This document shows, piece after piece, positions 1 through 64,000 of a stretch of DNA of 64,000 bases (positions are counted from its first letter, which is position 1; the number at the start of each line of letters is the position of its first letter). The translations under genes were made by a program, and so were the position numbers. The stretch comes from Candidatus Cloacimonadota bacterium (GTDB taxonomy: Bacteria; Cloacimonadota; Cloacimonadia; Cloacimonadales; TCS61). The stretch lies in the NCBI GenBank assembly GCA_018645365.1, contig JABGOP010000003.1, forward strand, positions 3,967 through 67,966, in the 5' to 3' direction. Below the pieces are notes generated by a model. That model did no database searches and was not told where the DNA came from. It saw nothing but the letters and a program-made list of their open reading frames with translations.

Positions 1-2423
1 TGTTAAAAAAAAATAATCCCACAAAAACTTTGGCTTGGATGAATTTGGAAGAACATTTTCAAAGAATGAAAAATGTTCAGATGACAGATTTGTTTGAAAA
101 TGATAAGAAAAGATTTAATAAATTTTCGCTGGTTTTGGAAGATATTCTGGTTGATTTCTCTAAAAATATCATCAATGATGAAACCATAAAATTATTCAAA
201 CAACTCGTTGAAGAAGTTGATTTAAAAGACGCGATTGAACAACAATTTTCTGGGAAAATCATTAACGAAACAGAAAATAGAGCCGTTTTGCACACCGCCC
301 TCCGAAATCGTGCAAACAGCCCCATTTTTGTCAACGAAGAAGATGTGATGCCACAAATTAATTCTGCCCTTAAAAAAATAGAAAATTTTTCTAATCAGAT
401 AACTTCTGGGCAAATTAAAGGTTTTTCTGGACGCACAATTACCGATATTGTTAACATTGGAATCGGCGGTTCAGATTTGGGACCGAAAATGGTGACCGAA
501 GCACTGAAATCTTACAAAAAAATAAACATCAACACCTATTTTGTGGCCAACATAGACGGTTCAGATATCGTCGATATATTGAAAAAACTGGATTCAGAAA
601 CTACACTTTTCATCATTGCCTCCAAGACTTTTTCGACCTTAGAAACAATGACAAACGCAGAAACTGCCAAAAAATGGTTTTTACTTCACGCGAAAGATGA
701 GAAACAAATCGCAAAACACTTTGTGGCAGTAACTGCCAATAAAATTTCGGCCGAAAATTTTGGTATCGATTCAAGTAACATTTTCCAATTTGCCGATTGG
801 GTAGGTGGCAGATATTCACTTTGGAGTTCAATTGGACTCTCAATTTCTTGTGCAATTGGTTACGAAAATTTTGCAGAAATTTTGGAAGGTGCATTCACGA
901 TGGACGAACATTTCAGAAATGAAAACTTCGAAAATAATATTCCTCAAATTTTAGCATTAATCAGCATTTGGTATCTCAATTTCTTTGGCACAATTTCCGA
1001 AGCCATATTACCTTATGATAACTATTTACACTTTTTGCCAAGCTATCTCCAACAAGTAAACATGGAAAGTAATGGTAAAAATGTCGATCGCGATGGACAA
1101 CTAATTTCATACCAAACAGCACCCATTATTTGGGGTGGCGTTGGCACAAACAGTCAACATTCGTTTTTTCAGCTACTTCATCAAGGTTCACAATTAATTC
1201 CGTGTGATTTTATCGTTCCGGCAATCACACACAACCCGATTGGCGACCATCATCAGAAATTGCTCTCAAATTTTTTCGCACAGACAGAAGCACTCATGGT
1301 CGGCAGTAAAAGCAATGAAAATGCATTCAAAAATTTTAATGGAAATCGCCCCACAAACTCTATCATTTTCAACAAAATAACGCCACGAAATTTGGGAAGT
1401 TTAATCGCAATGTACGAACACAAAATTTTTACGCAAGGTGTTATTTGGAATATATTTAGCTTCGATCAATTTGGAGTTGAATTGGGCAAAAAACTTGCCA
1501 AAACTATTTTGCCAGAACTCTCGGAAAAAACCAAAAGTTCCAAACATGATTCATCTACCAATGGTCTGATAAATTATTTCAAAAACATCAGCAAAACTGC
1601 TGAAAACCAGCATTATTTTCTGCAAAAAATTGGTGCAAATCGAAATTTAATCACGCTACCAACACTACCTGAAATTCAAATTAACATTTTACGCACTTGC
1701 TATAAAGAAGCACTTTCTAGCAAACAAATTGCTGAATTTTTAGGAAAAAAGCAAAAATCTGGTAATCTTAAGCGCGCGCTTTACGCTCTCAATAAGAAAA
1801 AACTTTTACACTACACAATTCCAGAAAAACCACATAGCTCCTTCCAAAAACACGAAATCACGGAAAAAGGAAAAGAAGTTTTGGCGTTTTATGAAGACAA
1901 GAAAAAAGAACTTTTAAATCGCATCCAAATAATCAAAGGCGACATTACCCAAATTGAAGTGGAAGCAGTTGTAAACGCAGCCAACAACTCACTTCTCGGT
2001 GGTAGCGGAGTGGACGGCGCAATTCATCGAGCCGCTGGCAGCGAATTAGTGCGTGAATGCAGATTAATCGGCCGTTGTGCCACTGGCGATGCAGTTATCA
2101 CAAAAGCCTATTCATTGTCCGCAAAAAACATCATTCACGCAGTCGGTCCCATTTGGCATGGTGGTTCAAATAATGAAGACAACTTATTGGCTTCATGCTA
2201 CAAAAAGAGTTTGGAAATTGCCACCGAAAATAATTTATCCACCGTTGCATTTCCAGCGATAAGCACTGGTGTTTATAGATTTCCACTCGAACGAGCCACC
2301 AAAATTGCCATCAAAATTGTGAAAGATTTTTTGGAAAATAACACCGCCATAGAAAAAGTTATTTTCGTCTGTTACCGCGATAAAACTTACGAAATTTATC
2401 AGAATTTTTTACGGGACAATTAA
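1..2423 (+). CDS. pgi: Glucose-6-phosphate isomerase fused to a winged-helix-like segment and a C-terminal YmdB-type macro domain (5' end clipped by window edge)
   Basis: The frame of ORF 30..2423 stays open to the window start. Upstream codons read LKKNNPTKT, which parallels the E. coli Pgi N-terminus MKNINPTQTAAW, so the ATG seems cut after its first base. On ORF-track numbering, aa 1-519 align collinearly with Pgi ([37 protein letters not shown]). aa ~545-618 look like a wHTH ([19 protein letters not shown]). aa 630-797 are a macro domain ([39 protein letters not shown]). Confidence 0.9.
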
Positions 2424-3055
2424 TGCCAAAATTTGTGCTAACGCAAGACGGTTCGTTTACCGCGTTCAACGAACAATTTTCGGAACATTACCATTCTATC
2501 AGTGGTGCTTTTGAAGAAGCACTCGAAAAACATGTAAATGCCCTTAAAGTTGAAGATGGCATGCACATTCTTGATTTCTGTTTTGGACTCGGTTACAACA
2601 GTTTCGTTGCCACTATAAACCACAAAAATTTACAAATTATCGGATTGGAAAATGATTTAAATATTTTAACGGCAATTAGCGAAATTGAAGCTCCCAAAAA
2701 ATTACAAAAATCATTTTATACATTTGCTAAAATTGCTGAAAAACAGACAATTACAGATGACAACAATAATCAAATTTCATTAAGAATTGGTGATGCAAAA
2801 AATACAGTTGCATTGTTAAATAGCAATCATTTTGATCGTGTGTTTTTCGATCCATTTTCACCCCAAAAACAACCAGAAATGTGGACTGTTGAAATTTTTA
2901 CAGAAATATTTCGCATCATGAAAAAAGGTGCTAAACTTTCCACTTACAGTTGTGCAAAAATTGTAAGAAAAAATATGGAAATAGCTGGATTTTCCATAAT
3001 TGACGGTCCAAAAATAGGTCGAAAAAGTCCAGCAACAATTGCAACAAAAAAATAA
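2423..3055 (+). CDS. MnmC-N-terminal-like SAM-dependent methyltransferase (DUF752 type)
   Basis: 210 aa. The C-terminal half resembles the E. coli MnmC methyltransferase domain ([14 protein letters not shown] versus FLDGFAPAKNPDMW), followed by a [10 protein letters not shown]... stretch. The start overlaps the pgi stop (TAATG). Confidence 0.7.
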
Positions 3056-3105
3056 CTTGCCTAAATTATCGACTTATTTTTTTTCTCAATCGAAAGGAGA
3101 ATTTT

Positions 3106-4134
3106 ATGTTAGAACGAATTTCTGATCCTGTTTCAAAATCAGAAGATAGAGATTTTGACCGTAGCTTACGCCCTAAAAAACTAGCCGATTTTATCGGTCA
3201 AAAAAAGATAAAAGAGATTTTGGACATCTCCATCAAAGCTGCTAAACTACGCCAAGAACCGCTTGACCATGTCTTGCTTTACGGTCCACCCGGTTTGGGC
3301 AAAACAACACTCGCGCACATCATCGCGAACGAACTTGATACAGACATCAAAATTAGTTCTGGTCCCGTTTTGGATAAAGCACCAGATTTAGCTGGAATTC
3401 TCACAAATCTGCAACGAAATGATGTTTTTTTCATAGATGAAATCCACCGTTTGAACCACATTGTAGAGGAATATATGTATCCCGCCATCGAAGATTTTGA
3501 AATGGAAATCATCATCGACAGTGGACCTTCTGCTCGTTCTTTGAATATCGAAATCGAACCTTTCACATTGATTGGTGCAACCACTCGTGCAGGCTTACTC
3601 ACATCGCCACTGCGAGCACGATTTGGCATTGTTTTACGACTCGATTATTACGATGTTGCGAGTATCAAAAAAATCATCAATCGTTCCGTAAAATTGATGA
3701 ATATTCCCATTGATAATGAGGGAGCGGACGAGATTGCACGGCGTAGCCGTGGCACACCTCGTGTGGCAAACAGACTTCTCCGCAGAGTGCGAGATTATGC
3801 CCAAATTAAGGGTGATGGAAAAATTACTTTTGAAATTGCTCAAAAAGCTCTTAAAATGCTCGATGTAGATCATGCGGGGCTAGATGAAATGGACAAAAGA
3901 CTGATTAAAACTGTCATTGAAAATTATGGCGGTGGACCAGTTGGCTTGAAAACTCTCGCCGTCGCAGTTGGTGAAGATGCTGGCACAATTGAGGAAATTT
4001 ACGAACCATATCTAATTCAGCAAGGTTTTTTGGACAGAACACCACAAGGAAGAAAAGTTACTCTAAAATCTTACCGACACTTCAAAATTTCACCATCACA
4101 AAAACAGATGGATATTTTCGAAAATTTCGAATAA
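3106..4134 (+). CDS. ruvB: Holliday junction branch migration helicase RuvB
   Basis: Walker [22 protein letters not shown] and Walker [10 protein letters not shown], with full-length RuvB collinearity. AAGGAG Shine-Dalgarno lies upstream of the ATG. Confidence 0.97.
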
Positions 4135-4140
4135 AATAAA

Positions 4141-4170
4141 ACAGCCCTCAAAATATTTGAGGGCTGTTTC
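4141..4170 (+). terminator. Hairpin terminator after ruvB
   Basis: Perfect 12-bp inverted repeat acagccctcaaa / tttgagggctgt (4141-4152 / 4156-4167), 7 nt after the ruvB stop. It is followed by a short T run (tttcc), so the T tract is weak. Confidence 0.55.
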
Positions 4171-4373
4171 CAATGGAAAACTGTAATTATTGGCATTACA
4201 GAAAGGATTTAAACTGCATCCAATTAATCACACGGTCCAATGGGGATCGACCGTTTTCCCAAAATCAGCAGAAGGCTTGTTATAGCCCTCTGCTCTTCGA
4301 ATGAAAGGACTGGAGATTAAATTACCATAAAAAAATGGAAACATAATCACCTCTCATTCGGTTTTGTGTTCGT

Positions 4374-4688
4374 TCACAAAATTTCAAAAACATAATTCCA
4401 CATAAAATAATTCACAAAAATACCCAAAAAAGATACCGTCATCAAAGCATAGATTTGCTTACGAAAACGATGATACAATAATTTATTCAAAAGTAATATA
4501 ATACTCAAAAACGGTCCGAAATATGGTATTAAAAATATGCACACAAAATATAAAAAATAATCTTCTATTTTCATTTTGATGTGGTGGAAATGTCGTTTTG
4601 GAACTTTGCCACAAAAAGGACAGACCATTGAAAATTCTGACTCAATTACAGCGTTACAATACGGACAAACAAATTCATTTCGTGACAT
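4374..4688 (-). CDS. Hypothetical zinc-ribbon membrane protein
   Basis: The maximal ORF is 4374..4733 with a TTG start. The ATG at 4688 is preceded by GGAGAG at good spacing. Two CxxC pairs (CPYC, CPFC) are followed by two hydrophobic helices. No family was recognised. Confidence 0.5.
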   Translation of the reverse strand: MSRNEFVCPYCNAVIESEFSMVCPFCGKVPKRHFHHIKMKIEDYFLYFVCIFLIPYFGPFLSIILLLNKLLYHRFRKQIYALMTVSFLGIFVNYFMWNYVFEIL

Positions 4689-4831
4689 TACATTACTCTC
4701 CATAATTGCATATACACGCAATTTCTGTTCCAAAATGAATTTTTTCTTAAAATATTTTTATTGTCTCGTGGCTATGTTATTATTTTGCAGTTTGTTATGA
4801 ATTTTTATTTTTACTATTTTCGGTGAAAAGG

Positions 4832-4898
4832 AAAAACCGAACTTTAAAATTCGGTTTTCAAATTCTCACTTTTGACACAATATGTCTCAAAAGTGAGA
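4832..4898 (-). terminator. Tandem hairpins after the sigma-54 response regulator gene
   Basis: Read on the minus strand, hairpin 4864-4898 (tctcacttttga / tcaaaagtgaga, 12 bp plus 3 inner bp) begins 11 nt after the stop. Hairpin 4833-4858 (aaaaccgaa / ttcggtttt) follows it and is trailed by tttttcctttt. Confidence 0.55.
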
Positions 4899-4909
4899 CA
4901 CATTATGAA

Positions 4910-6232
4910 TTATGCTAAATTATATTTTTCTCTTAATCTGTACAATGTGCTTCGTGGAATTCCAAGCAATTCTGCCGTTTTTGACTTATCAAAATTACAA
5001 GCATTTAATGCTTTTTGAATTGCATTTATCTCTGCGTTTTTGGTAATCTCTTTTAATGTTACTAAATTATCATTAGGGTAATCTAAATATTCAAAAGCTA
5101 AATGCCGTGAATGAATCATGTGATTTTCAGCCAATAAAACAGCTCGTTTAATCAAGTTTTTTAGCTCACGTACATTTCCGGGATATGGATAGTCCAATAA
5201 CTTTCTCATCGCTGATTTTGAGACTGTTTCCACTTGCTTTTTCAAAGTATCATTATTTTCACAGATAAAACATTTAATCAAGACTGGCAGATCATCTTTT
5301 CTTTGCAATAAAGTTGGTAATTCAATTTTAAATTCGTTCAAACGATGGTATAAATCATCTCTAAATTCACCCTTTTTCACTTTTTCAGCAAGGTCAACAT
5401 TGGAAGCTGCGATTATGCGTACATTAACCTCTGAACATTTTTCAGCACCAATCGGCTTGATTTTCTTATCTTGTAAAACACGCAAAAATTTTGCCTGCAT
5501 GTTAAGTAATAAATTGTTGATTTCATCTAAAAAAAGGGTGCCTCCATTGGCTTGTTCAAAAATCCCCTTTCTATCAAACTCTGCACCGGTAAAAGCACCT
5601 TTCTTATGACCAAACAGTTCACTTTCAAATAATGAATCTGGAATTGCACCACAATCCACTGGAATAAATGGAGATTTACGACACTCACTTCTATCGTGAA
5701 TCATATTGGCAAAAAGTTCTTTTCCAGTTCCACTTTTTCCTTGCAAAACTACCGAAAAAGGCGAAGATGCGACTATATTTATCTGCTGTAAAACTCTCTT
5801 TATCGCTTCACTATCACCCAAAATATGTTTGGTTTTCAATTGTTTTTGCAATTTCTCTACCGTTGAAATTAGTTCCATTTTCTCTAATGCTTTTTGGATA
5901 ACCAAGACTACTTCTTCATTATCAAATGGCTTGTTCAAATAGTCGTAAGCTCCTAGTTTAATGGCCTCCACAGCTGTTTTAGTGTCACTGTAAGCTGTCA
6001 TCATCACGACGGCAATATCGCTATTTTCTCGAATTATGGGTAACATTTCCATACCATCCGCATCGGGAAGTTTTATATCCAAAAGTACTAAATGAGGACG
6101 AAAAGAGGTTATTTTTTGAAAAGCAGTTTTGCCATCTTCAGCAGTTTCCACTTCAAAACCAGCCTTTGCAATAACTTTTGAGAGAATAAATCTGATGGGT
6201 TGTTCATCATCTACAATGAGAATTTTCTTCAT
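4910..6232 (-). CDS. Sigma-54-dependent response regulator (REC + AAA+ + Fis-type HTH, NtrC family)
   Basis: Receiver domain KKILIVDDEQ...LLDIKLPDADG. Walker A LQGKSGTGKELFA. Sigma-54 contact loop GAFTGA. C-terminal HTH ELLGIPRSTLYRLREKY. Confidence 0.93.
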   Translation of the reverse strand: MKKILIVDDEQPIRFILSKVIAKAGFEVETAEDGKTAFQKITSFRPHLVLLDIKLPDADGMEMLPIIRENSDIAVVMMTAYSDTKTAVEAIKLGAYDYLNKPFDNEEVVLVIQKALEKMELISTVEKLQKQLKTKHILGDSEAIKRVLQQINIVASSPFSVVLQGKSGTGKELFANMIHDRSECRKSPFIPVDCGAIPDSLFESELFGHKKGAFTGAEFDRKGIFEQANGGTLFLDEINNLLLNMQAKFLRVLQDKKIKPIGAEKCSEVNVRIIAASNVDLAEKVKKGEFRDDLYHRLNEFKIELPTLLQRKDDLPVLIKCFICENNDTLKKQVETVSKSAMRKLLDYPYPGNVRELKNLIKRAVLLAENHMIHSRHLAFEYLDYPNDNLVTLKEITKNAEINAIQKALNACNFDKSKTAELLGIPRSTLYRLREKYNLA

Positions 6233-6261
6233 TTTGAGTTCTCCAACATTTTTTTATGTCA

Positions 6262-8307
6262 TTACATCTTGCCATTTATCGGGAAAATCATAGTGAATTT
6301 GGAGCCTTTGCCAATTTCACTTTCAACTTCTATTTTACCGTTATGTGCTTCCATTATTTGATATACCAAGCTTAACCCCAAACCAGTTCCATTTTCTTTT
6401 GTAGTGTAAAACGGTTCAAAAACATTTGACAATTTATCTATTTCGATGCCAACTCCATTATCAATAATTTCTAAAATAATATTTCCATTTTGGACAAATG
6501 CTTTCACCTTCAATTTTCCACCATTTGGCATCGCATCGATTGCGTTGATAAACACATTGTACAGCACACCTTCTATCTTGACAAAGTCCAACAAAATTAG
6601 CGGTAATTCTGGTAAAATTTCTTTTTCTACTTCAATTTTTTGAGATTTGCAAATCACCTCAACCATCTGAAAAACTTTTTCCAAAACTTCAGAAATGTAA
6701 TTATCTTCAAAATCAGATTGATTATTTTTTGAGAAATTCAAAAGGGTTTGAATCGTCGAAGATGCTCTTTTTGTGGAGTGAATAATCGTATCAATCATCT
6801 TCGTAATTTCATCATTTTCTGGCAATTCTAACCGAATATATTGTGCGGTAGAACTAATGACAGCAAGTGGATTACGTATTTCGTGTGCAACACCAGATGC
6901 GAATTTCCCAATCCCACTCATTCGTTCGGAAAACATCAATTGTTTTTCCATTTTTTTTCGCATTTTCATCTCTTCTGCCAAAGTTTTATTTGCTTTTTCG
7001 ACTTCCTCAACTTTCTTTTTTAAATCAAAAGTTCTATCTTCAATTTGAATAGTTAAAATTTTATTCATATTTGATTTCATTCGATACATAAAATAATATG
7101 ATAAAATCACAATAAAACTCGAAACAAGGATAAATATTACGGCAATTTTATGCTTCATGTCATCAACCTCTTTTTGCTGATTCATCAAATGAATTCTATT
7201 TTCTTGTTCAGCAAAATTACGGTCTATTTCAAATTGATTTTTTATATCATCTTCGCCTAATTCCTGATATTTTGTTAAATACTCATCGGATAAACGAATA
7301 TAATAAACTGTCTTTTTATAATCTTTTTTAGCCTCATAGTAATGGGAAATCTTGTCGTAAATCTCGCCAATTAGCTTAATATGTTTCAGTTCTTCTGCAA
7401 TTTCAACAGCCTTAAAAAGCACCTTTTTCGCTTCTACTTTTTTATCTAATTTCAAATATATCTCGCCAATATTATATAAATTATTTGCAATCGTTAATCT
7501 TTCGCCAATAGCTTTAGCAATTTCATTGGATTTTCCTAAATAATTTAGTGCTAAATCATATTTTTTCAACGAAATATAGGTTGAAGCTATATTCGTTAAA
7601 TTCGTGGCAATATCACTTTTATTTTTAGATTTTTCATCAATTTTGAGAGAACGGTTATAGCATTCCAACGCTAAATCATATTTCCCTTGTTCATCGTAAA
7701 CCATCGCCAAATTAGTGAGTGCATTTGAAATTTGTTGCTTTGCTTCAATTTTTTCCGCCAATGCTAAACATCTTTCGTATATTTCTGCGGCGGCTGAAAA
7801 CTCAAGCAATTCATAATTAATATTAGCAATTGCATTGTAAATATCTATAATCATCGTTTCATCATGCAACTTTTCAGCAATTTTCAATGCCTTTTGAGCA
7901 TATTTAAATGCTGTATCGTAATGGGAATTTATGCGATAAAGTGTGGAAAGCACAACATAAGAATTCATTAAGCCAAATTCATCTTTAATCTCAGCTCTTA
8001 TTTTTGTGGCTTTTTGAACATTTTCTAATGCAGAACCGTATTGACTTAAATAGAAGCAAGATACTCCTATTTTATGAATCGCTTTTGCCCTATTTTTTTT
8101 ATTTTTTGTCAATCCCAAAATTTCTTCATAGTATAAAATCCCTTTTTCAGGATTTTCAGTTTGGAAAGATTCGCCAATTTGGAATAGAATTTCAATTTTT
8201 GATGACTTTGAAGAAGAATTTTCGAGAACATTTTTCAAGCTATCTACATTTGCAAATAAGTAAAAATTAAAGATTGAAACTAAAAAAAATAATCCAATTT
8301 TTTTCAT
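6262..8307 (-). CDS. Sensor histidine kinase with N-terminal signal peptide and TPR-repeat sensor region
   Basis: Signal-like N-terminus, about 330 aa of TPR-like repeats and one TM helix (IAVIFILVSSFIVILSYYF). H-box SGVAHEIRNPL, N-box NAIDAM, G-boxes DNGVGI and GTGLGLSLV. The track start 8310 is TTG; the ATG at 8307 follows GGAGGT. Confidence 0.9.
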   Translation of the reverse strand: MKKIGLFFLVSIFNFYLFANVDSLKNVLENSSSKSSKIEILFQIGESFQTENPEKGILYYEEILGLTKNKKNRAKAIHKIGVSCFYLSQYGSALENVQKATKIRAEIKDEFGLMNSYVVLSTLYRINSHYDTAFKYAQKALKIAEKLHDETMIIDIYNAIANINYELLEFSAAAEIYERCLALAEKIEAKQQISNALTNLAMVYDEQGKYDLALECYNRSLKIDEKSKNKSDIATNLTNIASTYISLKKYDLALNYLGKSNEIAKAIGERLTIANNLYNIGEIYLKLDKKVEAKKVLFKAVEIAEELKHIKLIGEIYDKISHYYEAKKDYKKTVYYIRLSDEYLTKYQELGEDDIKNQFEIDRNFAEQENRIHLMNQQKEVDDMKHKIAVIFILVSSFIVILSYYFMYRMKSNMNKILTIQIEDRTFDLKKKVEEVEKANKTLAEEMKMRKKMEKQLMFSERMSGIGKFASGVAHEIRNPLAVISSTAQYIRLELPENDEITKMIDTIIHSTKRASSTIQTLLNFSKNNQSDFEDNYISEVLEKVFQMVEVICKSQKIEVEKEILPELPLILLDFVKIEGVLYNVFINAIDAMPNGGKLKVKAFVQNGNIILEIIDNGVGIEIDKLSNVFEPFYTTKENGTGLGLSLVYQIMEAHNGKIEVESEIGKGSKFTMIFPINGKM

Positions 8308-8322
8308 CAAACCTCCAGAAAA

Positions 8323-8399
8323 TGGTGGGTGATACGGGATTCGAACCTGTGACCTCTACGATGTCAACGTAGCACTCTAACCAACTGAGCTAATCACCC
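8323..8399 (-). tRNA. tRNA-Val (anticodon GAC), CCA encoded
   Basis: The reverse complement reads GGGTGATTAGCTCAGTTGGTTAGAGTGCTACGTTGACATCGTAGAGGTCACAGGTTCGAATCCCGTATCACCCACCA. It folds as a cloverleaf with a 7-bp acceptor stem, anticodon stem CTACG/CGTAG, loop TTGACAT and T-loop TTCGAAT. There is one A-C mismatch in the T stem. Confidence 0.95.
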
Positions 8400-8536
8400 A
8401 TCAAATTTTGTACAAATTTATTTTTGACTGTATTTCGTCAAGTTTAGCTTTTTAGTATGAAAATTCACAAAAATATCTTTACGATAAAACTGAATTAAAA
8501 AGAGTTGTTTTGATGTTAACTTTGGAGAATTAATAA

Positions 8537-9523
8537 ATGGAAACTTTAGGGAAAATAATTGTTATCGGGTCTGGAAATTGGGGCACAGCTTTGGCCAAAA
8601 TTTTTTCGGAAAACAATAAAGTATATTTGTGGACAATTGATCAAAAAGAAGCTGATAAAATCAATAAAAAACATGAATCACCTTTTTTACCAAACATTAA
8701 ATTGCCAGAAAACATCATTGTTGAAGCAAAATTTTCACGCCAAGTTGAATCAAATGATGTGGTTGTAATCGCCATTCCATCTCGTTTTATCGAAAGTTTG
8801 ACCGACGAATTCACCGCAAATAAAATCACAAATTGCATTATCGTAAACGCTTCAAAAGGAGTGGAACACACAACTCTTAAAACGGTTTGGGAAACAATGA
8901 TGAACAAAATTCCCACTTTGAAATTTGCCAATTTATCGGGACCGACCATCGCGCGTGAAATCGCAGAAGATATTCCCGCAAAAGCCATCTTGGCTGCACG
9001 CGATGTTGCACTGCTATTTCAATTACAACAAAAATTAGAAAATAATCTATTGAAATTTGAATTTAGTCGTGATATAAAAGGAGTAGAATTAGCATCTGCT
9101 TTGAAAGGACTCATTGCAATTGCGGTTGGCATCGCAGATGGCGTTGGTTTCAAAACAAATATATTTGGCGTCATCATGACTTACGGTGTACACGAATTTG
9201 TGACAATTATGAAATTTCTTGGCGTCTATCACAAAACTGCATATAGTATTGCTGGCATGGGAGACTTGATTACAACTTGCATTTCGGAAAATAGTCGTAA
9301 TCGAAAATTTGGGAAATTATTGGGTTTGGGATATTCACGAGATGAAGCTTTGCAAGAAGTTGGTATGGTCGTGGAAGGTGTTTCGATGGCAAAAACTATC
9401 GATAAACTGGCAAAATTTAATCTTTCCATTCCGCTAATTTCGTGTGTCACACGCATTATTTTTGAAGACGTGAAAGATGTAAAAAAAGAACTTTTAACAA
9501 CATTAAATTCTATTTCTGGATAA
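8537..9523 (+). CDS. gpsA: NAD(P)H-dependent glycerol-3-phosphate dehydrogenase
   Basis: N-terminal Rossmann motif VIGSGNWGTALA and full-length GpsA-like organisation (…GVELASALKG…MGDLITTC…SRNRKFG…). Confidence 0.93.
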   Translation: METLGKIIVIGSGNWGTALAKIFSENNKVYLWTIDQKEADKINKKHESPFLPNIKLPENIIVEAKFSRQVESNDVVVIAIPSRFIESLTDEFTANKITNCIIVNASKGVEHTTLKTVWETMMNKIPTLKFANLSGPTIAREIAEDIPAKAILAARDVALLFQLQQKLENNLLKFEFSRDIKGVELASALKGLIAIAVGIADGVGFKTNIFGVIMTYGVHEFVTIMKFLGVYHKTAYSIAGMGDLITTCISENSRNRKFGKLLGLGYSRDEALQEVGMVVEGVSMAKTIDKLAKFNLSIPLISCVTRIIFEDVKDVKKELLTTLNSISG

Positions 9524-9538
9524 AATTATGGAGGAAAA

Positions 9539-9940
9539 ATGATTCAACAAACATTACTTTTAATTAAGCCAAATGCAACAAAAAAAAACAATATCGGTGC
9601 GATATTGAAGATGGTAGAAAGAAATAATTTTGTCATCGAAAAACTGAAAATGATGAAGATGGATGAGCCCCTCGCTGAAAAATTTTATGCTGAACATTTT
9701 GGAAGAGATTTTTATCCATTTTTATTGGAATTTATGCTTTCGGGAAAAATAGTTGCCGTTTTATTATCACGCGAAAATGCTATCCCAAAATTGCGCGAAT
9801 TAGTCGGTAACACTGATTTTGAAAAAGCAAACTTAGGAACTATTCGTTCACTTTATGCAGATTCTTATCGTGAAAATTCGGTACACGCATCCGATTCACC
9901 AGAAAGTGCAAAAAGAGAAATCTCACTCATTTTCTCTTAA
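9539..9940 (+). CDS. ndk: Nucleoside diphosphate kinase
   Basis: QQTLLLIKPNA and the active-site region NSVHASDS. 133 aa. GGAGGA Shine-Dalgarno. Confidence 0.95.
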   Translation: MIQQTLLLIKPNATKKNNIGAILKMVERNNFVIEKLKMMKMDEPLAEKFYAEHFGRDFYPFLLEFMLSGKIVAVLLSRENAIPKLRELVGNTDFEKANLGTIRSLYADSYRENSVHASDSPESAKREISLIFS

Positions 9941-9946
9941 TTTTTT

Positions 9947-10144
9947 ATGATCAAAATAAATGATACAAAAATTGAGTGGCAAGAGAATTTATCTGTCACT
10001 AATTTATTGATAAATAATAATTTCATTGTTAAATTAAGCGTCGTAAAAATTGACGGCAATTTTATTCTAAAAAAAGAATTTAATACAACTATCGTGGCTG
10101 ACAACGCAGATGTAAAAGTAATTCATCTCGTTGCCGGTGGGTAG
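9947..10144 (+). CDS. ThiS/MoaD-like small beta-grasp protein ending in Gly-Gly
   Basis: 65 aa with C-terminus ...VIHLVAGG, the same length and terminal GG as ThiS sulfur carriers. There is no obvious Shine-Dalgarno, so the call is tentative. Confidence 0.5.
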   Translation: MIKINDTKIEWQENLSVTNLLINNNFIVKLSVVKIDGNFILKKEFNTTIVADNADVKVIHLVAGG

Positions 10145-10160
10145 AATTTGAGGAGTTTTT

Positions 10161-11594
10161 ATGATAAAATATTTTGCGGTTTTAGGGTACGCACTTTTAG
10201 TAATCATCATTGGAGTCTTGGGTTCTAAAAAGACAAAATCACTCAATGATTTTATGCTCGGTGGTGGTAAAATTGGACCTTGGATGAGTGCTTTTTCCTA
10301 CGGGACTGCCTACTTTTCTGCGGTTCTTTTCATTGGTTTTGCTGGCAAAATAGGTTGGGCTTTTGGACTTTCTGGATTGTGGATAGCACTGTTTAATACG
10401 CTCATTGGTGTTTTGGGCGTTTGGCTAATTATGGGAAATAAAATCAAACAAGAAACCGCAAAATTTAGCGTTCAAACAATGCCAGAATTTTTGGAAGCTC
10501 GTTTCAACAGCCCTTTTTTAAAACTATTCACATCAATCGCGATTTTCATTTTTTTCATACCATACACAGCTGCCGTTTTTATGGGTCTCAGCTATTTATT
10601 TGAAACTATTTTCGCAATGCCATACACCTACATTTTATTATTTATGGGTATTTTCACAGGCATTTACCTTGTTCTCGGCGGTTATAAATCCATGGCAATG
10701 ATCGATGTAATCTTTGGAATTGTGATGGTTATTGGCGTTTCAATTTTATTGGCATTTGGATTGAAAGAAGGTGGCGGAATTTCAAATATTATCACAAACT
10801 TAAAAGAGATCAGCCCAAAACTTGTCGCTCCAGTTGGACCTCCTGGAATTATTCCACTTTTATCATTAATTTTCCTCACAAGCGTAGCCCCTTTTGCAAT
10901 GCCCCAATTGGTACAAAAATTTTATTCAATTAAAGATAAGAAATCTGTGAAAATTGGTGCAATCGCATCAACTATTTTTGCTTTATTAATAACCAGTATT
11001 GCCTATTTTACGGGTGCACTTACAAGAGTTTTCATTGTTCCAGAAAATAATCCTGCTAAATTTATCTTAAAATCAGGAAAATTAAATTTTGATGCTTTTA
11101 TGCCAGAAATATTAGCCACCATAATTCCAGAAACACTCACCGTAATTATCTTACTTCTTATCTTGGCTGCTTCAATGTCCACCCTGGCAGCCTTGGTTCT
11201 AATTTCAAGTTCCAGCATCACCAAAGACCTCTACAAAGGGTTTGTTAACAAAAATGCCTCGGATAAAAAACTCACAAAAATGATTCGTTTTAGCAGCATT
11301 TTCTTCATTTTACTTTCAATGGTTCTAGCTTATCAAAAACCAGCGGTAATCGTCACGATACTTTCAATTTCCTGGGGTGCAATTGCGGCAGTTTTTTTGG
11401 GACCATTTATTTGGGGTTTATTCTCACGCAAAGTCAATAAGTTCGGTGCCATCGTTGGGTCGGTCGGCGGTCTCTTTGTTTGCCTTATTTTATTTTTGGT
11501 TTGGGGAGCCAAAATGGTACCTCAAGCTGGCAGTATTGGAATGATTGCCTCTCTAATTTTAGTGCCTATTTTCAGTAAATTTAAGGAAGAATAA
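10161..11594 (+). CDS. Sodium:solute symporter family (SSF) transporter
   Basis: 477 aa and hydrophobic throughout (about 13 helices). The N-terminal region FMLGGGKIGPWMSAFSYGTAYFSA is typical of SSF/PanF/PutP-type carriers. GAGGAG Shine-Dalgarno. Substrate unknown. Confidence 0.85.
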   Translation: MIKYFAVLGYALLVIIIGVLGSKKTKSLNDFMLGGGKIGPWMSAFSYGTAYFSAVLFIGFAGKIGWAFGLSGLWIALFNTLIGVLGVWLIMGNKIKQETAKFSVQTMPEFLEARFNSPFLKLFTSIAIFIFFIPYTAAVFMGLSYLFETIFAMPYTYILLFMGIFTGIYLVLGGYKSMAMIDVIFGIVMVIGVSILLAFGLKEGGGISNIITNLKEISPKLVAPVGPPGIIPLLSLIFLTSVAPFAMPQLVQKFYSIKDKKSVKIGAIASTIFALLITSIAYFTGALTRVFIVPENNPAKFILKSGKLNFDAFMPEILATIIPETLTVIILLLILAASMSTLAALVLISSSSITKDLYKGFVNKNASDKKLTKMIRFSSIFFILLSMVLAYQKPAVIVTILSISWGAIAAVFLGPFIWGLFSRKVNKFGAIVGSVGGLFVCLILFLVWGAKMVPQAGSIGMIASLILVPIFSKFKEE

Positions 11595-12697
11595 TGCTGA
11601 ACTACGATAAAAAAGAAATTACTTTTTGCTCTGACAATTTAGAATTAATCATCGCAGACGATAAACTTTCTGCCCACATGATTATCAAAAATTCTGAAAA
11701 TGTTCTTGATGAAAACGAAATCTTGAAACTCATCGCGGACGCTGGTATAAAGTATGGTTTTGAAAATGCCACCAATTTCAATCATAAAAATTCATCGAAA
11801 AAAAGTTTTGACAAACCATTTTTAATCGCCAAAAGCAATTTGCCTGAAATTAAAATAAATCTTTTGCATCTCTTCGACACTGATAACTGCATTTCTGAAA
11901 ATTTTCAATTCTCTGAAATTGAAAATTTGGAAAATGCCAGAAAAAATCAAAATTTAGCCAAAGTGAAAATCACTAAAATCAACGAAACTGATGTTTTCGG
12001 AAATCAAATAGGCTTTTCTCAAATTTTAGAAAAACATTTAGGTAAAAATGTTTATTTCTCGGAGAGTGATGAAATGATAAAAGCTAATGAAAATGGTTAC
12101 CCATTCATCGATGAAAACAATAAAATTTGCTTAAAACATAACTTTATCATCAAGAAAAATGTAGCCGATTTGCACCTCAAACTTTTGGGTGACTTCCAAT
12201 TTGAAAATAAAATCAAAAACTCCTATTTTTTCGTGGATGGCAATGTCAAGTTAGACTCAATTGTCAATTCACGCCTCGTTGCAAAAGGCGATATTTTTAT
12301 CGACAAAAAGACTGTTAAATCTGTGTTGCAAGCAGATAATCAAATTATCGGAAGTGATGATTCATTTGCAGATGGTGGCATTTTACAAAGCGGAAAATCT
12401 ATCTCAATTTCAACAATTGGCAAATCGAAAAAATCATTTACCGAGGTAGAAATATGCGTTGCACCAGCATTAAAAGAAGAACTGAAAAACATTATAAACT
12501 CAGAAAAAAATGAGGAGTTGCAAAATCAGCTCTCAAATTTGCTCAATGAAAGCACAGATTCAAAAAATAAAATAATCATCAAAAACAAAATTTACAAAAA
12601 TTCTTTTTTCCGCATCAATAAATATGCAAAAATGGTTGACAAAAACACGGCAGATCCCGTTTTTTCTATCGAAAATAATGCACTTAAAATAAATTAA
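11594..12697 (+). CDS. FapA/DUF342-like protein (tentative)
   Basis: The N-terminus (LELIIADDKLSAHMII...ILKLIADAGIKYG) resembles the FapA N-domain. The middle has repetitive 'G-x-hydrophobic' beta-helix-like segments (VAKGDIFID..., ILQSGKSISISTIG). A short coiled coil sits near the C-terminus. The start overlaps the symporter stop by 1 nt. Confidence 0.45.
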   Translation: MLNYDKKEITFCSDNLELIIADDKLSAHMIIKNSENVLDENEILKLIADAGIKYGFENATNFNHKNSSKKSFDKPFLIAKSNLPEIKINLLHLFDTDNCISENFQFSEIENLENARKNQNLAKVKITKINETDVFGNQIGFSQILEKHLGKNVYFSESDEMIKANENGYPFIDENNKICLKHNFIIKKNVADLHLKLLGDFQFENKIKNSYFFVDGNVKLDSIVNSRLVAKGDIFIDKKTVKSVLQADNQIIGSDDSFADGGILQSGKSISISTIGKSKKSFTEVEICVAPALKEELKNIINSEKNEELQNQLSNLLNESTDSKNKIIIKNKIYKNSFFRINKYAKMVDKNTADPVFSIENNALKIN

Positions 12698-12719
12698 ACT
12701 AGGATAAATTAGAGGTAAT

Positions 12720-13514
12720 ATGTATTATGAAAAGCTATTAGAATCAGTGATTAAATCTGAACAAAATCCAATTAACAAGATGTATCTGCACGAAATTAAA
12801 ATGAAGTGGCTGAAATTCACAAAAATCCCCAAAAATGAAAATAATGATGAAATTATTCAATTTTTAAATGATTTTCTCAAAACATTGAAGCAACGAAAAT
12901 TTAATTTCGAAAAAAAATCTGGAAAAGGATTCAAAAAAAGTTCAGCGGTTTTTTCAGTTGATTATCTTAAAGATTTGCTTTCAATTTTCATAAATCGTAG
13001 TAAAATTTTGGATAATAACTCGGCAAAATGGGGCATACAATCGTTTAGCACAAATTTAAAATTTAACCCGACTGATTTGACTTCAATGAAAAACAATCCT
13101 TCTTTTGAAACATCAAATTCGCCCAATTTAATGCAATTGGTCCAACAAGTTGATGTCCAATTTCGCACTACCGGAAAACGCAATTTTTCCAAATATAACT
13201 TGAATTTACCACTCATTGTTTTCCACATTTTCAAATCTATTTCGGAAGATGAATTCATCAAATGCAATTATATCGCTAATTTGGCGAAATCTACTTTTGC
13301 AAAATCAAAAAATATCATCGTGGTTGAACATCTCGATTTTGTACCAAATATCCCAAAATCATCCATTGATGCAATGTTTATTTTGAAGAAAGACTTTCCG
13401 AAAAGTGACGAAATTTCAATTGATGTTGTGAACGCACTCGAAAAAAATATTTTGAAGTGCCTCACAAAAGATGAGAAAAGTTTAGATTATCAAAAAACTG
13501 GCATTTTAATTTAG
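12720..13514 (+). CDS. Hypothetical protein, no recognisable family
   Basis: 264-aa ORF with an AGAGGT Shine-Dalgarno and no TM helices or signal peptide. Only coding potential is supported. Confidence 0.5.
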   Translation: MYYEKLLESVIKSEQNPINKMYLHEIKMKWLKFTKIPKNENNDEIIQFLNDFLKTLKQRKFNFEKKSGKGFKKSSAVFSVDYLKDLLSIFINRSKILDNNSAKWGIQSFSTNLKFNPTDLTSMKNNPSFETSNSPNLMQLVQQVDVQFRTTGKRNFSKYNLNLPLIVFHIFKSISEDEFIKCNYIANLAKSTFAKSKNIIVVEHLDFVPNIPKSSIDAMFILKKDFPKSDEISIDVVNALEKNILKCLTKDEKSLDYQKTGILI

Positions 13515-13522
13515 AGGAATAT

Positions 13523-15553
13523 ATGGAAAAATTTAATATTTCAGATGCAATGAACATCAAACTAGATGCCATTTTACCGGAATATCCAAACTTTGAAAAA
13601 GAGATTAGAAGAGCACCGCGACGCGAAATGAATTTGAATAAAAATGAAATTAAACTCGCTCTCAAAAATGCTCTTCGCTACATTCCAAATGAGCTACACG
13701 AAAAAGTTGCACCAGAATTTTTGGATGAATTGCTAACTCATGGACATATCTATGGTTATCGATTTCGACCAAACGAAAAAATTTACGGACGACCCATTGA
13801 GCAATATAAAGGAAAATGTCTTGAAGGAAAAGCATTCCAGGTAATGATTGATAATAACCTCAGTCAAAAAATTGCTTTGTATCCTTACGAATTAGTTACC
13901 TATGGCGAAACTGGAGCTGTTTGCCAAAATTGGATGCAGTATCTTTTAATCAAAAAATATCTGGAAAATTTAACCCACGAAAATACGCTTGTCGTAATGA
14001 GTGGACATCCACTCGGTCTCTTCAAATCTTCACCAAATGCACCACGCGTCATCAACACAAACGGCTTAATGATTGGTCAATTTGATAACCAAGAAGATTT
14101 CAATCGAGCAAACGCTCTCGGTGTGGCAAATTACGGACAAATGACAGCTGGAGGCTGGATGTATATTGGGCCACAAGGTATTGTTCACGGCACTTACAAT
14201 ACCATTCTCATTGCTGGCAGAATGAAACTTGGCGTTTCAGAAGATGGTGATTTAAAGGGTAAAATGTTCGTTTCATCTGGGTTAGGTGGAATGAGTGGAG
14301 CTCAACCAAAAGCAGTAGAAATTGCCAACGGCGTGGGCATTTTTGCAGAAGTAGATTTATCTAGAATTGAAACTCGTCACAATCAAGGTTGGGTGATGGA
14401 AAAAACAGATTCTCCTAAAACAGCCTTTTCGCTCGCACAAAAATACCTCGAAAAAAAAGAAAAAATGTCGATTGCATATCATGGAAATATCATAGATTTA
14501 TTAGAATATGCCGTAAACAATAACATTCACATCGATTTACTCTCCGACCAAACTTCTTGCCACGCTGCTTATGAAGGTGGGTATTGTCCACAAAGTTTAA
14601 CTTTTGAAGAACGCACCGAAATGCTTGGAAATGACAGAAAAAAATTCAGTCAATTAGTCGATGAATCTTTGCAAAAACATTTTGAATTGATTAAAATTCT
14701 TTCAAGTCGTGGCACCTATTTCTTCGATTATGGCAACAGTTTTATGAAAGCAATTTACGACGCTGGGGTTACAGAAATTGCCAAAAATGGCGAAAACACT
14801 TTTGATGGCTTCATTTTTCCAAGTTATGTAGAAGACATTTTGGGACCAGAGCTTTTTGATTTTGGATACGGTCCATTCAGGTGGGTATGTCTTTCTGGCA
14901 AAGAAAAAGATCTCATAAAAACTGATAATGAAGCGGCGAATATCATTAAAAACTTGCGTGATGAACCGCGTTATCAAGATTTGGATAACTACAAATGGGT
15001 ACGCGATGCAATGAAAAATAGACTTGTCGTTGGAACGCAAGCTCGTATATTATATCAAGATACACCAGGCAGATTAGCGATTGCCCTAAAATTCAATAAA
15101 ATGGTACGAAATGGAGTAGTTGGACCAATTATGTTGGGCCGCGACCATCATGATACTGGCGGAACGGATTCACCATATCGTGAAACATCGAACATAAAAG
15201 ACGGCTCAAACATTATGGCAGAAATGAGTACTGAGTGTTACGCTGGCAATGCTGCTCGCGGAATGAGTATGGTTACTTTACACAATGGTGGTGGCGTTGG
15301 AATTGGAAAAGTTTCTAATAGTGGATTTGGAATGCTTCTCGACGGTTCTGAACGGGTTGATTTTATTCTGGAACGCGCTTTCCCGTGGGATGTCATGTGT
15401 GGTGTAGCTCGCAGAGCGTGGGCAAGAAACGAAAATTCCATCGAAACTTGCATCGAGTTTAATGAAGCAAACTCAAAAACAGACCACATCACATTGCCAT
15501 TTATTCCAAAAGCAAATTATATCGAAAATTTAGTCGATAAAAAGCTAAAATAA
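13523..15553 (+). CDS. hutU: Urocanate hydratase (long form)
   Basis: Collinear with urocanase, including GGWMYIGPQGIVHGTY and GRDHHDTGGTDSPYRET. At 676 aa it is the long type seen in Bacteroidota and animals. Confidence 0.95.
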   Translation: MEKFNISDAMNIKLDAILPEYPNFEKEIRRAPRREMNLNKNEIKLALKNALRYIPNELHEKVAPEFLDELLTHGHIYGYRFRPNEKIYGRPIEQYKGKCLEGKAFQVMIDNNLSQKIALYPYELVTYGETGAVCQNWMQYLLIKKYLENLTHENTLVVMSGHPLGLFKSSPNAPRVINTNGLMIGQFDNQEDFNRANALGVANYGQMTAGGWMYIGPQGIVHGTYNTILIAGRMKLGVSEDGDLKGKMFVSSGLGGMSGAQPKAVEIANGVGIFAEVDLSRIETRHNQGWVMEKTDSPKTAFSLAQKYLEKKEKMSIAYHGNIIDLLEYAVNNNIHIDLLSDQTSCHAAYEGGYCPQSLTFEERTEMLGNDRKKFSQLVDESLQKHFELIKILSSRGTYFFDYGNSFMKAIYDAGVTEIAKNGENTFDGFIFPSYVEDILGPELFDFGYGPFRWVCLSGKEKDLIKTDNEAANIIKNLRDEPRYQDLDNYKWVRDAMKNRLVVGTQARILYQDTPGRLAIALKFNKMVRNGVVGPIMLGRDHHDTGGTDSPYRETSNIKDGSNIMAEMSTECYAGNAARGMSMVTLHNGGGVGIGKVSNSGFGMLLDGSERVDFILERAFPWDVMCGVARRAWARNENSIETCIEFNEANSKTDHITLPFIPKANYIENLVDKKLK

Positions 15554-15555
15554 TC

Positions 15556-17478
15556 ATGAAGAAATATTTTTTATTCAGCATCTCTTTTTTGTTGTTCAAT
15601 TGTGCATATTATAACACTTTTTTTAATGCAAAAAAAGATTTTGAAGTAGCCCAAAAATTGGAACTTGCCGAGAATGGCAGACCGAAAACAATGGCGATTC
15701 AAAAATACACAAGTTCCATCAAAAAATGTAGTTATCTGCTGACGGAATACCCAGAGAGTAAGTATGTTGATGATGCACTATTTATGCTCGCAAAAGCAAT
15801 TTATTACAGTGGTTCGAACTATTCACAAACCATTGTGAAAATCAACGACTTGCTTAAATATTATCCTGAAAGTGAATTTATACCAGAAGCAAAATTATAC
15901 CTCGCAAAAGCAAAATATAAGACAAAAAACAAAGATGTAGCTTATCGAATTTTGCAAGATTTTTTATTGGTTGATGATTATAAAAAAATACACCCCGAAG
16001 CACTCAAAATTCTAGCAACGCTTCATTTGAAAGAGAAAAATTTCATTGAAGCTGAATACTACCTTAAAAAAATAATCGATGAATACCCAAAATCTGAAGA
16101 ATTTGAAAATGCTTTTTTCCTAAGAGGAAAAACACAATCTGACGCCGAAAATTACCAAAAAGCAAACGAAATTTTTACGGACTTATTGAGCTCAAATGTA
16201 ACACGAGGCATCAAATTTGATGCAAGATATTGCATCGCTCAAAACCATCTTTTGCTCAAAAATTACCAAAAAGCAAACGAGATTGCCACTCAACTTTTAA
16301 CAGATGAGTATCGTGAAAATACGATCTCAAAAACCAGATTGATTAAGGCACGTGCTTTGACAAAATTAGGAAACACAGACGAAGCAATCACTATTTTCGA
16401 AGCAATTTCAAACGATAACAAACGCACAAAAATTGCAGCAGAAGCTTCATTTTATTTGGCAGAATTATATTTCGAAATCATCAAAGATTATGAAAAAGCA
16501 ATTGAAAAATATAATCAAGTTAATAAAGAATTTCGACAATCAGAATTTGTGGAAACTGCATTAACACGCAGTTCTGTCGCCAGTCAAATTTTGCAATATC
16601 ACGGTTCTGGACAAAAAATAGACACAAAAGCACTCGTTATGCAAAACTTCAAATTAGCGGAATATTACATAGATATCTTGGAACAACCAGATTCGGCGAT
16701 TGTCGTTTATGATAAAGTTATCAATCATCAAACAAAGCTATTGCAAACAGTTGATTCACTTGATTTTACGATTTCCAACTTGAATTTAAAAATTGATTCG
16801 CTCACCGTTCAAAAAGAAATTTCAGATTCACTCGCAATTATTGATTCTACTTTCATTCCGCAAATTGATAATCAGCAAATTCAGGATTTAAAATTGCAAC
16901 TTCGCGACACAAAACAAACTTTACATTCAACCACCGAAATCGCACTGAAATACTCTGATGAGTTTGTTCCTTACGCAAAATTTGTCAAACTTTGGATTTA
17001 CCATACAATTAAAAATGATAGTCTTAAAGTCGATTCTATTTTCACTGATTTGAACGAAAATTTTGGCGAAAACAAATATACATTTGGTGCAAATCTGCTT
17101 TTGAAAAATGAGAAAGTTCTTATCATCACACCAAAAGAATTGACAGAAACAATCGCTTTTGACGAAGCATTTCGCATTTTGAAAAACGAAAATTCGGCAA
17201 TTAATGCAATGAAATTAATTGCTCAAAATGACGAACATCTTTTTGTAGAAAAAGCAAAATTTCTTTTGGGTGAAAACTACTATTTTTCATTAACCGACAG
17301 CGTCTCAGCAAAATTTTATTTTGATGATATTTTGCACAATTCACAAAATACCGAAATGAAACGAGCTATCAAAAAATATTACAATGGTGAAAATTTCATC
17401 ATTAAAACAAGATTACCTTTGTTAGAAAAATGGGAAGCTGAAGAAGAAAAAGAAGAAAAACCAACAATCAATGAATAA
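15556..17478 (+). CDS. TPR-repeat lipoprotein (BamD/YbgF-like repeats)
   Basis: Lipobox LLFNC after a signal peptide. Repeated 'YPxSxxxxxAxxxLAKA' units (YPESKYVDDALFMLAKA, YPESEFIPEAKLYLAKA, YPKSEEFENAFFLRGK). Confidence 0.7.
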   Translation: MKKYFLFSISFLLFNCAYYNTFFNAKKDFEVAQKLELAENGRPKTMAIQKYTSSIKKCSYLLTEYPESKYVDDALFMLAKAIYYSGSNYSQTIVKINDLLKYYPESEFIPEAKLYLAKAKYKTKNKDVAYRILQDFLLVDDYKKIHPEALKILATLHLKEKNFIEAEYYLKKIIDEYPKSEEFENAFFLRGKTQSDAENYQKANEIFTDLLSSNVTRGIKFDARYCIAQNHLLLKNYQKANEIATQLLTDEYRENTISKTRLIKARALTKLGNTDEAITIFEAISNDNKRTKIAAEASFYLAELYFEIIKDYEKAIEKYNQVNKEFRQSEFVETALTRSSVASQILQYHGSGQKIDTKALVMQNFKLAEYYIDILEQPDSAIVVYDKVINHQTKLLQTVDSLDFTISNLNLKIDSLTVQKEISDSLAIIDSTFIPQIDNQQIQDLKLQLRDTKQTLHSTTEIALKYSDEFVPYAKFVKLWIYHTIKNDSLKVDSIFTDLNENFGENKYTFGANLLLKNEKVLIITPKELTETIAFDEAFRILKNENSAINAMKLIAQNDEHLFVEKAKFLLGENYYFSLTDSVSAKFYFDDILHNSQNTEMKRAIKKYYNGENFIIKTRLPLLEKWEAEEEKEEKPTINE

Positions 17479-18100
17479 TTCGATATTTTACCAGCAAAAC
17501 TCACTACTTAAATTTTTTTTAGCAATTTTGGGTGCTTTCATCGCTATTTTTTTAACCATAAAATTATTGCTTTTTCTGTTTATTGTCACTTTTTTTTATC
17601 TCTATCAAGACACTAAAATAATCATAAAATGGCTTCAAACTTCGCTAAAAATCGTGCCATTATTCATCTCTATCTTTATTTTTGGCATAATTTTTAAAAT
17701 TGATTTTTTTACCCAACTAACACTTTCGCTACGAATTTTATTCATTTTATTTTTGTCTGTTTATCTCACATCTTCTACTTCAATAGATTTTTTTTTACAA
17801 GACACCGCATTCGTTTCACACTCTGTTTTATTGAATAAATTTCGATTTTTTGGAGTGGCAACCATCAATTTTTTACCGATTTTTTGGAATGAATATAAAA
17901 ATATCGAAAAAACAAATATCTTGGCGACAATTTCAAATTCTATTTCGAATAGTTTTAACAAAGTAAATTTAGTCGAAAAAGAGACGATTCAAAAAATGAA
18001 CTCGTATGCAAAAACAAAATTTCGAATAATTCCAAATCTATATTTAACTTTGTTAATCATAATTTACACTACCACATTTTGGGTTAATTTCAAAATATGA
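17471..18100 (+). CDS. Multi-pass membrane protein, weakly EcfT/CbiQ-like
   Basis: 209 aa with 4-5 hydrophobic helices. The segment GVATINFLPIFWNEYKNIEK resembles the EcfT 'RFIPxLxxExxxI' coupling region. It overlaps its neighbours by 8 nt and 4 nt. Confidence 0.4.
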   Translation: MNNSIFYQQNSLLKFFLAILGAFIAIFLTIKLLLFLFIVTFFYLYQDTKIIIKWLQTSLKIVPLFISIFIFGIIFKIDFFTQLTLSLRILFILFLSVYLTSSTSIDFFLQDTAFVSHSVLLNKFRFFGVATINFLPIFWNEYKNIEKTNILATISNSISNSFNKVNLVEKETIQKMNSYAKTKFRIIPNLYLTLLIIIYTTTFWVNFKI

Positions 18101-18822
18101 GATATTGTTTGCAAGTTGCGTACGATGGTACAAATTTTTCGGGATGGCAAATCCAAAAAGTCGGCAGAACCGTTCAAGAAGAGATTGAAAAAGCAATCAG
18201 CCAAATCGCTAAAACACCAATAAAAATTGTCGGTTCTGGCAGAACAGATGCCGGTGTACACGCGATGCGACAATATGCTCATTTCGATTTCCCGATTAAA
18301 ATGACGGTAGAACAGATAAAGTTTGCAATTCAAACAAAGCTTCCGCGTGATGTAAAAACATTAAAAGTGATTCTCAAAAATGACGATTTTCATGCTCGTT
18401 TCGATGCAACTTTGCGAACTTATAAATATTTTATCACCAAAAATCGTAATCCCTTCAATCGATATTATAGCAGTTATTTTCCAAAAATGAACATCAATAA
18501 AACCAAAATTAATAGTTGTTTACCTTATTTCTTGGGTGAGCATGATTTTTCGTCTTTTGCCAAATTTAATCCAGATGTAAAAAATTATGTCTGTAAAATT
18601 GAGGCATTTACCTTTGAGGAATTTGACGATAATTTTGTTTTCACCATTTCGGCAAATCGTTTTTTACACAATATGGTAAGACGAATTGTCGGAACTGTTA
18701 TCAACATCACAAATTCAACAGAAAAAGTTTCCATTATAGAAGAATTTTTTAAAATAAAAAACCACAAATTGGTTACAACCGCATCGACACAAGGTTTATA
18801 TCTATTTGACGTAAAATATTAA
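18097..18822 (+). CDS. truA: tRNA pseudouridine(38-40) synthase
   Basis: VAYDGTNFSGWQIQ and the catalytic GSGRTDAGVHA motif. 241 aa. Confidence 0.95.
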   Translation: MRYCLQVAYDGTNFSGWQIQKVGRTVQEEIEKAISQIAKTPIKIVGSGRTDAGVHAMRQYAHFDFPIKMTVEQIKFAIQTKLPRDVKTLKVILKNDDFHARFDATLRTYKYFITKNRNPFNRYYSSYFPKMNINKTKINSCLPYFLGEHDFSSFAKFNPDVKNYVCKIEAFTFEEFDDNFVFTISANRFLHNMVRRIVGTVINITNSTEKVSIIEEFFKIKNHKLVTTASTQGLYLFDVKY

Positions 18823-19604
18823 GCCGGCAATATTTCTAATTTGAACCGAATTTTGGCTTCCACGCTACCAATAATTATTGAATTTTCTTTTTCGGACAAT
18901 GACACTCGTGTTCGTTTGCCTCTACCACCAATTCTTTCACCATTTACCAAAGTGCCAAGATGGCTACCACGATCCAAAAAATAATAATCATTATCTTTTT
19001 TAGTGATAGCGAAATGTGACCTCGAAACAGAGTAAGGTGAATAGTCGGATAAGTAAAAATCATTACGGTGAAACAGCTTGTCTGATCTTCTGCGGGAGTG
19101 CCTGCCAATTTTGAATGGGAAATGTGATATGACAATTCTATCTAAATTACGCAACATTCTCTTCGCTTTCGATGTCGTTGGAATTAATGTTAATATCTTT
19201 TTTTCGGATCTTTTTGCAGTAGCAATTATGTCTCGAACGAAACCACCTTTTCCTTCAAGTTTGCTTTCGTAAAACCTAATTTCTTCGGCTAAACTCAATA
19301 AAATTGGTTTGATAAATTCAGCATTTTCACTTTCGTAAAGTTCTGTAAAAATACGAGGATCAATAATATCAATTTCTACATCCGTAACTGCAACTGCTGT
19401 AAAACGATATGGCTTTTCTAAAATAAAGTCAACCGTACCAAAAAGATCACCTTCATTTAATTCTACAAAGGACATTTTATTGGAATTTTTTAGTAATACT
19501 TTACCTTTGTTAATTTTATAAATATCGGTAGAATTATCGCCTTGTTTGACGATAATATCATTTTTTTCGTATTTTTTTTTGAAAATATTAATATTCATTT
19601 TCAA
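18819..19604 (-). CDS. Cyclic-nucleotide-binding domain / FHA domain fusion protein
   Basis: aa ~10-115 form a cNMP-binding-like beta-roll (IVKQGDNSTDIYKINKGKVLL...EGDLFGT...AVAVTDVEI). aa ~160-255 are an FHA domain (FPFKIGR...VSRSHFAI...FLDRGSHLGTLVNGERI). Confidence 0.8.
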   Translation of the reverse strand: MKMNINIFKKKYEKNDIIVKQGDNSTDIYKINKGKVLLKNSNKMSFVELNEGDLFGTVDFILEKPYRFTAVAVTDVEIDIIDPRIFTELYESENAEFIKPILLSLAEEIRFYESKLEGKGGFVRDIIATAKRSEKKILTLIPTTSKAKRMLRNLDRIVISHFPFKIGRHSRRRSDKLFHRNDFYLSDYSPYSVSRSHFAITKKDNDYYFLDRGSHLGTLVNGERIGGRGKRTRVSLSEKENSIIIGSVEAKIRFKLEILPA

Positions 19605-19675
19605 TCCTTTTTTTCATCATGTTACATGTTTACTAAATGCACTTTGTGTTCCATTCTATAAATTATTTTCACTTT

Positions 19676-20791
19676 TTAATTACCCAAAATTCCCAAAAGA
19701 ACACCTGCAGCCACCGCGGAGCCAATCACACCAGCGACATTTGGAGCCATTGCATGCATCAATAAAAAATTACTTTTATCGCATGTTTGTCCAACATGAT
19801 GCACCACTCTAGCACTATCTGGTACTGCTGAAACACCAGCGGCACCAATCATTGGATTTATTTTTGTTTTCAAAAACAAATTCATTAATTTAGCAAATAA
19901 AAGTCCTGTTGCTGTCGCGATACAAAAAGAAAATGCACCCAACATAAATATTTTTACAGAATCTACTTTCAAAAAAACATCTGCTTGCGTACTCGCACCA
20001 ACCGTTAAACCGAGCAAAACTGTGATTATGTCTATCAATGCATTGCGGGTAGAATTTGCAAGACGCTCTGTCACCCCACTTTCTTTCAAAAGATTTCCAA
20101 AAAACAGCATTCCCAAAAGAACAGAAGCACCAGGTGCTATCATAATCGTAACTAACGCACCAACAATCGGGAAAATTACTTTTTCCCGTTGAGTAACAAC
20201 ACGCGGTGTTTTCATCTTAATGATTCGTTCTTTTTTGGTAGTTAACAGTTTGATAATTGGCGGTTGAATCACTGGCACTAGTGCCATGTATGAATAAGCT
20301 GCAATCGCAATTGGGCCAACTAAATGTGGTGCAAGTTGTGATGAGAGAAAGATAGAAGTCGGACCATCCGCTCCACCAATAATGCCAATTGCACCTGCTT
20401 CACTGATGCTGAAACCCAATAAAATTGAACCAATAAATGTGGCGAAAATTCCAAACTGAGCCGCCGCTCCTAAAAGAATTAATTTTGGATTTGCAATAAG
20501 GGTAGAAAAATCTGTCATCGCGCCTAAACCCAAAAAAATGAGTGGCGGATAAACTCCCGCTTTTACTCCCCAGTACAATAAATTCATTACCGAATTTGGT
20601 TCGTAAACACCGAGAGTTCCAGGTATATTTCCCAAAATCACCCCAAATCCAATTGGCACTAAAAGTAATGGTTCATAATTTTTGGCAATACCTAAATAGA
20701 CAAAGCTCAAACCAATCACAATCATAATAAAATATGACCATTCAAATTGTGCTAAGCCGGTCGTCGAAAAAAACTGAAAAAATTCGCTCAT
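19676..20791 (-). CDS. mmdB: Na+-translocating decarboxylase beta subunit (methylmalonyl-CoA/oxaloacetate decarboxylase)
   Basis: Polytopic membrane protein with YEPLLLVPIGFGVILGNIP and overall OadB/MmdB collinearity. Confidence 0.92.
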   Translation of the reverse strand: MSEFFQFFSTTGLAQFEWSYFIMIVIGLSFVYLGIAKNYEPLLLVPIGFGVILGNIPGTLGVYEPNSVMNLLYWGVKAGVYPPLIFLGLGAMTDFSTLIANPKLILLGAAAQFGIFATFIGSILLGFSISEAGAIGIIGGADGPTSIFLSSQLAPHLVGPIAIAAYSYMALVPVIQPPIIKLLTTKKERIIKMKTPRVVTQREKVIFPIVGALVTIMIAPGASVLLGMLFFGNLLKESGVTERLANSTRNALIDIITVLLGLTVGASTQADVFLKVDSVKIFMLGAFSFCIATATGLLFAKLMNLFLKTKINPMIGAAGVSAVPDSARVVHHVGQTCDKSNFLLMHAMAPNVAGVIGSAVAAGVLLGILGN

Positions 20792-20794
20792 TGA

Positions 20795-21217
20795 TTACTC
20801 TCCAATTTCTAAAAGCGTTTGCTGCTCTTGCACGCTATCGCCTTCTTTCACACTGATTAATTTAATAATTCCAGTTACATTTGCAACAATTTCTGATTCC
20901 ATTTTCATCGCCTCCAAAATTAAAACAGGCTGTCCGCTGATTACTTTATCGCCCTCTTTTACTAAAAGTTTGAGCACTAAACCAGGAATTGGAGCCGCCA
21001 AAACACCCGTTTTTAAATTTTGTACAATCTTTTTCGGTACCGAAATTTGAGATGTTTTTTTAGGTGTACGAACCAATGACTTTTGCACTTGTTTTTCCTG
21101 CTCAATATCTATTTCATACTTGATGCCGTTCACTTCTACAATTGCACTATCGCCATGATATTCCACGATGCGTGTTTCATATTTTTCATTTTTTATGGTG
21201 AATTTATATTTTTTCAT
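20795..21217 (-). CDS. mmdC: Biotin carboxyl carrier subunit of the decarboxylase
   Basis: C-terminal biotinyl domain with LEAMKMESEI (AMKM biotinylation motif). Confidence 0.9.
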   Translation of the reverse strand: MKKYKFTIKNEKYETRIVEYHGDSAIVEVNGIKYEIDIEQEKQVQKSLVRTPKKTSQISVPKKIVQNLKTGVLAAPIPGLVLKLLVKEGDKVISGQPVLILEAMKMESEIVANVTGIIKLISVKEGDSVQEQQTLLEIGE

Positions 21218-21762
21218 TTTGACTCCTTAAAATATCTATTGTTTGGAAAATTATTGACATTGGAAGCACGCCACATATTCACTGGAGCACGCGTCCAAGT
21301 TACCAAAAGATTATTCTGTTGTTCTGCTTCTTTTTCGTGAAGATAGATGGTCATCATTGCAGCTATTTCATTATTGGAATGAGTTTTTTCATCTATTTTA
21401 GGAGACACTTTTTTACGTTCGAAAAGATGTAAATTCTGCAATTGACCAATCAAAAAACCAACTAACGACAAACTGATAAAAACAATCAACATCCCGACCA
21501 AAACAATACCTCTCAAAAAAGTTGATTTTGTTTCTTCGTATTTTTGCAAGCCAGTTACAAATTTCGTAGAATCAATTTGCAATTCTGCAAGCGTTTTTTG
21601 ATTTGAAATATCTTTCTCAATTTGCAAAACTTCCTTTAATTTTTTGATAGGAATAGCAGATTCTCTTGAAATGTCTATTAAACTTTTTTCAGTCGAATAT
21701 TCAACATTTGCAAAACAAAATGCCACCATCAAAAATATCAAAAATATCATTATTTTTTTCAT
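21214..21762 (-). CDS. OadG/MmdD-like small membrane subunit (enlarged)
   Basis: It sits between the carboxyltransferase and biotin carrier genes. It has a central TM helix GIVLVGMLIVFISLSLVGFLIG and a downstream IAAMMTIYLHE segment like OadG-family proteins. An extra N-terminal signal-like helix and about 70 aa are present. Confidence 0.55.
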   Translation of the reverse strand: MKKIMIFLIFLMVAFCFANVEYSTEKSLIDISRESAIPIKKLKEVLQIEKDISNQKTLAELQIDSTKFVTGLQKYEETKSTFLRGIVLVGMLIVFISLSLVGFLIGQLQNLHLFERKKVSPKIDEKTHSNNEIAAMMTIYLHEKEAEQQNNLLVTWTRAPVNMWRASNVNNFPNNRYFKESK

Positions 21763-21774
21763 AAATTTACCAAA

Positions 21775-23325
21775 TTACAATGGAATATTTCCGTGTTTTC
21801 GAGGTGGGTTAGAATCTTTTTTATTAGCTAACATTTCGAGTGCACGAATAATTCTAAAACGCGTGTCTGCTGGTTCAATCACATCATCTATATAACCTTT
21901 TTCTGCTGCTAAATATGGGTTAGCAAATTTTTCTTTATATTCTTTGATTTTAGCTGCCACAAATTTTTCCTTATCTTCTGCTTCAGCCACATCCTTGCGG
22001 AAAATTATTTCGACTGCACCTTTTGGTCCCATCACCGCAATTTCGGAAGATGGCCACGCGTAAACCATATCAGCACGCATGTGACGACTATTCATCACAC
22101 AATAAGCACCACCGTAAGCCTTTCTTAAAATCACTGTAATTTTGGGAACTGTTGCTTCCGCAAAAGCATAAAGTAATTTCGCACCGTGACGAATAATGCC
22201 ATTCCATTCTTGATTTGAACCTGGCAAAAATCCTGGTACATCCTCCAAAACGACGAGTGGAATATTGAAAGAATCACAAAAACGGACAAATCGAGCTGCT
22301 TTTACTGACGCATTAATGTCCAAAACGCCCGCTAAAAATTTTGGTTGATTTGCCACAATTCCAACACTTTGTCCGTTCATTCTGCAAAATCCAACCACTA
22401 TATTTTGAGCAAAATTTCTGGCAATTTCCAAAAATTCACCATTATCAACGATGCTCTCAATCACATCTAAAATGTCATAGGGCTTATGTGCGTTTTCAGG
22501 AATAATTTCATTCAATTCATCACAATTTCTTTCAGCAATATCTGTCGAAGCTTTCACAGACGGTCCTTCCATGTTATTGGAGGGAATGTAATCTATCAAT
22601 TGGCGAATAAGCTGAAGTGTTTCTTCTTCATCCTCAGTAACAAATTGTGCAACTCCACTTTTGGAAGCGTGCATAAGTGCACCACCCAAATTTTCCGTTG
22701 TAATATCTTCATTTAATACAGTTTTCACAACTTTCGGACCAGTCACAAACATATAGCTCGATTGTTTATTCATAATAATAAAATCGGTAATCGCAGGCGA
22801 ATAAACCGCACCACCAGCACAGGGTCCCATTATCGCTGAAATTTGAGGAACAACACCACTAGCCATCACATTCCGCAGAAAAATATCGGCGTATCCAGCA
22901 AGTGCATCTACTCCTTCTTGAACGCGTGCTCCACCAGAATCATTTAAGCCGATTAGAGGTGCACCAACTTTCATAGCTAAATCCATTATTTTGCAAATTT
23001 TTGCGGAATGAGTTTTGGATAATGAACCGCCGACAACGGTGAAATCTTGGGCGTAAACATAGACCAATTTGCCATCAATCGTCCCACAACCAGTAACCAC
23101 GCCATCACCCAAAAATCTTTGTTTCTCCATTCCCAAGTTGGTACATTGATGTTTCACAAATGCATCAAATTCTTCGAAACTATCTGGGTCCAAAAGTATA
23201 TTTAATCGCTCACGCGCTGTCAATTTTCCTTTTTTATGTTGTGCTTCGATTCGTTTTTCGCCACCACCCAAACGTGTTTCAGTACGTTTTTCACGCAATT
23301 CTTTAATTTTAGCTAAATTTGACAT
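21775..23325 (-). CDS. mmdA: Methylmalonyl-CoA decarboxylase alpha subunit / acyl-CoA carboxyltransferase
   Basis: Carboxyl transferase domains with [12 protein letters not shown] and [13 protein letters not shown]. The track start 23328 is GTG; the ATG at 23325 follows GGAGGT. Confidence 0.93.
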
Positions 23326-23384
23326 CACACCTCCAAATATGTAAATTACTTATTTATTTCATTATTTTTGAGTCAATGAAAAAA

Positions 23385-24674
23385 TCATTTTTTCATTTTT
23401 TCCCACCAATCGAGTCTCTTTTGAATCTCTTTTTCAAAACCAAATTTTGATGGTTGGTAATACTTTTTTTCTCCCATTTTTTCGGGAAAATATTTCTGTT
23501 TTGAAACACTGTTTTCACAATCTGGGTCATACTGATAATTTTTCCCATAATTCAAATCTTTCATCAATTTTGTGGGTGCATTTCGGATGTGTAACGGAAC
23601 TCCAAGATGGCTTGTTTTGTGTGCATCTGCGGCAGCTTTACTGTAAGCTGAATAGATTGCATTGCTTTTCGGAGCGGTTGCCAAATAGACCACCAGTTGA
23701 GCAAGAGCATTATTTGCTTCTGGCATACCAACAAAATGGACGGTCTCTTTTACCGCGATCGCTTGAACGAGTGCATTTGGATCAGCAAGTCCAATATCTT
23801 CTGATGCAAAACGAATTAATCTACGCGTGATATAAAGTGGGTCTTCGCCTGCTTCCAACATGAGTGCTAACCAATATAATCCGGCTTGTGCATCGCTACC
23901 GCGTAACGATTTGTGCAATGCCGAAATCACATTGTAATGTTCTTCGCTATTTTTATCATAAAACATTGCTTTCTTCGTCAAAATTTTAGAAAGAAATTCG
24001 ACATCTACTTTTTCATTTTTCTTTAGATTCTTCAAGACACTTTCGAGGTAATTTAATGCTTTTCTACCATCACCGCCACTTTGAGTCGCCAGAAACAAGA
24101 GACTATCGTCAGGAAAATTAACTTTATATTTTGAAACTGCCCGCTTCAAAATTTGCATAATTTCATCATCAGCCAATTTTTGTAAGACAAAAACCTGACA
24201 ACGCGAAAGAAGTGCTGAAATGATTTCAAATGATGGATTCTCGGTTGTCGCACCGATTAACACAACGGCTCCAGATTCAACAAATGGCAAAAAAGCATCT
24301 TGTTGAGATTTATTGAAACGATGAATCTCATCAATAAAAATAATGGTCGTTTTATTTTGAGTTTGGAGCGTAAATTCCGCTTCTTTCATAACGCTTTTGA
24401 CATCTTTTATACTCGACAAAACCGCGCTAAAAGCAATGTACCTACTCTTTGTTTTTTGTGCTATAATGCGTGCAATCGTGGTTTTCCCAGTTCCTGGTGG
24501 TCCCCACAAAATGAATGAGCTAAAATCATCATTTGCCACCATATTTTGCAATAAACCGTTTTTCTTGAGAAGTTCCTTTTGACCGATAATTTCAGATAAA
24601 TTTTGCGGTCTTATTTTTTCGGCGAGCGGAATTTTGGTAGCTTTATTTTCAAATAATGAAATTTGGTCTAACAT
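23385..24674 (-). CDS. rarA: Replication-associated recombination protein A (MgsA/RarA)
   Basis: [12 protein letters not shown], Walker [29 protein letters not shown], and a C-terminal MgsA helical domain ([23 protein letters not shown]). Confidence 0.95.
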
Positions 24675-25570
24675 TATTTTACAATCAATTTAATTTGTTG
24701 TGGAATGACTTCAATTCCCACTTTTTTCGTATCTTTTAAAATGGGAATTTCACCATCATAGTAGAGCGGTAAATCATTTTCCGAAGTTATCTCAATTGAT
24801 TTTACAAGTTTTGTTGAAACTTCCGCATAATCGAGGTGTTTACCTGGAATTACAGTTGGCAATAATTTCATAATACGACGACGATTTATAAATTTAATCA
24901 TACAAACATCGAGAAGTCCATCATCGGCAATTGCAGCTGGTGTAACCTGAAATCCGCCACCACAAAAACGCCCGTTTCCTACTGAAAACATCAACAATTC
25001 ATCGCTAATTTCTTCACCATCAAGTCTCATTTTCAGCTTATACGGCTTGTTGGTAAAAAGGGTAATTAAAATTGCAGAATAATATCGCAAAAGCCCGTTT
25101 AAATATTTGATTTTACTCGCATTTATTGCTGCTTTTGCATCAAAACCAACTCCGAGCGAATTGATAAAATAGGTGTCATCAAATTTGCCAACATCCACGA
25201 TTTTGATACGATTTGCTTCCAAAAGTTGAACTGCTTTTTCGATATTTTGGGGAATGTGAAAATTTTTAGCAAAATCATTTCCGCCACCTTCCGGGATTAT
25301 CGCAAATGTAATTTCAGCTTGCTTTTCTGAACTCATAATGCCATTCACAATTTCGTTGATAGTACCATCTCCACCAACCGCTGCAATTTTACGATATCCT
25401 TTTTTAATTGCATCAATTGTCAATTCGGTGGCATGTTTGGGTGTTTTTGTTAATTCAATTTCGTAATCCAAATTGTGTTTTCGTAAAACTTCAACTAAAC
25501 GGTTAATCTTCTTTCCCGTTTTTCCTCGACCAGCGGCAGCGTTAACGATAAATAACCATTTTTTTTTCAT
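24674..25570 (-). CDS. Diacylglycerol/lipid kinase (YegS/DagK family)
   Basis: DAGK catalytic domain with NAAAGRGK and AAVGGDGTINEIVNG. Confidence 0.88.
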   Translation of the reverse strand: MKKKWLFIVNAAAGRGKTGKKINRLVEVLRKHNLDYEIELTKTPKHATELTIDAIKKGYRKIAAVGGDGTINEIVNGIMSSEKQAEITFAIIPEGGGNDFAKNFHIPQNIEKAVQLLEANRIKIVDVGKFDDTYFINSLGVGFDAKAAINASKIKYLNGLLRYYSAILITLFTNKPYKLKMRLDGEEISDELLMFSVGNGRFCGGGFQVTPAAIADDGLLDVCMIKFINRRRIMKLLPTVIPGKHLDYAEVSTKLVKSIEITSENDLPLYYDGEIPILKDTKKVGIEVIPQQIKLIVK

Positions 25571-26259
25571 CTGAATATCCTTTTTTCTTTTTTTAAAATA
25601 AAGACAAATTCACCTTTCGATAAATCTTTCGTCATCAATATCAGTTCTTTAATATTACCCCAAAATATCTTTTCTTCTGGCTGAGTAAGCTTATACGCCA
25701 ATATCACTTCTCGTCTTTCTCCACAAACTTTTCGGAAATCTCGGAGTAAAGAATTTAATCTGTAAGGTGCTTCCAAAAAAACAATATCATAATCTCGTGG
25801 AAGTTTTTTAAGTTCGAAAATACGCGATTCTCGATTTGCAGATAAAAATCCGTAGTAAAGAAATTTTTCTAATTTGAGACCACTTACCATCAAAGCTGAA
25901 AGAAGTGAAGATGCACCCGGCACGGGCACAACTTTTATTCCATTTTGGTGACATTGCCAAACCAAATTATTGCCCGGATCTGCAAAAAGTGGAGTACCAG
26001 CATCGCTGATAAGAGCAGCAGTTTCACCGTTTTCTAACAATCGTTTTAACAATTCAAACGATTGTTCTTTTTCATTGTGCTCATTCAATAATTCAAGTGG
26101 TTTTTGAATGCCATAACTCTTCAGCAATTTGCTTCCCATCTTGTATTCTTCACAAATCACAAAATCTACTTTTTCCAGAATTTTAAGGGCACGAAGCGTG
26201 ATGTCATCTTTATTTCCAATCGGTGTAGCAACTACAAAAAGTTTGCTATTCAATGACAT
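25567..26259 (-). CDS. rsmI: 16S rRNA (cytidine1402-2'-O)-methyltransferase
   Basis: Tetrapyrrole-methylase fold N-terminus LFVVATPIGNKDDITLRAL and ISDAGTPLFADPG. Confidence 0.92.
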   Translation of the reverse strand: MSLNSKLFVVATPIGNKDDITLRALKILEKVDFVICEEYKMGSKLLKSYGIQKPLELLNEHNEKEQSFELLKRLLENGETAALISDAGTPLFADPGNNLVWQCHQNGIKVVPVPGASSLLSALMVSGLKLEKFLYYGFLSANRESRIFELKKLPRDYDIVFLEAPYRLNSLLRDFRKVCGERREVILAYKLTQPEEKIFWGNIKELILMTKDLSKGEFVFILKKEKRIFR

Positions 26260-28666
26260 AATCTATCTTCCCTTGATAATTTTTTTTGTAATAAATTATG
26301 CTGCCAATGACTAAAATTAGAAGCGTTATTAGGATGCCCGTCAAACTTAAAATTAAGCTCAACTTATATGATTTTGGTGCAAATTTCATTTCGAGAATGT
26401 GTTCGCCTTCTGGAATTACGACACCTCGCAAAATGTAATTTGTAGCATAAATTTCTGTTTTAACACCATCGATGAATGCTTCCCAACCAGCAGGATAGTA
26501 GATTTCACTAACCGTTAAAAATGCTATTTCATCTGTTTCTAGTTTGAATTTTAGATTGTGAATATCAAATTTCAAAAGTTTAACTTTTGTATTTTGGGGA
26601 ATTTTCACATTTCCAATTTCAACTTCCACAATTGCTGTTTCAACAGGTTTGAATTCTGTTTGATTCAATCGTTTCCAAATATCTTTTTTATCTTTAATTA
26701 TTTCAATATTTTTCACAAACCACGCGCGTGGTAATTTTTCCAAATTTTCGTAAATTGATAATTTCGAATTTCTATCATAAAAAGAAAATCGTAAATTTTC
26801 AAGTGGCAATTTTTGTCCAAAAACAATGTATTTTACATTCAACATATTGACAACATTCCAATTTATTGGCACTCGATTTTTTAACTCAAAATGCAAGCAA
26901 TTTTCGATAATATCTTGATATCTTTGCAGTTTTACGGCGTGATATCCACCGATAGATTGGTGGTAATAAGACCACTGATTTTGCCCAAAATTTCCACCGA
27001 GAGGGTAAATACGAAAATCTTCGTCATCGCTTAATAAAAATTTATCAGCATCCGTTTTTTGATAGGTTTTATCTATTGTTTTTTGTGGCTCTATATTTTG
27101 TAAAAACCGTTTATCCACATTGACTAAATCTACAATTATGAATAATGATATCAACATTAAAAACGGATATTTTGCAAGTTTATTTTTGTTAAACAGAAAA
27201 ATAGTTCCGAACAATAAAATCAACAATCCAAAAGAAAAATATCCATCTTTGAGAAGCAAATTATGGCGTTTTGTTTTCAGAGTTTTTAAATAATTCGATG
27301 CGTATTTTAAACCATCTACCCTGCCGTATTCAGAAACAAGTTGCTGCTTAATTTTTGCAATTTCTGTGGCATTTGTATATTGCATTTTTTGGAGAATAGC
27401 TGCTGAAATAATGAATAAAAATCCTAAAATCAGAATTAAGTAAAATGCTATTTTCATATTTTTTTTGAAGTTTTCATCATTGTTTTTGGTAACAATTGTT
27501 TTCAAACCAAAGCCAGCCAAAATTACCGCAGAAAATTGGAGCAAAATCAGAATCATTGTCGGAACACGAAACTTATTAAAAAATGGTAAGTAATTTAAAA
27601 GTAAGTTAGATAATGGTGAAAAATACCTTCCAAATGAAATTAATAACGCCACAATTGAAACTGTCATTAAAAGTTTAATGAACCGTTTTTTACAGAAAAT
27701 AAGAGCGATAAAAGCAAGTGTGAAAATGGTTATCCCAAAATACATTGATGTTTGGGTGAATGGCATCCACCCCCAATAATCTGGAGAAGTTCCACCAAAA
27801 AAATTAGGTATCAAAAAAGTGAGAATTTCAGCAGGATGAAACGACCAACTGGTGGCATATTCTTTACCAACGCCTTCCGTGCCACCACGAATGGTATATT
27901 CCCCATATTCGTAAGTCGATAAATAGGGCTGAGCTATTGCGATTAGTGCAACTACAATGGTAAATAACAACATCAATGAAAAAATAATATGCGATTTTAT
28001 CTTTTTATCTTTTATTGACCAAATAAGCTGAAATGCCCAATAAATTCCGATTAAAATAAAAGTATAATAAGAAATTTGAGCGTGATTTTCGCGTAATTGT
28101 CCTATCAACATTAATGCTAAAAAACCAGTTGCCAAAATGCTTTTGCGTTCTTTCAAATAATGAATGGCGAGAAAAATCCAAGGTAAGTAGATTATTGCTT
28201 TGAATTTGGAATTGTGACCAATTTCGAGTAATCCTAAAAGATGGGTGGAAAGTGCAAATGCAATCGCAACGGTAAAAGCAATAATCGGTTCAAATTTCAA
28301 AAAAATCATCAATAAATAAATACCAACAGCTGCTGAAAACAATAACAAAATACGCCAATTTATCAGTTTATTCGAAAATTTCAAAATTGTATTTATAAAA
28401 GGATATTTTGAACCAAATGAGATGAGATAACCCGGCATACCGGCAAAAACATTACTGTTCCAAATTGCTTGTTCAGAATTGTGTTTATTATAGGAAATCA
28501 TACACTCGGCTGATGAACGCCATTGCAGTGTATCACTTGCTTTAGGCACATAATTTAAGAATGCTATTTTAAAAAATAGAGTCACTAGAATCAGGAACAT
28601 AAGACTGATAAAAATGAAATGTTTAAAGCGTCCATTTAATATTTTTGTTAAAAAATCCATTCGCAT
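26246..28666 (-). CDS. YfhO-family polytopic membrane protein (putative glycosyl transfer/envelope glycosylation)
   Basis: 806 aa with many N-terminal TM helices, a large C-terminal extracytoplasmic region and one final TM helix. This is the YfhO-like architecture. Family assignment is from memory. Confidence 0.6.
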   Translation of the reverse strand: MRMDFLTKILNGRFKHFIFISLMFLILVTLFFKIAFLNYVPKASDTLQWRSSAECMISYNKHNSEQAIWNSNVFAGMPGYLISFGSKYPFINTILKFSNKLINWRILLLFSAAVGIYLLMIFLKFEPIIAFTVAIAFALSTHLLGLLEIGHNSKFKAIIYLPWIFLAIHYLKERKSILATGFLALMLIGQLRENHAQISYYTFILIGIYWAFQLIWSIKDKKIKSHIIFSLMLLFTIVVALIAIAQPYLSTYEYGEYTIRGGTEGVGKEYATSWSFHPAEILTFLIPNFFGGTSPDYWGWMPFTQTSMYFGITIFTLAFIALIFCKKRFIKLLMTVSIVALLISFGRYFSPLSNLLLNYLPFFNKFRVPTMILILLQFSAVILAGFGLKTIVTKNNDENFKKNMKIAFYLILILGFLFIISAAILQKMQYTNATEIAKIKQQLVSEYGRVDGLKYASNYLKTLKTKRHNLLLKDGYFSFGLLILLFGTIFLFNKNKLAKYPFLMLISLFIIVDLVNVDKRFLQNIEPQKTIDKTYQKTDADKFLLSDDEDFRIYPLGGNFGQNQWSYYHQSIGGYHAVKLQRYQDIIENCLHFELKNRVPINWNVVNMLNVKYIVFGQKLPLENLRFSFYDRNSKLSIYENLEKLPRAWFVKNIEIIKDKKDIWKRLNQTEFKPVETAIVEVEIGNVKIPQNTKVKLLKFDIHNLKFKLETDEIAFLTVSEIYYPAGWEAFIDGVKTEIYATNYILRGVVIPEGEHILEMKFAPKSYKLSLILSLTGILITLLILVIGSIIYYKKNYQGKIDYVIE

Positions 28667-28723
28667 AAACTTCCTTTAAAAAATTTTCTTTTAAAAATTT
28701 ATTTTATAGCAAAATAGTCAAAT

Positions 28724-28750
28724 AAAAAAAGCCCACAAAATTTTGTGGGC
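28724..28750 (-). terminator. Rho-independent terminator ending the kor-hdr-frd-suc-fum-mae operon
   Basis: Perfect 10-bp stem gcccacaaaa/ttttgtgggc (28731-28750), 8 nt after the malic enzyme stop. On the minus strand it is followed by a run of 7 T (28724-28730). Confidence 0.8.
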
Positions 28751-28758
28751 TTCGATTT

Positions 28759-30210
28759 TTATACATTTTCAATCGCAAATTTTAGTGCATTTTGCAACAT
28801 TTCGTCGGGCGGAGTATCTATCAATCCGCTTTCCGTCATCATTTTAAGTGTTTTTTCACTCATCGAAATATCTTTCTTGGCAAGGTTATAAACTTCATCC
28901 CAGCTCATCTCAATTCGTGCCACGCCATCTTCGATGGCTTGCATTGCCACATCAGCTGCTTCTCTCGGAAACACATCCATTTCATCCATTTTTGGTACGA
29001 TATTTTCTGTATTTATACCGCGTTTTTCAGCAAATTTCGCCAAAGATTTAGCGGCGGTAATCGCCATATTATCGGTAATTTTTTTAGCTCGAACCAAAAG
29101 TGCACCTTTCAAAATACCAGGAAAACCAACAGAGTTATTAACCTGATTTGGGAAATCACCACGACCAGTTGCCACAATAAAAGCACCCGCCTCTTTGGCA
29201 GCGTAAGGATAAATTTCTGGAATTGGATTTGCACAAGTAAACACGATAGACTTTTCTGCCATTGAAGCAATCCATTCGGGCTTAACCGTTTCTGGACCTG
29301 GTCTAGAAAGTGCAATCATCACATCTGCGTTTTTACAAGCTTCCGCAAATGTATCAATTTTTTGTGGATTTGTAGTTTCACAAAGTTCCCATTTTCGATA
29401 AAATCGTTCGTCAGTTTCGATGTCTTTCCTATCCAAATGCAAACCACCTTTTGAATCAAACAAGGCAAGATTTTTTGGGTTTCCACCAGCCTTGATAATT
29501 AATCTAGCAATTGTTGTATTGGAAGCACCTGCACCCAAAAGAACAATTTTCACATCTTCAATTTTTTTCTCAACTAATTTGAGAGCATTAATTAAACCTG
29601 CTAAGGTAACGCAAGCTGTGCCTTGTGCATCATCGTGCCAAACTGGAATATCGCACTCTTCGCGCAGAGTATCCAAAACTTTGTAACAGTTTGGTTGAGA
29701 AATATCTTCCAAATTAACAGCACCAAAACTCGGTTGCAACATTTTCACAAATTCGATAATTTTATCTGGATCTTTTTCACCGTTTTCATTTGTACTATCA
29801 ATGCATAATGCCGTGGCATCTACACCACCTAAACATTTCATTAGGAATGCTTTACCTTCCATCACACCGAGCCCTCCCGGTGGCGTGCAATCACCATCGC
29901 CGAGAACACGAGTAGAATCACTAACCACTGCCACATAATTTCCGCGATTGGAAAGCTCGAAACTCGTATCGTTATTGTCACGAATGGTTGTGGAAACCTT
30001 AGAAACGCCCGGCGTGTACCAAACATTAAACCAGTTAAATCCAAAAACACCCGCCTTTGGAGCAGTTTGAACTTTACCACCGTAAAACTTATGAGCTGAA
30101 AACGACAATTCCTTTAGGAATATAGTTTTAGCTTTCGCTATTTGCTCTTTTGTAAAATTTTTTGGGAATACTTCATCTAAGTTTGATAGATCAAGTTTTA
30201 TTTTTCTCAT
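28759..30210 (-). CDS. NAD(P)-dependent malic enzyme
   Basis: VVSDSTRVLGDGD, GVMEGKAFLMK and the Rossmann motif LGAGASNTTIA, collinear with short prokaryotic malic enzymes. Confidence 0.9.
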   Translation of the reverse strand: MRKIKLDLSNLDEVFPKNFTKEQIAKAKTIFLKELSFSAHKFYGGKVQTAPKAGVFGFNWFNVWYTPGVSKVSTTIRDNNDTSFELSNRGNYVAVVSDSTRVLGDGDCTPPGGLGVMEGKAFLMKCLGGVDATALCIDSTNENGEKDPDKIIEFVKMLQPSFGAVNLEDISQPNCYKVLDTLREECDIPVWHDDAQGTACVTLAGLINALKLVEKKIEDVKIVLLGAGASNTTIARLIIKAGGNPKNLALFDSKGGLHLDRKDIETDERFYRKWELCETTNPQKIDTFAEACKNADVMIALSRPGPETVKPEWIASMAEKSIVFTCANPIPEIYPYAAKEAGAFIVATGRGDFPNQVNNSVGFPGILKGALLVRAKKITDNMAITAAKSLAKFAEKRGINTENIVPKMDEMDVFPREAADVAMQAIEDGVARIEMSWDEVYNLAKKDISMSEKTLKMMTESGLIDTPPDEMLQNALKFAIENV

Positions 30211-30211
30211 T

Positions 30212-30769
30212 TTAAAAGCCCTCTTTTTTATATTTTTTTACGCCTTCTTTGTAAATATCATTACCCTGCACATCATTTGCTACAATACATGGGAAATTTT
30301 CCACTTTCATTTCGCGAATTGCTTCTGGACCCAAGTCTTCATAAGCAATAATTTTTGCTTCTTTGATGGAATCTGCCATAACTACTGCTGCCCCACCAAT
30401 TGCTGCCAAATAAACAGCATTATTTTTTTGCATTGAAGCAATTACTTCTTCACTTCGCGGACCTTTCCCAATCATTGCCTTTAAGCCAACATTCAAAAGA
30501 GCCGGTGCATACGGGTCCATTCTGTAGCTTGTGGTTGGCCCCGCTGAACCGATAGGACGACCAGGTGGTGCTGGTGCTGGTCCAACATAGTAGATAATCT
30601 GACCTTCTACATCAAATGGCAATTCTTTACCATTTTCGAGAAGCTCTACTAATCTTTTATGAGCCGCATCTCGTCCACTATAAATAGTCCCAGAAATAAA
30701 TACTTTGTCACCAATTTTCAATTTTTCCAAATCGGTTGTTTTGAGAGGAGTTTCTAAATATATTTCCAT
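30212..30769 (-). CDS. fumB: Class I (Fe-S) fumarate hydratase, beta (C-terminal domain) subunit
   Basis: GTIYSGRDAAHKRL and GPAPAPPGRPIGSAGPTTS, typical of Fe-S hydro-lyase beta subunits. A tartrate dehydratase beta subunit cannot be excluded from sequence alone. Confidence 0.88.
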   Translation of the reverse strand: MEIYLETPLKTTDLEKLKIGDKVFISGTIYSGRDAAHKRLVELLENGKELPFDVEGQIIYYVGPAPAPPGRPIGSAGPTTSYRMDPYAPALLNVGLKAMIGKGPRSEEVIASMQKNNAVYLAAIGGAAVVMADSIKEAKIIAYEDLGPEAIREMKVENFPCIVANDVQGNDIYKEGVKKYKKEGF

Positions 30770-30781
30770 TCTACATCCCTC

Positions 30782-31627
30782 CTAAATTATGATGCTTTTG
30801 TGGCGAGCCGCATGGCATTGCACATTCACAGCTACTGGCATCGACGCAATGTGGCAAGGTTTCGTGAGAATGTGGACAGCGAGAGCTGTCGTATTTCCAC
30901 CTAAACCTTGTGGACCAATGCCGAGATTATTGATTTTTCCCAAGATTATTTTCTCAATTTCCGCCCATTTTGGGTCAGGATTTTCTTCATCTAAATTGCG
31001 TAATAACGATTTTTTTGAAAGAAGGGCACTTTGCTCAAAATTACCACCCAAACCAACACCTACGATAATTGGTGGACAAGGATTTCCGCCTGAACGTGCG
31101 ATTCTATCCACCACAAAATCGATAACACCTTCGATTCCATCAGCAGCTTTCATCATTTTGACTTCGCTCATATTCTCGGAACCACCACCTTTTGGAGCAA
31201 CCGTAATCTTCAAATCTTCACCCGCTACGATTTCGGTATAAATAATAGCTGGCGTATTATCGGTCGTATTTTTCCGTTCTATGATTGGATCATTCACCAT
31301 CGATTTTCGCAAATAACCAGCTTCATAACCTTGTTTAACACCTTCATTTATCGCGGTTGTAAAATCTCCGCCAACAATATGAACATCTTGCCCAATCTCC
31401 ACAAAAATTACCGCAATTCCAGTATCTTGACAAATGGGCATTCTGTTTTCGGCAGCAAGTTCATAATTTTTGAGAAGAATATCCAAAACATCTTTTGCGG
31501 TTGGAGAAGTTTCTTTCACATAAAACTCTTTGATTTTTGCCACCAAATCTTTTCCGATAAAATAATTTGCATCGATACACAAATTTTTCACAATTGGAAT
31601 GATTTCATTTACATTAATTTCTCGCAT
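30782..31627 (-). CDS. fumA: Class I (Fe-S) fumarate hydratase, alpha (N-terminal domain) subunit
   Basis: MPICQDTGIAVIFVE and PCPPIIVGVGLGG with conserved Cys ligands. Confidence 0.88.
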   Translation of the reverse strand: MREINVNEIIPIVKNLCIDANYFIGKDLVAKIKEFYVKETSPTAKDVLDILLKNYELAAENRMPICQDTGIAVIFVEIGQDVHIVGGDFTTAINEGVKQGYEAGYLRKSMVNDPIIERKNTTDNTPAIIYTEIVAGEDLKITVAPKGGGSENMSEVKMMKAADGIEGVIDFVVDRIARSGGNPCPPIIVGVGLGGNFEQSALLSKKSLLRNLDEENPDPKWAEIEKIILGKINNLGIGPQGLGGNTTALAVHILTKPCHIASMPVAVNVQCHAARHKSIII

Positions 31628-31633
31628 AATTCC

Positions 31634-32509
31634 TCATTTTTTGAAAAGCACCTTGGCTACTGTTTCACCAATCTGTGCTGGAGTTTCCGAAACCGTTACG
31701 CCCGCATTTTGAAGAGCTACTATTTTCTCTTGTGCGGTGCCTTTACTGCCAGCAATAATTGCACCAGCATGCCCCATTCTTTTACCTTTTGGTGCAGTTT
31801 GCCCCGCGATAAATGCTACCACTGGCTTGGAAATATTTTCTTTAATAAATTCGGCAGCTTTAATCTCTAATTCGCCACCAATTTCACCGATTAAAACAAT
31901 CGCTTCTGTTTCATTATCGGCTTCAAAAAGTTGTAAAAGTTCAATGTATGAAGCTCCAATAATTGGGTCACCACCAATTCCAACTGCAGTGGTGATGCCA
32001 AATCCAGCTTGTACAATTTGATTCGCCGCTTCGTAAGTAAGTGTGCCCGATTTAGAGATGAGCCCCACATTTCCTTTTTTGAAAACATAGCCCGGCATAA
32101 TCCCAATTTTTGTCTCTTCAGCGGTGATAATTCCTGGACAATTCGGACCAATAAGAGTTGCACCTTTATCCTTCACAAAGCGTTTCGCAATTACCATATC
32201 ACTCACTGGAATGCCCTCTGTAATACAGACAATTATTTCGATACCAGCATCTGCCGCTTCCATTATTGCTTCTGCGGCAAAAGCAGGTGGTACAAAAATA
32301 AGGCTGACATTTGCTCCCGTGGCGATAACTGCTTCAGATACAGAATCGAATACTGGCTTAGCCAAATGAGTGGTTCCCCCTTTTTTGGGAGTAACACCGC
32401 CCACAATATTTGTGCCATACTCTAAACATTGTTCCGCGTGAAAACTACCCTCTTTTCCAGTAAAGCCCTGCACAATTATTTTTGAATTTTTATTCACTAA
32501 AATACTCAT
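31634..32509 (-). CDS. sucD: Succinyl-CoA synthetase alpha subunit
   Basis: [17 protein letters not shown] and the phosphohistidine region MGHAGAII. I prefer the ATG at 32509 (MSILVNK...), which follows GAGAGG and lies 1 nt after the sucC stop. The track extension to 32548 would overlap sucC. Confidence 0.95.
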
Positions 32510-32510
32510 T

Positions 32511-33677
32511 TTAACCTCTCGCAGCAGCCACGACTTTTTTGGCGCCATCGCTCATACTTTCTGCAGTTATGATATTTTGAATGTTTGCTTTTTTGAGAAT
32601 TTCGGATGCTTCTTTCGCATTTGTTCCATCTAATCGAATCACGAGTGGAACATTCACATTTATTTTTTGAGTCGCTTCCAAAATTCCATTCGCAATACGG
32701 TCACAACGCACAATGCCACCAAAAATATTCACAAAAATTGCTTTTACATTTGGGTCTTTCAAAATAATTTCGAAACTTTTGGCGACTGTTTCGGCTGTTG
32801 CTTTTCCACCTACATCAAGAAAATTTGCTGGCTCACCGTTTTCGTGTTTGACAATATCCATCGTGGACATCGCCAAACCAGCCCCATTCACCACACAACC
32901 TACATTTCCATCTAGTTTTACATAACTCAAACCATATTTATCAGCTTCTAATTCAGTTGGTTCTTCTTCGTCAAAATCACGCATTGCGGCAATTTCTTTG
33001 TGTTTGAACATCGCGTTATCATCGAATCCTACTTTTGCGTCGAGAGCGATAAATTCATCATCATCGGTTAATACAAGCGGATTAACTTCAATCATATTCG
33101 CATCTTTTTGCACATATATTTGGTATAAAGATGCGACTAAGTTGGTTACTTTTTTGGTTAAATCTGCGTTCAAACCAAAAGTTTTTGCAATCATTCTGCC
33201 GTGAAAACTGCGAAAACCGATAAGTGGATTTATTTGAATTTTAACGATTTTTTCTGGCATTTCTGCCGCCACTTTTTCGATGTCCATTCCACCTTCTGCC
33301 GATGCAATAATGACTGGCATTTCGGTAGCTCTATCTAAAAGGATACTCAAATAATATTCCTCTTTGATGTCCACCGCTTCCACAATATACACTTTTTGAA
33401 CCAATTTTCCTTCTGGTCCAGTTTGGTGCGTAACAAGATTCATACCCAAAATTTCGTGAGCATATTTTCCTACAGCTTCCAAGTCTTTGGCAAATTTCAC
33501 ACCACCGCCTTTACCTCTACCACCAGCGTGAATTTGTGCTTTCACTACCCAACTTTTTCCGCCAATTTCTTTGGCAGCGGAAATTGCATTTTCTGCATTT
33601 TCGATAATTTTCCCATTTTGAACTGGAATGCCAAAATCGGCAAAAATCTGCTTCGCTTGATATTCGTGAATATTCAT
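32511..33677 (-). CDS. sucC: Succinyl-CoA synthetase beta subunit
   Basis: [12 protein letters not shown], the ATP-grasp region and a C-terminal ligase-CoA domain (GGIVRCD). Confidence 0.96.
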
Positions 33678-33686
33678 ATTCCCTCT

Positions 33687-35357
33687 TTAATAAAGCGTAC
33701 CTTGATAGATCGTTGTCAATTGCTTTGCTTTTACATGATTTGGAATGTAATCTGGCAACAAAATCGGTGAAATTCGTTTTTTATCAATGCCCAATTTTTC
33801 CACCTCTTTCGCGTATTCATCTGCGTGTTTTATTGAAAGTTCACCCAATTCAACTCCATTCAAAACTTTTTCTGCTGCGTTTTTTCCAGCTCTTCTGCCA
33901 AACACAATAATGTCGAGTTGGGAATTGCCCATCAGTCTATTTCTACCGTGAATACCACCAGCTGCTTCGCCAGCTACATAAAGTCCAGGAATGGAAGTTT
34001 CTGATTTCGCATTAATTTCCAATCCACCGTTTTGATAATGCAAAGTTGGGAAAACCAACATCGGATATTCACGAATATCGATGTCAAATCTACTGTATTG
34101 ACGCAACATTGCTGGCAATACACTTTCGATTGTACCTTCACCACTTAATTCTTCGATGAGGGGAGTATCGAGCCAAATTCCTTTCAAACCAGTTGGAGTG
34201 GAAACACCTTTATCATCTTCACATTCACGAATGAAAGCTGATGCTTCGATGTCGCGCGGTTCGAGCGGAAACACAAAAAGTTCACCGTCTTTATTTACCG
34301 GTTGAGCACCCAAAGCACGAATTTTTTCAGTACATAAAAAGCCAACAATTTGTTCTGGAAAAACTGCGCCGGTCGGATGATATTGAACTGAATCCATATA
34401 AAGTAAATTTGCACCAGCACGATAACCCATCACGAGACCATCAGCAGTTGCACCATAATGATTTGTGGTTTCGAAATCACGAATGTGCAATCTACCGAAG
34501 CCACCAGTAGCAATAATCACAGTTTTCGCTTTGACGATAAAATATTCTTTCAATTCCATGTGATACAAAATAGCACCAGCTACTTGCCCTTTGTCATCTT
34601 TGATGAGTTCTGTGGCGGAAGTGTATTCCAAAATATTAATTCCATCAGGGTGACTTTGCACTTCATCACGCAGAACACGGCAAATCCCAGCACCGGTATA
34701 GTCACGAGTCGAGTGCATTCTGTTACGACAAGTTCCACCACCTGGTTTCACCATCATCGAACCGTCTTCGTTTTTATCGAACATTACGCCCAATTCTTCC
34801 AGCCATTTGATAGATTGCGGTGCATCCATTACAAGTGCCTCAACCAAATCTTTTTTATTATCGAAATGACCGCCACCAACTACATCGAGGTAGTGTAAAT
34901 AAGGGTTGTCATCTGTTTGATCTGCCGCCTGAATTCCACCTTGTGCCATCATCGAGTTAGCATCACCGAGACGCAATTTCGTTACCAACATTGTTTCCAC
35001 ACCTTTTTTGGAAGCTTCCAATACTGCTGAAAGTCCTGCGGAACCAGCTCCAATTACGAGAACATCGGTTTCGTAATCTATTTTTGAAAGATCAAAAGTT
35101 GACGATGAATTTCGCGGATAAGCTTCTATAATATCTGCAACTTCATTGATCATTTTGTCGCCTTTATTTGGTCCAATTCGCACTTCTTTGAGAGCATCGT
35201 CCTTGTAATCTGGATGATAAGTATTTAAAATATCTGCGCGTTCTTGTTCACTCATTGCCGGAAAAACTTTTTTACCGTATTTTCTGGCTATTTCGAGTCG
35301 TTTTGCTCGCGTCTCCGCCACTTTCTTGATAGATTCCATCATATATTCTGGATACAT
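33687..35357 (-). CDS. Fumarate reductase/succinate dehydrogenase-family flavoprotein (soluble type, non-covalent FAD predicted)
   Basis: FAD motif DVLVIGAGSAGLSA, VQYHPTG, TEKIRALGA (compare TEGxRGEGG) and GEAAGGIHGRNRLMGNS. At the position of the covalent-FAD His (SHT in SdhA/FrdA) it reads ANSMMAQGG. It has an N-terminal extension of about 95 aa and a short C-terminus. Confidence 0.8.
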   Translation of the reverse strand: MYPEYMMESIKKVAETRAKRLEIARKYGKKVFPAMSEQERADILNTYHPDYKDDALKEVRIGPNKGDKMINEVADIIEAYPRNSSSTFDLSKIDYETDVLVIGAGSAGLSAVLEASKKGVETMLVTKLRLGDANSMMAQGGIQAADQTDDNPYLHYLDVVGGGHFDNKKDLVEALVMDAPQSIKWLEELGVMFDKNEDGSMMVKPGGGTCRNRMHSTRDYTGAGICRVLRDEVQSHPDGINILEYTSATELIKDDKGQVAGAILYHMELKEYFIVKAKTVIIATGGFGRLHIRDFETTNHYGATADGLVMGYRAGANLLYMDSVQYHPTGAVFPEQIVGFLCTEKIRALGAQPVNKDGELFVFPLEPRDIEASAFIRECEDDKGVSTPTGLKGIWLDTPLIEELSGEGTIESVLPAMLRQYSRFDIDIREYPMLVFPTLHYQNGGLEINAKSETSIPGLYVAGEAAGGIHGRNRLMGNSQLDIIVFGRRAGKNAAEKVLNGVELGELSIKHADEYAKEVEKLGIDKKRISPILLPDYIPNHVKAKQLTTIYQGTLY

Positions 35358-35369
35358 AATTCTCTCCGT

Positions 35370-36053
35370 TTAGGTAATTTTTATTTCACGATCGTAATAT
35401 ACTTTCGATAATTCATCACGATCCATTTTGTTTAATTTTTCGATATCAGCATCATATTTCCCGTTTTTAACTTCTTCAACCCGATTATCCAATTCTGGGC
35501 TTTTCTTCGCTAAATATTTGCCGTAAAGTCGGCGTGCTAAAATGCCATTATCATATTGAACTATTTCCGCTGGACAACGCATTGCACACAATCCACAACG
35601 AATACAATCGAACGAAATATTTGCCGCAGATTCCAAATCGCCACGAATTATGGACTGAATATAGTCCATCACTTGAATATCTTGTGGGCACGCTTTTGTG
35701 CAAGTATTGCAAGCGACACATCGGAAAACTGACGGAAATAAATTTGTGAAAGTTCCCACATCTGGCGTTAATGTTTCCAATTCATACAGCGGTTTTTCGG
35801 CTGGTACAAATGGAATTTGCGTAATCGCCATTCCTTCTGTAACAACGGTTTGACAGCCCAACCCACCTTTCAATTTGTAATCGCCTTTTTCACGATAAAC
35901 AGTAGCACAAGCACCACAATATCCCTCTCGACAGCCAACACCTCTTTTTAATTGAAATCCAGCATATTCGAGCGCCATAATAATCGTTGAACCTTCTGGT
36001 ACTTTGAAAAGTTCACCAGACAGATAAACAGTTACCATCTTCTTTTCCATCAT
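35370..36053 (-). CDS. Iron-sulfur subunit ([2Fe-2S] + two [4Fe-4S] motifs), SdhB/FrdB/TfrB-N-like
   Basis: CREGYCGAC...C (plant-type 2Fe-2S) followed by CVACNTCTKACP and CIRCGLCAMRCP. Confidence 0.8.
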   Translation of the reverse strand: MMEKKMVTVYLSGELFKVPEGSTIIMALEYAGFQLKRGVGCREGYCGACATVYREKGDYKLKGGLGCQTVVTEGMAITQIPFVPAEKPLYELETLTPDVGTFTNLFPSVFRCVACNTCTKACPQDIQVMDYIQSIIRGDLESAANISFDCIRCGLCAMRCPAEIVQYDNGILARRLYGKYLAKKSPELDNRVEEVKNGKYDADIEKLNKMDRDELSKVYYDREIKIT

Positions 36054-36949
36054 TTTGCTCCCTTTATTTTTTCATATTTTTTTAAAATTTCATTTGGATT
36101 TATGGCGTTAAATTCCAATCCCAAATCACTTTTTTCTAAACCTAATGCAATTCCCAAAAGTTGAGTAAAATAGAAAATTGGCATTGTTTGAAAATCAGAA
36201 TTTTTCACTGCCATCTCTTTTTGACGAACATCAAGGTTAAAGGCACAAAGTGGACAAGATGTAATGATTGCTTCCGCTCCATTTTCGCGTGCATCATTAA
36301 TGATACCACTCACTAATTTTTTCACTAAATCAATATTTTTGACAGTGTGATAACTGCCACAACAACGGCTTTTAGCATCCCATTCTACACTTTCTGCGCC
36401 CATTGCGGTTACTAATTTTTCCATAATTTGCGGTGCTTCTGGATCATCGATGCCAACCTCTTTCGGACGCAAAAGCATACAGCCATAATAGGACGCAACT
36501 TTTAGATTTTTAAGTGGATTTTCAATTTTTAATTTATCAAAACCCCATTCATCTAAAATGGAAAGAAAGTGAACAACATCGACGCTACCTGCATAATTTT
36601 CATCCTCGCGGTGCATAAAATCATTAATTTTCTGAAGTTCATCTGCATTTTCTTTCATTCTGTTATTCGTCAAACTAAGCGTATTGTAGCACATCGAACA
36701 GAGTGTAAGCAGTCGATTCTCGCTCACGGCTTCTGCCTTATTCATCTCTTGAACACGCAGGAAATTACGAACTGGTGCGAGGTGTTTCATTAAATCGTCA
36801 CTTGTCAAAGAAGAGACAACACCGCAGCAATTCCAACGCGGAATTTCCACAAATTCAATGCCAATTTTTTTGGCAGATGCAATTGCCGACATCTCAAAAT
36901 TTTTGGCTGTTGTTTTCATTGTGCAACCTGGAAAATATGGTATTTTCAT
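36050..36949 (-). CDS. HdrB/SdhE-like subunit with two CCG domains
   Basis: Two cysteine-rich CCG units: YFPGC...WNCCG...LCSMC and YYGC...RCCGS...SCPLC. No TM helix. Confidence 0.85.
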   Translation of the reverse strand: MKIPYFPGCTMKTTAKNFEMSAIASAKKIGIEFVEIPRWNCCGVVSSLTSDDLMKHLAPVRNFLRVQEMNKAEAVSENRLLTLCSMCYNTLSLTNNRMKENADELQKINDFMHREDENYAGSVDVVHFLSILDEWGFDKLKIENPLKNLKVASYYGCMLLRPKEVGIDDPEAPQIMEKLVTAMGAESVEWDAKSRCCGSYHTVKNIDLVKKLVSGIINDARENGAEAIITSCPLCAFNLDVRQKEMAVKNSDFQTMPIFYFTQLLGIALGLEKSDLGLEFNAINPNEILKKYEKIKGAK

Positions 36950-36965
36950 CTATTTTTCTCCTCTT

Positions 36966-37370
36966 CTATCCAGTAAATTTTCGGAAATTCCCAACGAGTG
37001 CAATTGTTGGTAATTTCACAGCTTCAGCTGCATCAATTTCTGCAATATCTATGTTATCAACCGCTTCGCGTAATTTAACTTGTCTAAGTGCTTCCGACAC
37101 TTTAGAAAGGTCGAGTTTACGCGGGCAACGAATAGTGCAAGTGTAACAAGAAGCACAAAGCCACATTGTTTGAGATTCCATCACCTCTTCTTGACCGAGC
37201 ATCACGAGACGCATTATTTGAGAAGGATTTATGTCCATCTCTTCCACAAATGGACAACCACCAGAGCAGGTTCCACATTGTTCACAAAGAGTAACTTGCT
37301 CGCCGCTCAAATCCATTATTTTTTCGAGAAATTTGGTTGTTTTGTCGGTAAATTTAATTTTTTTAGCCAT
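36966..37370 (-). CDS. HdrC-like 4Fe-4S dicluster protein
   Basis: CEQCGTCSGGCP and CASCYTCTIRCP in a 134-aa protein, matching the size and spacing of HdrC. Confidence 0.8.
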   Translation of the reverse strand: MAKKIKFTDKTTKFLEKIMDLSGEQVTLCEQCGTCSGGCPFVEEMDINPSQIMRLVMLGQEEVMESQTMWLCASCYTCTIRCPRKLDLSKVSEALRQVKLREAVDNIDIAEIDAAEAVKLPTIALVGNFRKFTG

Positions 37371-37372
37371 CG

Positions 37373-39754
37373 TTATCTCTCCAATTTAGCTTTTTGCTCA
37401 TCAGAAAGTGAGCCCAATTTATCTATCAATTCAGCAAGTTTGTTGATTTCAGAAATAAATTTCATCAAATCTTTTGCTTCAAATTGTGAAAAAATTAGTC
37501 TATCAGTTTCGATGTTTAGTTTCTTGAGTTTCTCGGCAACCACTTCCATATTTTTGCGAGTTACCGCATTTGCCCATTCGAAACGAGATGCTTTGACGGG
37601 ACTATCACCCAAAAATACAGCATCTGCACCTTTTGCAAAAGCATATTCGATCAAGCTTGGCGTAATTCTACTTACACTTGGCACTCTGAAAACGCGTGCG
37701 TAATTAGTGTATTTCATTTTACGCACACCGCACGCATCGATGAGGCGATAAGTAGTGTTGTCATCCGCAAAAACGATAATCCGTTTTTCATTATCTTTTT
37801 TGAATTTTAGTGCTGCTGAAACTTCTGCATAGAGTTGCTCATTTGTGTAATAATGCAAATCGAGAGCTTCCACGGGACAGCTTTCTAAACACGAGCCACA
37901 CCCCAAACAGAGTGCTTCGTTTACTTCCGCTTTTCCGTCTGCATTGATTGAAATCGCTTTTGGTGGACAAGCATTCAAACACTTTTGACAACCATCACAA
38001 ATATCTTGGTGAACGAACGCTAAAATTGGATCTATCGGCACTTCTTTTTGGGCCAAAGTTGCGATAACTCGTGCTGCTGCTGCACTTGCTTGTGTAACAG
38101 TATCTGGAATATCTTTCGGACCTTGTGCCACACCAGCTAAGAAAACGCCTTCCACTAATGTATCGACTGGCTTATATTTCGGATGAGCTTCTTTGAAAAA
38201 CCCATCATCAGATTTTGCTAATTTCAAAGTATCGGCGACTATTTCGGACGCTTTATTCGGCTCCAAACCGTTCGCCAAAACCACCAAATCAAAATCAGAT
38301 TCGATAATATTACGCGAGAGAGTATCTTCCACCGTTACGGTTACTTTTTTGTTAATTTTATTTTCCACAAAATGGGAAGGCTTGCCACGCACAAATTTGA
38401 TTCCCATATTCTGGGCACGTTTATAATATTCTTCGTAACCTTTGCCAAATGCTCTCAAGTCCGTGTAGAAAATATAGATATCTTTTTCTGGTTTTGCTTG
38501 TTTGAGGAGCGATGCTAATTTTACCGAATACATACAGCAAACGCGCGAGCAATATTCGTTTCCAATTTGTTCATCACGCGAGCCAACGCATTGCACAAAA
38601 GCAATTCTTTTCCCTATTTTTCGAGGTGGCTCCGCTTCCGAAATGTGATCGACAATGCGTTCCATCTCCAAAGCCGTAACCACATTTTTGAATTTACCAT
38701 AGCCAAAAACAGGTTTACGCATCGCATCAAAAATATCGTAACCTGTTGCCACCACAACGCTATCTACTGCTACATCAACGATTTTTTCTTCTTGCGTAAA
38801 ATCTATTGCTTGTTGAGGGCAAATATCCACACATTTTGAACACGAGTTATCGATAAAATGAGAGCAATTTTCAGTATCCAAAATATAGCGATATGGAATT
38901 GCGTGCGGTGCTGGAATGTAAATTGCTTTACGGTCGATGACACCTTGCTCCCAATAATTCGGCTGAGAAACTGGGCAAACTTCTGTACATTTATTGCAAA
39001 TCAAACATTGATCCATATCAATATCACTTTTTATGTAACGCGGATGTATTTTCACTTTTGCTTCAAAATGAAGACGATGTCCGGCAATGTCCAAAATTTC
39101 TGCATTCGTGTAAAGTGTGATGTTCGGATGGTCGGTAACTGCCGCCATTTTAGGTGAAATAATGCACGCTGCACAATCTTCTGTTGGAAAAGTTTTGGTA
39201 AGCACCGCCATCATCCCACCGAGAGTTGGCAATTTTTCTACAAGTGTAACTTTTTTGCCAGAATCAGCTAAATCGAGCGAAGTTTGAATACCAGCAATTC
39301 CACCACCAATAACGAGAATTTCATTACCAAGTTGCATTTTTTTCTCTTGTAAAGCAAAATCTAATTCTGCTTTTGAATGAGATGCATCGACAATATCTTT
39401 TGCTTTTTCGGTAGCAATTTCGGGGATATCTTTATGAATCCACGAACAGTGTTCACGCAGATTGGCAATCTCCAAAACATATGGATTCAAACCTGCTTTT
39501 TTCAAAGCTCCACGAAATGTTTTTTCGTGAAAATGAGGTGAACAAGAAGCGACAACTATTTTTTTTAATCCGTGTTTCTTTACATCGTCGATGATAAGTT
39601 GCTGTCCTTTTCCAGAACACATATGGCTATATTCTTGCACCAAAATATCATCATTATTTTTTTTCAGATGCTCTGTTACTTTTGGTAAATCTACCGTATT
39701 AGAGATGTTCCCGCCACACTGACAGAGATAAATTCCAGTCTTTTTAGTTTCCAT
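37373..39754 (-). CDS. HdrA-like FAD/Fe-S oxidoreductase fused to a C-terminal MvhD-like domain
   Basis: N-terminal Cys-rich domain (IYLCQCGGN...HMCSG...ASCSPH). FAD motif ILVIGGGIAGIQTSL. Inserted ferredoxin CLICNKCTEVCP/CSKCVDICP. C-terminal ferredoxin CDGCQKCLNACP/CLGCGSCLESCP. aa ~657-765 are MvhD-like (IIVFADDNTTY...RVPSVSRI...GADAVFLGDSP). Confidence 0.88.
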   Translation of the reverse strand: METKKTGIYLCQCGGNISNTVDLPKVTEHLKKNNDDILVQEYSHMCSGKGQQLIIDDVKKHGLKKIVVASCSPHFHEKTFRGALKKAGLNPYVLEIANLREHCSWIHKDIPEIATEKAKDIVDASHSKAELDFALQEKKMQLGNEILVIGGGIAGIQTSLDLADSGKKVTLVEKLPTLGGMMAVLTKTFPTEDCAACIISPKMAAVTDHPNITLYTNAEILDIAGHRLHFEAKVKIHPRYIKSDIDMDQCLICNKCTEVCPVSQPNYWEQGVIDRKAIYIPAPHAIPYRYILDTENCSHFIDNSCSKCVDICPQQAIDFTQEEKIVDVAVDSVVVATGYDIFDAMRKPVFGYGKFKNVVTALEMERIVDHISEAEPPRKIGKRIAFVQCVGSRDEQIGNEYCSRVCCMYSVKLASLLKQAKPEKDIYIFYTDLRAFGKGYEEYYKRAQNMGIKFVRGKPSHFVENKINKKVTVTVEDTLSRNIIESDFDLVVLANGLEPNKASEIVADTLKLAKSDDGFFKEAHPKYKPVDTLVEGVFLAGVAQGPKDIPDTVTQASAAAARVIATLAQKEVPIDPILAFVHQDICDGCQKCLNACPPKAISINADGKAEVNEALCLGCGSCLESCPVEALDLHYYTNEQLYAEVSAALKFKKDNEKRIIVFADDNTTYRLIDACGVRKMKYTNYARVFRVPSVSRITPSLIEYAFAKGADAVFLGDSPVKASRFEWANAVTRKNMEVVAEKLKKLNIETDRLIFSQFEAKDLMKFISEINKLAELIDKLGSLSDEQKAKLER

Positions 39755-39758
39755 ATTT

Positions 39759-40298
39759 TCACTCTTTATCTGCTAATTTAAAACCGATTTTTAATGCTTT
39801 TATATTCATTTCGTGAAATCTCGGTTTGATTGAATTTTTTACTGCTTTTTTCAAGGATGCTTCACTCACAACACCTGTTTTTCTCACCAAAAATCCGAGT
39901 GACATAATGTTTGTTGGAAGCACACTTCCTAATTTTTCCATTGCTATGTTTGTAAATGGAATTTCATAAATTGTAGAATCCATTACCGAAACATTTTTTA
40001 CATTTGAACTGTCTGCAATCAAAATTCCATCTGCTTTCAAGTCGTCACTATATTTATCGCAAGCTTCTTGAGTTAATGCCAAAAGCACATCAAAACTTGT
40101 CGCTTCTGGGAAATAGAATTTTTTATCACTAATTATCACATCAGCACGGCTAGCTCCACCGCGAGATTCGGGACCATAACTCTGTGTTTGTGTTACGATT
40201 GCATTGTCTATTACAGCGGCGCGTGCCAAAATAATCCCAGCTGTAATAAGCCCTTGTCCGCCGCTTCCACTGAGACGAATTTCATTCATTCCATTCAT
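39759..40298 (-). CDS. korC: 2-oxoacid:ferredoxin oxidoreductase gamma subunit
   Basis: LSGSGGQGLITAG at the N-terminus; 179 aa. Gene order is delta-alpha-beta-gamma. Confidence 0.88.
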   Translation of the reverse strand: MNGMNEIRLSGSGGQGLITAGIILARAAVIDNAIVTQTQSYGPESRGGASRADVIISDKKFYFPEATSFDVLLALTQEACDKYSDDLKADGILIADSSNVKNVSVMDSTIYEIPFTNIAMEKLGSVLPTNIMSLGFLVRKTGVVSEASLKKAVKNSIKPRFHEMNIKALKIGFKLADKE

Positions 40299-41143
40299 TA
40301 TTTTTCTCCATCTTCAGGCTTGAGAGAATCGATAAGTTTATCGTATACTGCTGTATATTCCGGCTTAATTTCTTTACGGAAAATACCGCGTTTAAGCTTG
40401 TTTTCTCTTTCATTCTCAGTGAGAGCTTCAAAAGATTTTACTGGAATAATGTTTTCTTTCATTTGACGCATCATCTTAGAAGCATCGCCTTTTTTATTCA
40501 ATTTTCCATAAATTACCGGACACGCGCTAATCACTTCTATTAAAGCAAATCCTTTGTGTTCCAAACCTTGCTTAATGAAAGATTGAGTTTCAACAGCGTG
40601 ATACGCCGAGGTTCTCGCTACAAAAGTTGCACCAGCACCCATGGCAAGTTCACAAATATCAAAAGTTGGGTCTAAATTTCCGTAAGGTGTAGTTGTGGCT
40701 TTATCACCAGTGGGGGTGGTTGGAGAATATTGCCCACCTGTCATTCCATAGATGTTGTTATTTATCAAAATAACTGTTAAATTTATGTTACGACGAGCGG
40801 CGTGAATAAAATGATTTCCGCCAATTGCAGTTGCATCACCATCACCAGTTACCACCATCACATCCATTTTTGGTTTATACATTTTGATACCTGTCGCATA
40901 CGCTATTGCTCTACCGTGAAGCGAATGTAATGTATTGAAATCCACATAAACTGGCATTCGACTGGAACATCCAATTCCAGAAACCATCGTTGTGTTTGTA
41001 CGACGCCATTCCAATTCACCAACTGCACGCATAATCGCACCCATCACGATGCCGTTACTACAACCCGGGCACCAAACATGAGGAAATTTTTTCTTCTGTC
41101 TCAAATATTTATTATGAATGTGTTTTTGTTTGATTTTTGACAT
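40298..41143 (-). CDS. korB: 2-oxoacid:ferredoxin oxidoreductase beta (TPP-binding) subunit
   Basis: VWCPGCSNG and the TPP motif VVTGDGDATAIGGNH...NNNIYGMTGGQ. Confidence 0.92.
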   Translation of the reverse strand: MSKIKQKHIHNKYLRQKKKFPHVWCPGCSNGIVMGAIMRAVGELEWRRTNTTMVSGIGCSSRMPVYVDFNTLHSLHGRAIAYATGIKMYKPKMDVMVVTGDGDATAIGGNHFIHAARRNINLTVILINNNIYGMTGGQYSPTTPTGDKATTTPYGNLDPTFDICELAMGAGATFVARTSAYHAVETQSFIKQGLEHKGFALIEVISACPVIYGKLNKKGDASKMMRQMKENIIPVKSFEALTENERENKLKRGIFRKEIKPEYTAVYDKLIDSLKPEDGEK

Positions 41144-41144
41144 T

Positions 41145-42308
41145 TTACCGAACCTCCTTCACTTTATTTACTATATCATCCGGCGTAATCAACTCTCCGT
41201 TACATTTCTGAATTGGAATAATTCTTTTTGTTTTACTTGTGTTTATGTTCCAAATACCACCCATCACTCTTTGAATTTCACCAAGCATCTGACCTTGGCT
41301 CAATTCCGGCACGATTATTGTGTTCACATCTTTGAAATATTCTTTAATTGCTTCATCTGGAAATGGCCAAATTGTGAGTGGACGAATCAGTCCAATTTTC
41401 TTGCCCGATTTGCGTAATTTTTCTACCGCTGTTTTAGCCGCACGAGCTGTAATTCCGGCTGCAAAAATAGCAGTTTTTGCGTCTTCCATTTGGAAATTTT
41501 CCACTTGAATTAAATCCTTCAAATGATGCGTGATTTTCTTACGCAGGCGATCCATCATAATTTTTACTTCATCAGCACGATTGGTTGGAAAACCGCAAGC
41601 ATCGTGTGCCAAACCAGTAACATGGAAACGATAACCCTCACCGTAACTTGCCATTGGATGGATATATTTTGGTTTGTCTTGATAATGTTTGTACCATTCT
41701 GGTGGAACCGTTGGTTTGATTCGATTGACGATTTTCACTTTTTCCAAATCAGGAAGCACCACTGCCTCACGCATATGACCTAAAACTTCATCGAGTAGTA
41801 AAACCACGCAAGTTCTATATTTTTCAGAAAGATTGACCGCCCGAATTGTCAGTTCATAAATTTCTTTCACAGAATCTGGATAGAGAACGATAGCTGGTGC
41901 ATCACCGTGATTTCCCCAACGCGACTGCATAATATCACTTTGTGAAGGTTTGGTCGGCAAACCAGTACTCGGTCCACCACGCATCACATTGACGACTACG
42001 CAAGGTGTTTCTGTTATTTTAGCAAAACCAATCCCTTCCATCATCAAAGAAAATCCGGGACCACTTGTTGCTGTCATCGCTTTTGCACCAGCAAGAGAAG
42101 CACCAATTATTGAAGAAATACCCGCAATTTCATCTTCCATTTGAATAAATTTTCCACCTATTTTGGGTAACTCTGCCGAAAGGATTTCTGCAATTTCGGT
42201 AGATGGAGTAATGGGATAGCCTCCAAAAAAATCTACTCCCGCATCGATAGCTCCACGGGCTACCGCTTCATTGCCTTGCATCAAAATCATTTTATCTGAA
42301 CTTTTCAT
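41145..42308 (-). CDS. korA: 2-oxoacid:ferredoxin oxidoreductase alpha subunit
   Basis: GNEAVARGAIDAGVDFFGGYPITPSTEI and MTATSGPGFSLM. 2-oxoglutarate specificity is inferred from the adjacent sucCD, not from sequence. Confidence 0.92.
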   Translation of the reverse strand: MKSSDKMILMQGNEAVARGAIDAGVDFFGGYPITPSTEIAEILSAELPKIGGKFIQMEDEIAGISSIIGASLAGAKAMTATSGPGFSLMMEGIGFAKITETPCVVVNVMRGGPSTGLPTKPSQSDIMQSRWGNHGDAPAIVLYPDSVKEIYELTIRAVNLSEKYRTCVVLLLDEVLGHMREAVVLPDLEKVKIVNRIKPTVPPEWYKHYQDKPKYIHPMASYGEGYRFHVTGLAHDACGFPTNRADEVKIMMDRLRKKITHHLKDLIQVENFQMEDAKTAIFAAGITARAAKTAVEKLRKSGKKIGLIRPLTIWPFPDEAIKEYFKDVNTIIVPELSQGQMLGEIQRVMGGIWNINTSKTKRIIPIQKCNGELITPDDIVNKVKEVR

Positions 42309-42317
42309 AATCTTCCT

Positions 42318-42638
42318 CTATTTTTCCTTCGCACCAGTTATGGCAAAATCAGGGCATAACCTGTCGCACATTTCGCAATGAATGCATTTTTCTGGATGTT
42401 TCACATAAGGTGAACCATCTGGTTTACTTGCCAAAGTTCCAGTTGGGCAAAATGAGACACAAATGCCACACTTTTTACACCAATCGTGGTAAATATAAAC
42501 CGGAGATTCTCGATAATCACCTTCCGATTTAACCTCTGTTTCTTCCACTTCCATCTTCGCCGCAGAACCATCACCGTGAATTACAGTGCCAGTTTTAAGC
42601 TTTTCTACTTCACCATTTTTCAATGTCTTCGACATCAT
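42318..42638 (-). CDS. korD: 2-oxoacid:ferredoxin oxidoreductase delta (ferredoxin) subunit
   Basis: CKKCGICVSFCP and CIHCEMCDRLCP, preceded by an acidic N-terminal extension of about 45 aa. AAGGAG Shine-Dalgarno. Confidence 0.85.
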   Translation of the reverse strand: MMSKTLKNGEVEKLKTGTVIHGDGSAAKMEVEETEVKSEGDYRESPVYIYHDWCKKCGICVSFCPTGTLASKPDGSPYVKHPEKCIHCEMCDRLCPDFAITGAKEK

Positions 42639-42761
42639 TTCTCCTTGTTTTTGGATACTATTATCCCGTTTATAATCGCGTGTATTTTATACAATAATTG
42701 TTTGTTTGAATAACTAAATTTGGATAACTCTAAAGAGTCCATTTCTGGTATCAATAACCTC

Positions 42762-44759
42762 TTATTTAAGCTCGCTTAACTCAAAAATCCTATCTCTGAG
42801 TTGTGCTGCCTTTTCAAATTCCAAGTTTTCTGCTGCTTTTTCCATCTCTTCCTTTAACAAATCGACCACCGCTTCTTTTGAGTCTAACTCTAAATACTTC
42901 AAGAAGTTATCTCTCTCCGATTTCCCCTTTTTCCCTTCAGATTTACGATATCCGTCTGCCACGCTTGTAGAGAGCATAATGTCGTCAACATTTTTTTTGA
43001 TTGTTTTTGGCACAATTTTATTTTGCTGATTATAAGCCGCTTGTTTTACTCTTCGGCGATTCGTTTCATCAATTGTTTCACGCATTGCTGGCGTCATTTT
43101 ATCAGCATAAAAAATTACTTTTCCATCTACATTTCGAGCCGCCCGTCCCGCTGTTTGAATCAACGATCTCGTTGAACGCAAAAAACCTGCTTTATCTGCA
43201 TCAAGAATAGCAACAAGGGACACTTCCGGCAAATCTAGCCCTTCACGCAGTAGATTAATGCCAACTAAAACATCAAATTTATCCAAACGAAAATCACGAA
43301 TTATTTGAGAACGCTCAATCGTGTTAATTTCGCTGTGAAGATAACGCACGCGAATCCCAGCTTTTTCTAAATATTTACTTAAATCTTCCGCCATTTTCTT
43401 GGTTAAAGTTGTCACTAAAACCTTCTGCTTTTGGGGAGTTCTAACCCGAATTTGTTCCAATAAATCATCAACTTGGGTAGCAATCGGCAAAACCTCAATC
43501 TTGGGGTCCAAAAGCCCTGTAGGGCGAATAACTTGTTCAACGACTACACCTTCTGTTTTTTCCATTTCAAAAGGCCCAGGCGTCGCAGAAAGATAGATAA
43601 CTTGCTTGATTTTTTTCTCAAATTCAGGAAATTTTAATGGTCGATTATCAAATGCAGATGGTAATCTAAAACCGAAATCAATCAGATTTTTTTTCCGCGT
43701 AAAATCACCACCGTACATCGCATTTACTTGTGGAATTGTAGCGTGAGATTCATCTAGAACCATCAAAAAATCATCGGGAAAATAATCTAGCAAACAGTTG
43801 GGTGGATCGCCTTTTTTAGCACCAGTTAAGTGGCGTGAATAATTTTCAATACCAGAACAAAAACCAATTTCAGCAAGCATTTCCAAATCAAAATTGGTGC
43901 GTTGTTCGATGCGTTGAGCTTCCACAAGTTTATTATTTTTCTCAAAATATTGGATACGATCTTTTAGCTCAGACTTAATCGCTTTTGTGGCACGCTTCAA
44001 AGATTGTTTAGTGGTGATAAAATGGTTGGCTGGATAAATTGGGTATTCCTTAACTTCCCCCAAAATTCTGTTATCAAGCGGATTTATCCGAGTTATTCGC
44101 TCAATTTCATCACCAAAAAATTCCACTCGAATCGAATTTTCCAAATAGGCTGGATAAATTTCGACAATATCACCTTTCACACGAAAAGTGCCGCGTTGAA
44201 ACTCGATGTCGTTCCTTCCATAATGAATGCCAATGAGCTGTTTTAAAAGTTGATTTCGCTCAATATTTACACCAACTTTTAGATGGATGAGTGCATCACG
44301 ATATTCTTGCGGAGTTCCCAAACCATAAATACAAGAAACGCTCGCAATCACGATTACATCTTGCCTTTCCATCAAACTCATCGTGGCATGCAATCGCAAT
44401 TTTTCGATTTGATTATTAATATCGACATCTTTTTCAATGTAAATATCCTTTCCTGGAATATACGCTTCTGGCTGATAATAATCGTAATAACTGATGAAAA
44501 AATCGACCGCATTTTCAGGGAAAAGTTGTTTCAATTCACCGTAAAGTTGAGCAGCCAAGGTTTTATTGTGCGAAAGAATAAGCGTTGGTTTGTTAATTTT
44601 TTCGATGACATTTGCAATCGTAAAAGTTTTTCCAGAACCTGTAACACCCAAAAGCGTTTGGTGCTTTTCGCCAGCCATAATGCCATTTACCAGCTCATTA
44701 ATTGCCGCTGGCTGATCACCTTTCGGTTGATAATTTGAAACTATTTTAAATTTCTTCAT
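42762..44759 (-). CDS. uvrB: Excinuclease ABC subunit B
   Basis: [10 protein letters not shown], helicase motifs and the C-terminal UVR domain ([13 protein letters not shown]). The track start 44762 is GTG; the ATG is at 44759. Confidence 0.97.
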
Positions 44760-44860
44760 CACTGTCTTTCTAAAAATAACACATTTTTACGCAAGATATT
44801 TTTCACATATTTCTTGACATAAAAAACGCCAAAAAGAACTAAACGCAAATGGAGAAAGTT

Positions 44861-47824
44861 ATGAAAAAAATATTATTTGTTTCAATTTTAATGCTCAGTT
44901 TACACTTGTTTGCCACTGAAAAAGGAAAAATCGCCGGCAGAATTGTTTTTGAAAATTCTGATCAACCCATCGAAAATGTCGCAGTTTCACTCGAAACTTT
45001 AGAAAAAGGAACTTATTCAAAAGAAAACGGAACTTACATTTTGCGAGATGTTCCCGCTGGAAATTACCTACTCAAATTCAGTTTACTGGGATTTCAAACA
45101 AAATTGCTGGAAATTACTGTAAGTAAAGATGAAACAACCATCGCAAATGTGGAACTTGCTCAAAAAGCCATCAAAATTGAAAACATCAATGTTTCGGCAA
45201 ATCGTGCCACAAAAAGGGAGACACCGATTGCGTTTACTAACATTTCTGAAGATGAAATCTCCGATAAATACACAACCGAAGATATGCCACAACTTTTGGA
45301 CGATGTGCCAGGTTTGTTTGCGAACACGACCGGCTTGGGTGATGCACAAATCACAATGCGCGGTTTTGAAGCCGATAAAATACAAGTGTTAATTAACGGA
45401 ATTCCAGTGAATGACCCCGAAAGCCAAAAAGTATATTGGTCAAATTGGACGGGACTAACTTCAAATGTAAAAACTGTTCAAGTACAAAAAGGTGCGGGCT
45501 CATCACTTTACGGTTCGGGTGCCTTTGGCGGTTCGCTAAACATCGAAACAATGGGCTCAACGCCCCAAAGTGAAATTACCGTTCGCTCATCTTACGGCTC
45601 TTATGCAACAGACGGAAATACAGCTGATGGCAAAGGTGAAATTGTAAATTACGAACCGTTTAACTACAACGTTTTAACGCGTTACAACTCTGGAAATTTA
45701 CTGGGCGGAAAATTTAATTACAGCCTTATGTTGGAAAGAAAAATCGGCGACTATTACATAAATGGTACCAATTATCGCGGTTATTCGTTTGGCTTAGAAG
45801 CACAACACATTTTGGAAAACCACACCTTCAATTACAGCTTTTTGGGTGCACCTCAATCACACAACCAAGTTTATGCTAAATCTGACCCCAAATTATTTGA
45901 AACTTTGGGTAGATCATACAGTCGTAATAACCACGAGTACCAAGAAAATTACTACTTCAAACCACAGTTTTCTGTTCGCGATGAATGGAAAATTTCCGAC
46001 GATAAAGTGATGATGACAAACATCTTCATCACCAAAGGAACCGGTGGCGGAAAATATCTTTCCAACGATAAATTTGACATCGAAACTGGCGAAGTTATGT
46101 TTCACGATGGATTTCTTGACAGTGATGATCCAGCGAACGCAGAATGGTCAGATTTTTCCAGACACGCCCTCTATCTTTACGAAAATTATGGTTTGGAAGT
46201 GGAAGGATTTAACCCACAAGATACTATTTGGTTTGGCTCGATACCAGTAGTAAAACCATCCTATCATGGCACTCACATTTATAGCACTGGCTACGATTTT
46301 TGGCGAAGCCGATACGATTACAGTTGGCGTAACAACCGCATCAGCGACCACCTTCAAATGGGTGCAAACACCTATTTTGAAAATAAATTTAATGATAATT
46401 TAAACATTGTTTTGGGTGGAGAAATTCGCAAATGGCACGCGGACCACATCGGTGAACGAGAAAATTTCAGACATTATAATGCAGATTCATTAGCTTTTCC
46501 AAATTTTGTGGAAACCTACGAAACAATGCAAAAAACTTACGACTACACTTCTGATGTTGCAAATATGTCCACTTTTGCACGGTTCCAAATAAAACCAATC
46601 GAACAAATAAATATTATGATTGACGGGCAATATGGTTATTACACTTCCTCAGTATCGGAAAATCCGATTGAAATCTATGATTTGGGAACTGGCGAACCAA
46701 CTGGACATTTTTTCTACTCCACCAAAGAAATTACAAACGCAGATTCAACCTTGAAATTTTCGACAGAAGACTATTCAAAAGCATATAGTTTTTTCTCACC
46801 TAAATTTGGCGTAAACTATAATATCTCAGAATATTTTAATATTATTGCTAACTATTCCATTGCCTACAAAGAACCACGCACAAAAGAGTGGTACGATGGT
46901 TACAACGGTCCAGACGGAAACCAAATGTACACAAAAAATATCGTTATCTATGATGATTTGGGAAACCCAATTGACAACCAAGATGAAGAACATTTTTACG
47001 GTGAATTGGTACCCGAAAAAATTAACACAATTGAGTTTGGAATTGGCTACGATGGAATTGTTTTTGATTTTGATGCAAACTACTACATCAGCGATTATAC
47101 GGACAAAATCGAATATGTAAATCTGCCTGTCATCGAAGAATATTATGATGCGGAAAATGATTCGATCGGCATCAATGAATATGATACAAATCTCACATTA
47201 AATGCTGGTCAAGCACGCCATCAAGGCTTGGAATTGACCACTAAATTCAAGTATGATAACTTCGATGCAAGCAATTCTGTTACCCTTTCTCAAAACAGAT
47301 GGACAGAGATGAATGTGGAAGAAATTTTTGGTGGTTCTGCCGATGATATAGTGGGAAATGTCGTACCATTTTCACCTGAAACAATAATCAATTTTTCAGC
47401 GGGTTACACTTTCGAAAAATTACCGCTCGATGGTAAATTTCGTTTTGGCGTTTCGGGGAAATATTGGGACGGATATTACGCAAATCACCAAAACGAATAC
47501 GAATGTGTAGAAGATTTGGACGGTGACCATATCGCAGATTTAACATCTACAAAAAGCAGTAAAATACCGTACTTTGCGGAATTGGGAGTTGACTTCAAAT
47601 ACAGCTTCAAAATTGGTGGAAAAGGTGCGTTTGTAAAGTTTGCATTCAACAACATTACTAATCGCGAAAATTTTTCTTCTGCCAACATTCGCAAAGATTA
47701 TAATCGCGGTTATTTCAATGAAGATGGCATATTTGTGGACGATTATTTGACGGCGGTTGAAAACTTATCTTTCACGCCATCACCTTTATTTAATATGTTT
47801 ATGACAATGGAAGTGAAATTCTAA
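44861..47824 (+). CDS. TonB-dependent outer-membrane receptor with N-terminal carboxypeptidase-regulatory-like domain
   Basis: Signal peptide MKKILFVSILMLSLHLFA and a CarboxypepD_reg-like domain (GRIVFENSDQPIENVAVSL...GNYLLKFSLLGF). Plug domain (ITMRGF...QVLINGIPVND), a long beta-barrel and a terminal ...MEVKF. The first ATG (44849) supplies the GGAG Shine-Dalgarno for the ATG at 44861. Confidence 0.9.
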   Translation: MKKILFVSILMLSLHLFATEKGKIAGRIVFENSDQPIENVAVSLETLEKGTYSKENGTYILRDVPAGNYLLKFSLLGFQTKLLEITVSKDETTIANVELAQKAIKIENINVSANRATKRETPIAFTNISEDEISDKYTTEDMPQLLDDVPGLFANTTGLGDAQITMRGFEADKIQVLINGIPVNDPESQKVYWSNWTGLTSNVKTVQVQKGAGSSLYGSGAFGGSLNIETMGSTPQSEITVRSSYGSYATDGNTADGKGEIVNYEPFNYNVLTRYNSGNLLGGKFNYSLMLERKIGDYYINGTNYRGYSFGLEAQHILENHTFNYSFLGAPQSHNQVYAKSDPKLFETLGRSYSRNNHEYQENYYFKPQFSVRDEWKISDDKVMMTNIFITKGTGGGKYLSNDKFDIETGEVMFHDGFLDSDDPANAEWSDFSRHALYLYENYGLEVEGFNPQDTIWFGSIPVVKPSYHGTHIYSTGYDFWRSRYDYSWRNNRISDHLQMGANTYFENKFNDNLNIVLGGEIRKWHADHIGERENFRHYNADSLAFPNFVETYETMQKTYDYTSDVANMSTFARFQIKPIEQINIMIDGQYGYYTSSVSENPIEIYDLGTGEPTGHFFYSTKEITNADSTLKFSTEDYSKAYSFFSPKFGVNYNISEYFNIIANYSIAYKEPRTKEWYDGYNGPDGNQMYTKNIVIYDDLGNPIDNQDEEHFYGELVPEKINTIEFGIGYDGIVFDFDANYYISDYTDKIEYVNLPVIEEYYDAENDSIGINEYDTNLTLNAGQARHQGLELTTKFKYDNFDASNSVTLSQNRWTEMNVEEIFGGSADDIVGNVVPFSPETIINFSAGYTFEKLPLDGKFRFGVSGKYWDGYYANHQNEYECVEDLDGDHIADLTSTKSSKIPYFAELGVDFKYSFKIGGKGAFVKFAFNNITNRENFSSANIRKDYNRGYFNEDGIFVDDYLTAVENLSFTPSPLFNMFMTMEVKF

Positions 47825-48157
47825 TTAGTTTTTTTCTGACATAGCGGAAATTTTTATTTTAAGCTTTTCCACTTTGAACATCGGGTAAAAATCTTTGAGA
47901 TAATCTCTGACAATTTGCTCGATGTTTTCATTTTCATCGATAATTCTTTGAGAAAATACTATCTCTATACTAGTTCCAGAAAACTCTAAATTAACATTAA
48001 ATGATGTCGGTTTTTCGCCCAATAAATTTTCCAAATATTGCGGCAAGGTTTTATCCAATTCGATGGCGGCTTTTATTTTTCGATAAATCTGAAAAGCAAA
48101 ATAGCTTATTCCAACCACAATTGAAAACCCCAAAAAATTATTCATCTTTCTGTTCAT
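47825..48157 (-). CDS. Hypothetical small membrane-anchored protein
   Basis: 110 aa with one N-terminal TM helix (FLGFSIVVGISYFAFQIY). No family was recognised. Confidence 0.45.
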   Translation of the reverse strand: MNRKMNNFLGFSIVVGISYFAFQIYRKIKAAIELDKTLPQYLENLLGEKPTSFNVNLEFSGTSIEIVFSQRIIDENENIEQIVRDYLKDFYPMFKVEKLKIKISAMSEKN

Positions 48158-48171
48158 TTTTTCTCCTCAAC

Positions 48172-48200
48172 AAAAAAACCGTCCCGAAATATCGAGACGG
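48172..48200 (-). terminator. Rho-independent terminator after the T9SS cargo gene
   Basis: The minus strand reads ccgtctcg-atattt-cgggacgg (8-bp stem with one G-U pair) followed by ttttttt. It lies 23 nt after the stop at 48224. Confidence 0.75.
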
Positions 48201-48223
48201 CTAATTATAAAATTTTACATCTC

Positions 48224-49753
48224 TTATTTCAAAAGAATCATTTTCTTTGTCGATGTGTATCTGCCATTCGATTTCATCTTGTAAAGATAAACGCCAGAAG
48301 CTTGATTCTCAGCATTCCAAGTAACCGAATTTTGATTTGAATTAAGGTTAAATTGTTCAATAAGCTGTCCCTTCAAATTGAAAATCTCAATCGAAGCGTT
48401 TGTATTTTCACTCATCGAAAAACTAATTGTAGTTTTAGCATTAAATGGATTTGGATAGTTGTTCAAACCAACGACATCAATTTGATTTTCATCGGCAGAA
48501 CCACCCGCAGCAACCATATCATCAGTCGAACGAGGATGTAAACCATATTCTGCGTAACTGTAATCTACAACTCCAGTTATAGAAGACCACACATCGCCAA
48601 TATTCAGAACGATACCTTCATCATCGAGATAGAAAAAACCATCATCAACTTGGCATTGACCACTACCGTCATTCACAAACCATTGTCCATTTTCGTCTTG
48701 AATTGCGGCAACCGTAGCATCAATAATTTTAACTAAAACACCTTCGTATTCTTCACTATTTGAAAGTGATAAAGTTGAAATTTCAACAGCGTTTGGCAAA
48801 GTATTTCCGACGCTCAATATTTCAAAACCAAAAACATCGGTTAATTCGGTTAAACCGTAATATTCAGAAATTTTTCCCATAATTTCCACTTCGTCACCAA
48901 CAGCTGGAGTGTTTACTGAATCGTAAATATAAAGCCCGTTCCAAGCACCACCATCTGGATCAGAAATGAAGTATCTTTCGCCTACAAAGCCAGTTGCCGT
49001 AACAATGCCCTCCACAGTTACATTCTCTCCATCATAATCGGATGGATAAGTTCCATCTTCACCAGCATTCTGAGTATATTGAACATCAAAAATGTTTACT
49101 AATGGAGGTGGCTCAATCTCTGCGCCAATATCAGTAGCTGAACGAGGATTCACACCGTATTCATCATAAGAATAATCTACGATTCCAATAATGAAATCAA
49201 TCTCTTCGTATAATGTTGCTTCATAGGAAAACATACTATCATCAATTTGACAAGGGACTCCCGAAGTATCAGTTACATACCACTGTCCGTGCTCATCAGC
49301 CTCTTGAGTTACAACAACTGCGTTTAATTCCACTAAACAACCTTCAAATCCTTCTGCATCTGCACCATCAACCAATTCTTCGGTTGTAACAGAAAGCGGT
49401 ACTGGAACCTGATTATCAGAACTAATTAAGGTCATCGTTGCATAACCTATTTCAGTTAATCCATAATATTCGGTAATTGTACCAAATACCTCCACTTCAT
49501 CACCTACACTCGGGTTATAATCATAACTGTAAACATAAATCCCGTGCCATGCTCCACCTTCTGGGTCGCTCATGTAAAACCCTTGCGATGAATTCCCTGT
49601 AACAATCCCTGTAACTGTTACATCTTCGTCATTCATTGGAGATGGATAAGTTCCATCACCCGCGTTAGTTGTAAACTGAATGTCGTAAATTGTTGTTGCA
49701 GACAATCCCACAACCATCAAACCTAAAACAAAAATCACCAAATTTCTTTTCAT
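48224..49753 (-). CDS. Secreted repeat protein with C-terminal T9SS sorting domain
   Basis: Signal peptide MKRNLVIFVLGLMVVGLSA and two homologous modules of about 190 aa. The C-terminal ~80 aa carry the type-A T9SS sorting signature (NNYPNPFNAKTTISF...IEIFNLKGQLI...SGVYLYKMK...TKKMILLK). Confidence 0.85.
   Translation of the reverse strand: MKRNLVIFVLGLMVVGLSATTIYDIQFTTNAGDGTYPSPMNDEDVTVTGIVTGNSSQGFYMSDPEGGAWHGIYVYSYDYNPSVGDEVEVFGTITEYYGLTEIGYATMTLISSDNQVPVPLSVTTEELVDGADAEGFEGCLVELNAVVVTQEADEHGQWYVTDTSGVPCQIDDSMFSYEATLYEEIDFIIGIVDYSYDEYGVNPRSATDIGAEIEPPPLVNIFDVQYTQNAGEDGTYPSDYDGENVTVEGIVTATGFVGERYFISDPDGGAWNGLYIYDSVNTPAVGDEVEIMGKISEYYGLTELTDVFGFEILSVGNTLPNAVEISTLSLSNSEEYEGVLVKIIDATVAAIQDENGQWFVNDGSGQCQVDDGFFYLDDEGIVLNIGDVWSSITGVVDYSYAEYGLHPRSTDDMVAAGGSADENQIDVVGLNNYPNPFNAKTTISFSMSENTNASIEIFNLKGQLIEQFNLNSNQNSVTWNAENQASGVYLYKMKSNGRYTSTKKMILLK
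48518..49693 (-). repeat. Internal tandem duplication (two ~190-aa modules) inside the T9SS cargo gene
   Basis: aa 21-208 (TIYDIQFTTNAGDGTYPSP...GDEVEVFGTITEYYGLTEI...DYSYDEYGVNPRSATDI) parallel aa 220-412 (NIFDVQYTQNAGEDGTYPSD...GDEVEIMGKISEYYGLTEL...DYSYAEYGLHPRSTDDM). The repeat is diverged at DNA level. Confidence 0.75.
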
Positions 49754-49926
49754 AAATTCCTCCTTTTTTCTTGGTTTTGTTTTTGAAAAATATCTACATT
49801 AAAATGTCAAGTGAATTTTCAAATTAATTAAATGCTTGACACCAAAGTCGTTTGTCAAAGTTTTGATGCATTCACTTACAGAAGTGTTGAAATCCTTTTA
49901 TAAAAGGACAATTTTAGGAGAATACT

Positions 49927-51189
49927 ATGGCTGATAAAAGTAATAATCTGTTTCAAGAAAATGTAAAAGATTTGAAAAAAATCGCAAAAAAACTCGAAAT
50001 CTCAAATTTAGAAACATTAAAAAAAAATGAGTTAATTCATAAAATTTTAGAGGTTAAATCCAACCAAGAAGGACTCTCGTTTGTGAGTGGTTGCTTGGAA
50101 ATCATGCAAAATGGTTATGGTTTTTTACGATTTGCAAAAAACAATTACACAGCTGGCAGAAGTGATGTTTACATCTCAACTTCCCAGATAAAATTATTCG
50201 GATTAAAAAGAGGAAATGTTATTTCGGGTCCAGTTCGTGCACCCAAAAAAGATGAAAAATATTATGCGCTCATTCGTGTTGACTCGGTAAATTATGATGA
50301 TCCAAAGGTAAATCAACGTGCCAGATCATTCGAAAAACTTACTCCATATTACCCAGAAGAACGATTGGTCTTGGAATCTAAAAAAGACGACTTCACCGCT
50401 CGTACAATTGACCTTTTCACACCAATTGGAAAAGGACAAAGAGGGCTTATTGTGGCAGCACCTCGAACTGGAAAAACGGTCATTATGCAAAAAATTGCCA
50501 ATGCCATTCTTTCCAATCACAAAGAAGTTTACCTCATCGTGCTTTTGGTTGATGAAAGACCAGAAGAAGTTACCGAAATGAGAAAAATTTTAATTCCTGA
50601 AAATTCGGAAGTTATAAGCTCTACTTTTGATGAAAAACCAGAAAACCACATCAAGGTTGCCGAAATGGCAATTGAAAAAGCAAAACGAATGGTAGAACTA
50701 GGTAAAGATGTCGTCATTATGCTAGACAGCATCACGCGTTTGGCGCGCGCCTACAACATGAACCAACCTTCAAGTGGCAGAGTACTTTCTGGTGGTCTTG
50801 ACGCTGGCTCATTACATCGACCCAAGAAATTTTTCGGTTCGGCAAGAAATACCTTGGAATCTGGTAGTTTATCGATTATCGCAACGGCACTTGTCGACAC
50901 TGGCAGTAGAATGGATCAAGTCATTTTCGAAGAATTCAAAGGAACGGGAAATATGGAATTAGTCTTAGACCGCTCCATCAGCGATATGCGAATTTATCCC
51001 GCTATCGACCTCGTTAAATCTGGCACTCGTAGAGAAGAATTACTCCTTTCCGAATTGGAAATTCAACGAATGTTCGTGTTGCGTAAATTCTTGCGCGAGA
51101 TGAGTCCTTTCAAAGCAATTGAAATGTTGAAAAACAAAATGAAAGTTACCGAAAATAATCAAGAATTTTTGAATTTAATGAGTAAATAA
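49927..51189 (+). CDS. rho: Transcription termination factor Rho
   Basis: Rho N-terminal domain (LKKIAKKLEISNL...ELIHKILE), cold-shock-like RNA-binding domain (GYGFLR) and Walker A AAPRTGKTV. Confidence 0.97.
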   Translation: MADKSNNLFQENVKDLKKIAKKLEISNLETLKKNELIHKILEVKSNQEGLSFVSGCLEIMQNGYGFLRFAKNNYTAGRSDVYISTSQIKLFGLKRGNVISGPVRAPKKDEKYYALIRVDSVNYDDPKVNQRARSFEKLTPYYPEERLVLESKKDDFTARTIDLFTPIGKGQRGLIVAAPRTGKTVIMQKIANAILSNHKEVYLIVLLVDERPEEVTEMRKILIPENSEVISSTFDEKPENHIKVAEMAIEKAKRMVELGKDVVIMLDSITRLARAYNMNQPSSGRVLSGGLDAGSLHRPKKFFGSARNTLESGSLSIIATALVDTGSRMDQVIFEEFKGTGNMELVLDRSISDMRIYPAIDLVKSGTRREELLLSELEIQRMFVLRKFLREMSPFKAIEMLKNKMKVTENNQEFLNLMSK

Positions 51190-51205
51190 ATATCTCTTTT
51201 AAATA

Positions 51206-52396
51206 ATGGAAATACTCTCCCCCGCTGGAAATTTTGAAAAATTAAAGTTCGCCGTGATGTACGGTGCTAACGCGGTTTACGCAGCTGGTAAAATGTTTGG
51301 TTTGCGAGCAAAAAGTGCAAATTTCTCGCATGAAGAGTTAGTTGAAGCAGTAAGCTTTTGTCACGAAAATAGTGCCAAAATTTATATCACTGTAAATATT
51401 TTTGCACATAATTCTGACATTGATAAAATCTCTAATTATCTACAATTTCTGCAAAAAATCGGAGTTGACGCCCTCATTATTTCCGATCCAGCTATCTTTA
51501 ATTTGGCAAAACAATTTGCCCCAAAAATCCCAATTCACATAAGCACACAAGCTAATGTCGTATCGTGGAAATCAGCAGAGTTTTGGCAAAAATTGGGGGC
51601 AGAGAGAATTATTTTGGCGCGCGAACTTTCCATAAATGAGATTCGCGAAATCAAAGAAAAAGTGCAGGGAATAGAGCTTGAAATGTTCGTTCACGGAGCG
51701 ATGTGTATGTCCTATTCTGGACGCTGCTTACTCAGCTCGTTTCTGAACAAACGCGACGCAAACAAGGGTGAATGCACCCAACCTTGCCGCTGGGAATACA
51801 AATTAACCGAAAAAACACGCCCAAACGAACAGTTTCCAATCGAAGAAGACCATTATGGCACCTACATTTTGAATTCAAAAGACCTTTCACTTTTCGATAA
51901 AATCCAACAAATAATTGCTGCCGGAATTGATAGTATAAAAATTGAAGGACGTATGAAAAGTTTGTATTATGTCGCAAATGTAACGCGTGTTTACAAGCAA
52001 GCTATCAATGACTTAACTGCACATAATTCTGTTCTTTTGAAGAATGAATTGAACAAAATAAGCCACCGTGAATATTCGGAAGGTTTTTTTGAAAATTTCA
52101 ATTCTGATGATATGCAAAACCACGAATCTTCTGCATACATTCGCGAATACCAATTTCTCGGAGAAGTGGTTGATATTGATGGTAATTTTGCCACAATTAA
52201 AGTCCGTTCGAAATTTGCAGTTGGTGAAAATATTGAGCTGATTTTCCCAAATTTAGAAGATGATTTTAAAATAAAAGTTACTCAAATTAACGATGAAAAT
52301 AATGAACCAATATTGTTCACAAAACCGAACACAAAAATCAAACTTTTTGTGGGCAAATCAATTCCACACAATGGAATTTTAAGAAAGAAAAAATGA
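51206..52396 (+). CDS. Peptidase U32 family protein
   Basis: EILSPAGNFEKLKFAVMYGANAVY and the Cys-rich ...GAMCMSYSGRCLLSS...ECTQPCR segment typical of the U32 family. Confidence 0.88.
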   Translation: MEILSPAGNFEKLKFAVMYGANAVYAAGKMFGLRAKSANFSHEELVEAVSFCHENSAKIYITVNIFAHNSDIDKISNYLQFLQKIGVDALIISDPAIFNLAKQFAPKIPIHISTQANVVSWKSAEFWQKLGAERIILARELSINEIREIKEKVQGIELEMFVHGAMCMSYSGRCLLSSFLNKRDANKGECTQPCRWEYKLTEKTRPNEQFPIEEDHYGTYILNSKDLSLFDKIQQIIAAGIDSIKIEGRMKSLYYVANVTRVYKQAINDLTAHNSVLLKNELNKISHREYSEGFFENFNSDDMQNHESSAYIREYQFLGEVVDIDGNFATIKVRSKFAVGENIELIFPNLEDDFKIKVTQINDENNEPILFTKPNTKIKLFVGKSIPHNGILRKKK

Positions 52397-53325
52397 TGAA
52401 ACATCTCATCCTATTTTTTATCTTCAGTGTTAGTGGCTTGTGTGCCGACTTAGCACAAGAATTTACTAACTTAAAGAATGCAACCACTCATATTAATGAT
52501 AGTTATCTTACTTTTGCAGAAAACAATAGTGAACATATTTGGGGACAATTAGCATTCTTAGAATTGGCTAAAATAAATATTTTAACAGAAAACTTTAACA
52601 AAGCAAACGATTATTTAGTCAAAATCACTCTGCCCAAAATTTCGGAAAAATATTTTTGGGAAACACAAATAAATTTAGCCCAAAACAATTATCGAGAGGC
52701 GATTATTTCAGCCCAAAAATTCATCATGAAATCGGATGATTTTGACAAAATTGAAATCGCTTACTTTTTCATCGCAGAAGGATATTTTCAACAAAAAATG
52801 TTCAAACGTGCCCTCAATACTTTAGAATCGCTCCGAACCTCCGAATACATCAAAAATGAAATTCCTTTTCTCTACTATAACATGGGGAACTGTTACGAAT
52901 TTATGGGAAGTTTTTCCGATGCCGACAATTGCTACAAAAAAGTGAAACAAGTCGCACCTCACTCAGATGTTTGCAGTTTAGCAGATGAACGAATTTTCCA
53001 ATTACAGAAAAATAATTCGCTAAAATTTGAGGAAAAACCTGAAATTAAATTTGAAAAAATTGAAACGCTAAAAACTAAATTACCTATTCCAACTGATGGA
53101 AAAATTTATTACCAAATTGGTGCGTTTGGCGTGGAAAAAAACGCAAAAAACATGTGGAAAAAAATGAAAGATTTTAAACTAAATTCAATCATGTTCACTA
53201 AAACAAAAAATGGCACGAAACTGTTTGTTGTTGCGGTTGGACCTATCGAAAATGATTTAAAATTAAAAGAAATTTCCGACCAACTCAAGCAAATAAATAT
53301 CAATGGTAATCGCATCGTTAGATGA
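52393..53325 (+). CDS. TPR-repeat protein with C-terminal SPOR domain
   Basis: N-terminal signal or anchor helix and TPR-like helical repeats. The C-terminal SPOR-like domain is YYQIGAFGVEKNAKNMWKKM...FVVAVGPIEN. Confidence 0.75.
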   Translation: MMKHLILFFIFSVSGLCADLAQEFTNLKNATTHINDSYLTFAENNSEHIWGQLAFLELAKINILTENFNKANDYLVKITLPKISEKYFWETQINLAQNNYREAIISAQKFIMKSDDFDKIEIAYFFIAEGYFQQKMFKRALNTLESLRTSEYIKNEIPFLYYNMGNCYEFMGSFSDADNCYKKVKQVAPHSDVCSLADERIFQLQKNNSLKFEEKPEIKFEKIETLKTKLPIPTDGKIYYQIGAFGVEKNAKNMWKKMKDFKLNSIMFTKTKNGTKLFVVAVGPIENDLKLKEISDQLKQININGNRIVR

Positions 53326-53326
53326 T

Positions 53327-55942
53327 ATGAAAAATCGCAAATTAACCCCGATGTTGAAACAGTTTATGGAGATTAAAAATCAACATCCAGATAAAATTAT
53401 TTTATTCAGAATGGGTGATTTTTACGAAACTTTTTTTGACGATGCCAGTGAAGCCTCAAAAATTTTAGGAATCACCCTGACAGCACGCGATAAAAAAGCT
53501 GACAACCCCATTCCGCTCGCAGGTTTTCCGTATCACGCTTTGGAAAATTATTTGGGAAAACTAGTCAAAGCTGGACGAAAAGTGGTGATTTGCGAGCAAC
53601 TCGAAAATCCAAAAGATGCGAACGGTTTAGTAAAACGCGGAATTGTAGATATCATCACGCCTGGTTCTATCATCGACGGCAAATTTATCAGCAAAAATGA
53701 CCATAACTTCTTAGTAGCAATTTGTGAAATTGAAAATAAAGTTGGACTTTCAGCAATTGATGTTTCAACCGGTGATTTCACAACTACTGAATTAAAAACA
53801 TCGCAAATTTACAGTGAAATTGAAAGATTAAAACCAGCAGAAATTATCGTTCAAAACGAGGAAACAAAAAAAAAACTGCTAAATTTCAAACTAAACTATG
53901 AACTGAACATCACTATTTTTGATAGCTGGTTTTTCGAACCAAAAGAAGCCATTCAAACACTAAAAACTCATTTTGGAACTGCTACTTTAGAAGGTTTCGG
54001 CACCAAAAATAAAAAAGCGGCAACAACTGCTGCCGGAGCCGCGTTATCATACATCAAGTCACTGAAAAATAATGAGTTAAACCACATTATAAATTTACAA
54101 GTTTATTCACTAGAAAATTTTCTGCAACTTGATGAGATTTCCAGACGCAATTTAGAATTAACTAAATCCATTCGTTATGGCACAAATTTTGGCACCCTCA
54201 TTTCTATTTTAGATAACACAAAAACACCGATGGGTAGCCGCAAAATCCAAGATTGGATGCTAAATCCACTGTTGGATGTTCACCAAATTGAAGAACGATT
54301 AAATGCCGTTACTGAACTCATCGAACATTATCATTTAACTTCTGATTTACGCAATATTTTTTCATCCGTCGGAGATTTAAGCCGAATTCTCAGTAAAATT
54401 GGTTCACTTCGTACCACTCCGCGTGACGCCATCGCGCTTTATAATTATTTGCAAACTGCTCCTCAAATTTCTGAAATTCTGCAAAAGTTTGAAACTAAAT
54501 TATTGCAAAATCTCGCTGAAAATATCGAAAATTATGATGACATCTTGGCATTAATCGACAACTCAATCCAAGATGAACCACCGCTTCAAATTACAGATGG
54601 AAACATCATTAAAACTGGCTTTAATCAAAATTTAGATGAATTGCGAGAAGTCAGTAAAAATGGGAAAAGTTGGATTGCAAAACTGGAACAAAGTGAACGC
54701 GAAAAAACAGGCATAAATTCACTAAAAGTCAACTATAATAAAGTTTTCGGCTATTATATCGAAATCACAAAAGCACACAAAAATGAAGTACCAGAATATT
54801 ACATTCGCAAGCAAACTTTGGTAAATGCGGAACGCTACATCAGTCCCGAGTTGAAAGAATACGAAGCAAAAGTTTTGGGTGCGGAAGAACGCATCAAAAA
54901 TTTAGAATATGAACTTTTTCTTGAAATTCGGCAAAAACTTTTTGAAAAAGTACAAACAATGCAAACATTCGTGTCTGTTTTAAGCAGTGCAGATGTGCTC
55001 ACAAACCTTGCTTTTATCGCGCATAATCGCAATTATACTCGCCCAAAATTCAATGATAAAAATCTCGTTGAAATAAAAAGTTGCCGACACCCCGTTATTG
55101 AAAGATTATTGGAAAATGAAGATTTCATTCCGAACGACGTTAAAATGGATCAGCAAAATCTAATTTCACTCATTACAGGACCAAATATGGCTGGTAAATC
55201 AACCTATTTACGACAAATCGGGCTACTCGTAATTATGGCTCAAATGGGTAGTTTCGTGCCAGCAGAAAAAGCAAATTTGCAAATTTTCGACAAAGTATTT
55301 ACGCGGGTTGGCGCTTCCGATAATTTAGCAATGGGGCAAAGTACTTTTTTAGTAGAGATGATTGAAACCGCCAATATTTTGAATTCTGCCACCCCAAAAT
55401 CACTCATTTTACTCGATGAAATCGGACGCGGCACTAGCACCTTTGATGGACTAAGCTTGGCATGGTCAATTGTGGAATTCATTCACAATAATCCTAAAAT
55501 ATCAGCAAAAACCCTCTTCGCAACTCATTACCACGAACTTACTGAATTAGAAAACATTTTACCAAAAGTAAAAAATTACAATGTTGTCGTAAAAGAATGG
55601 AACGATAAAATTATCTTTTTACGAAAAATTGAACGGGGTAGTGCAGACCAAAGTTATGGAATTCAAGTAGCAAGGTTAGCTGGCGTTCCTCAAAAAGTAA
55701 TCAACCGTGCCAAGGAAATTTTGGCAAACCTAGAAGAACACGAGCTCAGTCCACAGGGATTGACCGCAAAAGCAAAAAAAAAACTAGGAAAACCTTCCAA
55801 TCAAATGGATATTTTCGATGCTATTTTTGAAAAAGCAGACGAAAAAAATAAAATTTTAGACGAAATTAAAAATTTGGACTTAAATAATTTAACACCGCTT
55901 CAAACATTAAATTATTTAGCCGAACTTAAAAAAAGATTATGA
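53327..55942 (+). CDS. mutS: DNA mismatch repair protein MutS
   Basis: TPMLKQFMEIK...FRMGDFYE and Walker A GPNMAGKSTYLRQ. The ATG at 53327 lies 1 nt after the upstream stop; the track start 53303 would overlap the SPOR gene. Confidence 0.97.
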   Translation: MKNRKLTPMLKQFMEIKNQHPDKIILFRMGDFYETFFDDASEASKILGITLTARDKKADNPIPLAGFPYHALENYLGKLVKAGRKVVICEQLENPKDANGLVKRGIVDIITPGSIIDGKFISKNDHNFLVAICEIENKVGLSAIDVSTGDFTTTELKTSQIYSEIERLKPAEIIVQNEETKKKLLNFKLNYELNITIFDSWFFEPKEAIQTLKTHFGTATLEGFGTKNKKAATTAAGAALSYIKSLKNNELNHIINLQVYSLENFLQLDEISRRNLELTKSIRYGTNFGTLISILDNTKTPMGSRKIQDWMLNPLLDVHQIEERLNAVTELIEHYHLTSDLRNIFSSVGDLSRILSKIGSLRTTPRDAIALYNYLQTAPQISEILQKFETKLLQNLAENIENYDDILALIDNSIQDEPPLQITDGNIIKTGFNQNLDELREVSKNGKSWIAKLEQSEREKTGINSLKVNYNKVFGYYIEITKAHKNEVPEYYIRKQTLVNAERYISPELKEYEAKVLGAEERIKNLEYELFLEIRQKLFEKVQTMQTFVSVLSSADVLTNLAFIAHNRNYTRPKFNDKNLVEIKSCRHPVIERLLENEDFIPNDVKMDQQNLISLITGPNMAGKSTYLRQIGLLVIMAQMGSFVPAEKANLQIFDKVFTRVGASDNLAMGQSTFLVEMIETANILNSATPKSLILLDEIGRGTSTFDGLSLAWSIVEFIHNNPKISAKTLFATHYHELTELENILPKVKNYNVVVKEWNDKIIFLRKIERGSADQSYGIQVARLAGVPQKVINRAKEILANLEEHELSPQGLTAKAKKKLGKPSNQMDIFDAIFEKADEKNKILDEIKNLDLNNLTPLQTLNYLAELKKRL

Positions 55943-56361
55943 TTATCGTGAGTGCTTGTTTAACGGGAATAAATTGCAGGTATGATGGCAAGAATAACCT
56001 CAATGAAAAAATAATAAAACTCGTTCAAAATGGTGATGCAATTCCAATTTGCCCCGAACAACTTGGCGGTCTTACAACTCCGCGAACGCCAGCTGAAATT
56101 TCAGGCAATAAAGTCATTACTAGAAGTGGAAATGATGTCACTATTCAATTTCAAAAAGGTGCAATAGAAACTCTTAAAATAGCTAAATTATTGAATTGTA
56201 AAACTGCTATCTTTAAAGAAAATTCACCATCTTGCGGATCTAAAAATATTTATGATGGCACATTTAGCGACAATCTAATAAAAGGTGAAGGAATCACGAC
56301 GAAATTATTAAAACAAAATGGAATCGTCGTTTACAGCGAAAAAATAAAAAAAGCCACTTGA
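55939..56361 (+). CDS. DUF523 family protein (TudS-like)
   Basis: IIVSACLTGINCRYDG and ...ICPEQLGGL...SPSCG conserved Cys pattern. It overlaps the mutS stop by 4 nt. Confidence 0.8.
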   Translation: MIIVSACLTGINCRYDGKNNLNEKIIKLVQNGDAIPICPEQLGGLTTPRTPAEISGNKVITRSGNDVTIQFQKGAIETLKIAKLLNCKTAIFKENSPSCGSKNIYDGTFSDNLIKGEGITTKLLKQNGIVVYSEKIKKAT

Positions 56362-56375
56362 AGTGGCTTTTTAAA
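56347..56375. terminator. Bidirectional hairpin terminator between convergent genes
   Basis: aaaaagccact-tga-agtggcttttt. The stem spans the DUF523 stop codon and is flanked by an A run and a T run. It lies 6 nt beyond the stop of the minus-strand 31-codon ORF. Confidence 0.75.
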
Positions 56376-56380
56376 TTTAT

Positions 56381-56476
56381 CTATTTACCTTTCTTTTTAT
56401 GGCGATTCTTACGAAGGCGTTTTTTTCTTTTGTGAGTTGTAATCTTCTTTCTTTTTTTCTTTTTTCCGCTCGGCAT
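56381..56476 (-). CDS. 31-aa highly basic protein, bS22/AURKAIP1-COX24-like (putative tiny ribosomal protein)
   Basis: Not in the ORF track because it is too short. Hand translation gives MPSGKKKKRKKITTHKRKKRLRKNRHKKKGK followed by TAG. AGGAGA sits 5 nt upstream of the ATG. It lies 13 nt downstream of hup and is followed by a terminator. Confidence 0.5.
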   Translation of the reverse strand: MPSGKKKKRKKITTHKRKKRLRKNRHKKKGK

Positions 56477-56489
56477 TTTTTCTCCTAAA

Positions 56490-56774
56490 TTATTTATTTG
56501 CGTCGTTTACTTCTTGCTTAAATCCACGAGAAAATTTGAAAGTTGGCACTATTCTTTCTGGCACCGTTACTTTTTCTTCCGTTTTTGGATTTCTACCAAT
56601 TCGTGCTTTGCGTGTTTTTAATTTATAAGTTCCAAAACCACGAATCTCAATATGTTTTCCCTCTTTAAGTGTATCTCTCACCGCTTCCAAAAATGCGTCA
56701 ACTGCCAAAGACACATCCTTTCTTACAATCCCTGTATCGTCTGAAACAATCCTTACTAAATCTGCTTTTGTCAT
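56490..56774 (-). CDS. hup: HU/IHF-family DNA-binding protein
   Basis: MTKADLV... and the beta-arm RGFGTYKLKTRKARIGRNPKT. 94 aa. Confidence 0.93.
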   Translation of the reverse strand: MTKADLVRIVSDDTGIVRKDVSLAVDAFLEAVRDTLKEGKHIEIRGFGTYKLKTRKARIGRNPKTEEKVTVPERIVPTFKFSRGFKQEVNDANK

Positions 56775-57024
56775 ATGATTAACTCCTTTTTAATTTTTTC
56801 AACGGTGGACTTTGTTTAAATTGGGGTTTTATCTGTCAAGAGCTTTTTGCGTAACTTGTATATTTTTCTAACTTTACACAGTTTCATATATCTTTTCACA
56901 TTTGGTTTTGAATGAATTCCATCCAACCCTCAAAATGGTATTTTCAACAGTTATCGCCATTTTATCATTGACAATAAAGTGGAACATTTATTTAAGTAAA
57001 CTTTTAAAAATCGGGAGAAATATT

Positions 57025-58050
57025 ATGAATAAAATTAAGTTCGGACTCATCGGATGCGGACGAATTTCCGCGAAGCATTTTGAAGCAATTGCAGAAATTG
57101 AAAACGCTAATATCATTTGCTGTGCTGACATTATCGCAGAACGCGCCAACGACGCGGCAGAAAAATATCAAATCCCAAAATTTTATACTGATTATAAAAA
57201 AATGCTCGATAATGAAAAAATCGATTGCGTAATTATCTGCACACCAAGCGGAATGCATCCAGAAATGGGAATCGAAACTACCAAAAGAAAAATAAATGTT
57301 GTTACCGAAAAACCAATGGCAATTGATTTAGAATCTGCTGACGCGCTCATCGACGCGTGTGAAGAAAATGGTGTTCGCCTTTTTGTAGTCAAGCAAAATC
57401 GACTAAACTCCACTATTCAAATGTTAAAAAAAGCAATAGATAAAAATCGTTTTGGAAAACTATTTAGTGCTAACATTACCGTTCGGTGGACACGTCCACA
57501 GAGTTATTATGATTTGGCATCGTGGCGTGGAACCTGGAAATATGACGGCGGTGCTTTCATGAATCAGGCTTCACACTATTTCGATTTGATTCAATGGATG
57601 ATGGGACCAATCGAATCGGTAATGTCTTTTACTGCCACAATGGACAAACAAATCGAAGCTGAAGATCAAGGTGGTGGATTGATTAAATTCAAAAATGGAG
57701 CCATTGGAGTTGCCGATATTTCAATGAACATTTTCCCGAAAAATTATGAAGGTTCAATTACTATTATGGGAAAAAACGGAACCGTCAAAATCGGTGGAAT
57801 TGCCGTTAATAAAATCGAACATTGGGAATTCAAAGAATATGACGATGACGACAAATTAGTGGAAAAAGTTTCCACCAATCCAACCAGTGTTTACGGCTTT
57901 GGGCATCAAGCCTATTTGCAAAATGTAGTGGATGTTTTGCACGGAATTGCAGTGCCAAAAACAGATGGTAAAAGCGGTAGAAAATCACTCGAATTAATTT
58001 TGGCGATGTATGAATCTGCTCGCACTGGCAAATTAGTGAAATTATTATAA
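57025..58050 (+). CDS. Gfo/Idh/MocA-family NAD(P)-dependent oxidoreductase
   Basis: Rossmann N-terminus KFGLIGCGRISAKH with the following EKP motif (VVTEKPMA). The ATG at 57025 follows GGGAGA; the 41-codon upstream extension (TTG at 56902) is unlikely to be real. Confidence 0.88.
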   Translation: MNKIKFGLIGCGRISAKHFEAIAEIENANIICCADIIAERANDAAEKYQIPKFYTDYKKMLDNEKIDCVIICTPSGMHPEMGIETTKRKINVVTEKPMAIDLESADALIDACEENGVRLFVVKQNRLNSTIQMLKKAIDKNRFGKLFSANITVRWTRPQSYYDLASWRGTWKYDGGAFMNQASHYFDLIQWMMGPIESVMSFTATMDKQIEAEDQGGGLIKFKNGAIGVADISMNIFPKNYEGSITIMGKNGTVKIGGIAVNKIEHWEFKEYDDDDKLVEKVSTNPTSVYGFGHQAYLQNVVDVLHGIAVPKTDGKSGRKSLELILAMYESARTGKLVKLL

Positions 58051-58062
58051 AAAGGAGATAAA

Positions 58063-58950
58063 TTGTTAGTTCAAGAATATTTTAAATCACGAACCGATCT
58101 GTTCGAAGCATCAATGAAAATCTTTATGGATCCAATCGATACTTATCCCAAAAAATTAAATGAAGCGATGCATTACAGCATTTTTAATAGAGGCAAAAGA
58201 TTGCGTCCAATTCTATTTTTAGCAACTTATGAGATGCTTATTGGCAGGAAAAACTTAAAGCGTTTAGACCGTTTGCTTCCAGCAGCCTGTGCACTCGAAA
58301 TGGTTCACACAGCTTCGCTTATTCACGATGATTTGCCGAGTGCAGATAACTCTGATGAACGAAGAGGGCTGCCGAGTTGTCATAAAAAATTTGGAGACGC
58401 AACTGCAATTTTAGCCGGCGATGCACTCATTACCAAAGCAATCGAAACTCTAACAAAGCTGAAAAGCAAAAAAGAAGCAATTGATGCTATTTCCATTCTT
58501 ACACATGCTGTTTCTACGCACGGCATGATCGGTGGACAGGCAGTTGACATCGTTTCTGCAAAGAAAAAAGCAAACAAAAATACGCTTCACTATATTCATT
58601 TGAAAAAAACTGGTTCACTTCTGCTTGCTTCAACAGAATTAGCTTGTATTTTCGCAAAAACAGAAGAAAACACACGCATCAAACTTGGGAATTTCGCATT
58701 AAATCTTGGACTTGCCTACCAAATTGTTGATGATATTTTGGATGAAATTGGCAGTTTTGAAGTTTTAGGCAAAGAACCAGGTGGCGATTCAAAAAATATG
58801 AAAGCAACCTATCCATCTGTTTTTGGATTGGAAACTTCAAAAGATAAAGCAGAAAAACTTTTGCGAGATTGCTATAATATCGTCAAAAATATGGAACACA
58901 ATGAAATTATGATTGAGTTTATCAATATGGTGAAAGAGCGGCTTCCATAA
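58063..58950 (+). CDS. Short-chain (E)-polyprenyl diphosphate synthase (FPP/GGPP synthase type)
   Basis: First Asp-rich motif LIHDDLPSADNSDERRG and second QIVDDILD. The TTG start lies 5 nt after AAGGAG. Confidence 0.9.
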   Translation: MLVQEYFKSRTDLFEASMKIFMDPIDTYPKKLNEAMHYSIFNRGKRLRPILFLATYEMLIGRKNLKRLDRLLPAACALEMVHTASLIHDDLPSADNSDERRGLPSCHKKFGDATAILAGDALITKAIETLTKLKSKKEAIDAISILTHAVSTHGMIGGQAVDIVSAKKKANKNTLHYIHLKKTGSLLLASTELACIFAKTEENTRIKLGNFALNLGLAYQIVDDILDEIGSFEVLGKEPGGDSKNMKATYPSVFGLETSKDKAEKLLRDCYNIVKNMEHNEIMIEFINMVKERLP

Positions 58951-58951
58951 A

Positions 58952-59776
58952 ATGTCATTTTTGAAAATTACGCGACCATTAAATTGCTTATTTGTCGCAA
59001 TCACTATAGTTTTTGGAGCAGTGATTGGAACAGAAAACATAGATTTACTGCCAATTATTTTCGCCACGATTTCTGCTACACTAATAGCGGCAGCAGGTTA
59101 TGTTATCAACGATTATTTTGATTTTGCCATTGATAAAATTAACCGACCAAACCGTGTTCTGCCAGCCGGCAAAATAACACCAAAAAGTGCTTATATTTAC
59201 AGCATTACCCTCTTTACTTTTGGTATTTTTTTCTCGTTTTTCACAAATAATATTTACTGCATTTTTTTGGCATTTATCAACGCAATTATTCTATTTTTGT
59301 ACGCAAAATATTTCAAACTAACACCTTTTTTTGGCAATTTAATCGTGGCATATATCGCAACAAGCACCTTTCTTTACGGTGCTTTTAGTAACGCAAACTT
59401 GGTAAATATTTGGATGATTGCCACTTTCGCATTTTTGCTCACATTAATCCGAGAATTAATCAAAGATTGCGAAGATATCGAAGGTGATGCGAAACTGAAA
59501 GCAAAAACCTTGGCTCTCATTTTTGGTATAAAAAAAACGATTCAAATAGCTTTCATCGTGGCAACTATAATGATTTTGTTCGTGCTATTTTTGTGGTGGC
59601 AAGCTTATATTTCTAACTCTACGATTATCCTTTTGAACGCATTTGTCATTCTGCCGACACTCCTATTCTTCGCATCTTTAAAACAAAATTTTGAGAAAAA
59701 CAATCTTGCTCGAATTTCAAAATTCGTCAAAATAGATATGCTGATTTTACTAATAATTTTAGGATTGAAAATATGA
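58952..59776 (+). CDS. UbiA-family prenyltransferase, digeranylgeranylglyceryl phosphate synthase (DGGGPS)-like
   Basis: About 8 TM helices. NDYFDFAIDKINRPNRVLPAGKI and KDCEDIEGD...KTLALIFG match the DGGGPS-type versions of the two UbiA Asp-rich motifs (from memory). It is directly coupled to GGGPS. Confidence 0.8.
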   Translation: MSFLKITRPLNCLFVAITIVFGAVIGTENIDLLPIIFATISATLIAAAGYVINDYFDFAIDKINRPNRVLPAGKITPKSAYIYSITLFTFGIFFSFFTNNIYCIFLAFINAIILFLYAKYFKLTPFFGNLIVAYIATSTFLYGAFSNANLVNIWMIATFAFLLTLIRELIKDCEDIEGDAKLKAKTLALIFGIKKTIQIAFIVATIMILFVLFLWWQAYISNSTIILLNAFVILPTLLFFASLKQNFEKNNLARISKFVKIDMLILLIILGLKI

Positions 59777-60519
59777 AAACTTATGAAAAACTAATCGCAC
59801 TTAAAAAAGAAAGAGCCAATTACTTTTGTTTGATAGATCCTGACAAATTGGATGAAATTCAAGCGGCAGAAACTGCTCTAAAATGTGAAGAAAACGGTGC
59901 TGACGGCATTTTAGTAGGTGGTAGCATTATGCTCAAAAACAACTTCGAGCAAAATCTCAAAATCATCAAAGAAAATGTGAAAATTCCAGTTTTAATTTTT
60001 CCTGGAATTTTCAATTTCGTCTCACCATTTGCAGATGCTCTTTTGCTTCTCAGCGTCATCACAAGTCGCAATCCACAAATGCTCATTGGCGAACAAGTGC
60101 GTGCGGCACCGCTCATCAAACACCACAATTTGGAAACCATCGGAACTGGCTACATGCTGATAGAATCTGGCGAAACAACATCCGTTCATTTTATGAGTGG
60201 AAGCATGCCACTACCGCGCACTAAAAATGACATTGCCGTAGCACACGCTTTGGCTGGGCAATATCTCGGTATGAAAATCATCTATTTAGACGCTGGAAGT
60301 GGTGCAAAATACCCCGTTCCAGATGAGATGATTACGGCAATTCGCCAAAATGTTGACTTGCCAATTATTCTCGGTGGTGGAATTAATACACCAGAAATAG
60401 CTGCTCAGAAAGCAAAAGCTGGGGCAGATTTTATCGTAACTGGAAATATCCTGGAAAAAAATAATAATCCACAATTGATTCGAGAATTCGCCGATGCCAT
60501 TCATAGCGTAAAAAAATAA
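59773..60519 (+). CDS. pcrB: Geranylgeranylglyceryl phosphate synthase (GGGPS/PcrB family)
   Basis: TIM-barrel PcrB/GGGPS motifs GADGILVGGS, LLLSVITSRNPQMLIGEQV, IYLDAGSGA, ILGGGI and FIVTGN. It overlaps the DGGGPS-like gene by 4 nt. Confidence 0.88.
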   Translation: MKTYEKLIALKKERANYFCLIDPDKLDEIQAAETALKCEENGADGILVGGSIMLKNNFEQNLKIIKENVKIPVLIFPGIFNFVSPFADALLLLSVITSRNPQMLIGEQVRAAPLIKHHNLETIGTGYMLIESGETTSVHFMSGSMPLPRTKNDIAVAHALAGQYLGMKIIYLDAGSGAKYPVPDEMITAIRQNVDLPIILGGGINTPEIAAQKAKAGADFIVTGNILEKNNNPQLIREFADAIHSVKK

Positions 60520-61244
60520 TGATCGACATTCACACCCACATTTTACCTGAAATTGATGACGGCTCAAAAAGTTTGGAAAATTCCATTGAGCAAGTAAAAT
60601 TCATGGCGAAAAATGGCGTCACCGATATTGTCTGCACACCTCATTTTATTCGGAATTATTGGCACAACACAGCCGAAATTATTTCTGAAAAATTTAAACA
60701 ACTTCAAAAAGCAGTCAAAGATGAAAACATCAAACTACATCAAGGTTGTGAAGTTTATCTTGATGAAAATTCACTACAAACAATTCAAAATCAAAAACTA
60801 AATATCGGCAACACAAATTATGTTTTAGTGGAAACAATGATGACTGAATTTCCCGTCAATTTATTCGACATTTTGTATCAACTTGTAAAAGCAAATTTCA
60901 AACCAATCCTCGCTCATCCCGAACGATATTTACCCATTATTGCAAATTTTGAATTGGCAGAAAATTTTATGTTTCGCGATATTTATTTACAAGTAAATGC
61001 AGGTAGTCTTTTTGGGAAATATGGCAAAAAATCACAAAAAACCGCTTTCAAGATGATCGATTATGGATTTGCACATTTCGTAGCGTCGGATAATCATTGT
61101 CGTAACTTTCACTACCCTTTGCCCGCCGCCTTTGAAGTAATTTCAAACCAATTTGATGAATATACCGCAAATTTATTAACCCAAGTAAATCCCGCAAAAA
61201 TGTTACAAAATGAGAACATACCTATTTTTTATTTGGAAAAATAA
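60519..61244 (+). CDS. PHP-family metal-dependent phosphoesterase (CpsB/YwqE-like)
   Basis: MIDIHTHILPEIDDGS, TPHF, AHPERY and SDNH histidine/aspartate metal ligand pattern. Confidence 0.85.
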   Translation: MIDIHTHILPEIDDGSKSLENSIEQVKFMAKNGVTDIVCTPHFIRNYWHNTAEIISEKFKQLQKAVKDENIKLHQGCEVYLDENSLQTIQNQKLNIGNTNYVLVETMMTEFPVNLFDILYQLVKANFKPILAHPERYLPIIANFELAENFMFRDIYLQVNAGSLFGKYGKKSQKTAFKMIDYGFAHFVASDNHCRNFHYPLPAAFEVISNQFDEYTANLLTQVNPAKMLQNENIPIFYLEK

Positions 61245-62209
61245 TGAAAATTCTGATAACTGGAATTAGCGGTTTTATCGGCAAAAATGTTGCTCGAAAT
61301 TTATTGAAAAAAAATGTTCAAATTACTGCAATTGTCAGACCAAACACCAATTTTAAACGAATAGCAGAATTTGAAAACAAGGTAAAATTTATCGAAATAG
61401 ATTTAACTAATATAGCCACATTGCGTAACTTTCTTTCCGAAAATGCTTTTGTCCAAATCATTCACATTGGAGCAATTCGCGGTGGTAGAAAATTCACAAA
61501 ACAGCAATATTTTGATGCGAATGTAAATGCGACCGAACAACTAATTATCAACGCAAAAAAACACAATTCAAAATTCATTTTTTGCTCTTCGGTAGGAGTT
61601 TTCGGAGCAATCCCAAAAGAATTACCCGCAAATAATTTCACCGAAAGACAAGAAGACAACTATTATCATTTCACCAAGATTTACGCTGAAAAAATCATCC
61701 AAAAGCACGTCCTAAATGGGTTGAGTGCCGCAATTGTACGCCCTGCAATAACTTACGGCGAAGGTGATTTTGGTTTCCCTTTCACACTCACAAAACTCGT
61801 AGATAAAAATTTGATGTTTCTACCAAATCACGAAGTTAAGATTCACCTCACAAATATCGAGCTAATCGTGCAAGCTTTTAACAAGCTTTCCGAAATTGAC
61901 TTTAAATCTGGAACTGCTTACAATGTAGCAGATTTACATCCCGTGAAATTGACAGAAATTGTTGATTTTATCAATCAAGAATTGCATCAAAAAAAATATT
62001 CGCGTCATAAAATTATTAATGTTAAATTTTTCGATTTTGGAGAAAAAATTGCCCGATTTCTAAAAAATGAACTTTGGGTTTCTCGTTTTGAATTAATTTC
62101 CAAAAGTTGGTATTATAACACTCAAAACAGTTACACCAATCTCGGTTTGAAACACATTGAAACGATTCCAAATTTCAAAATTGTCACAAATTGGTACAAA
62201 GGTTTGTAA
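61244..62209 (+). CDS. NAD-dependent epimerase/dehydratase-family SDR
   Basis: KILITGISGFIGKN Rossmann motif and a YxxxK-like segment (YHFTKIYAEK). Confidence 0.85.
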   Translation: MKILITGISGFIGKNVARNLLKKNVQITAIVRPNTNFKRIAEFENKVKFIEIDLTNIATLRNFLSENAFVQIIHIGAIRGGRKFTKQQYFDANVNATEQLIINAKKHNSKFIFCSSVGVFGAIPKELPANNFTERQEDNYYHFTKIYAEKIIQKHVLNGLSAAIVRPAITYGEGDFGFPFTLTKLVDKNLMFLPNHEVKIHLTNIELIVQAFNKLSEIDFKSGTAYNVADLHPVKLTEIVDFINQELHQKKYSRHKIINVKFFDFGEKIARFLKNELWVSRFELISKSWYYNTQNSYTNLGLKHIETIPNFKIVTNWYKGL

Positions 62210-63043
62210 ATGGCAATTCCGATTTTAAAAACTTGGAAAAACTATTTTTCAAATTACGATGAAGGCTTAGGCTCATCCTACGAACGCATTATTTTGAACA
62301 ATAAAATTGTTGAAATTTGTGCAAAATTTAGAGTAAAATCTGTTTTGGAAGCCCCAAGTTTTGGCTTTACTGGACTTTCCGGTATCAACAGTTTACAACT
62401 CGCAAAAAGCGGTTGTGAAATCACTCTGTTCGACCATGATAAAGAGCGAATTGAATTAATAAAATCTATTTGGAATGAGGTAAATTATCCTCTTAAAATT
62501 GAATTTTCAAAAAACTATAATTCACTTCCATTTACAGATAATCATTTTGATTTCAGTTGGAATTTTTCAGCACTTTGGTTTGTTGATAATTTACAAAAAT
62601 TTCTCTCTGAATTAACTCGTACTACCGAAAAAGCAATTTTAATCTGCGTTCCAAATCGGACTGGAATCGGCTATCTTTCCCAAAAATTCCTTGGTAAACA
62701 AGATTTAAAAAAATTATTGAAAGAAAAAAATATTTTACCTAAAAATATCCAAAATGAAATGCACAAACTAAATTGGGAGCTAGTAGAAACAAATTACATT
62801 GATGTGCCTTGGTGGCCAGATATTGGCATGCCAAAAGATAAATTTGCTAAAATTTTAAAACTCGATTGGCTTCTCAAAAAAGAAAAAAGAAAACCAATTT
62901 CCATTATGGATTTTTACAAAAATAAAGACAATGAATTTCCTGAAAAAATGATGAAACATTTTTGGTTTGAAAAATTTGCACCAAAAATAATAAAAAAAAT
63001 TTGGGCACATCATAAATATTTTCTATTTGTTCCCAAAAAATAA
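62210..63043 (+). CDS. Putative class I SAM-dependent methyltransferase
   Basis: Motif-I-like VLEAPSFGFTG, acidic LFDHD after beta-2 and FDFSWNFSALWFV (motif II/III-like). The assignment is weak. Confidence 0.5.
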   Translation: MAIPILKTWKNYFSNYDEGLGSSYERIILNNKIVEICAKFRVKSVLEAPSFGFTGLSGINSLQLAKSGCEITLFDHDKERIELIKSIWNEVNYPLKIEFSKNYNSLPFTDNHFDFSWNFSALWFVDNLQKFLSELTRTTEKAILICVPNRTGIGYLSQKFLGKQDLKKLLKEKNILPKNIQNEMHKLNWELVETNYIDVPWWPDIGMPKDKFAKILKLDWLLKKEKRKPISIMDFYKNKDNEFPEKMMKHFWFEKFAPKIIKKIWAHHKYFLFVPKK

Positions 63044-63059
63044 AAAATAGGAGGAAATA

Positions 63060-63254
63060 ATGAAAACCAAACTTTTTTTGAGATTTTTCTTATCATTCGC
63101 AGTAATCTATTTTCTTGTAATTAAATTTGTCCCATTCCTGAAAATAGAGAAACTCTTAAGTTACTTAATTATTCAAACTTTAATTATCAGTGTTTTTTAC
63201 GCTATTTTCATGACTTGGTTCTCACTTCGCAAAAAAAAGAATGAAGAAAAATAG
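63060..63254 (+). CDS. Hypothetical small two-helix membrane protein
   Basis: 64 aa with a strong AGGAGG Shine-Dalgarno and two hydrophobic helices. Confidence 0.5.
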   Translation: MKTKLFLRFFLSFAVIYFLVIKFVPFLKIEKLLSYLIIQTLIISVFYAIFMTWFSLRKKKNEEK

Positions 63255-64000
63255 CATCAATTGGATTGTCGGTATAATTCTCGGAGCCACATTCTTAATG
63301 GTGTGGCTCCACCTTATCGACTGGCAAGAATTTCTACAATATTTCCAAAAATTCGATTTAACGGTAATGTTATTTTTTTCGATTTTTTATGTTTTCGCCT
63401 ATTTTTTACGAGCGTTACGTTGGAAAATCATTCTCAATCCGATTTACAAAATGAACATTGGGGAAAGTTTTGCTATTTTCATGAGTGGTCTTTTAGTAAA
63501 TTACATCATTCCAATTCGAGCGGGTGAAGTGGCAAAATCAGTCATTCTCAAAACCAGAAATCATCTCAAAATTTCACAAACATTACCAACAGTTTTTATC
63601 GATAAAATCACTGATCTTTTCCCAATTTTACTAATTATGCTACTTATTCCTCTCGTTTCAATAAAGCTAAATTTCACACTTTATTTCATCATTCTACTAC
63701 TCTTTATTATTTTATTATTTTTTGTTTGGTTTCTATATTTTGCGATAAATCATCAGAAAAAAGCATTCAAATTCCTTCACCTATTTTTGAAAATAATACC
63801 CTTCAAATATCGTGCAAAACTTGAAGTTTTTTTTGCTAATTTTGTGGATGGAATGGGAATTTTAAATAGAAGATGGAAAGCAATAACGCTCATTTATCTG
63901 CTCACATTTTGGGCGGTAATTTCAGAAGCACTCTACATTTTTATGGTATTCAAAGCATTTGGTGCAGAAATTTCCTATCTCAAAATTCTTTTCGGCTACA
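63241..64000 (+). CDS. Flippase-like membrane protein (LPG-synthase-TM / UPF0104 family), 3' end outside the window
   Basis: Frame-1 ORF from the ATG at 63241, open to the window end, so it is absent from the ORF track. Hand translation gives MKKNSINWIVGIILGATFLMVWL...LRALRWKIIL...IPIRAGEVAKS..., the family's R-x-x-RW and P-x-R-x-GE signatures. Multiple TM helices. Confidence 0.7.
   Translation, partial: MKKNSINWIVGIILGATFLMVWLHLIDWQEFLQYFQKFDLTVMLFFSIFYVFAYFLRALRWKIILNPIYKMNIGESFAIFMSGLLVNYIIPIRAGEVAKSVILKTRNHLKISQTLPTVFIDKITDLFPILLIMLLIPLVSIKLNFTLYFIILLLFIILLFFVWFLYFAINHQKKAFKFLHLFLKIIPFKYRAKLEVFFANFVDGMGILNRRWKAITLIYLLTFWAVISEALYIFMVFKAFGAEISYLKILFGY

Follow-up and report, generated by a model that had tools for sequence, protein, structure and literature searches.

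The co-localisation of genes for geranylgeranylglyceryl phosphate synthase (GGGPS), digeranylgeranylglyceryl phosphate synthase (DGGGPS) and a polyprenyl synthase in Cloacimonetes has already been published (Villanueva et al. 2021, ISME J, PMC7852524), and the co-expression of Cloacimonetes GGGPS and DGGGPS in E. coli was read as supporting the formation of archaeal-type membrane lipids (PMC7852524). In the 64,000-nucleotide stretch of Cloacimonadota DNA analysed here (the window), these three genes are embedded in a longer array, which raises the question of whether their neighbours belong to the same pathway and, if so, at which step they act. We give roughly even odds to the reading in which the array produces an isoprenoid glycerol ether lipid of the archaeal type and also processes it, with dephosphorylation, tailoring and translocation taking place after GGGPS.

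Layout of the array and its core genes

The ORF map of the 64-kb window and the Pfam and NCBIfam family assignments both agree with the order, junctions and coordinates given in the first-pass annotation, namely nine ORFs, A to I, all on the plus strand. Gene A, a Gfo/Idh/MocA family member (57025-58050), is separated by 12 nt from the polyprenyl synthase gene B (58063-58950), itself followed after 1 nt by the UbiA/DGGGPS-like gene C (58952-59776), which overlaps the PcrB/GGGPS gene D (59773-60519) by 4 nt. Single-nucleotide overlaps then join D to the CpsB/PHP gene E (60519-61244) and E to the extended SDR gene F (61244-62209), which abuts the class I methyltransferase gene G (62210-63043). 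A 16-nt gap holding an AGGAGG motif precedes H, a membrane ORF of 64 aa (63060-63254), whose end overlaps by 14 nt the UPF0104/LPG_synthase_TM gene I (from 63241), cut by the window end at 64000 and encoding 333 aa in the full-length copies L001 and L002.

Upstream, the array region is bounded by a bidirectional hairpin terminator (56348-56372, both strands; 11-bp stem with T-runs on either side), which closes the MutS/2-thiouracil-desulfurase unit and the convergent HU gene and is the sole strong hairpin of the terminator scan. The divergent HU gene is separated from gene A by some 250 nt of intergenic sequence (56775-57024, plus strand), probably the promoter region of the array, with promoter-like matches at consensus level only. 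No convincing terminator was detected inside the array, in line with the earlier annotation, the scan yielding 5 terminator-like sites against 5.9 expected from shuffles; a search against Rfam matched no family. Since genes A to I overlap or are spaced by at most 16 nt, with no internal terminator, the array most likely forms one transcription unit of this Cloacimonadota bacterium. Beyond the window end, it is prolonged by genes for a MoxR ATPase and for a TPR protein, after which the first strong hairpin is found.

Regarding the core genes, B (Pfam polyprenyl_synt, 193 bits; NCBIfam FPPsyn subfamily, 285 bits for a cut-off of 275) encodes a short-chain trans-prenyl diphosphate synthase and probably a GGPP synthase, given the Ala-Ser at positions -5/-4 ahead of the first DDxxD motif, residues that we take to indicate product length. 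The C protein (Pfam UbiA, 129 bits) is predicted to be a DGGGPS-like prenyltransferase of the UbiA family, its top NCBIfam matches being DGGGPS equivalogs that score under the cut-off (212 versus 296 bits). Finally, D is a GGGPS of the PcrB family (Pfam PcrB, 147 bits; NCBIfam TIGR01769 GGGP, 217 bits for a cut-off of 161.6), 100% identical to a protein from a Cloacimonetes MAG. In the steps already shown or published, B provides the C20 prenyl diphosphate, D joins it to glycerol phosphate, and C can attach a second chain, while the steps that would follow D and C are deduced from gene context. The co-expression of the two prenyltransferases in E. coli (PMC7852524), interpreted as supporting archaeal-type lipids, did not include the accessory genes, which speaks against a role for these genes in the pathway.

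The PHP phosphatase gene and its tie to GGGPS

The E protein, a metal-dependent phosphoesterase of the PHP fold and the CpsB/YwqE family, matches Pfam CpsB_CapC over its full length (176 bits) and B. subtilis YwqE (PDB 3QY6) with an E-value of 1e-30, and the ten metal-binding and catalytic residues of YwqE/CpsB are all invariant in 74 GGGPS-linked copies. When adjacency is defined as a CpsB-like PHP gene on the same strand, 0-138 nt downstream of GGGPS, E lies directly 3' of GGGPS in 65 of the 67 loci whose GGGPS is at least 55% identical to the query (2/2 at 90-100% identity, 40/41 at 70-90%, 17/17 at 60-70% and 6/7 at 55-60%), then in 5/29 loci at 50-55% and in 0/22 below 50%. The phosphatase is a steadier GGGPS neighbour than DGGGPS, the DGGGPS-like gene adjoining GGGPS in 11/15 loci of the 60-70% bin and 1/8 of the 55-60% bin. 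Besides, D and E are paired in three distinct backbones, HU-(A)-B-C-D-E, PriA-B-C-D-E and AlaRS-D-E-SIS, the last one being a RecA-RecX-AlaRS housekeeping context, and the pairing is kept even though identity between the E proteins of the three groups is only about 31%. Gene order around GGGPS, whose conservation the first-pass annotation had suggested examining, is thus retained for D-E across backbones. Against the link stand locus L037, which has no E after GGGPS, and locus L150, where B-E-F-G-I-J occurs and 20 kb of sequence contain neither GGGPS nor a UbiA gene.

In the light of this linkage, E is proposed to be a candidate GGGP/DGGGP phosphatase that, with its catalytic residues intact, would strip the phosphate from the GGGPS product, the substrate being assigned from gene context; this idea, already present in the first-pass annotation, is the most plausible one for E. 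A precedent exists in B. subtilis: after dephosphorylation, the product of PcrB is acetylated by YvoF and serves as a carrier that is flipped, and the phosphatase YvoE and the membrane protein YvoD are encoded in the same operon as YvoF (PMC9179154; PMC12345273). The proposed dephosphorylation by E would match this pathway, in which a prenylglyceryl phosphate made by a PcrB-family enzyme loses its phosphate, is modified on the hydroxyls so exposed and is presumably flipped to the outer leaflet. However, Bacillus has a C35 chain, whereas the chain here is probably C20, Bacillus lacks a second prenylation step whereas the array has the DGGGPS-like C, and the modifier is an acetyltransferase there, whereas the array contains an SDR and a methyltransferase and no YvoF homologue. 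In addition, dephosphorylation is credited to a non-specific phosphatase in Bacillus, whereas the array has a tightly linked enzyme of the PHP fold.

The most serious alternative, although an unlikely one, is that these genes are unrelated neighbours held together by lineage gene order, E being an ordinary CpsB-type tyrosine phosphatase and A, F, G and I remnants of a glycan pathway. The families of E, A and F are indeed best known from polysaccharide biosynthesis, F-G homologues occur elsewhere in GT2-rich clusters, and L150 retains E-F-G-I without GGGPS or UbiA. The sequence of E is typical of the CpsB/YwqE tyrosine phosphatases, and its copies form no distinct subfamily by identity, YwqE being as close to it as other GGGPS-linked copies. 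Moreover, the unrelated flanking genes for MutS, 2-thiouracil desulfurase, HU and MoxR are collinear across Cloacimonadota as strongly as the array, and much of the synteny within this phylum could therefore reflect inheritance alone. This alternative is weakened by the D-E pairs found in three unrelated backbones, among them the housekeeping context, by the overlapping start and stop codons at D/E and E/F, and by the association of F-G with polyprenyl synthase and UbiA genes in two other lineages. While E resembles CpsB/YwqE over its whole length and in every metal-binding and catalytic residue, it differs in its surroundings, its conserved neighbour being GGGPS. The first-pass annotation had regarded a cognate tyrosine kinase and capsule genes just past the window as an argument against its proposal, and neither a BY-kinase nor Wzx/Wzy was found in the window or over the next 10 kb downstream. 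Its own alternative, that genes from 60519 onward are simply a neighbouring polysaccharide cluster, is not favoured by the comparative evidence, which points to the accessory genes as genuine partners of the ether-lipid genes.

Candidate tailoring and translocation genes

F is an extended short-chain dehydrogenase/reductase with the fold of NDP-sugar epimerases/dehydratases: it matches Pfam Epimerase (104 bits), displays the GxxGxxG and S...YxxxK motifs, and in Foldseek its AlphaFold2 model (pLDDT 96) reaches TM-scores of about 0.7-0.8 against SDRs that modify NDP-sugars. G is a divergent class I SAM methyltransferase with a basic, aromatic C-terminal extension, matching Pfam Methyltransf_11 at only 36.5 bits and belonging to a narrow family (of 1.84 billion representatives, only 295 clusters match at E<=1e-3); its AlphaFold2 model (pLDDT 90) retrieves only generic small-molecule methyltransferases in Foldseek, with TM-scores of about 0.5. 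The two would act as a coupled pair, as suggested by SDR::methyltransferase fusion proteins from other phyla (in P0246, identity is 35% with F and 42% with G) and by the fact that in 7/8 outside contexts examined a G-type methyltransferase adjoins, lies near or is fused to an extended SDR, the exception being the Asgard locus L153. Elsewhere, F-G lies alongside GT2 glycosyltransferases, radical-SAM enzymes, exporters and, at times, polyprenyl synthase and UbiA genes, as in L149 (Calditrichota) and L151. A link of F, G and I to isoprenoid lipid genes beyond this operon is suggested by these two loci, by the PriA clade, where F-G-I lies no more than 3.5 kb from B-C-D-E although a gene on the other strand is inserted, and by L153 and the Cloacimonadota locus L061, in which G, DUF362 and UPF0104 genes occur together. 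Given the fold of F and the presence of F-G among GT2 genes elsewhere, the substrate of F may be a sugar, although the operon has no glycosyltransferase; F and G would tailor, as an oxidoreductase-methyltransferase pair, either the freed polar end of the lipid or a sugar on it.

H is predicted to have two hydrophobic helices and a Lys-rich tail, and hydrophobic ORFs of 53-70 aa sit between G and I in about 16/45 loci having both genes. I matches Pfam LPG_synthase_TM (106 bits) and the NCBIfam flippase-like domain TIGR00374 (70.7 bits for a cut-off of 43.2), and hence the same membrane-domain family as the N-terminal flippase domain of MprF and the AglD-type membrane domain, from which it differs by being a stand-alone protein of 333 aa without an aminoacyl-PG synthase or glycosyltransferase domain. 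The earlier suggestion that the UPF0104 protein translocates the product is, from gene context, the most plausible one, and H and I would together carry the product across the membrane.

It is rather improbable that the accessory genes serve the prenyl synthase instead of GGGPS, E trimming GGPP to the monophosphate or alcohol, F-G tailoring a carried sugar and I flipping it, as in Arn/Gtr or dolichol-type carrier systems. Such a polyprenyl-phosphate carrier would fit L150, where B is directly followed by E-F-G-I without C or D, as well as the contexts outside the phylum, in which F-G accompanies GT2, GT-C (PMT_2), Wzx or ABC exporters and also polyprenyl synthase and a geranylgeranyl-reductase-like gene; the NDP-sugar enzyme fold of F and the kinship of A with UDP-sugar dehydrogenases point the same way. 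Yet in the AlaRS-type lineages no prenyl synthase lies close to D-E, B is missing from the D-E-F-G loci L055-L058, and no glycosyltransferase was found in the Cloacimonadota operon, elsewhere in the window or over the following 10 kb. The known phosphatases of prenyl diphosphates come from different families (BacA, PAP2).

Gene A, glycerol-1-phosphate and the proposed product

Gene A starts most plausibly at the ATG at 57025, which best fits the WlbA alignment, longer ORFs being possible from 56902 or 56935. Its product carries the Pfam GFO_IDH_MocA N- and C-terminal domains and matches, over its full length and with about 55% identity, PDB 3Q2K (E 1e-109) and 3Q2I (E 1e-108), which we take to be WlbA UDP-GlcNAcA 3-dehydrogenases. 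It is a close relative of the WlbA/WbpB-type enzymes, aligning end to end with those of B. pertussis and C. violaceum, whose place in the ManNAc3NAcA pathway is described in PMC10622841; however, the partners WbpA, WbpE, WbpD and WbpI are all absent from the window. Because of this kinship, a role of A as a non-orthologous DHAP reductase, one of the possibilities raised initially, is unlikely, and A is absent at this position from several relatives (L015, L017, L021, L022 and the PriA-type clade). A would be a passenger in the array or would supply a sugar head group. A DHAP reductase role does not stand for the SDR either, since its pairing with a G-type methyltransferase where no GGGPS is nearby speaks for tailoring chemistry and not for triose-phosphate reduction.

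The trinuclear metal site of PHP enzymes is of a type that phosphodiesterases use as well. That A or F reduces DHAP, or that E frees glycerol-1-phosphate by cleaving a glycerophosphodiester, for instance the head group of phosphatidylglycerol, is very improbable, for although E belongs to the PHP enzymes and is the most constant GGGPS partner, it keeps every residue of the CpsB/YwqE monoesterase site, and where a lineage is without E, no other G1P enzyme is seen next to GGGPS, so that the distribution is not complementary. Cloacimonetes MAGs lack egsA, araM and carS (PMC7852524), and the first-pass annotation rightly saw no canonical G1P dehydrogenase: the window has no gene for an enzyme of the Fe-ADH type, and neither do the 10 kb that follow it. 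The assignment of G1P synthesis to this array is not supported, none of the accessory genes being a good candidate.

Compared with the published locus (PMC7852524), which comes from the same phylum, has the same three core genes and shows a PriA-B-C-D order recovered here in L071-L073, the phosphatase as a more constant GGGPS partner than DGGGPS is a finding of the present analysis; its main text and the supplementary text consulted do not mention PHP phosphatase, SDR, methyltransferase or UPF0104 neighbours. This constancy suggests a dephosphorylated product, and, as the accessory genes would act in the processing and export of the lipid, what is finally made may differ from an archaeal-style phospholipid. 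If the proposed ether-lipid pathway is correct, the end product of the array would be a dephosphorylated, tailored ether lipid or lipid carrier, and not a CDP-activated phospholipid of the archaeal type.

Organisation of the array and its lipid core

The ORF map of the 54-64 kb region reproduces the order, strand and positions of the nine consecutive plus-strand genes that the first-pass annotation had described, here designated A to I. According to Pfam and NCBIfam, which bear out the families, A belongs to the Gfo/Idh/MocA oxidoreductases, B to the polyprenyl synthases, C to the UbiA family (the top models, at sub-cut-off scores, being those of DGGGPS), D to PcrB/GGGPS with scores exceeding the curated cut-offs, E to CpsB_CapC/PHP, F to the extended SDRs, G weakly to Methyltransf_11, and I to the LPG_synthase_TM, flippase-like proteins; no family was found for the small membrane ORF H. 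A and B are separated by a 12-nt gap and B and C by a 1-nt gap, C and D overlap by 4 nt, D and E as well as E and F by 1 nt, F and G abut, G and H are separated by a 16-nt gap containing AGGAGG, and H and I overlap by 14 nt. As proposed earlier, no terminator was detected inside the array, the terminator scan staying there at shuffle expectation; one strong hairpin lies upstream of it (56348-56372), and no Rfam family matched in the array region. In identical contigs, I is followed by genes for a MoxR ATPase and a TPR protein, a strong hairpin, and then convergent HD, FIST and amidohydrolase genes. The array is conserved and probably forms a co-transcribed unit.

D reaches 147 bits with Pfam PcrB (cut-off 23.9), 216.9 bits with NCBIfam TIGR01769 GGGP (cut-off 161.55) and 281.8 bits with NF003198 (cut-off 247), scores that mark it, at the level of family models, as a GGGPS of the PcrB family. 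It is 100% identical to a Candidatus Cloacimonetes MAG protein, its best 120 relatives listed are all at least 66% identical to it, and those with a named source are all Cloacimonetes/Cloacimonadota except one Candidatus Tenebribacter entry. C scores 129 bits with Pfam UbiA and 212 bits with the DGGGPS models that are its top NCBIfam matches, below their cut-off of 296. Villanueva et al. previously reported that the phylum encodes co-localised GGGPS, DGGGPS and polyprenyl synthase genes, demonstrated in vitro the GGGPS activity of a Cloacimonetes homologue (prenyl transfer between GGPP and glycerol-1-phosphate), and reported egsA/araM and carS as absent (PMC7852524); the remaining array genes are not discussed in the main text or supplementary text of that study. 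Since the B-C-D core was already described, novelty is confined to the accessory genes. The Cloacimonadota are the main cited example of bacteria possibly possessing a mixed archaeal and bacterial membrane, and thereby a key argument regarding the "lipid divide".

Elsewhere in the window, further lipid or envelope genes, unlinked to the array, lie in a row at 24674-28666 on the minus strand and encode a YegS/DAGK-type lipid kinase, a TP_methylase-domain protein and an 806-aa YfhO-like membrane protein. A 797-aa ORF (30-2423) is a fusion of phosphoglucose isomerase with a C-terminal Macro domain. In addition, a large block of anaerobic central metabolism (19676-23328 and 28759-42308, minus strand) comprises a methylmalonyl-CoA or oxaloacetate decarboxylase-type sodium pump set (OAD_beta, biotin carrier, carboxyltransferase), malic enzyme, fumarase, succinyl-CoA ligase, a fumarate-reductase-like flavoprotein, Hdr/FlpD-like iron-sulfur proteins and a 2-oxoacid:ferredoxin oxidoreductase.

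Gene order around GGGPS in relatives

A genome scan with the GGGPS query, restricted to one genome per species, yielded 63 loci, nearly all from Cloacimonadota. Conservation of the array order, put forward initially as one check to make, holds within the phylum: searched by tblastn with the window proteins, essentially all sufficiently long loci show A-B-C-D-E-F-G-(H)-I-MoxR, down to about 57% GGGPS identity. Such synteny is by itself weak evidence, since the unrelated upstream genes for MutS, 2-thiouracil desulfurase and HU are equally collinear, and the informative cases are the rearranged loci. A is skipped in four loci, where HU is directly followed by B. Loci L055-L058 keep only D-E-F-G-MoxR, and L061 presents D-E-F-G followed by an 81-aa ORF, a DUF362/ferredoxin gene, I and another methyltransferase.

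A metagenome scan with a GGGPS alignment added 80 loci (47-75% identity) and revealed a CpsB-like PHP gene directly 3' of GGGPS in two more settings beyond the core clade. One is the PriA-B-C-D-E clade, in which F-G-I are found 3.5 kb downstream, past an inserted opposite-strand gene; this is the arrangement amplified by Villanueva et al. (PMC7852524). The other consists of AlaRS-D-E-SIS lineages (40-63% GC, one a KSB1 MAG), where E is interposed precisely between the GGGPS and SIS genes; the loci devoid of E share a RecA-RecX-AlaRS-GGGPS-SIS_2 housekeeping backbone. When loci are binned by GGGPS identity, E is adjacent in 2/2 loci at 90-100%, 40/41 at 70-90%, 17/17 at 60-70%, 6/7 at 55-60%, 5/29 at 50-55% and 0/22 below 50%, the corresponding counts for C being 2/2, 41/41, 11/15, 1/8, 0/28 and 0/29. 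In this clade, therefore, E accompanies GGGPS more consistently than DGGGPS does.

Several exceptions limit what can be concluded about the array. L150, from a Cloacimonadota-like genome, carries B-E-F-G-I-MoxR in a row (7250-12843), while GGGPS and UbiA genes are both absent over 20 kb, and E is missing after GGGPS in L037. Besides, the methyltransferase at the position of G is only 26-32% identical to G in L013, L040, L052, L059 and L060, and the position of F is occupied in L038, L042 and L049 by a weak F-like match about 2 kb from G, an interval that contains in L038 a second extended-SDR gene (L038:10474-11484), so that the SDR of these three loci is supplemented or replaced. Variation is thus greater among the tailoring genes than in the core.

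Some side features of these neighbourhoods can be mentioned. In other phyla (L080-L148; e.g. L132:927-1526, L077:9559-10197), GGGPS sits in the conserved RecA-RecX-AlaRS-GGGPS-SIS_2 block; a GmhA-like SIS-domain gene, whose product resembles sugar-phosphate isomerases, is directly downstream of GGGPS in 33 of the 67 PHP-less loci, nearly always on the same strand, and follows the PHP gene at least in L075 and L077. The UPF0104 gene of the PriA-type clade has a DUF6754 gene nearby (L072:15495-16601, L073:13246-14361), right after it in L073 and past an inverted UPF0104-SDR block in L072, whereas it is the MoxR ATPase gene that follows UPF0104 in the core clade.

Candidate functions of the accessory genes

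E matches B. subtilis YwqE (E-value 1e-30), and all the residues of the PHP trinuclear metal site (H5, H7, D14, H42, E80, E108, H136, D194 and H196), together with R139, are conserved. These ten residues are kept in 73-74 of the 74 GGGPS-linked copies, with one E-to-D exchange, and their conservation predicts that E is an active PHP phosphoesterase. Between the three groups of GGGPS-linked copies, pairwise identity is about 31%, the same as to YwqE, so that the sequence defines no distinct GGGPS-linked PHP subfamily. Either the D-E adjacency has survived very deep divergence, or a CpsB-like gene has been recruited to this position more than once. A further idea, that GGGPS loci without E carry a G1P dehydrogenase instead, was dropped: the GGGPS loci lacking E show no such pattern, their common neighbours being RecA, RecX, AlaRS and SIS_2.

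The extended SDR F contains the N-terminal GxxGxxG Rossmann motif and a Ser...YxxxK catalytic triad (Pfam Epimerase 104 bits), and its AlphaFold2 model (pLDDT 96) resembles NDP-sugar enzymes in Foldseek (TM about 0.7-0.8). The model thus assigns F, with high confidence, the two-domain fold of NDP-sugar-type extended SDRs; none of the specific NCBIfam equivalog models was reached. The family of G is narrow: only 295 clusters among 1.84 billion representatives match at E<=1e-3, and close homologues are nearly confined to Cloacimonadota, with two more in Calditrichota. SDR::methyltransferase fusions occur several times among the representatives, P0246 for instance being 35% identical to F and 42% to G, and one Asgard archaeal protein is a methyltransferase::DUF362 fusion. 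Outside the core clade, a G-type methyltransferase is beside, near or fused with an extended SDR in seven of the eight contexts examined, the Asgard locus L153, devoid of an SDR, being the exception. These contexts usually also include GT2 glycosyltransferases, a radical-SAM/SPASM enzyme and an exporter (Wzx, ABC or UPF0104); two of them carry a short-chain polyprenyl synthase and a UbiA gene, one of these with a geranylgeranyl-reductase-like gene in addition. The UbiA genes of L149 and L151 gave no significant match to the DGGGPS model. Taken together, F and G form a coupled tailoring pair recurring in isoprenoid-lipid and lipid-linked-glycan contexts. As the model of G retrieves only generic small-molecule class I methyltransferases (Foldseek TM about 0.5), no substrate can be read from the fold.

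I consists of a UPF0104 membrane domain alone, 333 aa at full length (Pfam LPG_synthase_TM 106 bits), and the C-terminal aminoacyl-phosphatidylglycerol synthase domain of MprF-type proteins is absent from these 333 aa. I accompanies F-G in the PriA clade and in L150, and stands alongside DUF362 in L153. H-like two-helix ORFs of 53-70 aa occur in the G-I gap of about 16 of 45 loci. In L153 (Asgard Atabeyarchaeia, CP147779.1, 7755-13305), a radical-SAM/SPASM gene, the G-type methyltransferase::DUF362 fusion, a DUF362/ferredoxin gene and the UPF0104 gene are found together; the DUF362/ferredoxin-UPF0104 pairing after G is also seen in one Cloacimonadota lineage (L061:11385-13748).

Supply of glycerol-1-phosphate and proposed steps after GGGPS

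In the matching-contig gene tables and Pfam searches, no Fe-ADH-type G1P dehydrogenase (EgsA/AraM) was found in the window, only gpsA, the bacterial NAD-dependent G3P dehydrogenase gene (8537-9523, with nucleoside diphosphate kinase next to it), which indicates that the organism makes G3P by the usual route. It had been suggested that A or F could be a non-orthologous DHAP reductase. Over residues 3-340, A matches PDB entries 3Q2K and 3Q2I (E 9.8e-109 and 1.1e-107), which we take to be the WlbA UDP-GlcNAcA 3-dehydrogenases of B. pertussis and C. violaceum, and thereby shows close full-length similarity to WlbA/WbpB-type enzymes. None of the partner genes of WbpA, WbpE, WbpD and WbpI type is in the window; in other members of the FCB group, WlbA pathway genes may lie apart from one another. 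Structures of WlbA-type enzymes exist and their pathway role has been described (PMC10622841). This similarity and the absence of A from this position in several relatives make a DHAP-reductase role unlikely, A being more plausibly a nucleotide-sugar enzyme that is a passenger or else provides a sugar head group. In the same line, the pairing of F with G in isoprenoid-lipid and glycan contexts argues against F forming G1P. G1P supply by the array oxidoreductases, although tempting as a lead, is thus unlikely and can be set aside.

The first-pass annotation had also considered that the genes from E onward might be a neighbouring polysaccharide cluster, given that E is CpsB-like. This finds no support, since no BY-kinase and no capsule or exopolysaccharide genes, whose presence just past the window had been named beforehand as refuting a lipid role, accompany E in the 64 kb of the window or the following 10 kb, and no Wzx/Wzy or glycosyltransferase gene follows I within 10 kb, the place just downstream being taken only by the MoxR, TPR and convergent HD, FIST and amidohydrolase genes. 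On the best-supported reading, given below, the array would be neither a G1P source nor a capsule cluster. Very improbable, finally, is a self-sufficient GGGPS-PHP module in which the PHP protein, as a phosphodiesterase, cleaves the phosphatidylglycerol head group or some other glycerophosphodiester and so provides GGGPS directly with sn-glycerol-1-phosphate, even though it would, if true, be the long-sought G1P source in bacteria with archaeal-type ether lipids lacking a G1P dehydrogenase.

The best-supported reading is that the accessory genes act after GGGPS, in dephosphorylation, head-group tailoring and translocation, their catalytic roles beyond family membership being read from gene context. 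The published GGPP synthase-DGGGPS-GGGPS core would be joined to the E phosphatase, the F-G pair and the flippase-like protein I; the product of GGGPS would first be dephosphorylated, E presumably acting on GGGP or DGGGP by analogy, and then tailored at its head group and translocated. We know of no bacterium in which a specific enzyme has been assigned to the phosphatase step after PcrB/GGGPS, and the locus supplies testable candidates for it. The closest functional precedent for the E step is the Bacillus PcrB-YvoF pathway, in which dephosphorylation of the PcrB product is ascribed to a non-specific phosphatase, YvoF then acetylates the lipid, and the result serves as a carrier for which passage across the membrane has been proposed; a phosphatase and a membrane protein are also encoded in the yvoF operon (PMC9179154; PMC12345273). 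In contrast, a YvoF-type O-acetyltransferase is absent from the array, with the SDR and methyltransferase in its place, and the array pathway would be a new variant of the Bacillus-type scheme.

If GGGPS is functionally coupled to the phosphatase, the F-G pair and the flippase-like protein, the pathway may naturally lead to an ether lipid or lipid carrier that is dephosphorylated and tailored, resembling the acetylated heptaprenylglycerol of Bacillus rather than an archaeal-style membrane phospholipid, which would alter the interpretation of these genes in evolutionary arguments and biomarker work.

Follow-up and report, generated by a model that had tools for sequence, protein, structure and literature searches.

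The stretch of Cloacimonadota DNA analyzed here (64 kb, the window) is very probably an ordinary piece of bacterial chromosome that carries the core archaeal diether-lipid pathway in its Cloacimonadota form, a reading to which we assign a probability of about 0.85. Three adjacent genes, for a prenyl diphosphate synthase, a UbiA-family DGGGP synthase (DGGGPS), and a group II GGGP synthase (GGGPS), have been published before as the "archaeal" ether-lipid genes of Cloacimonadota; Villanueva et al. (ISME J 2021; PMC7852524) described them as co-localized in Cloacimonetes. What is new is that this trio forms the front of a longer operon, found across the phylum, with further genes downstream that have so far gone unstudied.

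The published biochemistry bears directly on the three genes. Purified Cloacimonetes GGGPS converted GGPP to GGGP in vitro with G1P and also with G3P, and Cloacimonetes GGGPS and DGGGPS together in Escherichia coli yielded unsaturated PG-archaeol with 8 double bonds, a result that required a co-supplied GGPP synthase and G1P dehydrogenase (PMC7852524). Black Sea transcripts were detected for GGGPS, DGGGPS, and the polyprenyl synthase (PMC7852524). Heterologous expression, which the first-pass annotation of this DNA had named as a check, thus has an answer in close orthologues, and its claim that the organism can probably make diether isoprenoid glycerol lipids is supported by the family assignments below together with that orthologue biochemistry (PMC7852524).

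Organization of the locus

The three core genes encode proteins of 295, 274, and 248 amino acids, the first from a TTG start with an AAAGGAG Shine-Dalgarno sequence ending 5 nt upstream (Table 1). Exactly 1 nt separates the prenyl synthase gene from the UbiA-family gene (TAA-A-ATG), and the latter overlaps the GGGPS gene by 4 nt (ATGA), precisely as the first-pass annotation had described; the peptide motifs that it quoted (NDYFDFAIDKINRPNR, KDCEDIEGD, GADGILVGGS, SRNPQMLIGEQV, and IYLDAGSGA) all occur in the translations, and the Pfam scores of the three families lie far above chance. The annotation had also presented the three genes as one translationally coupled unit. The coupling holds, but the unit does not end at 60519: further overlaps follow, and the trio is only its first half. 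A TAATG overlap joins the GGGPS gene to a PHP-family phosphatase gene and another joins the latter to an SDR gene, which abuts a methyltransferase gene as TAA-ATG. The coupled unit thus comprises at least six genes, preceded by a gene for a WlbA-like dehydrogenase and followed by one for an MprF-type flippase-like protein. Inside the block, the search for terminators returned one weak plus-strand terminator-like site, at 60659 within the PHP gene, a count equal to that in shuffled sequence. In DNA this rich in AT, the promoter scan had no diagnostic value: it gave 39 sites, compared with 29.9 +/- 5.9 in shuffled sequence.

Table 1. Features of the ether-lipid region, in window coordinates
Feature	Position	Strand	Basis or remark
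Bidirectional terminator-like hairpin between convergent TudS and HU genes	56348..56372	.	Upstream boundary of region
WlbA-like GFO/IDH/MocA oxidoreductase, first gene after the divergent HU promoter region	57025..58050	+	Pfam GFO_IDH_MocA
Short-chain trans-isoprenyl diphosphate synthase, predicted GGPP synthase (type II pattern)	58063..58950	+	Pfam polyprenyl_synt 6.8e-57
DGGGP synthase-type UbiA prenyltransferase (second ether bond)	58952..59776	+	Pfam UbiA 2.8e-37; DGGGPS models best
Group II GGGP synthase (first ether bond)	59773..60519	+	Pfam PcrB 7.4e-43; TIGR01769; 4JEJ/4MM1
Putative PHP-family phosphatase (CpsB/YwqE type), coupled to GGGPS	60519..61244	+	Pfam CpsB_CapC 1.3e-51
Extended SDR, NAD-dependent epimerase/dehydratase fold	61244..62209	+	Pfam Epimerase 9.9e-30, 3Beta_HSD 4.9e-17
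Class I SAM-dependent methyltransferase	62210..63043	+	Pfam Methyltransf_11 7.9e-9
64-aa hydrophobic ORF, AGGAGG ribosome-binding site, poorly conserved	63060..63254	+	ORF listing; no Pfam match
MprF-type flippase-like membrane protein (LPG_synthase_TM), cut by window end	63241..64000	+	Translation; orthologue Pfam match

It is uncertain whether the oxidoreductase at the head of the region is a member of the lipid unit. Its gene ends 12 nt upstream of the prenyl synthase gene (median 15 nt in 40 loci), and its product matches PDB entries 3Q2K and 3Q2I at ~1e-108 from residue 43 on, so that its start is probably the ATG at 57025 and not the TTG at 56902. We take both entries to be WlbA UDP-GlcNAcA 3-dehydrogenases, and a sugar-nucleotide role is therefore the more likely one; as a candidate for a G1P-forming dehydrogenase, the protein is disfavored by the same match. 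Among the ORFs of at least 120 aa in the window, we found no G1P dehydrogenase, CarS, or geranylgeranyl reductase. In four related Cloacimonetes MAGs, egsA/araM and carS were reported absent and the geranylgeranyl reductase present (PMC7852524).

Genomic context and conservation

The flanks are bacterial and of FCB type, encoding MutS, Rho, UvrB, RuvB, a T9SS sorting domain, a TonB-dependent receptor, and GpsA, and GC content is uniform at ~0.35 over the window. About 50 Cloacimonadota genomes share the order prenyl synthase-DGGGPS-GGGPS-PHP-SDR-methyltransferase, in which neighboring genes overlap or nearly abut, and proteins identical to those of the window, under the same names, are present in NCBI from Candidatus Cloacimonetes MAGs. 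DGGGPS lies at most 10 nt upstream of GGGPS, overlapping or a few nucleotides apart, in 44 of 52 loci; the distance from GGGPS to PHP is -1 or -4 nt in 51 of 57, and that from PHP to SDR has a median of -4 nt. Collinearity extends through the phylum over the entire stretch from MutS to MoxR, so part of this conservation of gene order is plain synteny. Two homologous loci bear the label "Armatimonadota," an indication that binning labels can be wrong.

An artefact of assembly or binning, in which archaeal DNA had been joined to a bacterial contig, has a negligible probability. The sequence does derive from a MAG, and the two "Armatimonadota" labels point to the same kind of risk, but the GC content and skew of the lipid genes are those of the flanks, bacterial-type genes overlap the lipid genes on both sides, and the arrangement recurs in more than 50 independent assemblies. 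Megabase-scale and chromosome-level assemblies also hold GGGPS in its GGGPS-PHP-SDR-methyltransferase context, and the NIOZ-UU3 scaffold of the published MAGs was verified by PCR (PMC7852524). Archaeal contamination or a chimera is effectively refuted by this combination of composition, overlaps, recurrence, and PCR.

The prenyl synthase and GGGP synthase

The prenyl synthase passes the cut-off of a single NCBIfam model, that of the broad FPPsyn subfamily (285 bits against 275), and scores 257 bits against the CrtE equivalog, whose cut-off is 460. Its FARM, DDLPSADNSDERRG (DDLPSAD, residue 89), has a 2-residue insertion beginning with Pro, and its SARM is DDILD at residue 223, in agreement with the DDx2-4D and DDxxD patterns. 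The positions -5 and -4 from the FARM are Ala and Ser, invariant among 50 orthologues; the nearest structures, 7MY6 and 7MXZ (7MXZ being a GGPPS), have Met and Ser there, and the FPPS-type 3UCA has Tyr. A FARM insertion starting with Pro, with small residues at -4 and -5 replacing the aromatic residue of FPP synthases, characterizes type II GGPPS (PMC9385802), and both features are present. Inspection of the chain-length residues, which the first-pass annotation had suggested, thus points to type II GGPPS and away from the FPPS Tyr, and we predict from the sequence a GGPP synthase with a C20 product.

The GGGPS scores above the curated cut-offs of TIGR01769 (217 bits against 161.6) and NF003198 (282 against 247). 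Its best PDB matches are 4JEJ from Flavobacterium johnsoniae (4.7e-54) and 4MM1 from M. thermautotrophicus (2e-52), and with 6NKE and 6JO3 these structures match at 1e-41 to 1e-54, compared with 3e-5 for the group I enzyme of A. fulgidus (2F6U) and about 1e-6 to 5e-7 for the Bacillus PcrB structures 4NAF, 3VZX, and 1VIZ. The HepGPS equivalog NF003197 is not matched (35 bits against a cut-off of 260). These values place the enzyme in group II, as Villanueva et al. did for Cloacimonetes GGGPS (PMC7852524), and rule against the Bacillus-type long-chain PcrB that had been held out as the alternative. It shares 84% identity over residues 91-248 with the GGGPS fragment of the Black Sea MAG NIOZ-UU2 (locus L058).

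The proposed C20 limiter on helix alpha3' is V83, which aligns with V86 of the C20-specific MtGGGPS and I90 of FjGGGPS; Val occupies this position in 58 of 64 GGGPS sequences. A product that departs from archaeol in chain length or number, for example through C25 or longer synthase products or an accumulating monoether, is improbable. Such a departure would fit the Ala at FARM -5, which is smaller than the Met of characterized type II GGPP synthases, and the description of the group II limiter as poorly defined (PMC9385802), and sequence in general gives no certain chain length. Against it, the orthologous GGGPS and DGGGPS of Cloacimonetes formed a C20/C20 diether from GGPP (PMC7852524), the proposed limiter matches that of the C20-specific MtGGGPS, and the heptaprenyl models score very poorly.

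Both tyrosines proposed for catalysis and G1P stereoselectivity are present in the GGGPS (Y127 and Y171), and the phosphate-binding loops are conserved. In the Y-x-E motif, Asp173 takes the place of the proposed catalytic Glu and retains the carboxylate on a side chain one carbon shorter. Asp stands here in 61 of 64 GGGPS sequences, that is, in every Cloacimonadota sequence examined, including NIOZ-UU2; the Poribacteria, KSB1, and Chitinophaga loci have Glu, as do the Fj and Mt structures. Correspondences among enzymes were fixed by the Y-x-E motif and the alignment and not by residue number; the MtGGGPS numbers used in a review, Y134/Y178/E180 (PMC9385802), differ from the counted 4MM1 chain indices Y130/Y172/E174. 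This lineage-specific change goes beyond what Villanueva et al. described and may be linked to the reported ability of the Cloacimonetes enzyme to use both G1P and G3P. N225, which gives G-N in place of G-T in a phosphate loop, was rejected as a Cloacimonadota peculiarity; Asn occurs in bacterial outgroups too.

The probable DGGGP synthase

The UbiA-family enzyme scores 212 (PRK12882), 181 (PRK12884), 157 (PRK12883), 132, and 108 bits against the NCBIfam DGGGPS-type models, compared with 77 for EboC, 70 for ChlG, 48-55 for UbiA, 47 for CyoE, and 22 for MenA. It remains below the curated DGGGPS equivalog cut-offs (e.g., 296 bits for PRK12882) of models that were presumably built on archaeal sequences. 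In the PDB search, its one strong match was M. jannaschii DGGGPS 6M31 (1e-33, residues 2-268), chlorophyll synthase came next at 9e-9, and no UbiA, MenA, or COX10 structure fell below 1e-3. Aligned to 6M31, the enzyme keeps all the functionally important residues of MjDGGGPS: N62/D66/D70 of motif 1 (N..D...D) correspond to N53/D57/D61, Y125/K130 of motif 2 (Yx5K) to Y117/K122, and D180/D183/D187 of motif 3 (D..D...D) to D172/D175/D179.

The protein thus sides with DGGGPS and not with MenA, UbiA, or CyoE, in line with its original assignment. It is very unlikely that it prenylates some other acceptor, of the quinone, chlorophyll-like, or EboC type, and adjoins GGGPS incidentally. The scores below every DGGGPS equivalog cut-off and the functional diversity of the UbiA superfamily (PMC7852524) would be compatible with that alternative; opposed to it are a lead of more than 130 bits over every other UbiA branch, 6M31 as sole strong structural match, the conserved acceptor- and donor-site residues, the 4-nt overlap with GGGPS and its close upstream placement in most loci, and the DGGGPS activity of an orthologue in E. 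coli (PMC7852524).

Proposed pathway and the downstream genes

As we reconstruct it, the prenyl synthase would extend DMAPP with IPP to a C20 diphosphate, as its type II GGPPS signature suggests; the group II GGGPS would ether-link the C20 chain to glycerol phosphate, as a close orthologue does in vitro with G1P and G3P; and the DGGGP synthase would add the second C20 chain, as the orthologue pair does in E. coli. The product would be unsaturated archaetidic acid, which, as proposed in the literature, bacterial CdsA/PgsA-type enzymes could convert to phospholipids. All three enzymes would be translated from a longer coupled transcript that includes the PHP phosphatase, the SDR, the methyltransferase, and the flippase-like protein.

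Of these four proteins, the PHP protein matches YwqE (PDB 3QY6) at 1.3e-30. The SDR carries GxxGxxG (TGISGFIG) and YxxxK (YHFTK) motifs, and its best NCBIfam matches, HpnA, GalE, OleD, and SdmB, are weak. An AlphaFold model of the methyltransferase (pLDDT 89.4, from a 40-sequence alignment), searched with Foldseek against the PDB, matched generic class I methyltransferases alone (TM ~0.5), a mixture of sugar, prenyl, and phosphoethanolamine methyltransferases that gives no pointer to the substrate. The flippase-like gene follows the methyltransferase gene in most loci, and a full-length orthologue (locus L001) matches PF03706 at 3.4e-37; the 64-aa ORF in between is weakly matched in just 2 of 63 loci (38-39% identity). 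We infer that the four proteins modify the ether lipid, export it, or provide its head group.

Ether lipids have been attributed to Cloacimonadota from genes and heterologous expression, not from isolates, and none has been tied to the phylum in vivo (PMC7852524). Since the PHP phosphatase gene is coupled to that of GGGPS and the operon includes sugar-type enzymes, the end product may be no archaeal-style phospholipid. The enzymes could act as proposed and yet make no bulk phospholipid: the PHP protein would dephosphorylate GGGP or DGGGP, and the SDR, methyltransferase, and flippase-like protein would modify and export a minor neutral or glyco-type envelope lipid, by analogy with the Bacillus branch from PcrB to YvoF and with the acetylated archaeol of haloarchaea. 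We consider this account possible but doubtful. It draws on the 1- or 4-nt GGGPS/PHP overlap in most loci and on the adjacency of the two genes also in a KSB1 MAG (L060); on the persistence of the GGGPS-PHP-SDR-methyltransferase linkage in Cloacimonadales genomes even where the prenyl synthase and DGGGPS genes lie apart; and on a locus (L065) that runs prenyl synthase-PHP-SDR-methyltransferase-flippase with neither GGGPS nor DGGGPS in between. An orthologous SDR-methyltransferase pair in Calditrichota adjoins GT2, PMT_2, polyprenyl_synt, and UbiA genes, an association with isoprenoid and glycosyltransferase genes that is likewise beyond the published paper. The last gene encodes an MprF-type lipid flippase domain, related MAGs lack CarS (PMC7852524), and branches that dephosphorylate and then tailor have precedent. 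However, the four accessory proteins have no assigned substrate, the PHP protein most resembles protein-tyrosine phosphatases of capsule loci, the methyltransferase fold search was unspecific, the MutS-to-MoxR collinearity makes the conservation partly plain synteny, and two orthologues gave PG-archaeol in E. coli without the accessory genes (PMC7852524).

The core diether pathway remains our preferred reading of the trio. Besides the points just named, what weighs against it is that E. coli had to be given a GGPP synthase and a G1P dehydrogenase, that the window lacks a G1P dehydrogenase, CarS, and geranylgeranyl reductase, that the DGGGPS scores stay below the curated cut-offs, and that GGGPS has Asp for the proposed catalytic Glu. 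That the back half of the operon (PHP, SDR, methyltransferase, and MprF-like flippase) acts on the ether lipid made by the front half is a tentative suggestion. If it does, two roles are conceivable: it could yield a dephosphorylated, modified, and exported lipid in place of an archaeal-type phospholipid, or it could set glycerol stereochemistry for the missing G1P dehydrogenase, for example by means of an oxidoreductase with activity at glycerol C2.

The Cloacimonadota system is the main natural example put forward for the ability of bacteria to make archaeal-type ether lipids and hence to have mixed membranes. The case was argued, with biochemical data, in 2020-2021, and the window adds just one more genome with the same locus. 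Reconstitution of the pathway has so far used GGGPS and DGGGPS only, and in the genomes these two are consistently co-translated with a phosphatase, an SDR, a methyltransferase, and a flippase-like protein. Should those four act on the lipid, the end product, head group, stereochemistry, and biomarker signature could differ from those of the PG-archaeol made in E. coli.

Comparison with known systems

The closest system is that of the NIOZ-UU1-4 MAGs (PMC7852524), which belong to the same phylum, carry these three genes on a single scaffold, and likewise have a group II GGGPS; in NIOZ-UU2 the downstream PHP-SDR-methyltransferase-flippase synteny is identical. The window represents a different MAG and species, and Villanueva et al., in the article and its supplement, deal only with GGGPS, DGGGPS, and the polyprenyl synthase, not with the four downstream genes or the Glu-to-Asp change (PMC7852524).

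With the archaeal sequence of GGPPS, GGGPS, and DGGGPS (4MM1, 6M31), the window shares enzyme families, folds, catalytic motifs, and reaction order. It differs in its bacterial host, with GpsA encoded in the same window; in a GGPP synthase of the bacterial/plastid type II, where the archaeal enzyme is type I; in a lineage without a reported G1P dehydrogenase or CarS; in the Asp that replaces the catalytic Glu of GGGPS; and in an operon that also encodes a phosphatase, an SDR, and a methyltransferase.

Among bacteria, the group IIb GGGPS of Bacteroidota (F. johnsoniae 4JEJ, Chitinophaga pinensis) provides the best solved-structure match to the window GGGPS; it too is bacterial and of group II, and its GGGPS activity on G1P has been demonstrated. 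These enzymes keep the Glu that is Asp in the window, and the Chitinophaga locus, unlike the window, has no DGGGPS, prenyl synthase, or PHP-SDR-methyltransferase genes near GGGPS. Bacillus PcrB is likewise a bacterial former of ether bonds from the PcrB family, but it is a group Ib enzyme that takes a C35 donor and forms only one ether bond. Its product is dephosphorylated and then acetylated by YvoF; the window operon has no YvoF-type acetyltransferase, yet this dephosphorylation and tailoring offers a possible functional analogy for the coupled PHP and methyltransferase genes.

Gene content and genomic context

The three open reading frames placed at 58063-60519 by the first-pass annotation, for a prenyl synthase (IDS), a UbiA-family DGGGP synthase (DGGGPS) and a PcrB-family GGGP synthase (GGGPS), were all found in the ORF listing and translations, together with their spacing and the quoted peptide motifs. 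IDS begins at a TTG codon 5 nt after the end of an AAAGGAG Shine-Dalgarno sequence, the IDS/DGGGPS junction reads TAA-A-ATG, and DGGGPS and GGGPS overlap at ATGA. Public proteins labelled "MAG: ... [Candidatus Cloacimonetes bacterium]" are 100% identical to all three and carry the names polyprenyl synthetase, geranylgeranylglycerol-phosphate geranylgeranyltransferase and geranylgeranylglyceryl/heptaprenylglyceryl phosphate synthase.

The remainder of the window is bacterial and FCB-like, encoding RuvB, UvrB, Rho, MutS and a sigma-54 activator as well as a TonB-dependent receptor (CarboxypepD_reg domain) and a T9SS C-terminal sorting domain, and the GC content of about 0.35 is flat across the ether-lipid locus. 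Among the genes of the 64-kb window there was no G1P dehydrogenase; the bacterial G3P route is encoded there by GpsA, the NAD-dependent G3P dehydrogenase (8537-9523), adjoining nucleoside diphosphate kinase.

Genes of the ether-lipid locus and its immediate neighbors
Feature	Position	Strand	Support
GFO/IDH/MocA oxidoreductase (GFO)	12 nt upstream of prenyl synthase	+	3Q2K and 3Q2I, ~1e-108
Prenyl synthase (IDS)	58063-58950	+	295 aa; Pfam polyprenyl_synt 6.8e-57
UbiA-family protein, DGGGPS-type	58952-59776	+	274 aa; Pfam UbiA 2.8e-37
GGGPS, group II	59773-60519	+	248 aa; Pfam PcrB 7.4e-43
PHP-family phosphatase, CpsB/YwqE type (PHP)	60519-61244, directly after GGGPS	+	Pfam 1.3e-51; 3QY6 1.3e-30
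Extended SDR	61244-62209, after PHP	+	GxxGxxG and YxxxK intact
Class I SAM methyltransferase (MT)	62210-63043, after SDR	+	Pfam
Hydrophobic ORF, 64 aa	after MT	+	poorly conserved
MprF-type flippase-like protein, LPG_synthase_TM	after 64-aa ORF, cut by window end	+	full-length orthologue 3.4e-37

Elsewhere in the window, a 797-aa ORF at 30-2423 encodes a fusion protein, with a complete phosphoglucose isomerase at residues 42-514 and a Macro domain near the C terminus (648-760); to our knowledge this is an unusual combination. A long fermentation and energy block on the minus strand (19676-23328 and 28759-42308) encodes a Na+-pumping decarboxylase (OAD_beta, biotin carrier and carboxyltransferase), malic enzyme, a two-subunit fumarase, and succinyl-CoA synthetase. 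Redox proteins of the block are a flavoprotein resembling fumarate reductase, accompanied by Fer4 and CCG (HdrB-like) subunits, an HdrA-like protein of 793 aa with a fused MvhD (FlpD) domain, and a 2-oxoacid:ferredoxin oxidoreductase. The gene set fits the succinate/propionate metabolism that has been suggested for Cloacimonadota. Between the two parts, at 24674-28666 (minus strand), lies an 806-aa ORF whose only match is a weak one to the YfhO C terminus; after it come a TP_methylase protein and, at 24674-25570, a lipid kinase of the DAGK_cat/YegS type.

Assignment of the three enzymes

The UbiA-family protein scored 212, 181, 157, 132 and 108 bits against five DGGGPS-type NCBIfam models, under their curated equivalog cutoffs, versus 77 bits or less against the EboC, ChlG, UbiA, CyoE and MenA models. 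Its sole strong PDB match was the DGGGPS of M. jannaschii (6M31, 1e-33), and all functionally important residues of that enzyme are kept: N62/D66/D70, Y125/K130 and D180/D183/D187 correspond to N53/D57/D61, Y117/K122 and D172/D175/D179 here. By these scores and this match the protein appears to group with DGGGPS, as first proposed, and not with MenA, UbiA or CyoE. Type II GGPP synthases are defined by a two-residue insertion and small residues at positions -4 and -5 before the first Asp-rich motif (PMC9385802). In the window IDS this motif is DDLPSAD, of the insertion type, and Ala(-5) and Ser(-4) are invariant in 50 orthologues; the nearest structures, of cyanobacterial CrtE-type enzymes, have Met/Ser at -5/-4, and the FPPS-type 3UCA has Tyr.

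GGGPS exceeded the curated cutoffs of TIGR01769 (217 versus 161.6 bits) and NF003198 (282 versus 247 bits). Its solved relatives belong to group II: the F. johnsoniae enzyme matched at 4.7e-54 (4JEJ) and the M. thermautotrophicus enzyme at 2e-52 (4MM1), and a Thermoplasma enzyme is also among them, versus only about 1e-6 to 5e-7 for Bacillus heptaprenylglyceryl-phosphate synthases and 3e-5 for the group I enzyme of A. fulgidus. The Bacillus-type long-chain specificity that, by the first-pass annotation, would have counted against its reading is thus not what these matches predict. In group II enzymes, restriction to a C20 donor has been attributed tentatively to one residue, V86 in M. thermautotrophicus and I90 in F. 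johnsoniae (reviewed in PMC9385802); V83 aligns with it in the window protein, and Val occupies the position in 58 of 64 sequences.

It has been proposed that the Glu of the GGGPS Y-x-E motif polarizes the hydroxyl group of glycerol and that it determines stereoselectivity jointly with two Tyr residues (PMC9385802). At this position the window protein has Asp173 (about 60289-60291), as do all Cloacimonadota sequences compared (61/61), that of the Black Sea MAG NIOZ-UU2 among them. The F. johnsoniae and M. thermautotrophicus structures have Glu, as do the loci from Poribacteria, KSB1 and Chitinophaga. Since a Cloacimonetes GGGPS is active and takes both G1P and G3P, the Glu-to-Asp substitution is tolerated.

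Extent and conservation of the operon

The translational coupling first noted within the trio stands, but the end assigned to the unit, at 60519, is too early, and coupling runs on through MT: the GGGPS/PHP and PHP/SDR junctions are TAATG overlaps, and SDR and MT abut as TAA-ATG. The predicted structure of MT was a confident model with generic structural neighbors that pointed to no substrate. The matches of the upstream oxidoreductase, 3Q2K and 3Q2I, are structures that we take to be WlbA UDP-GlcNAcA 3-dehydrogenases. This ORF, listed as 56902-58050, has a TTG start 41 codons before all homology begins, and translation probably initiates at the ATG at 57025 instead; with that start it shares a divergent intergenic region of ~250 bp with the HU gene (56490-56774, minus strand).

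Across 63 loci from a GTDB-wide scan, the order GFO-IDS-DGGGPS-GGGPS-PHP-SDR-MT was kept in nearly all Cloacimonadota, with median spacings along it of 15, 6, 1, -1, -4 and 4 nt; in 51 of 57 loci the spacing from GGGPS to PHP was either -1 or -4 nt. The downstream part, from PHP to the flippase-like protein, is likewise conserved across the phylum. Two loci (L017 and L018) with the full Cloacimonadota-type HU-IDS-DGGGPS-GGGPS-PHP-SDR arrangement were deposited as "Armatimonadota bacterium" MAGs, labels that probably reflect taxonomic or binning errors.

Because the collinearity also takes in MutS, TudS and HU on the upstream side and MoxR on the downstream side, conserved order by itself is weak evidence of a functional link. 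The conservation of the accessory genes nevertheless goes partly beyond phylum-wide synteny, since four contexts in which the locus is rearranged point to a functional tie with isoprenoid lipids. In high-GC Cloacimonadales genomes (L051-L054) GGGPS-PHP-SDR-MT is kept while the upstream IDS and DGGGPS are replaced by ValRS, an acetyltransferase and a transposase. A 1.9-Mb contig (L065) carries IDS-PHP-SDR-MT-flippase with neither GGGPS nor DGGGPS in between, and in a KSB1 MAG GGGPS is followed by a PHP gene. Two Calditrichota loci, L064 (7032-16811) and L067 (7024-11487), have orthologues of SDR and MT, again paired and 49-59% identical, immediately before two GT2 genes; in L064, the sole one with a longer contig, PMT_2 (GT-C), polyprenyl synthase and UbiA-family genes come after the GT2 pair. 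These neighbors hint that the SDR-MT pair belongs to a prenyl-lipid or glycosylation context.

Proposed pathway and relation to the published system

We regard the locus as the Cloacimonadota version of the archaeal diether-lipid core pathway, with a probability of roughly 85%. The sequences, together with published orthologue assays, show that GGGPS and DGGGPS form the two ether bonds with C20 donors; the adjacent prenyl synthase would supply GGPP, and the genes are presumably cotranslated. The product might become a phospholipid via bacterial CdsA/PgsA, or the coupled genes might remove its phosphate and modify it further; for a branch of this second kind there are precedents in Bacillales and haloarchaea. 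That the accessory genes act directly on the ether lipid is possible but rather unlikely.

Villanueva et al. (ISME J 2021; PMC7852524) found GGGPS colocalized with DGGGPS in "Ca. Cloacimonetes" MAGs and the polyprenyl synthase in the same region of the scaffold, a region that they PCR amplified; they also detected transcripts of all three genes in Black Sea water and placed the GGGPS in group II. They found egsA/araM and carS absent from the MAGs, and geranylgeranyl reductases and two polyprenyl synthases present. The first-pass annotation had made its reading depend on ether lipid being formed on expression, and their assays on Cloacimonetes orthologues speak for it: purified GGGPS converted GGPP to GGGP with G1P and also with G3P, and E. 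coli coexpressing GGGPS and DGGGPS, with GGPP synthase and G1P dehydrogenase supplied as well, formed PG-archaeol with 8 double bonds (PMC7852524). In a 2025 follow-up, Cloacimonadota were still listed only as inferred lipid producers, without a culture. On a Poribacteria chromosome (OZ220722.1; L059, 4793-8708), a stretch of 4 kb holds a group II GGGPS and two genes of the UbiA family, one of which resembles DGGGPS, with a SpoU-methylase ORF separating them; colocalization of GGGPS and DGGGPS thus does not occur strictly in Cloacimonadota alone, contrary to the 2021 statement.

The original observation is thus confirmed and its interpretation supported, and because the same system was described by Villanueva et al. 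(PMC7852524), the trio in the window represents a system that was already known and backed by experiment. The likeness to NIOZ-UU2, one of their MAGs and locus L058 of the scan, is close, its GGGPS fragment being 84% identical to the window GGGPS and its downstream synteny the same. The PHP, SDR, MT and flippase genes are not discussed in the main text or supplement of that study (PMC7852524); what the present analysis adds to the published system is how far the operon extends and the replacement of Glu by Asp in GGGPS.
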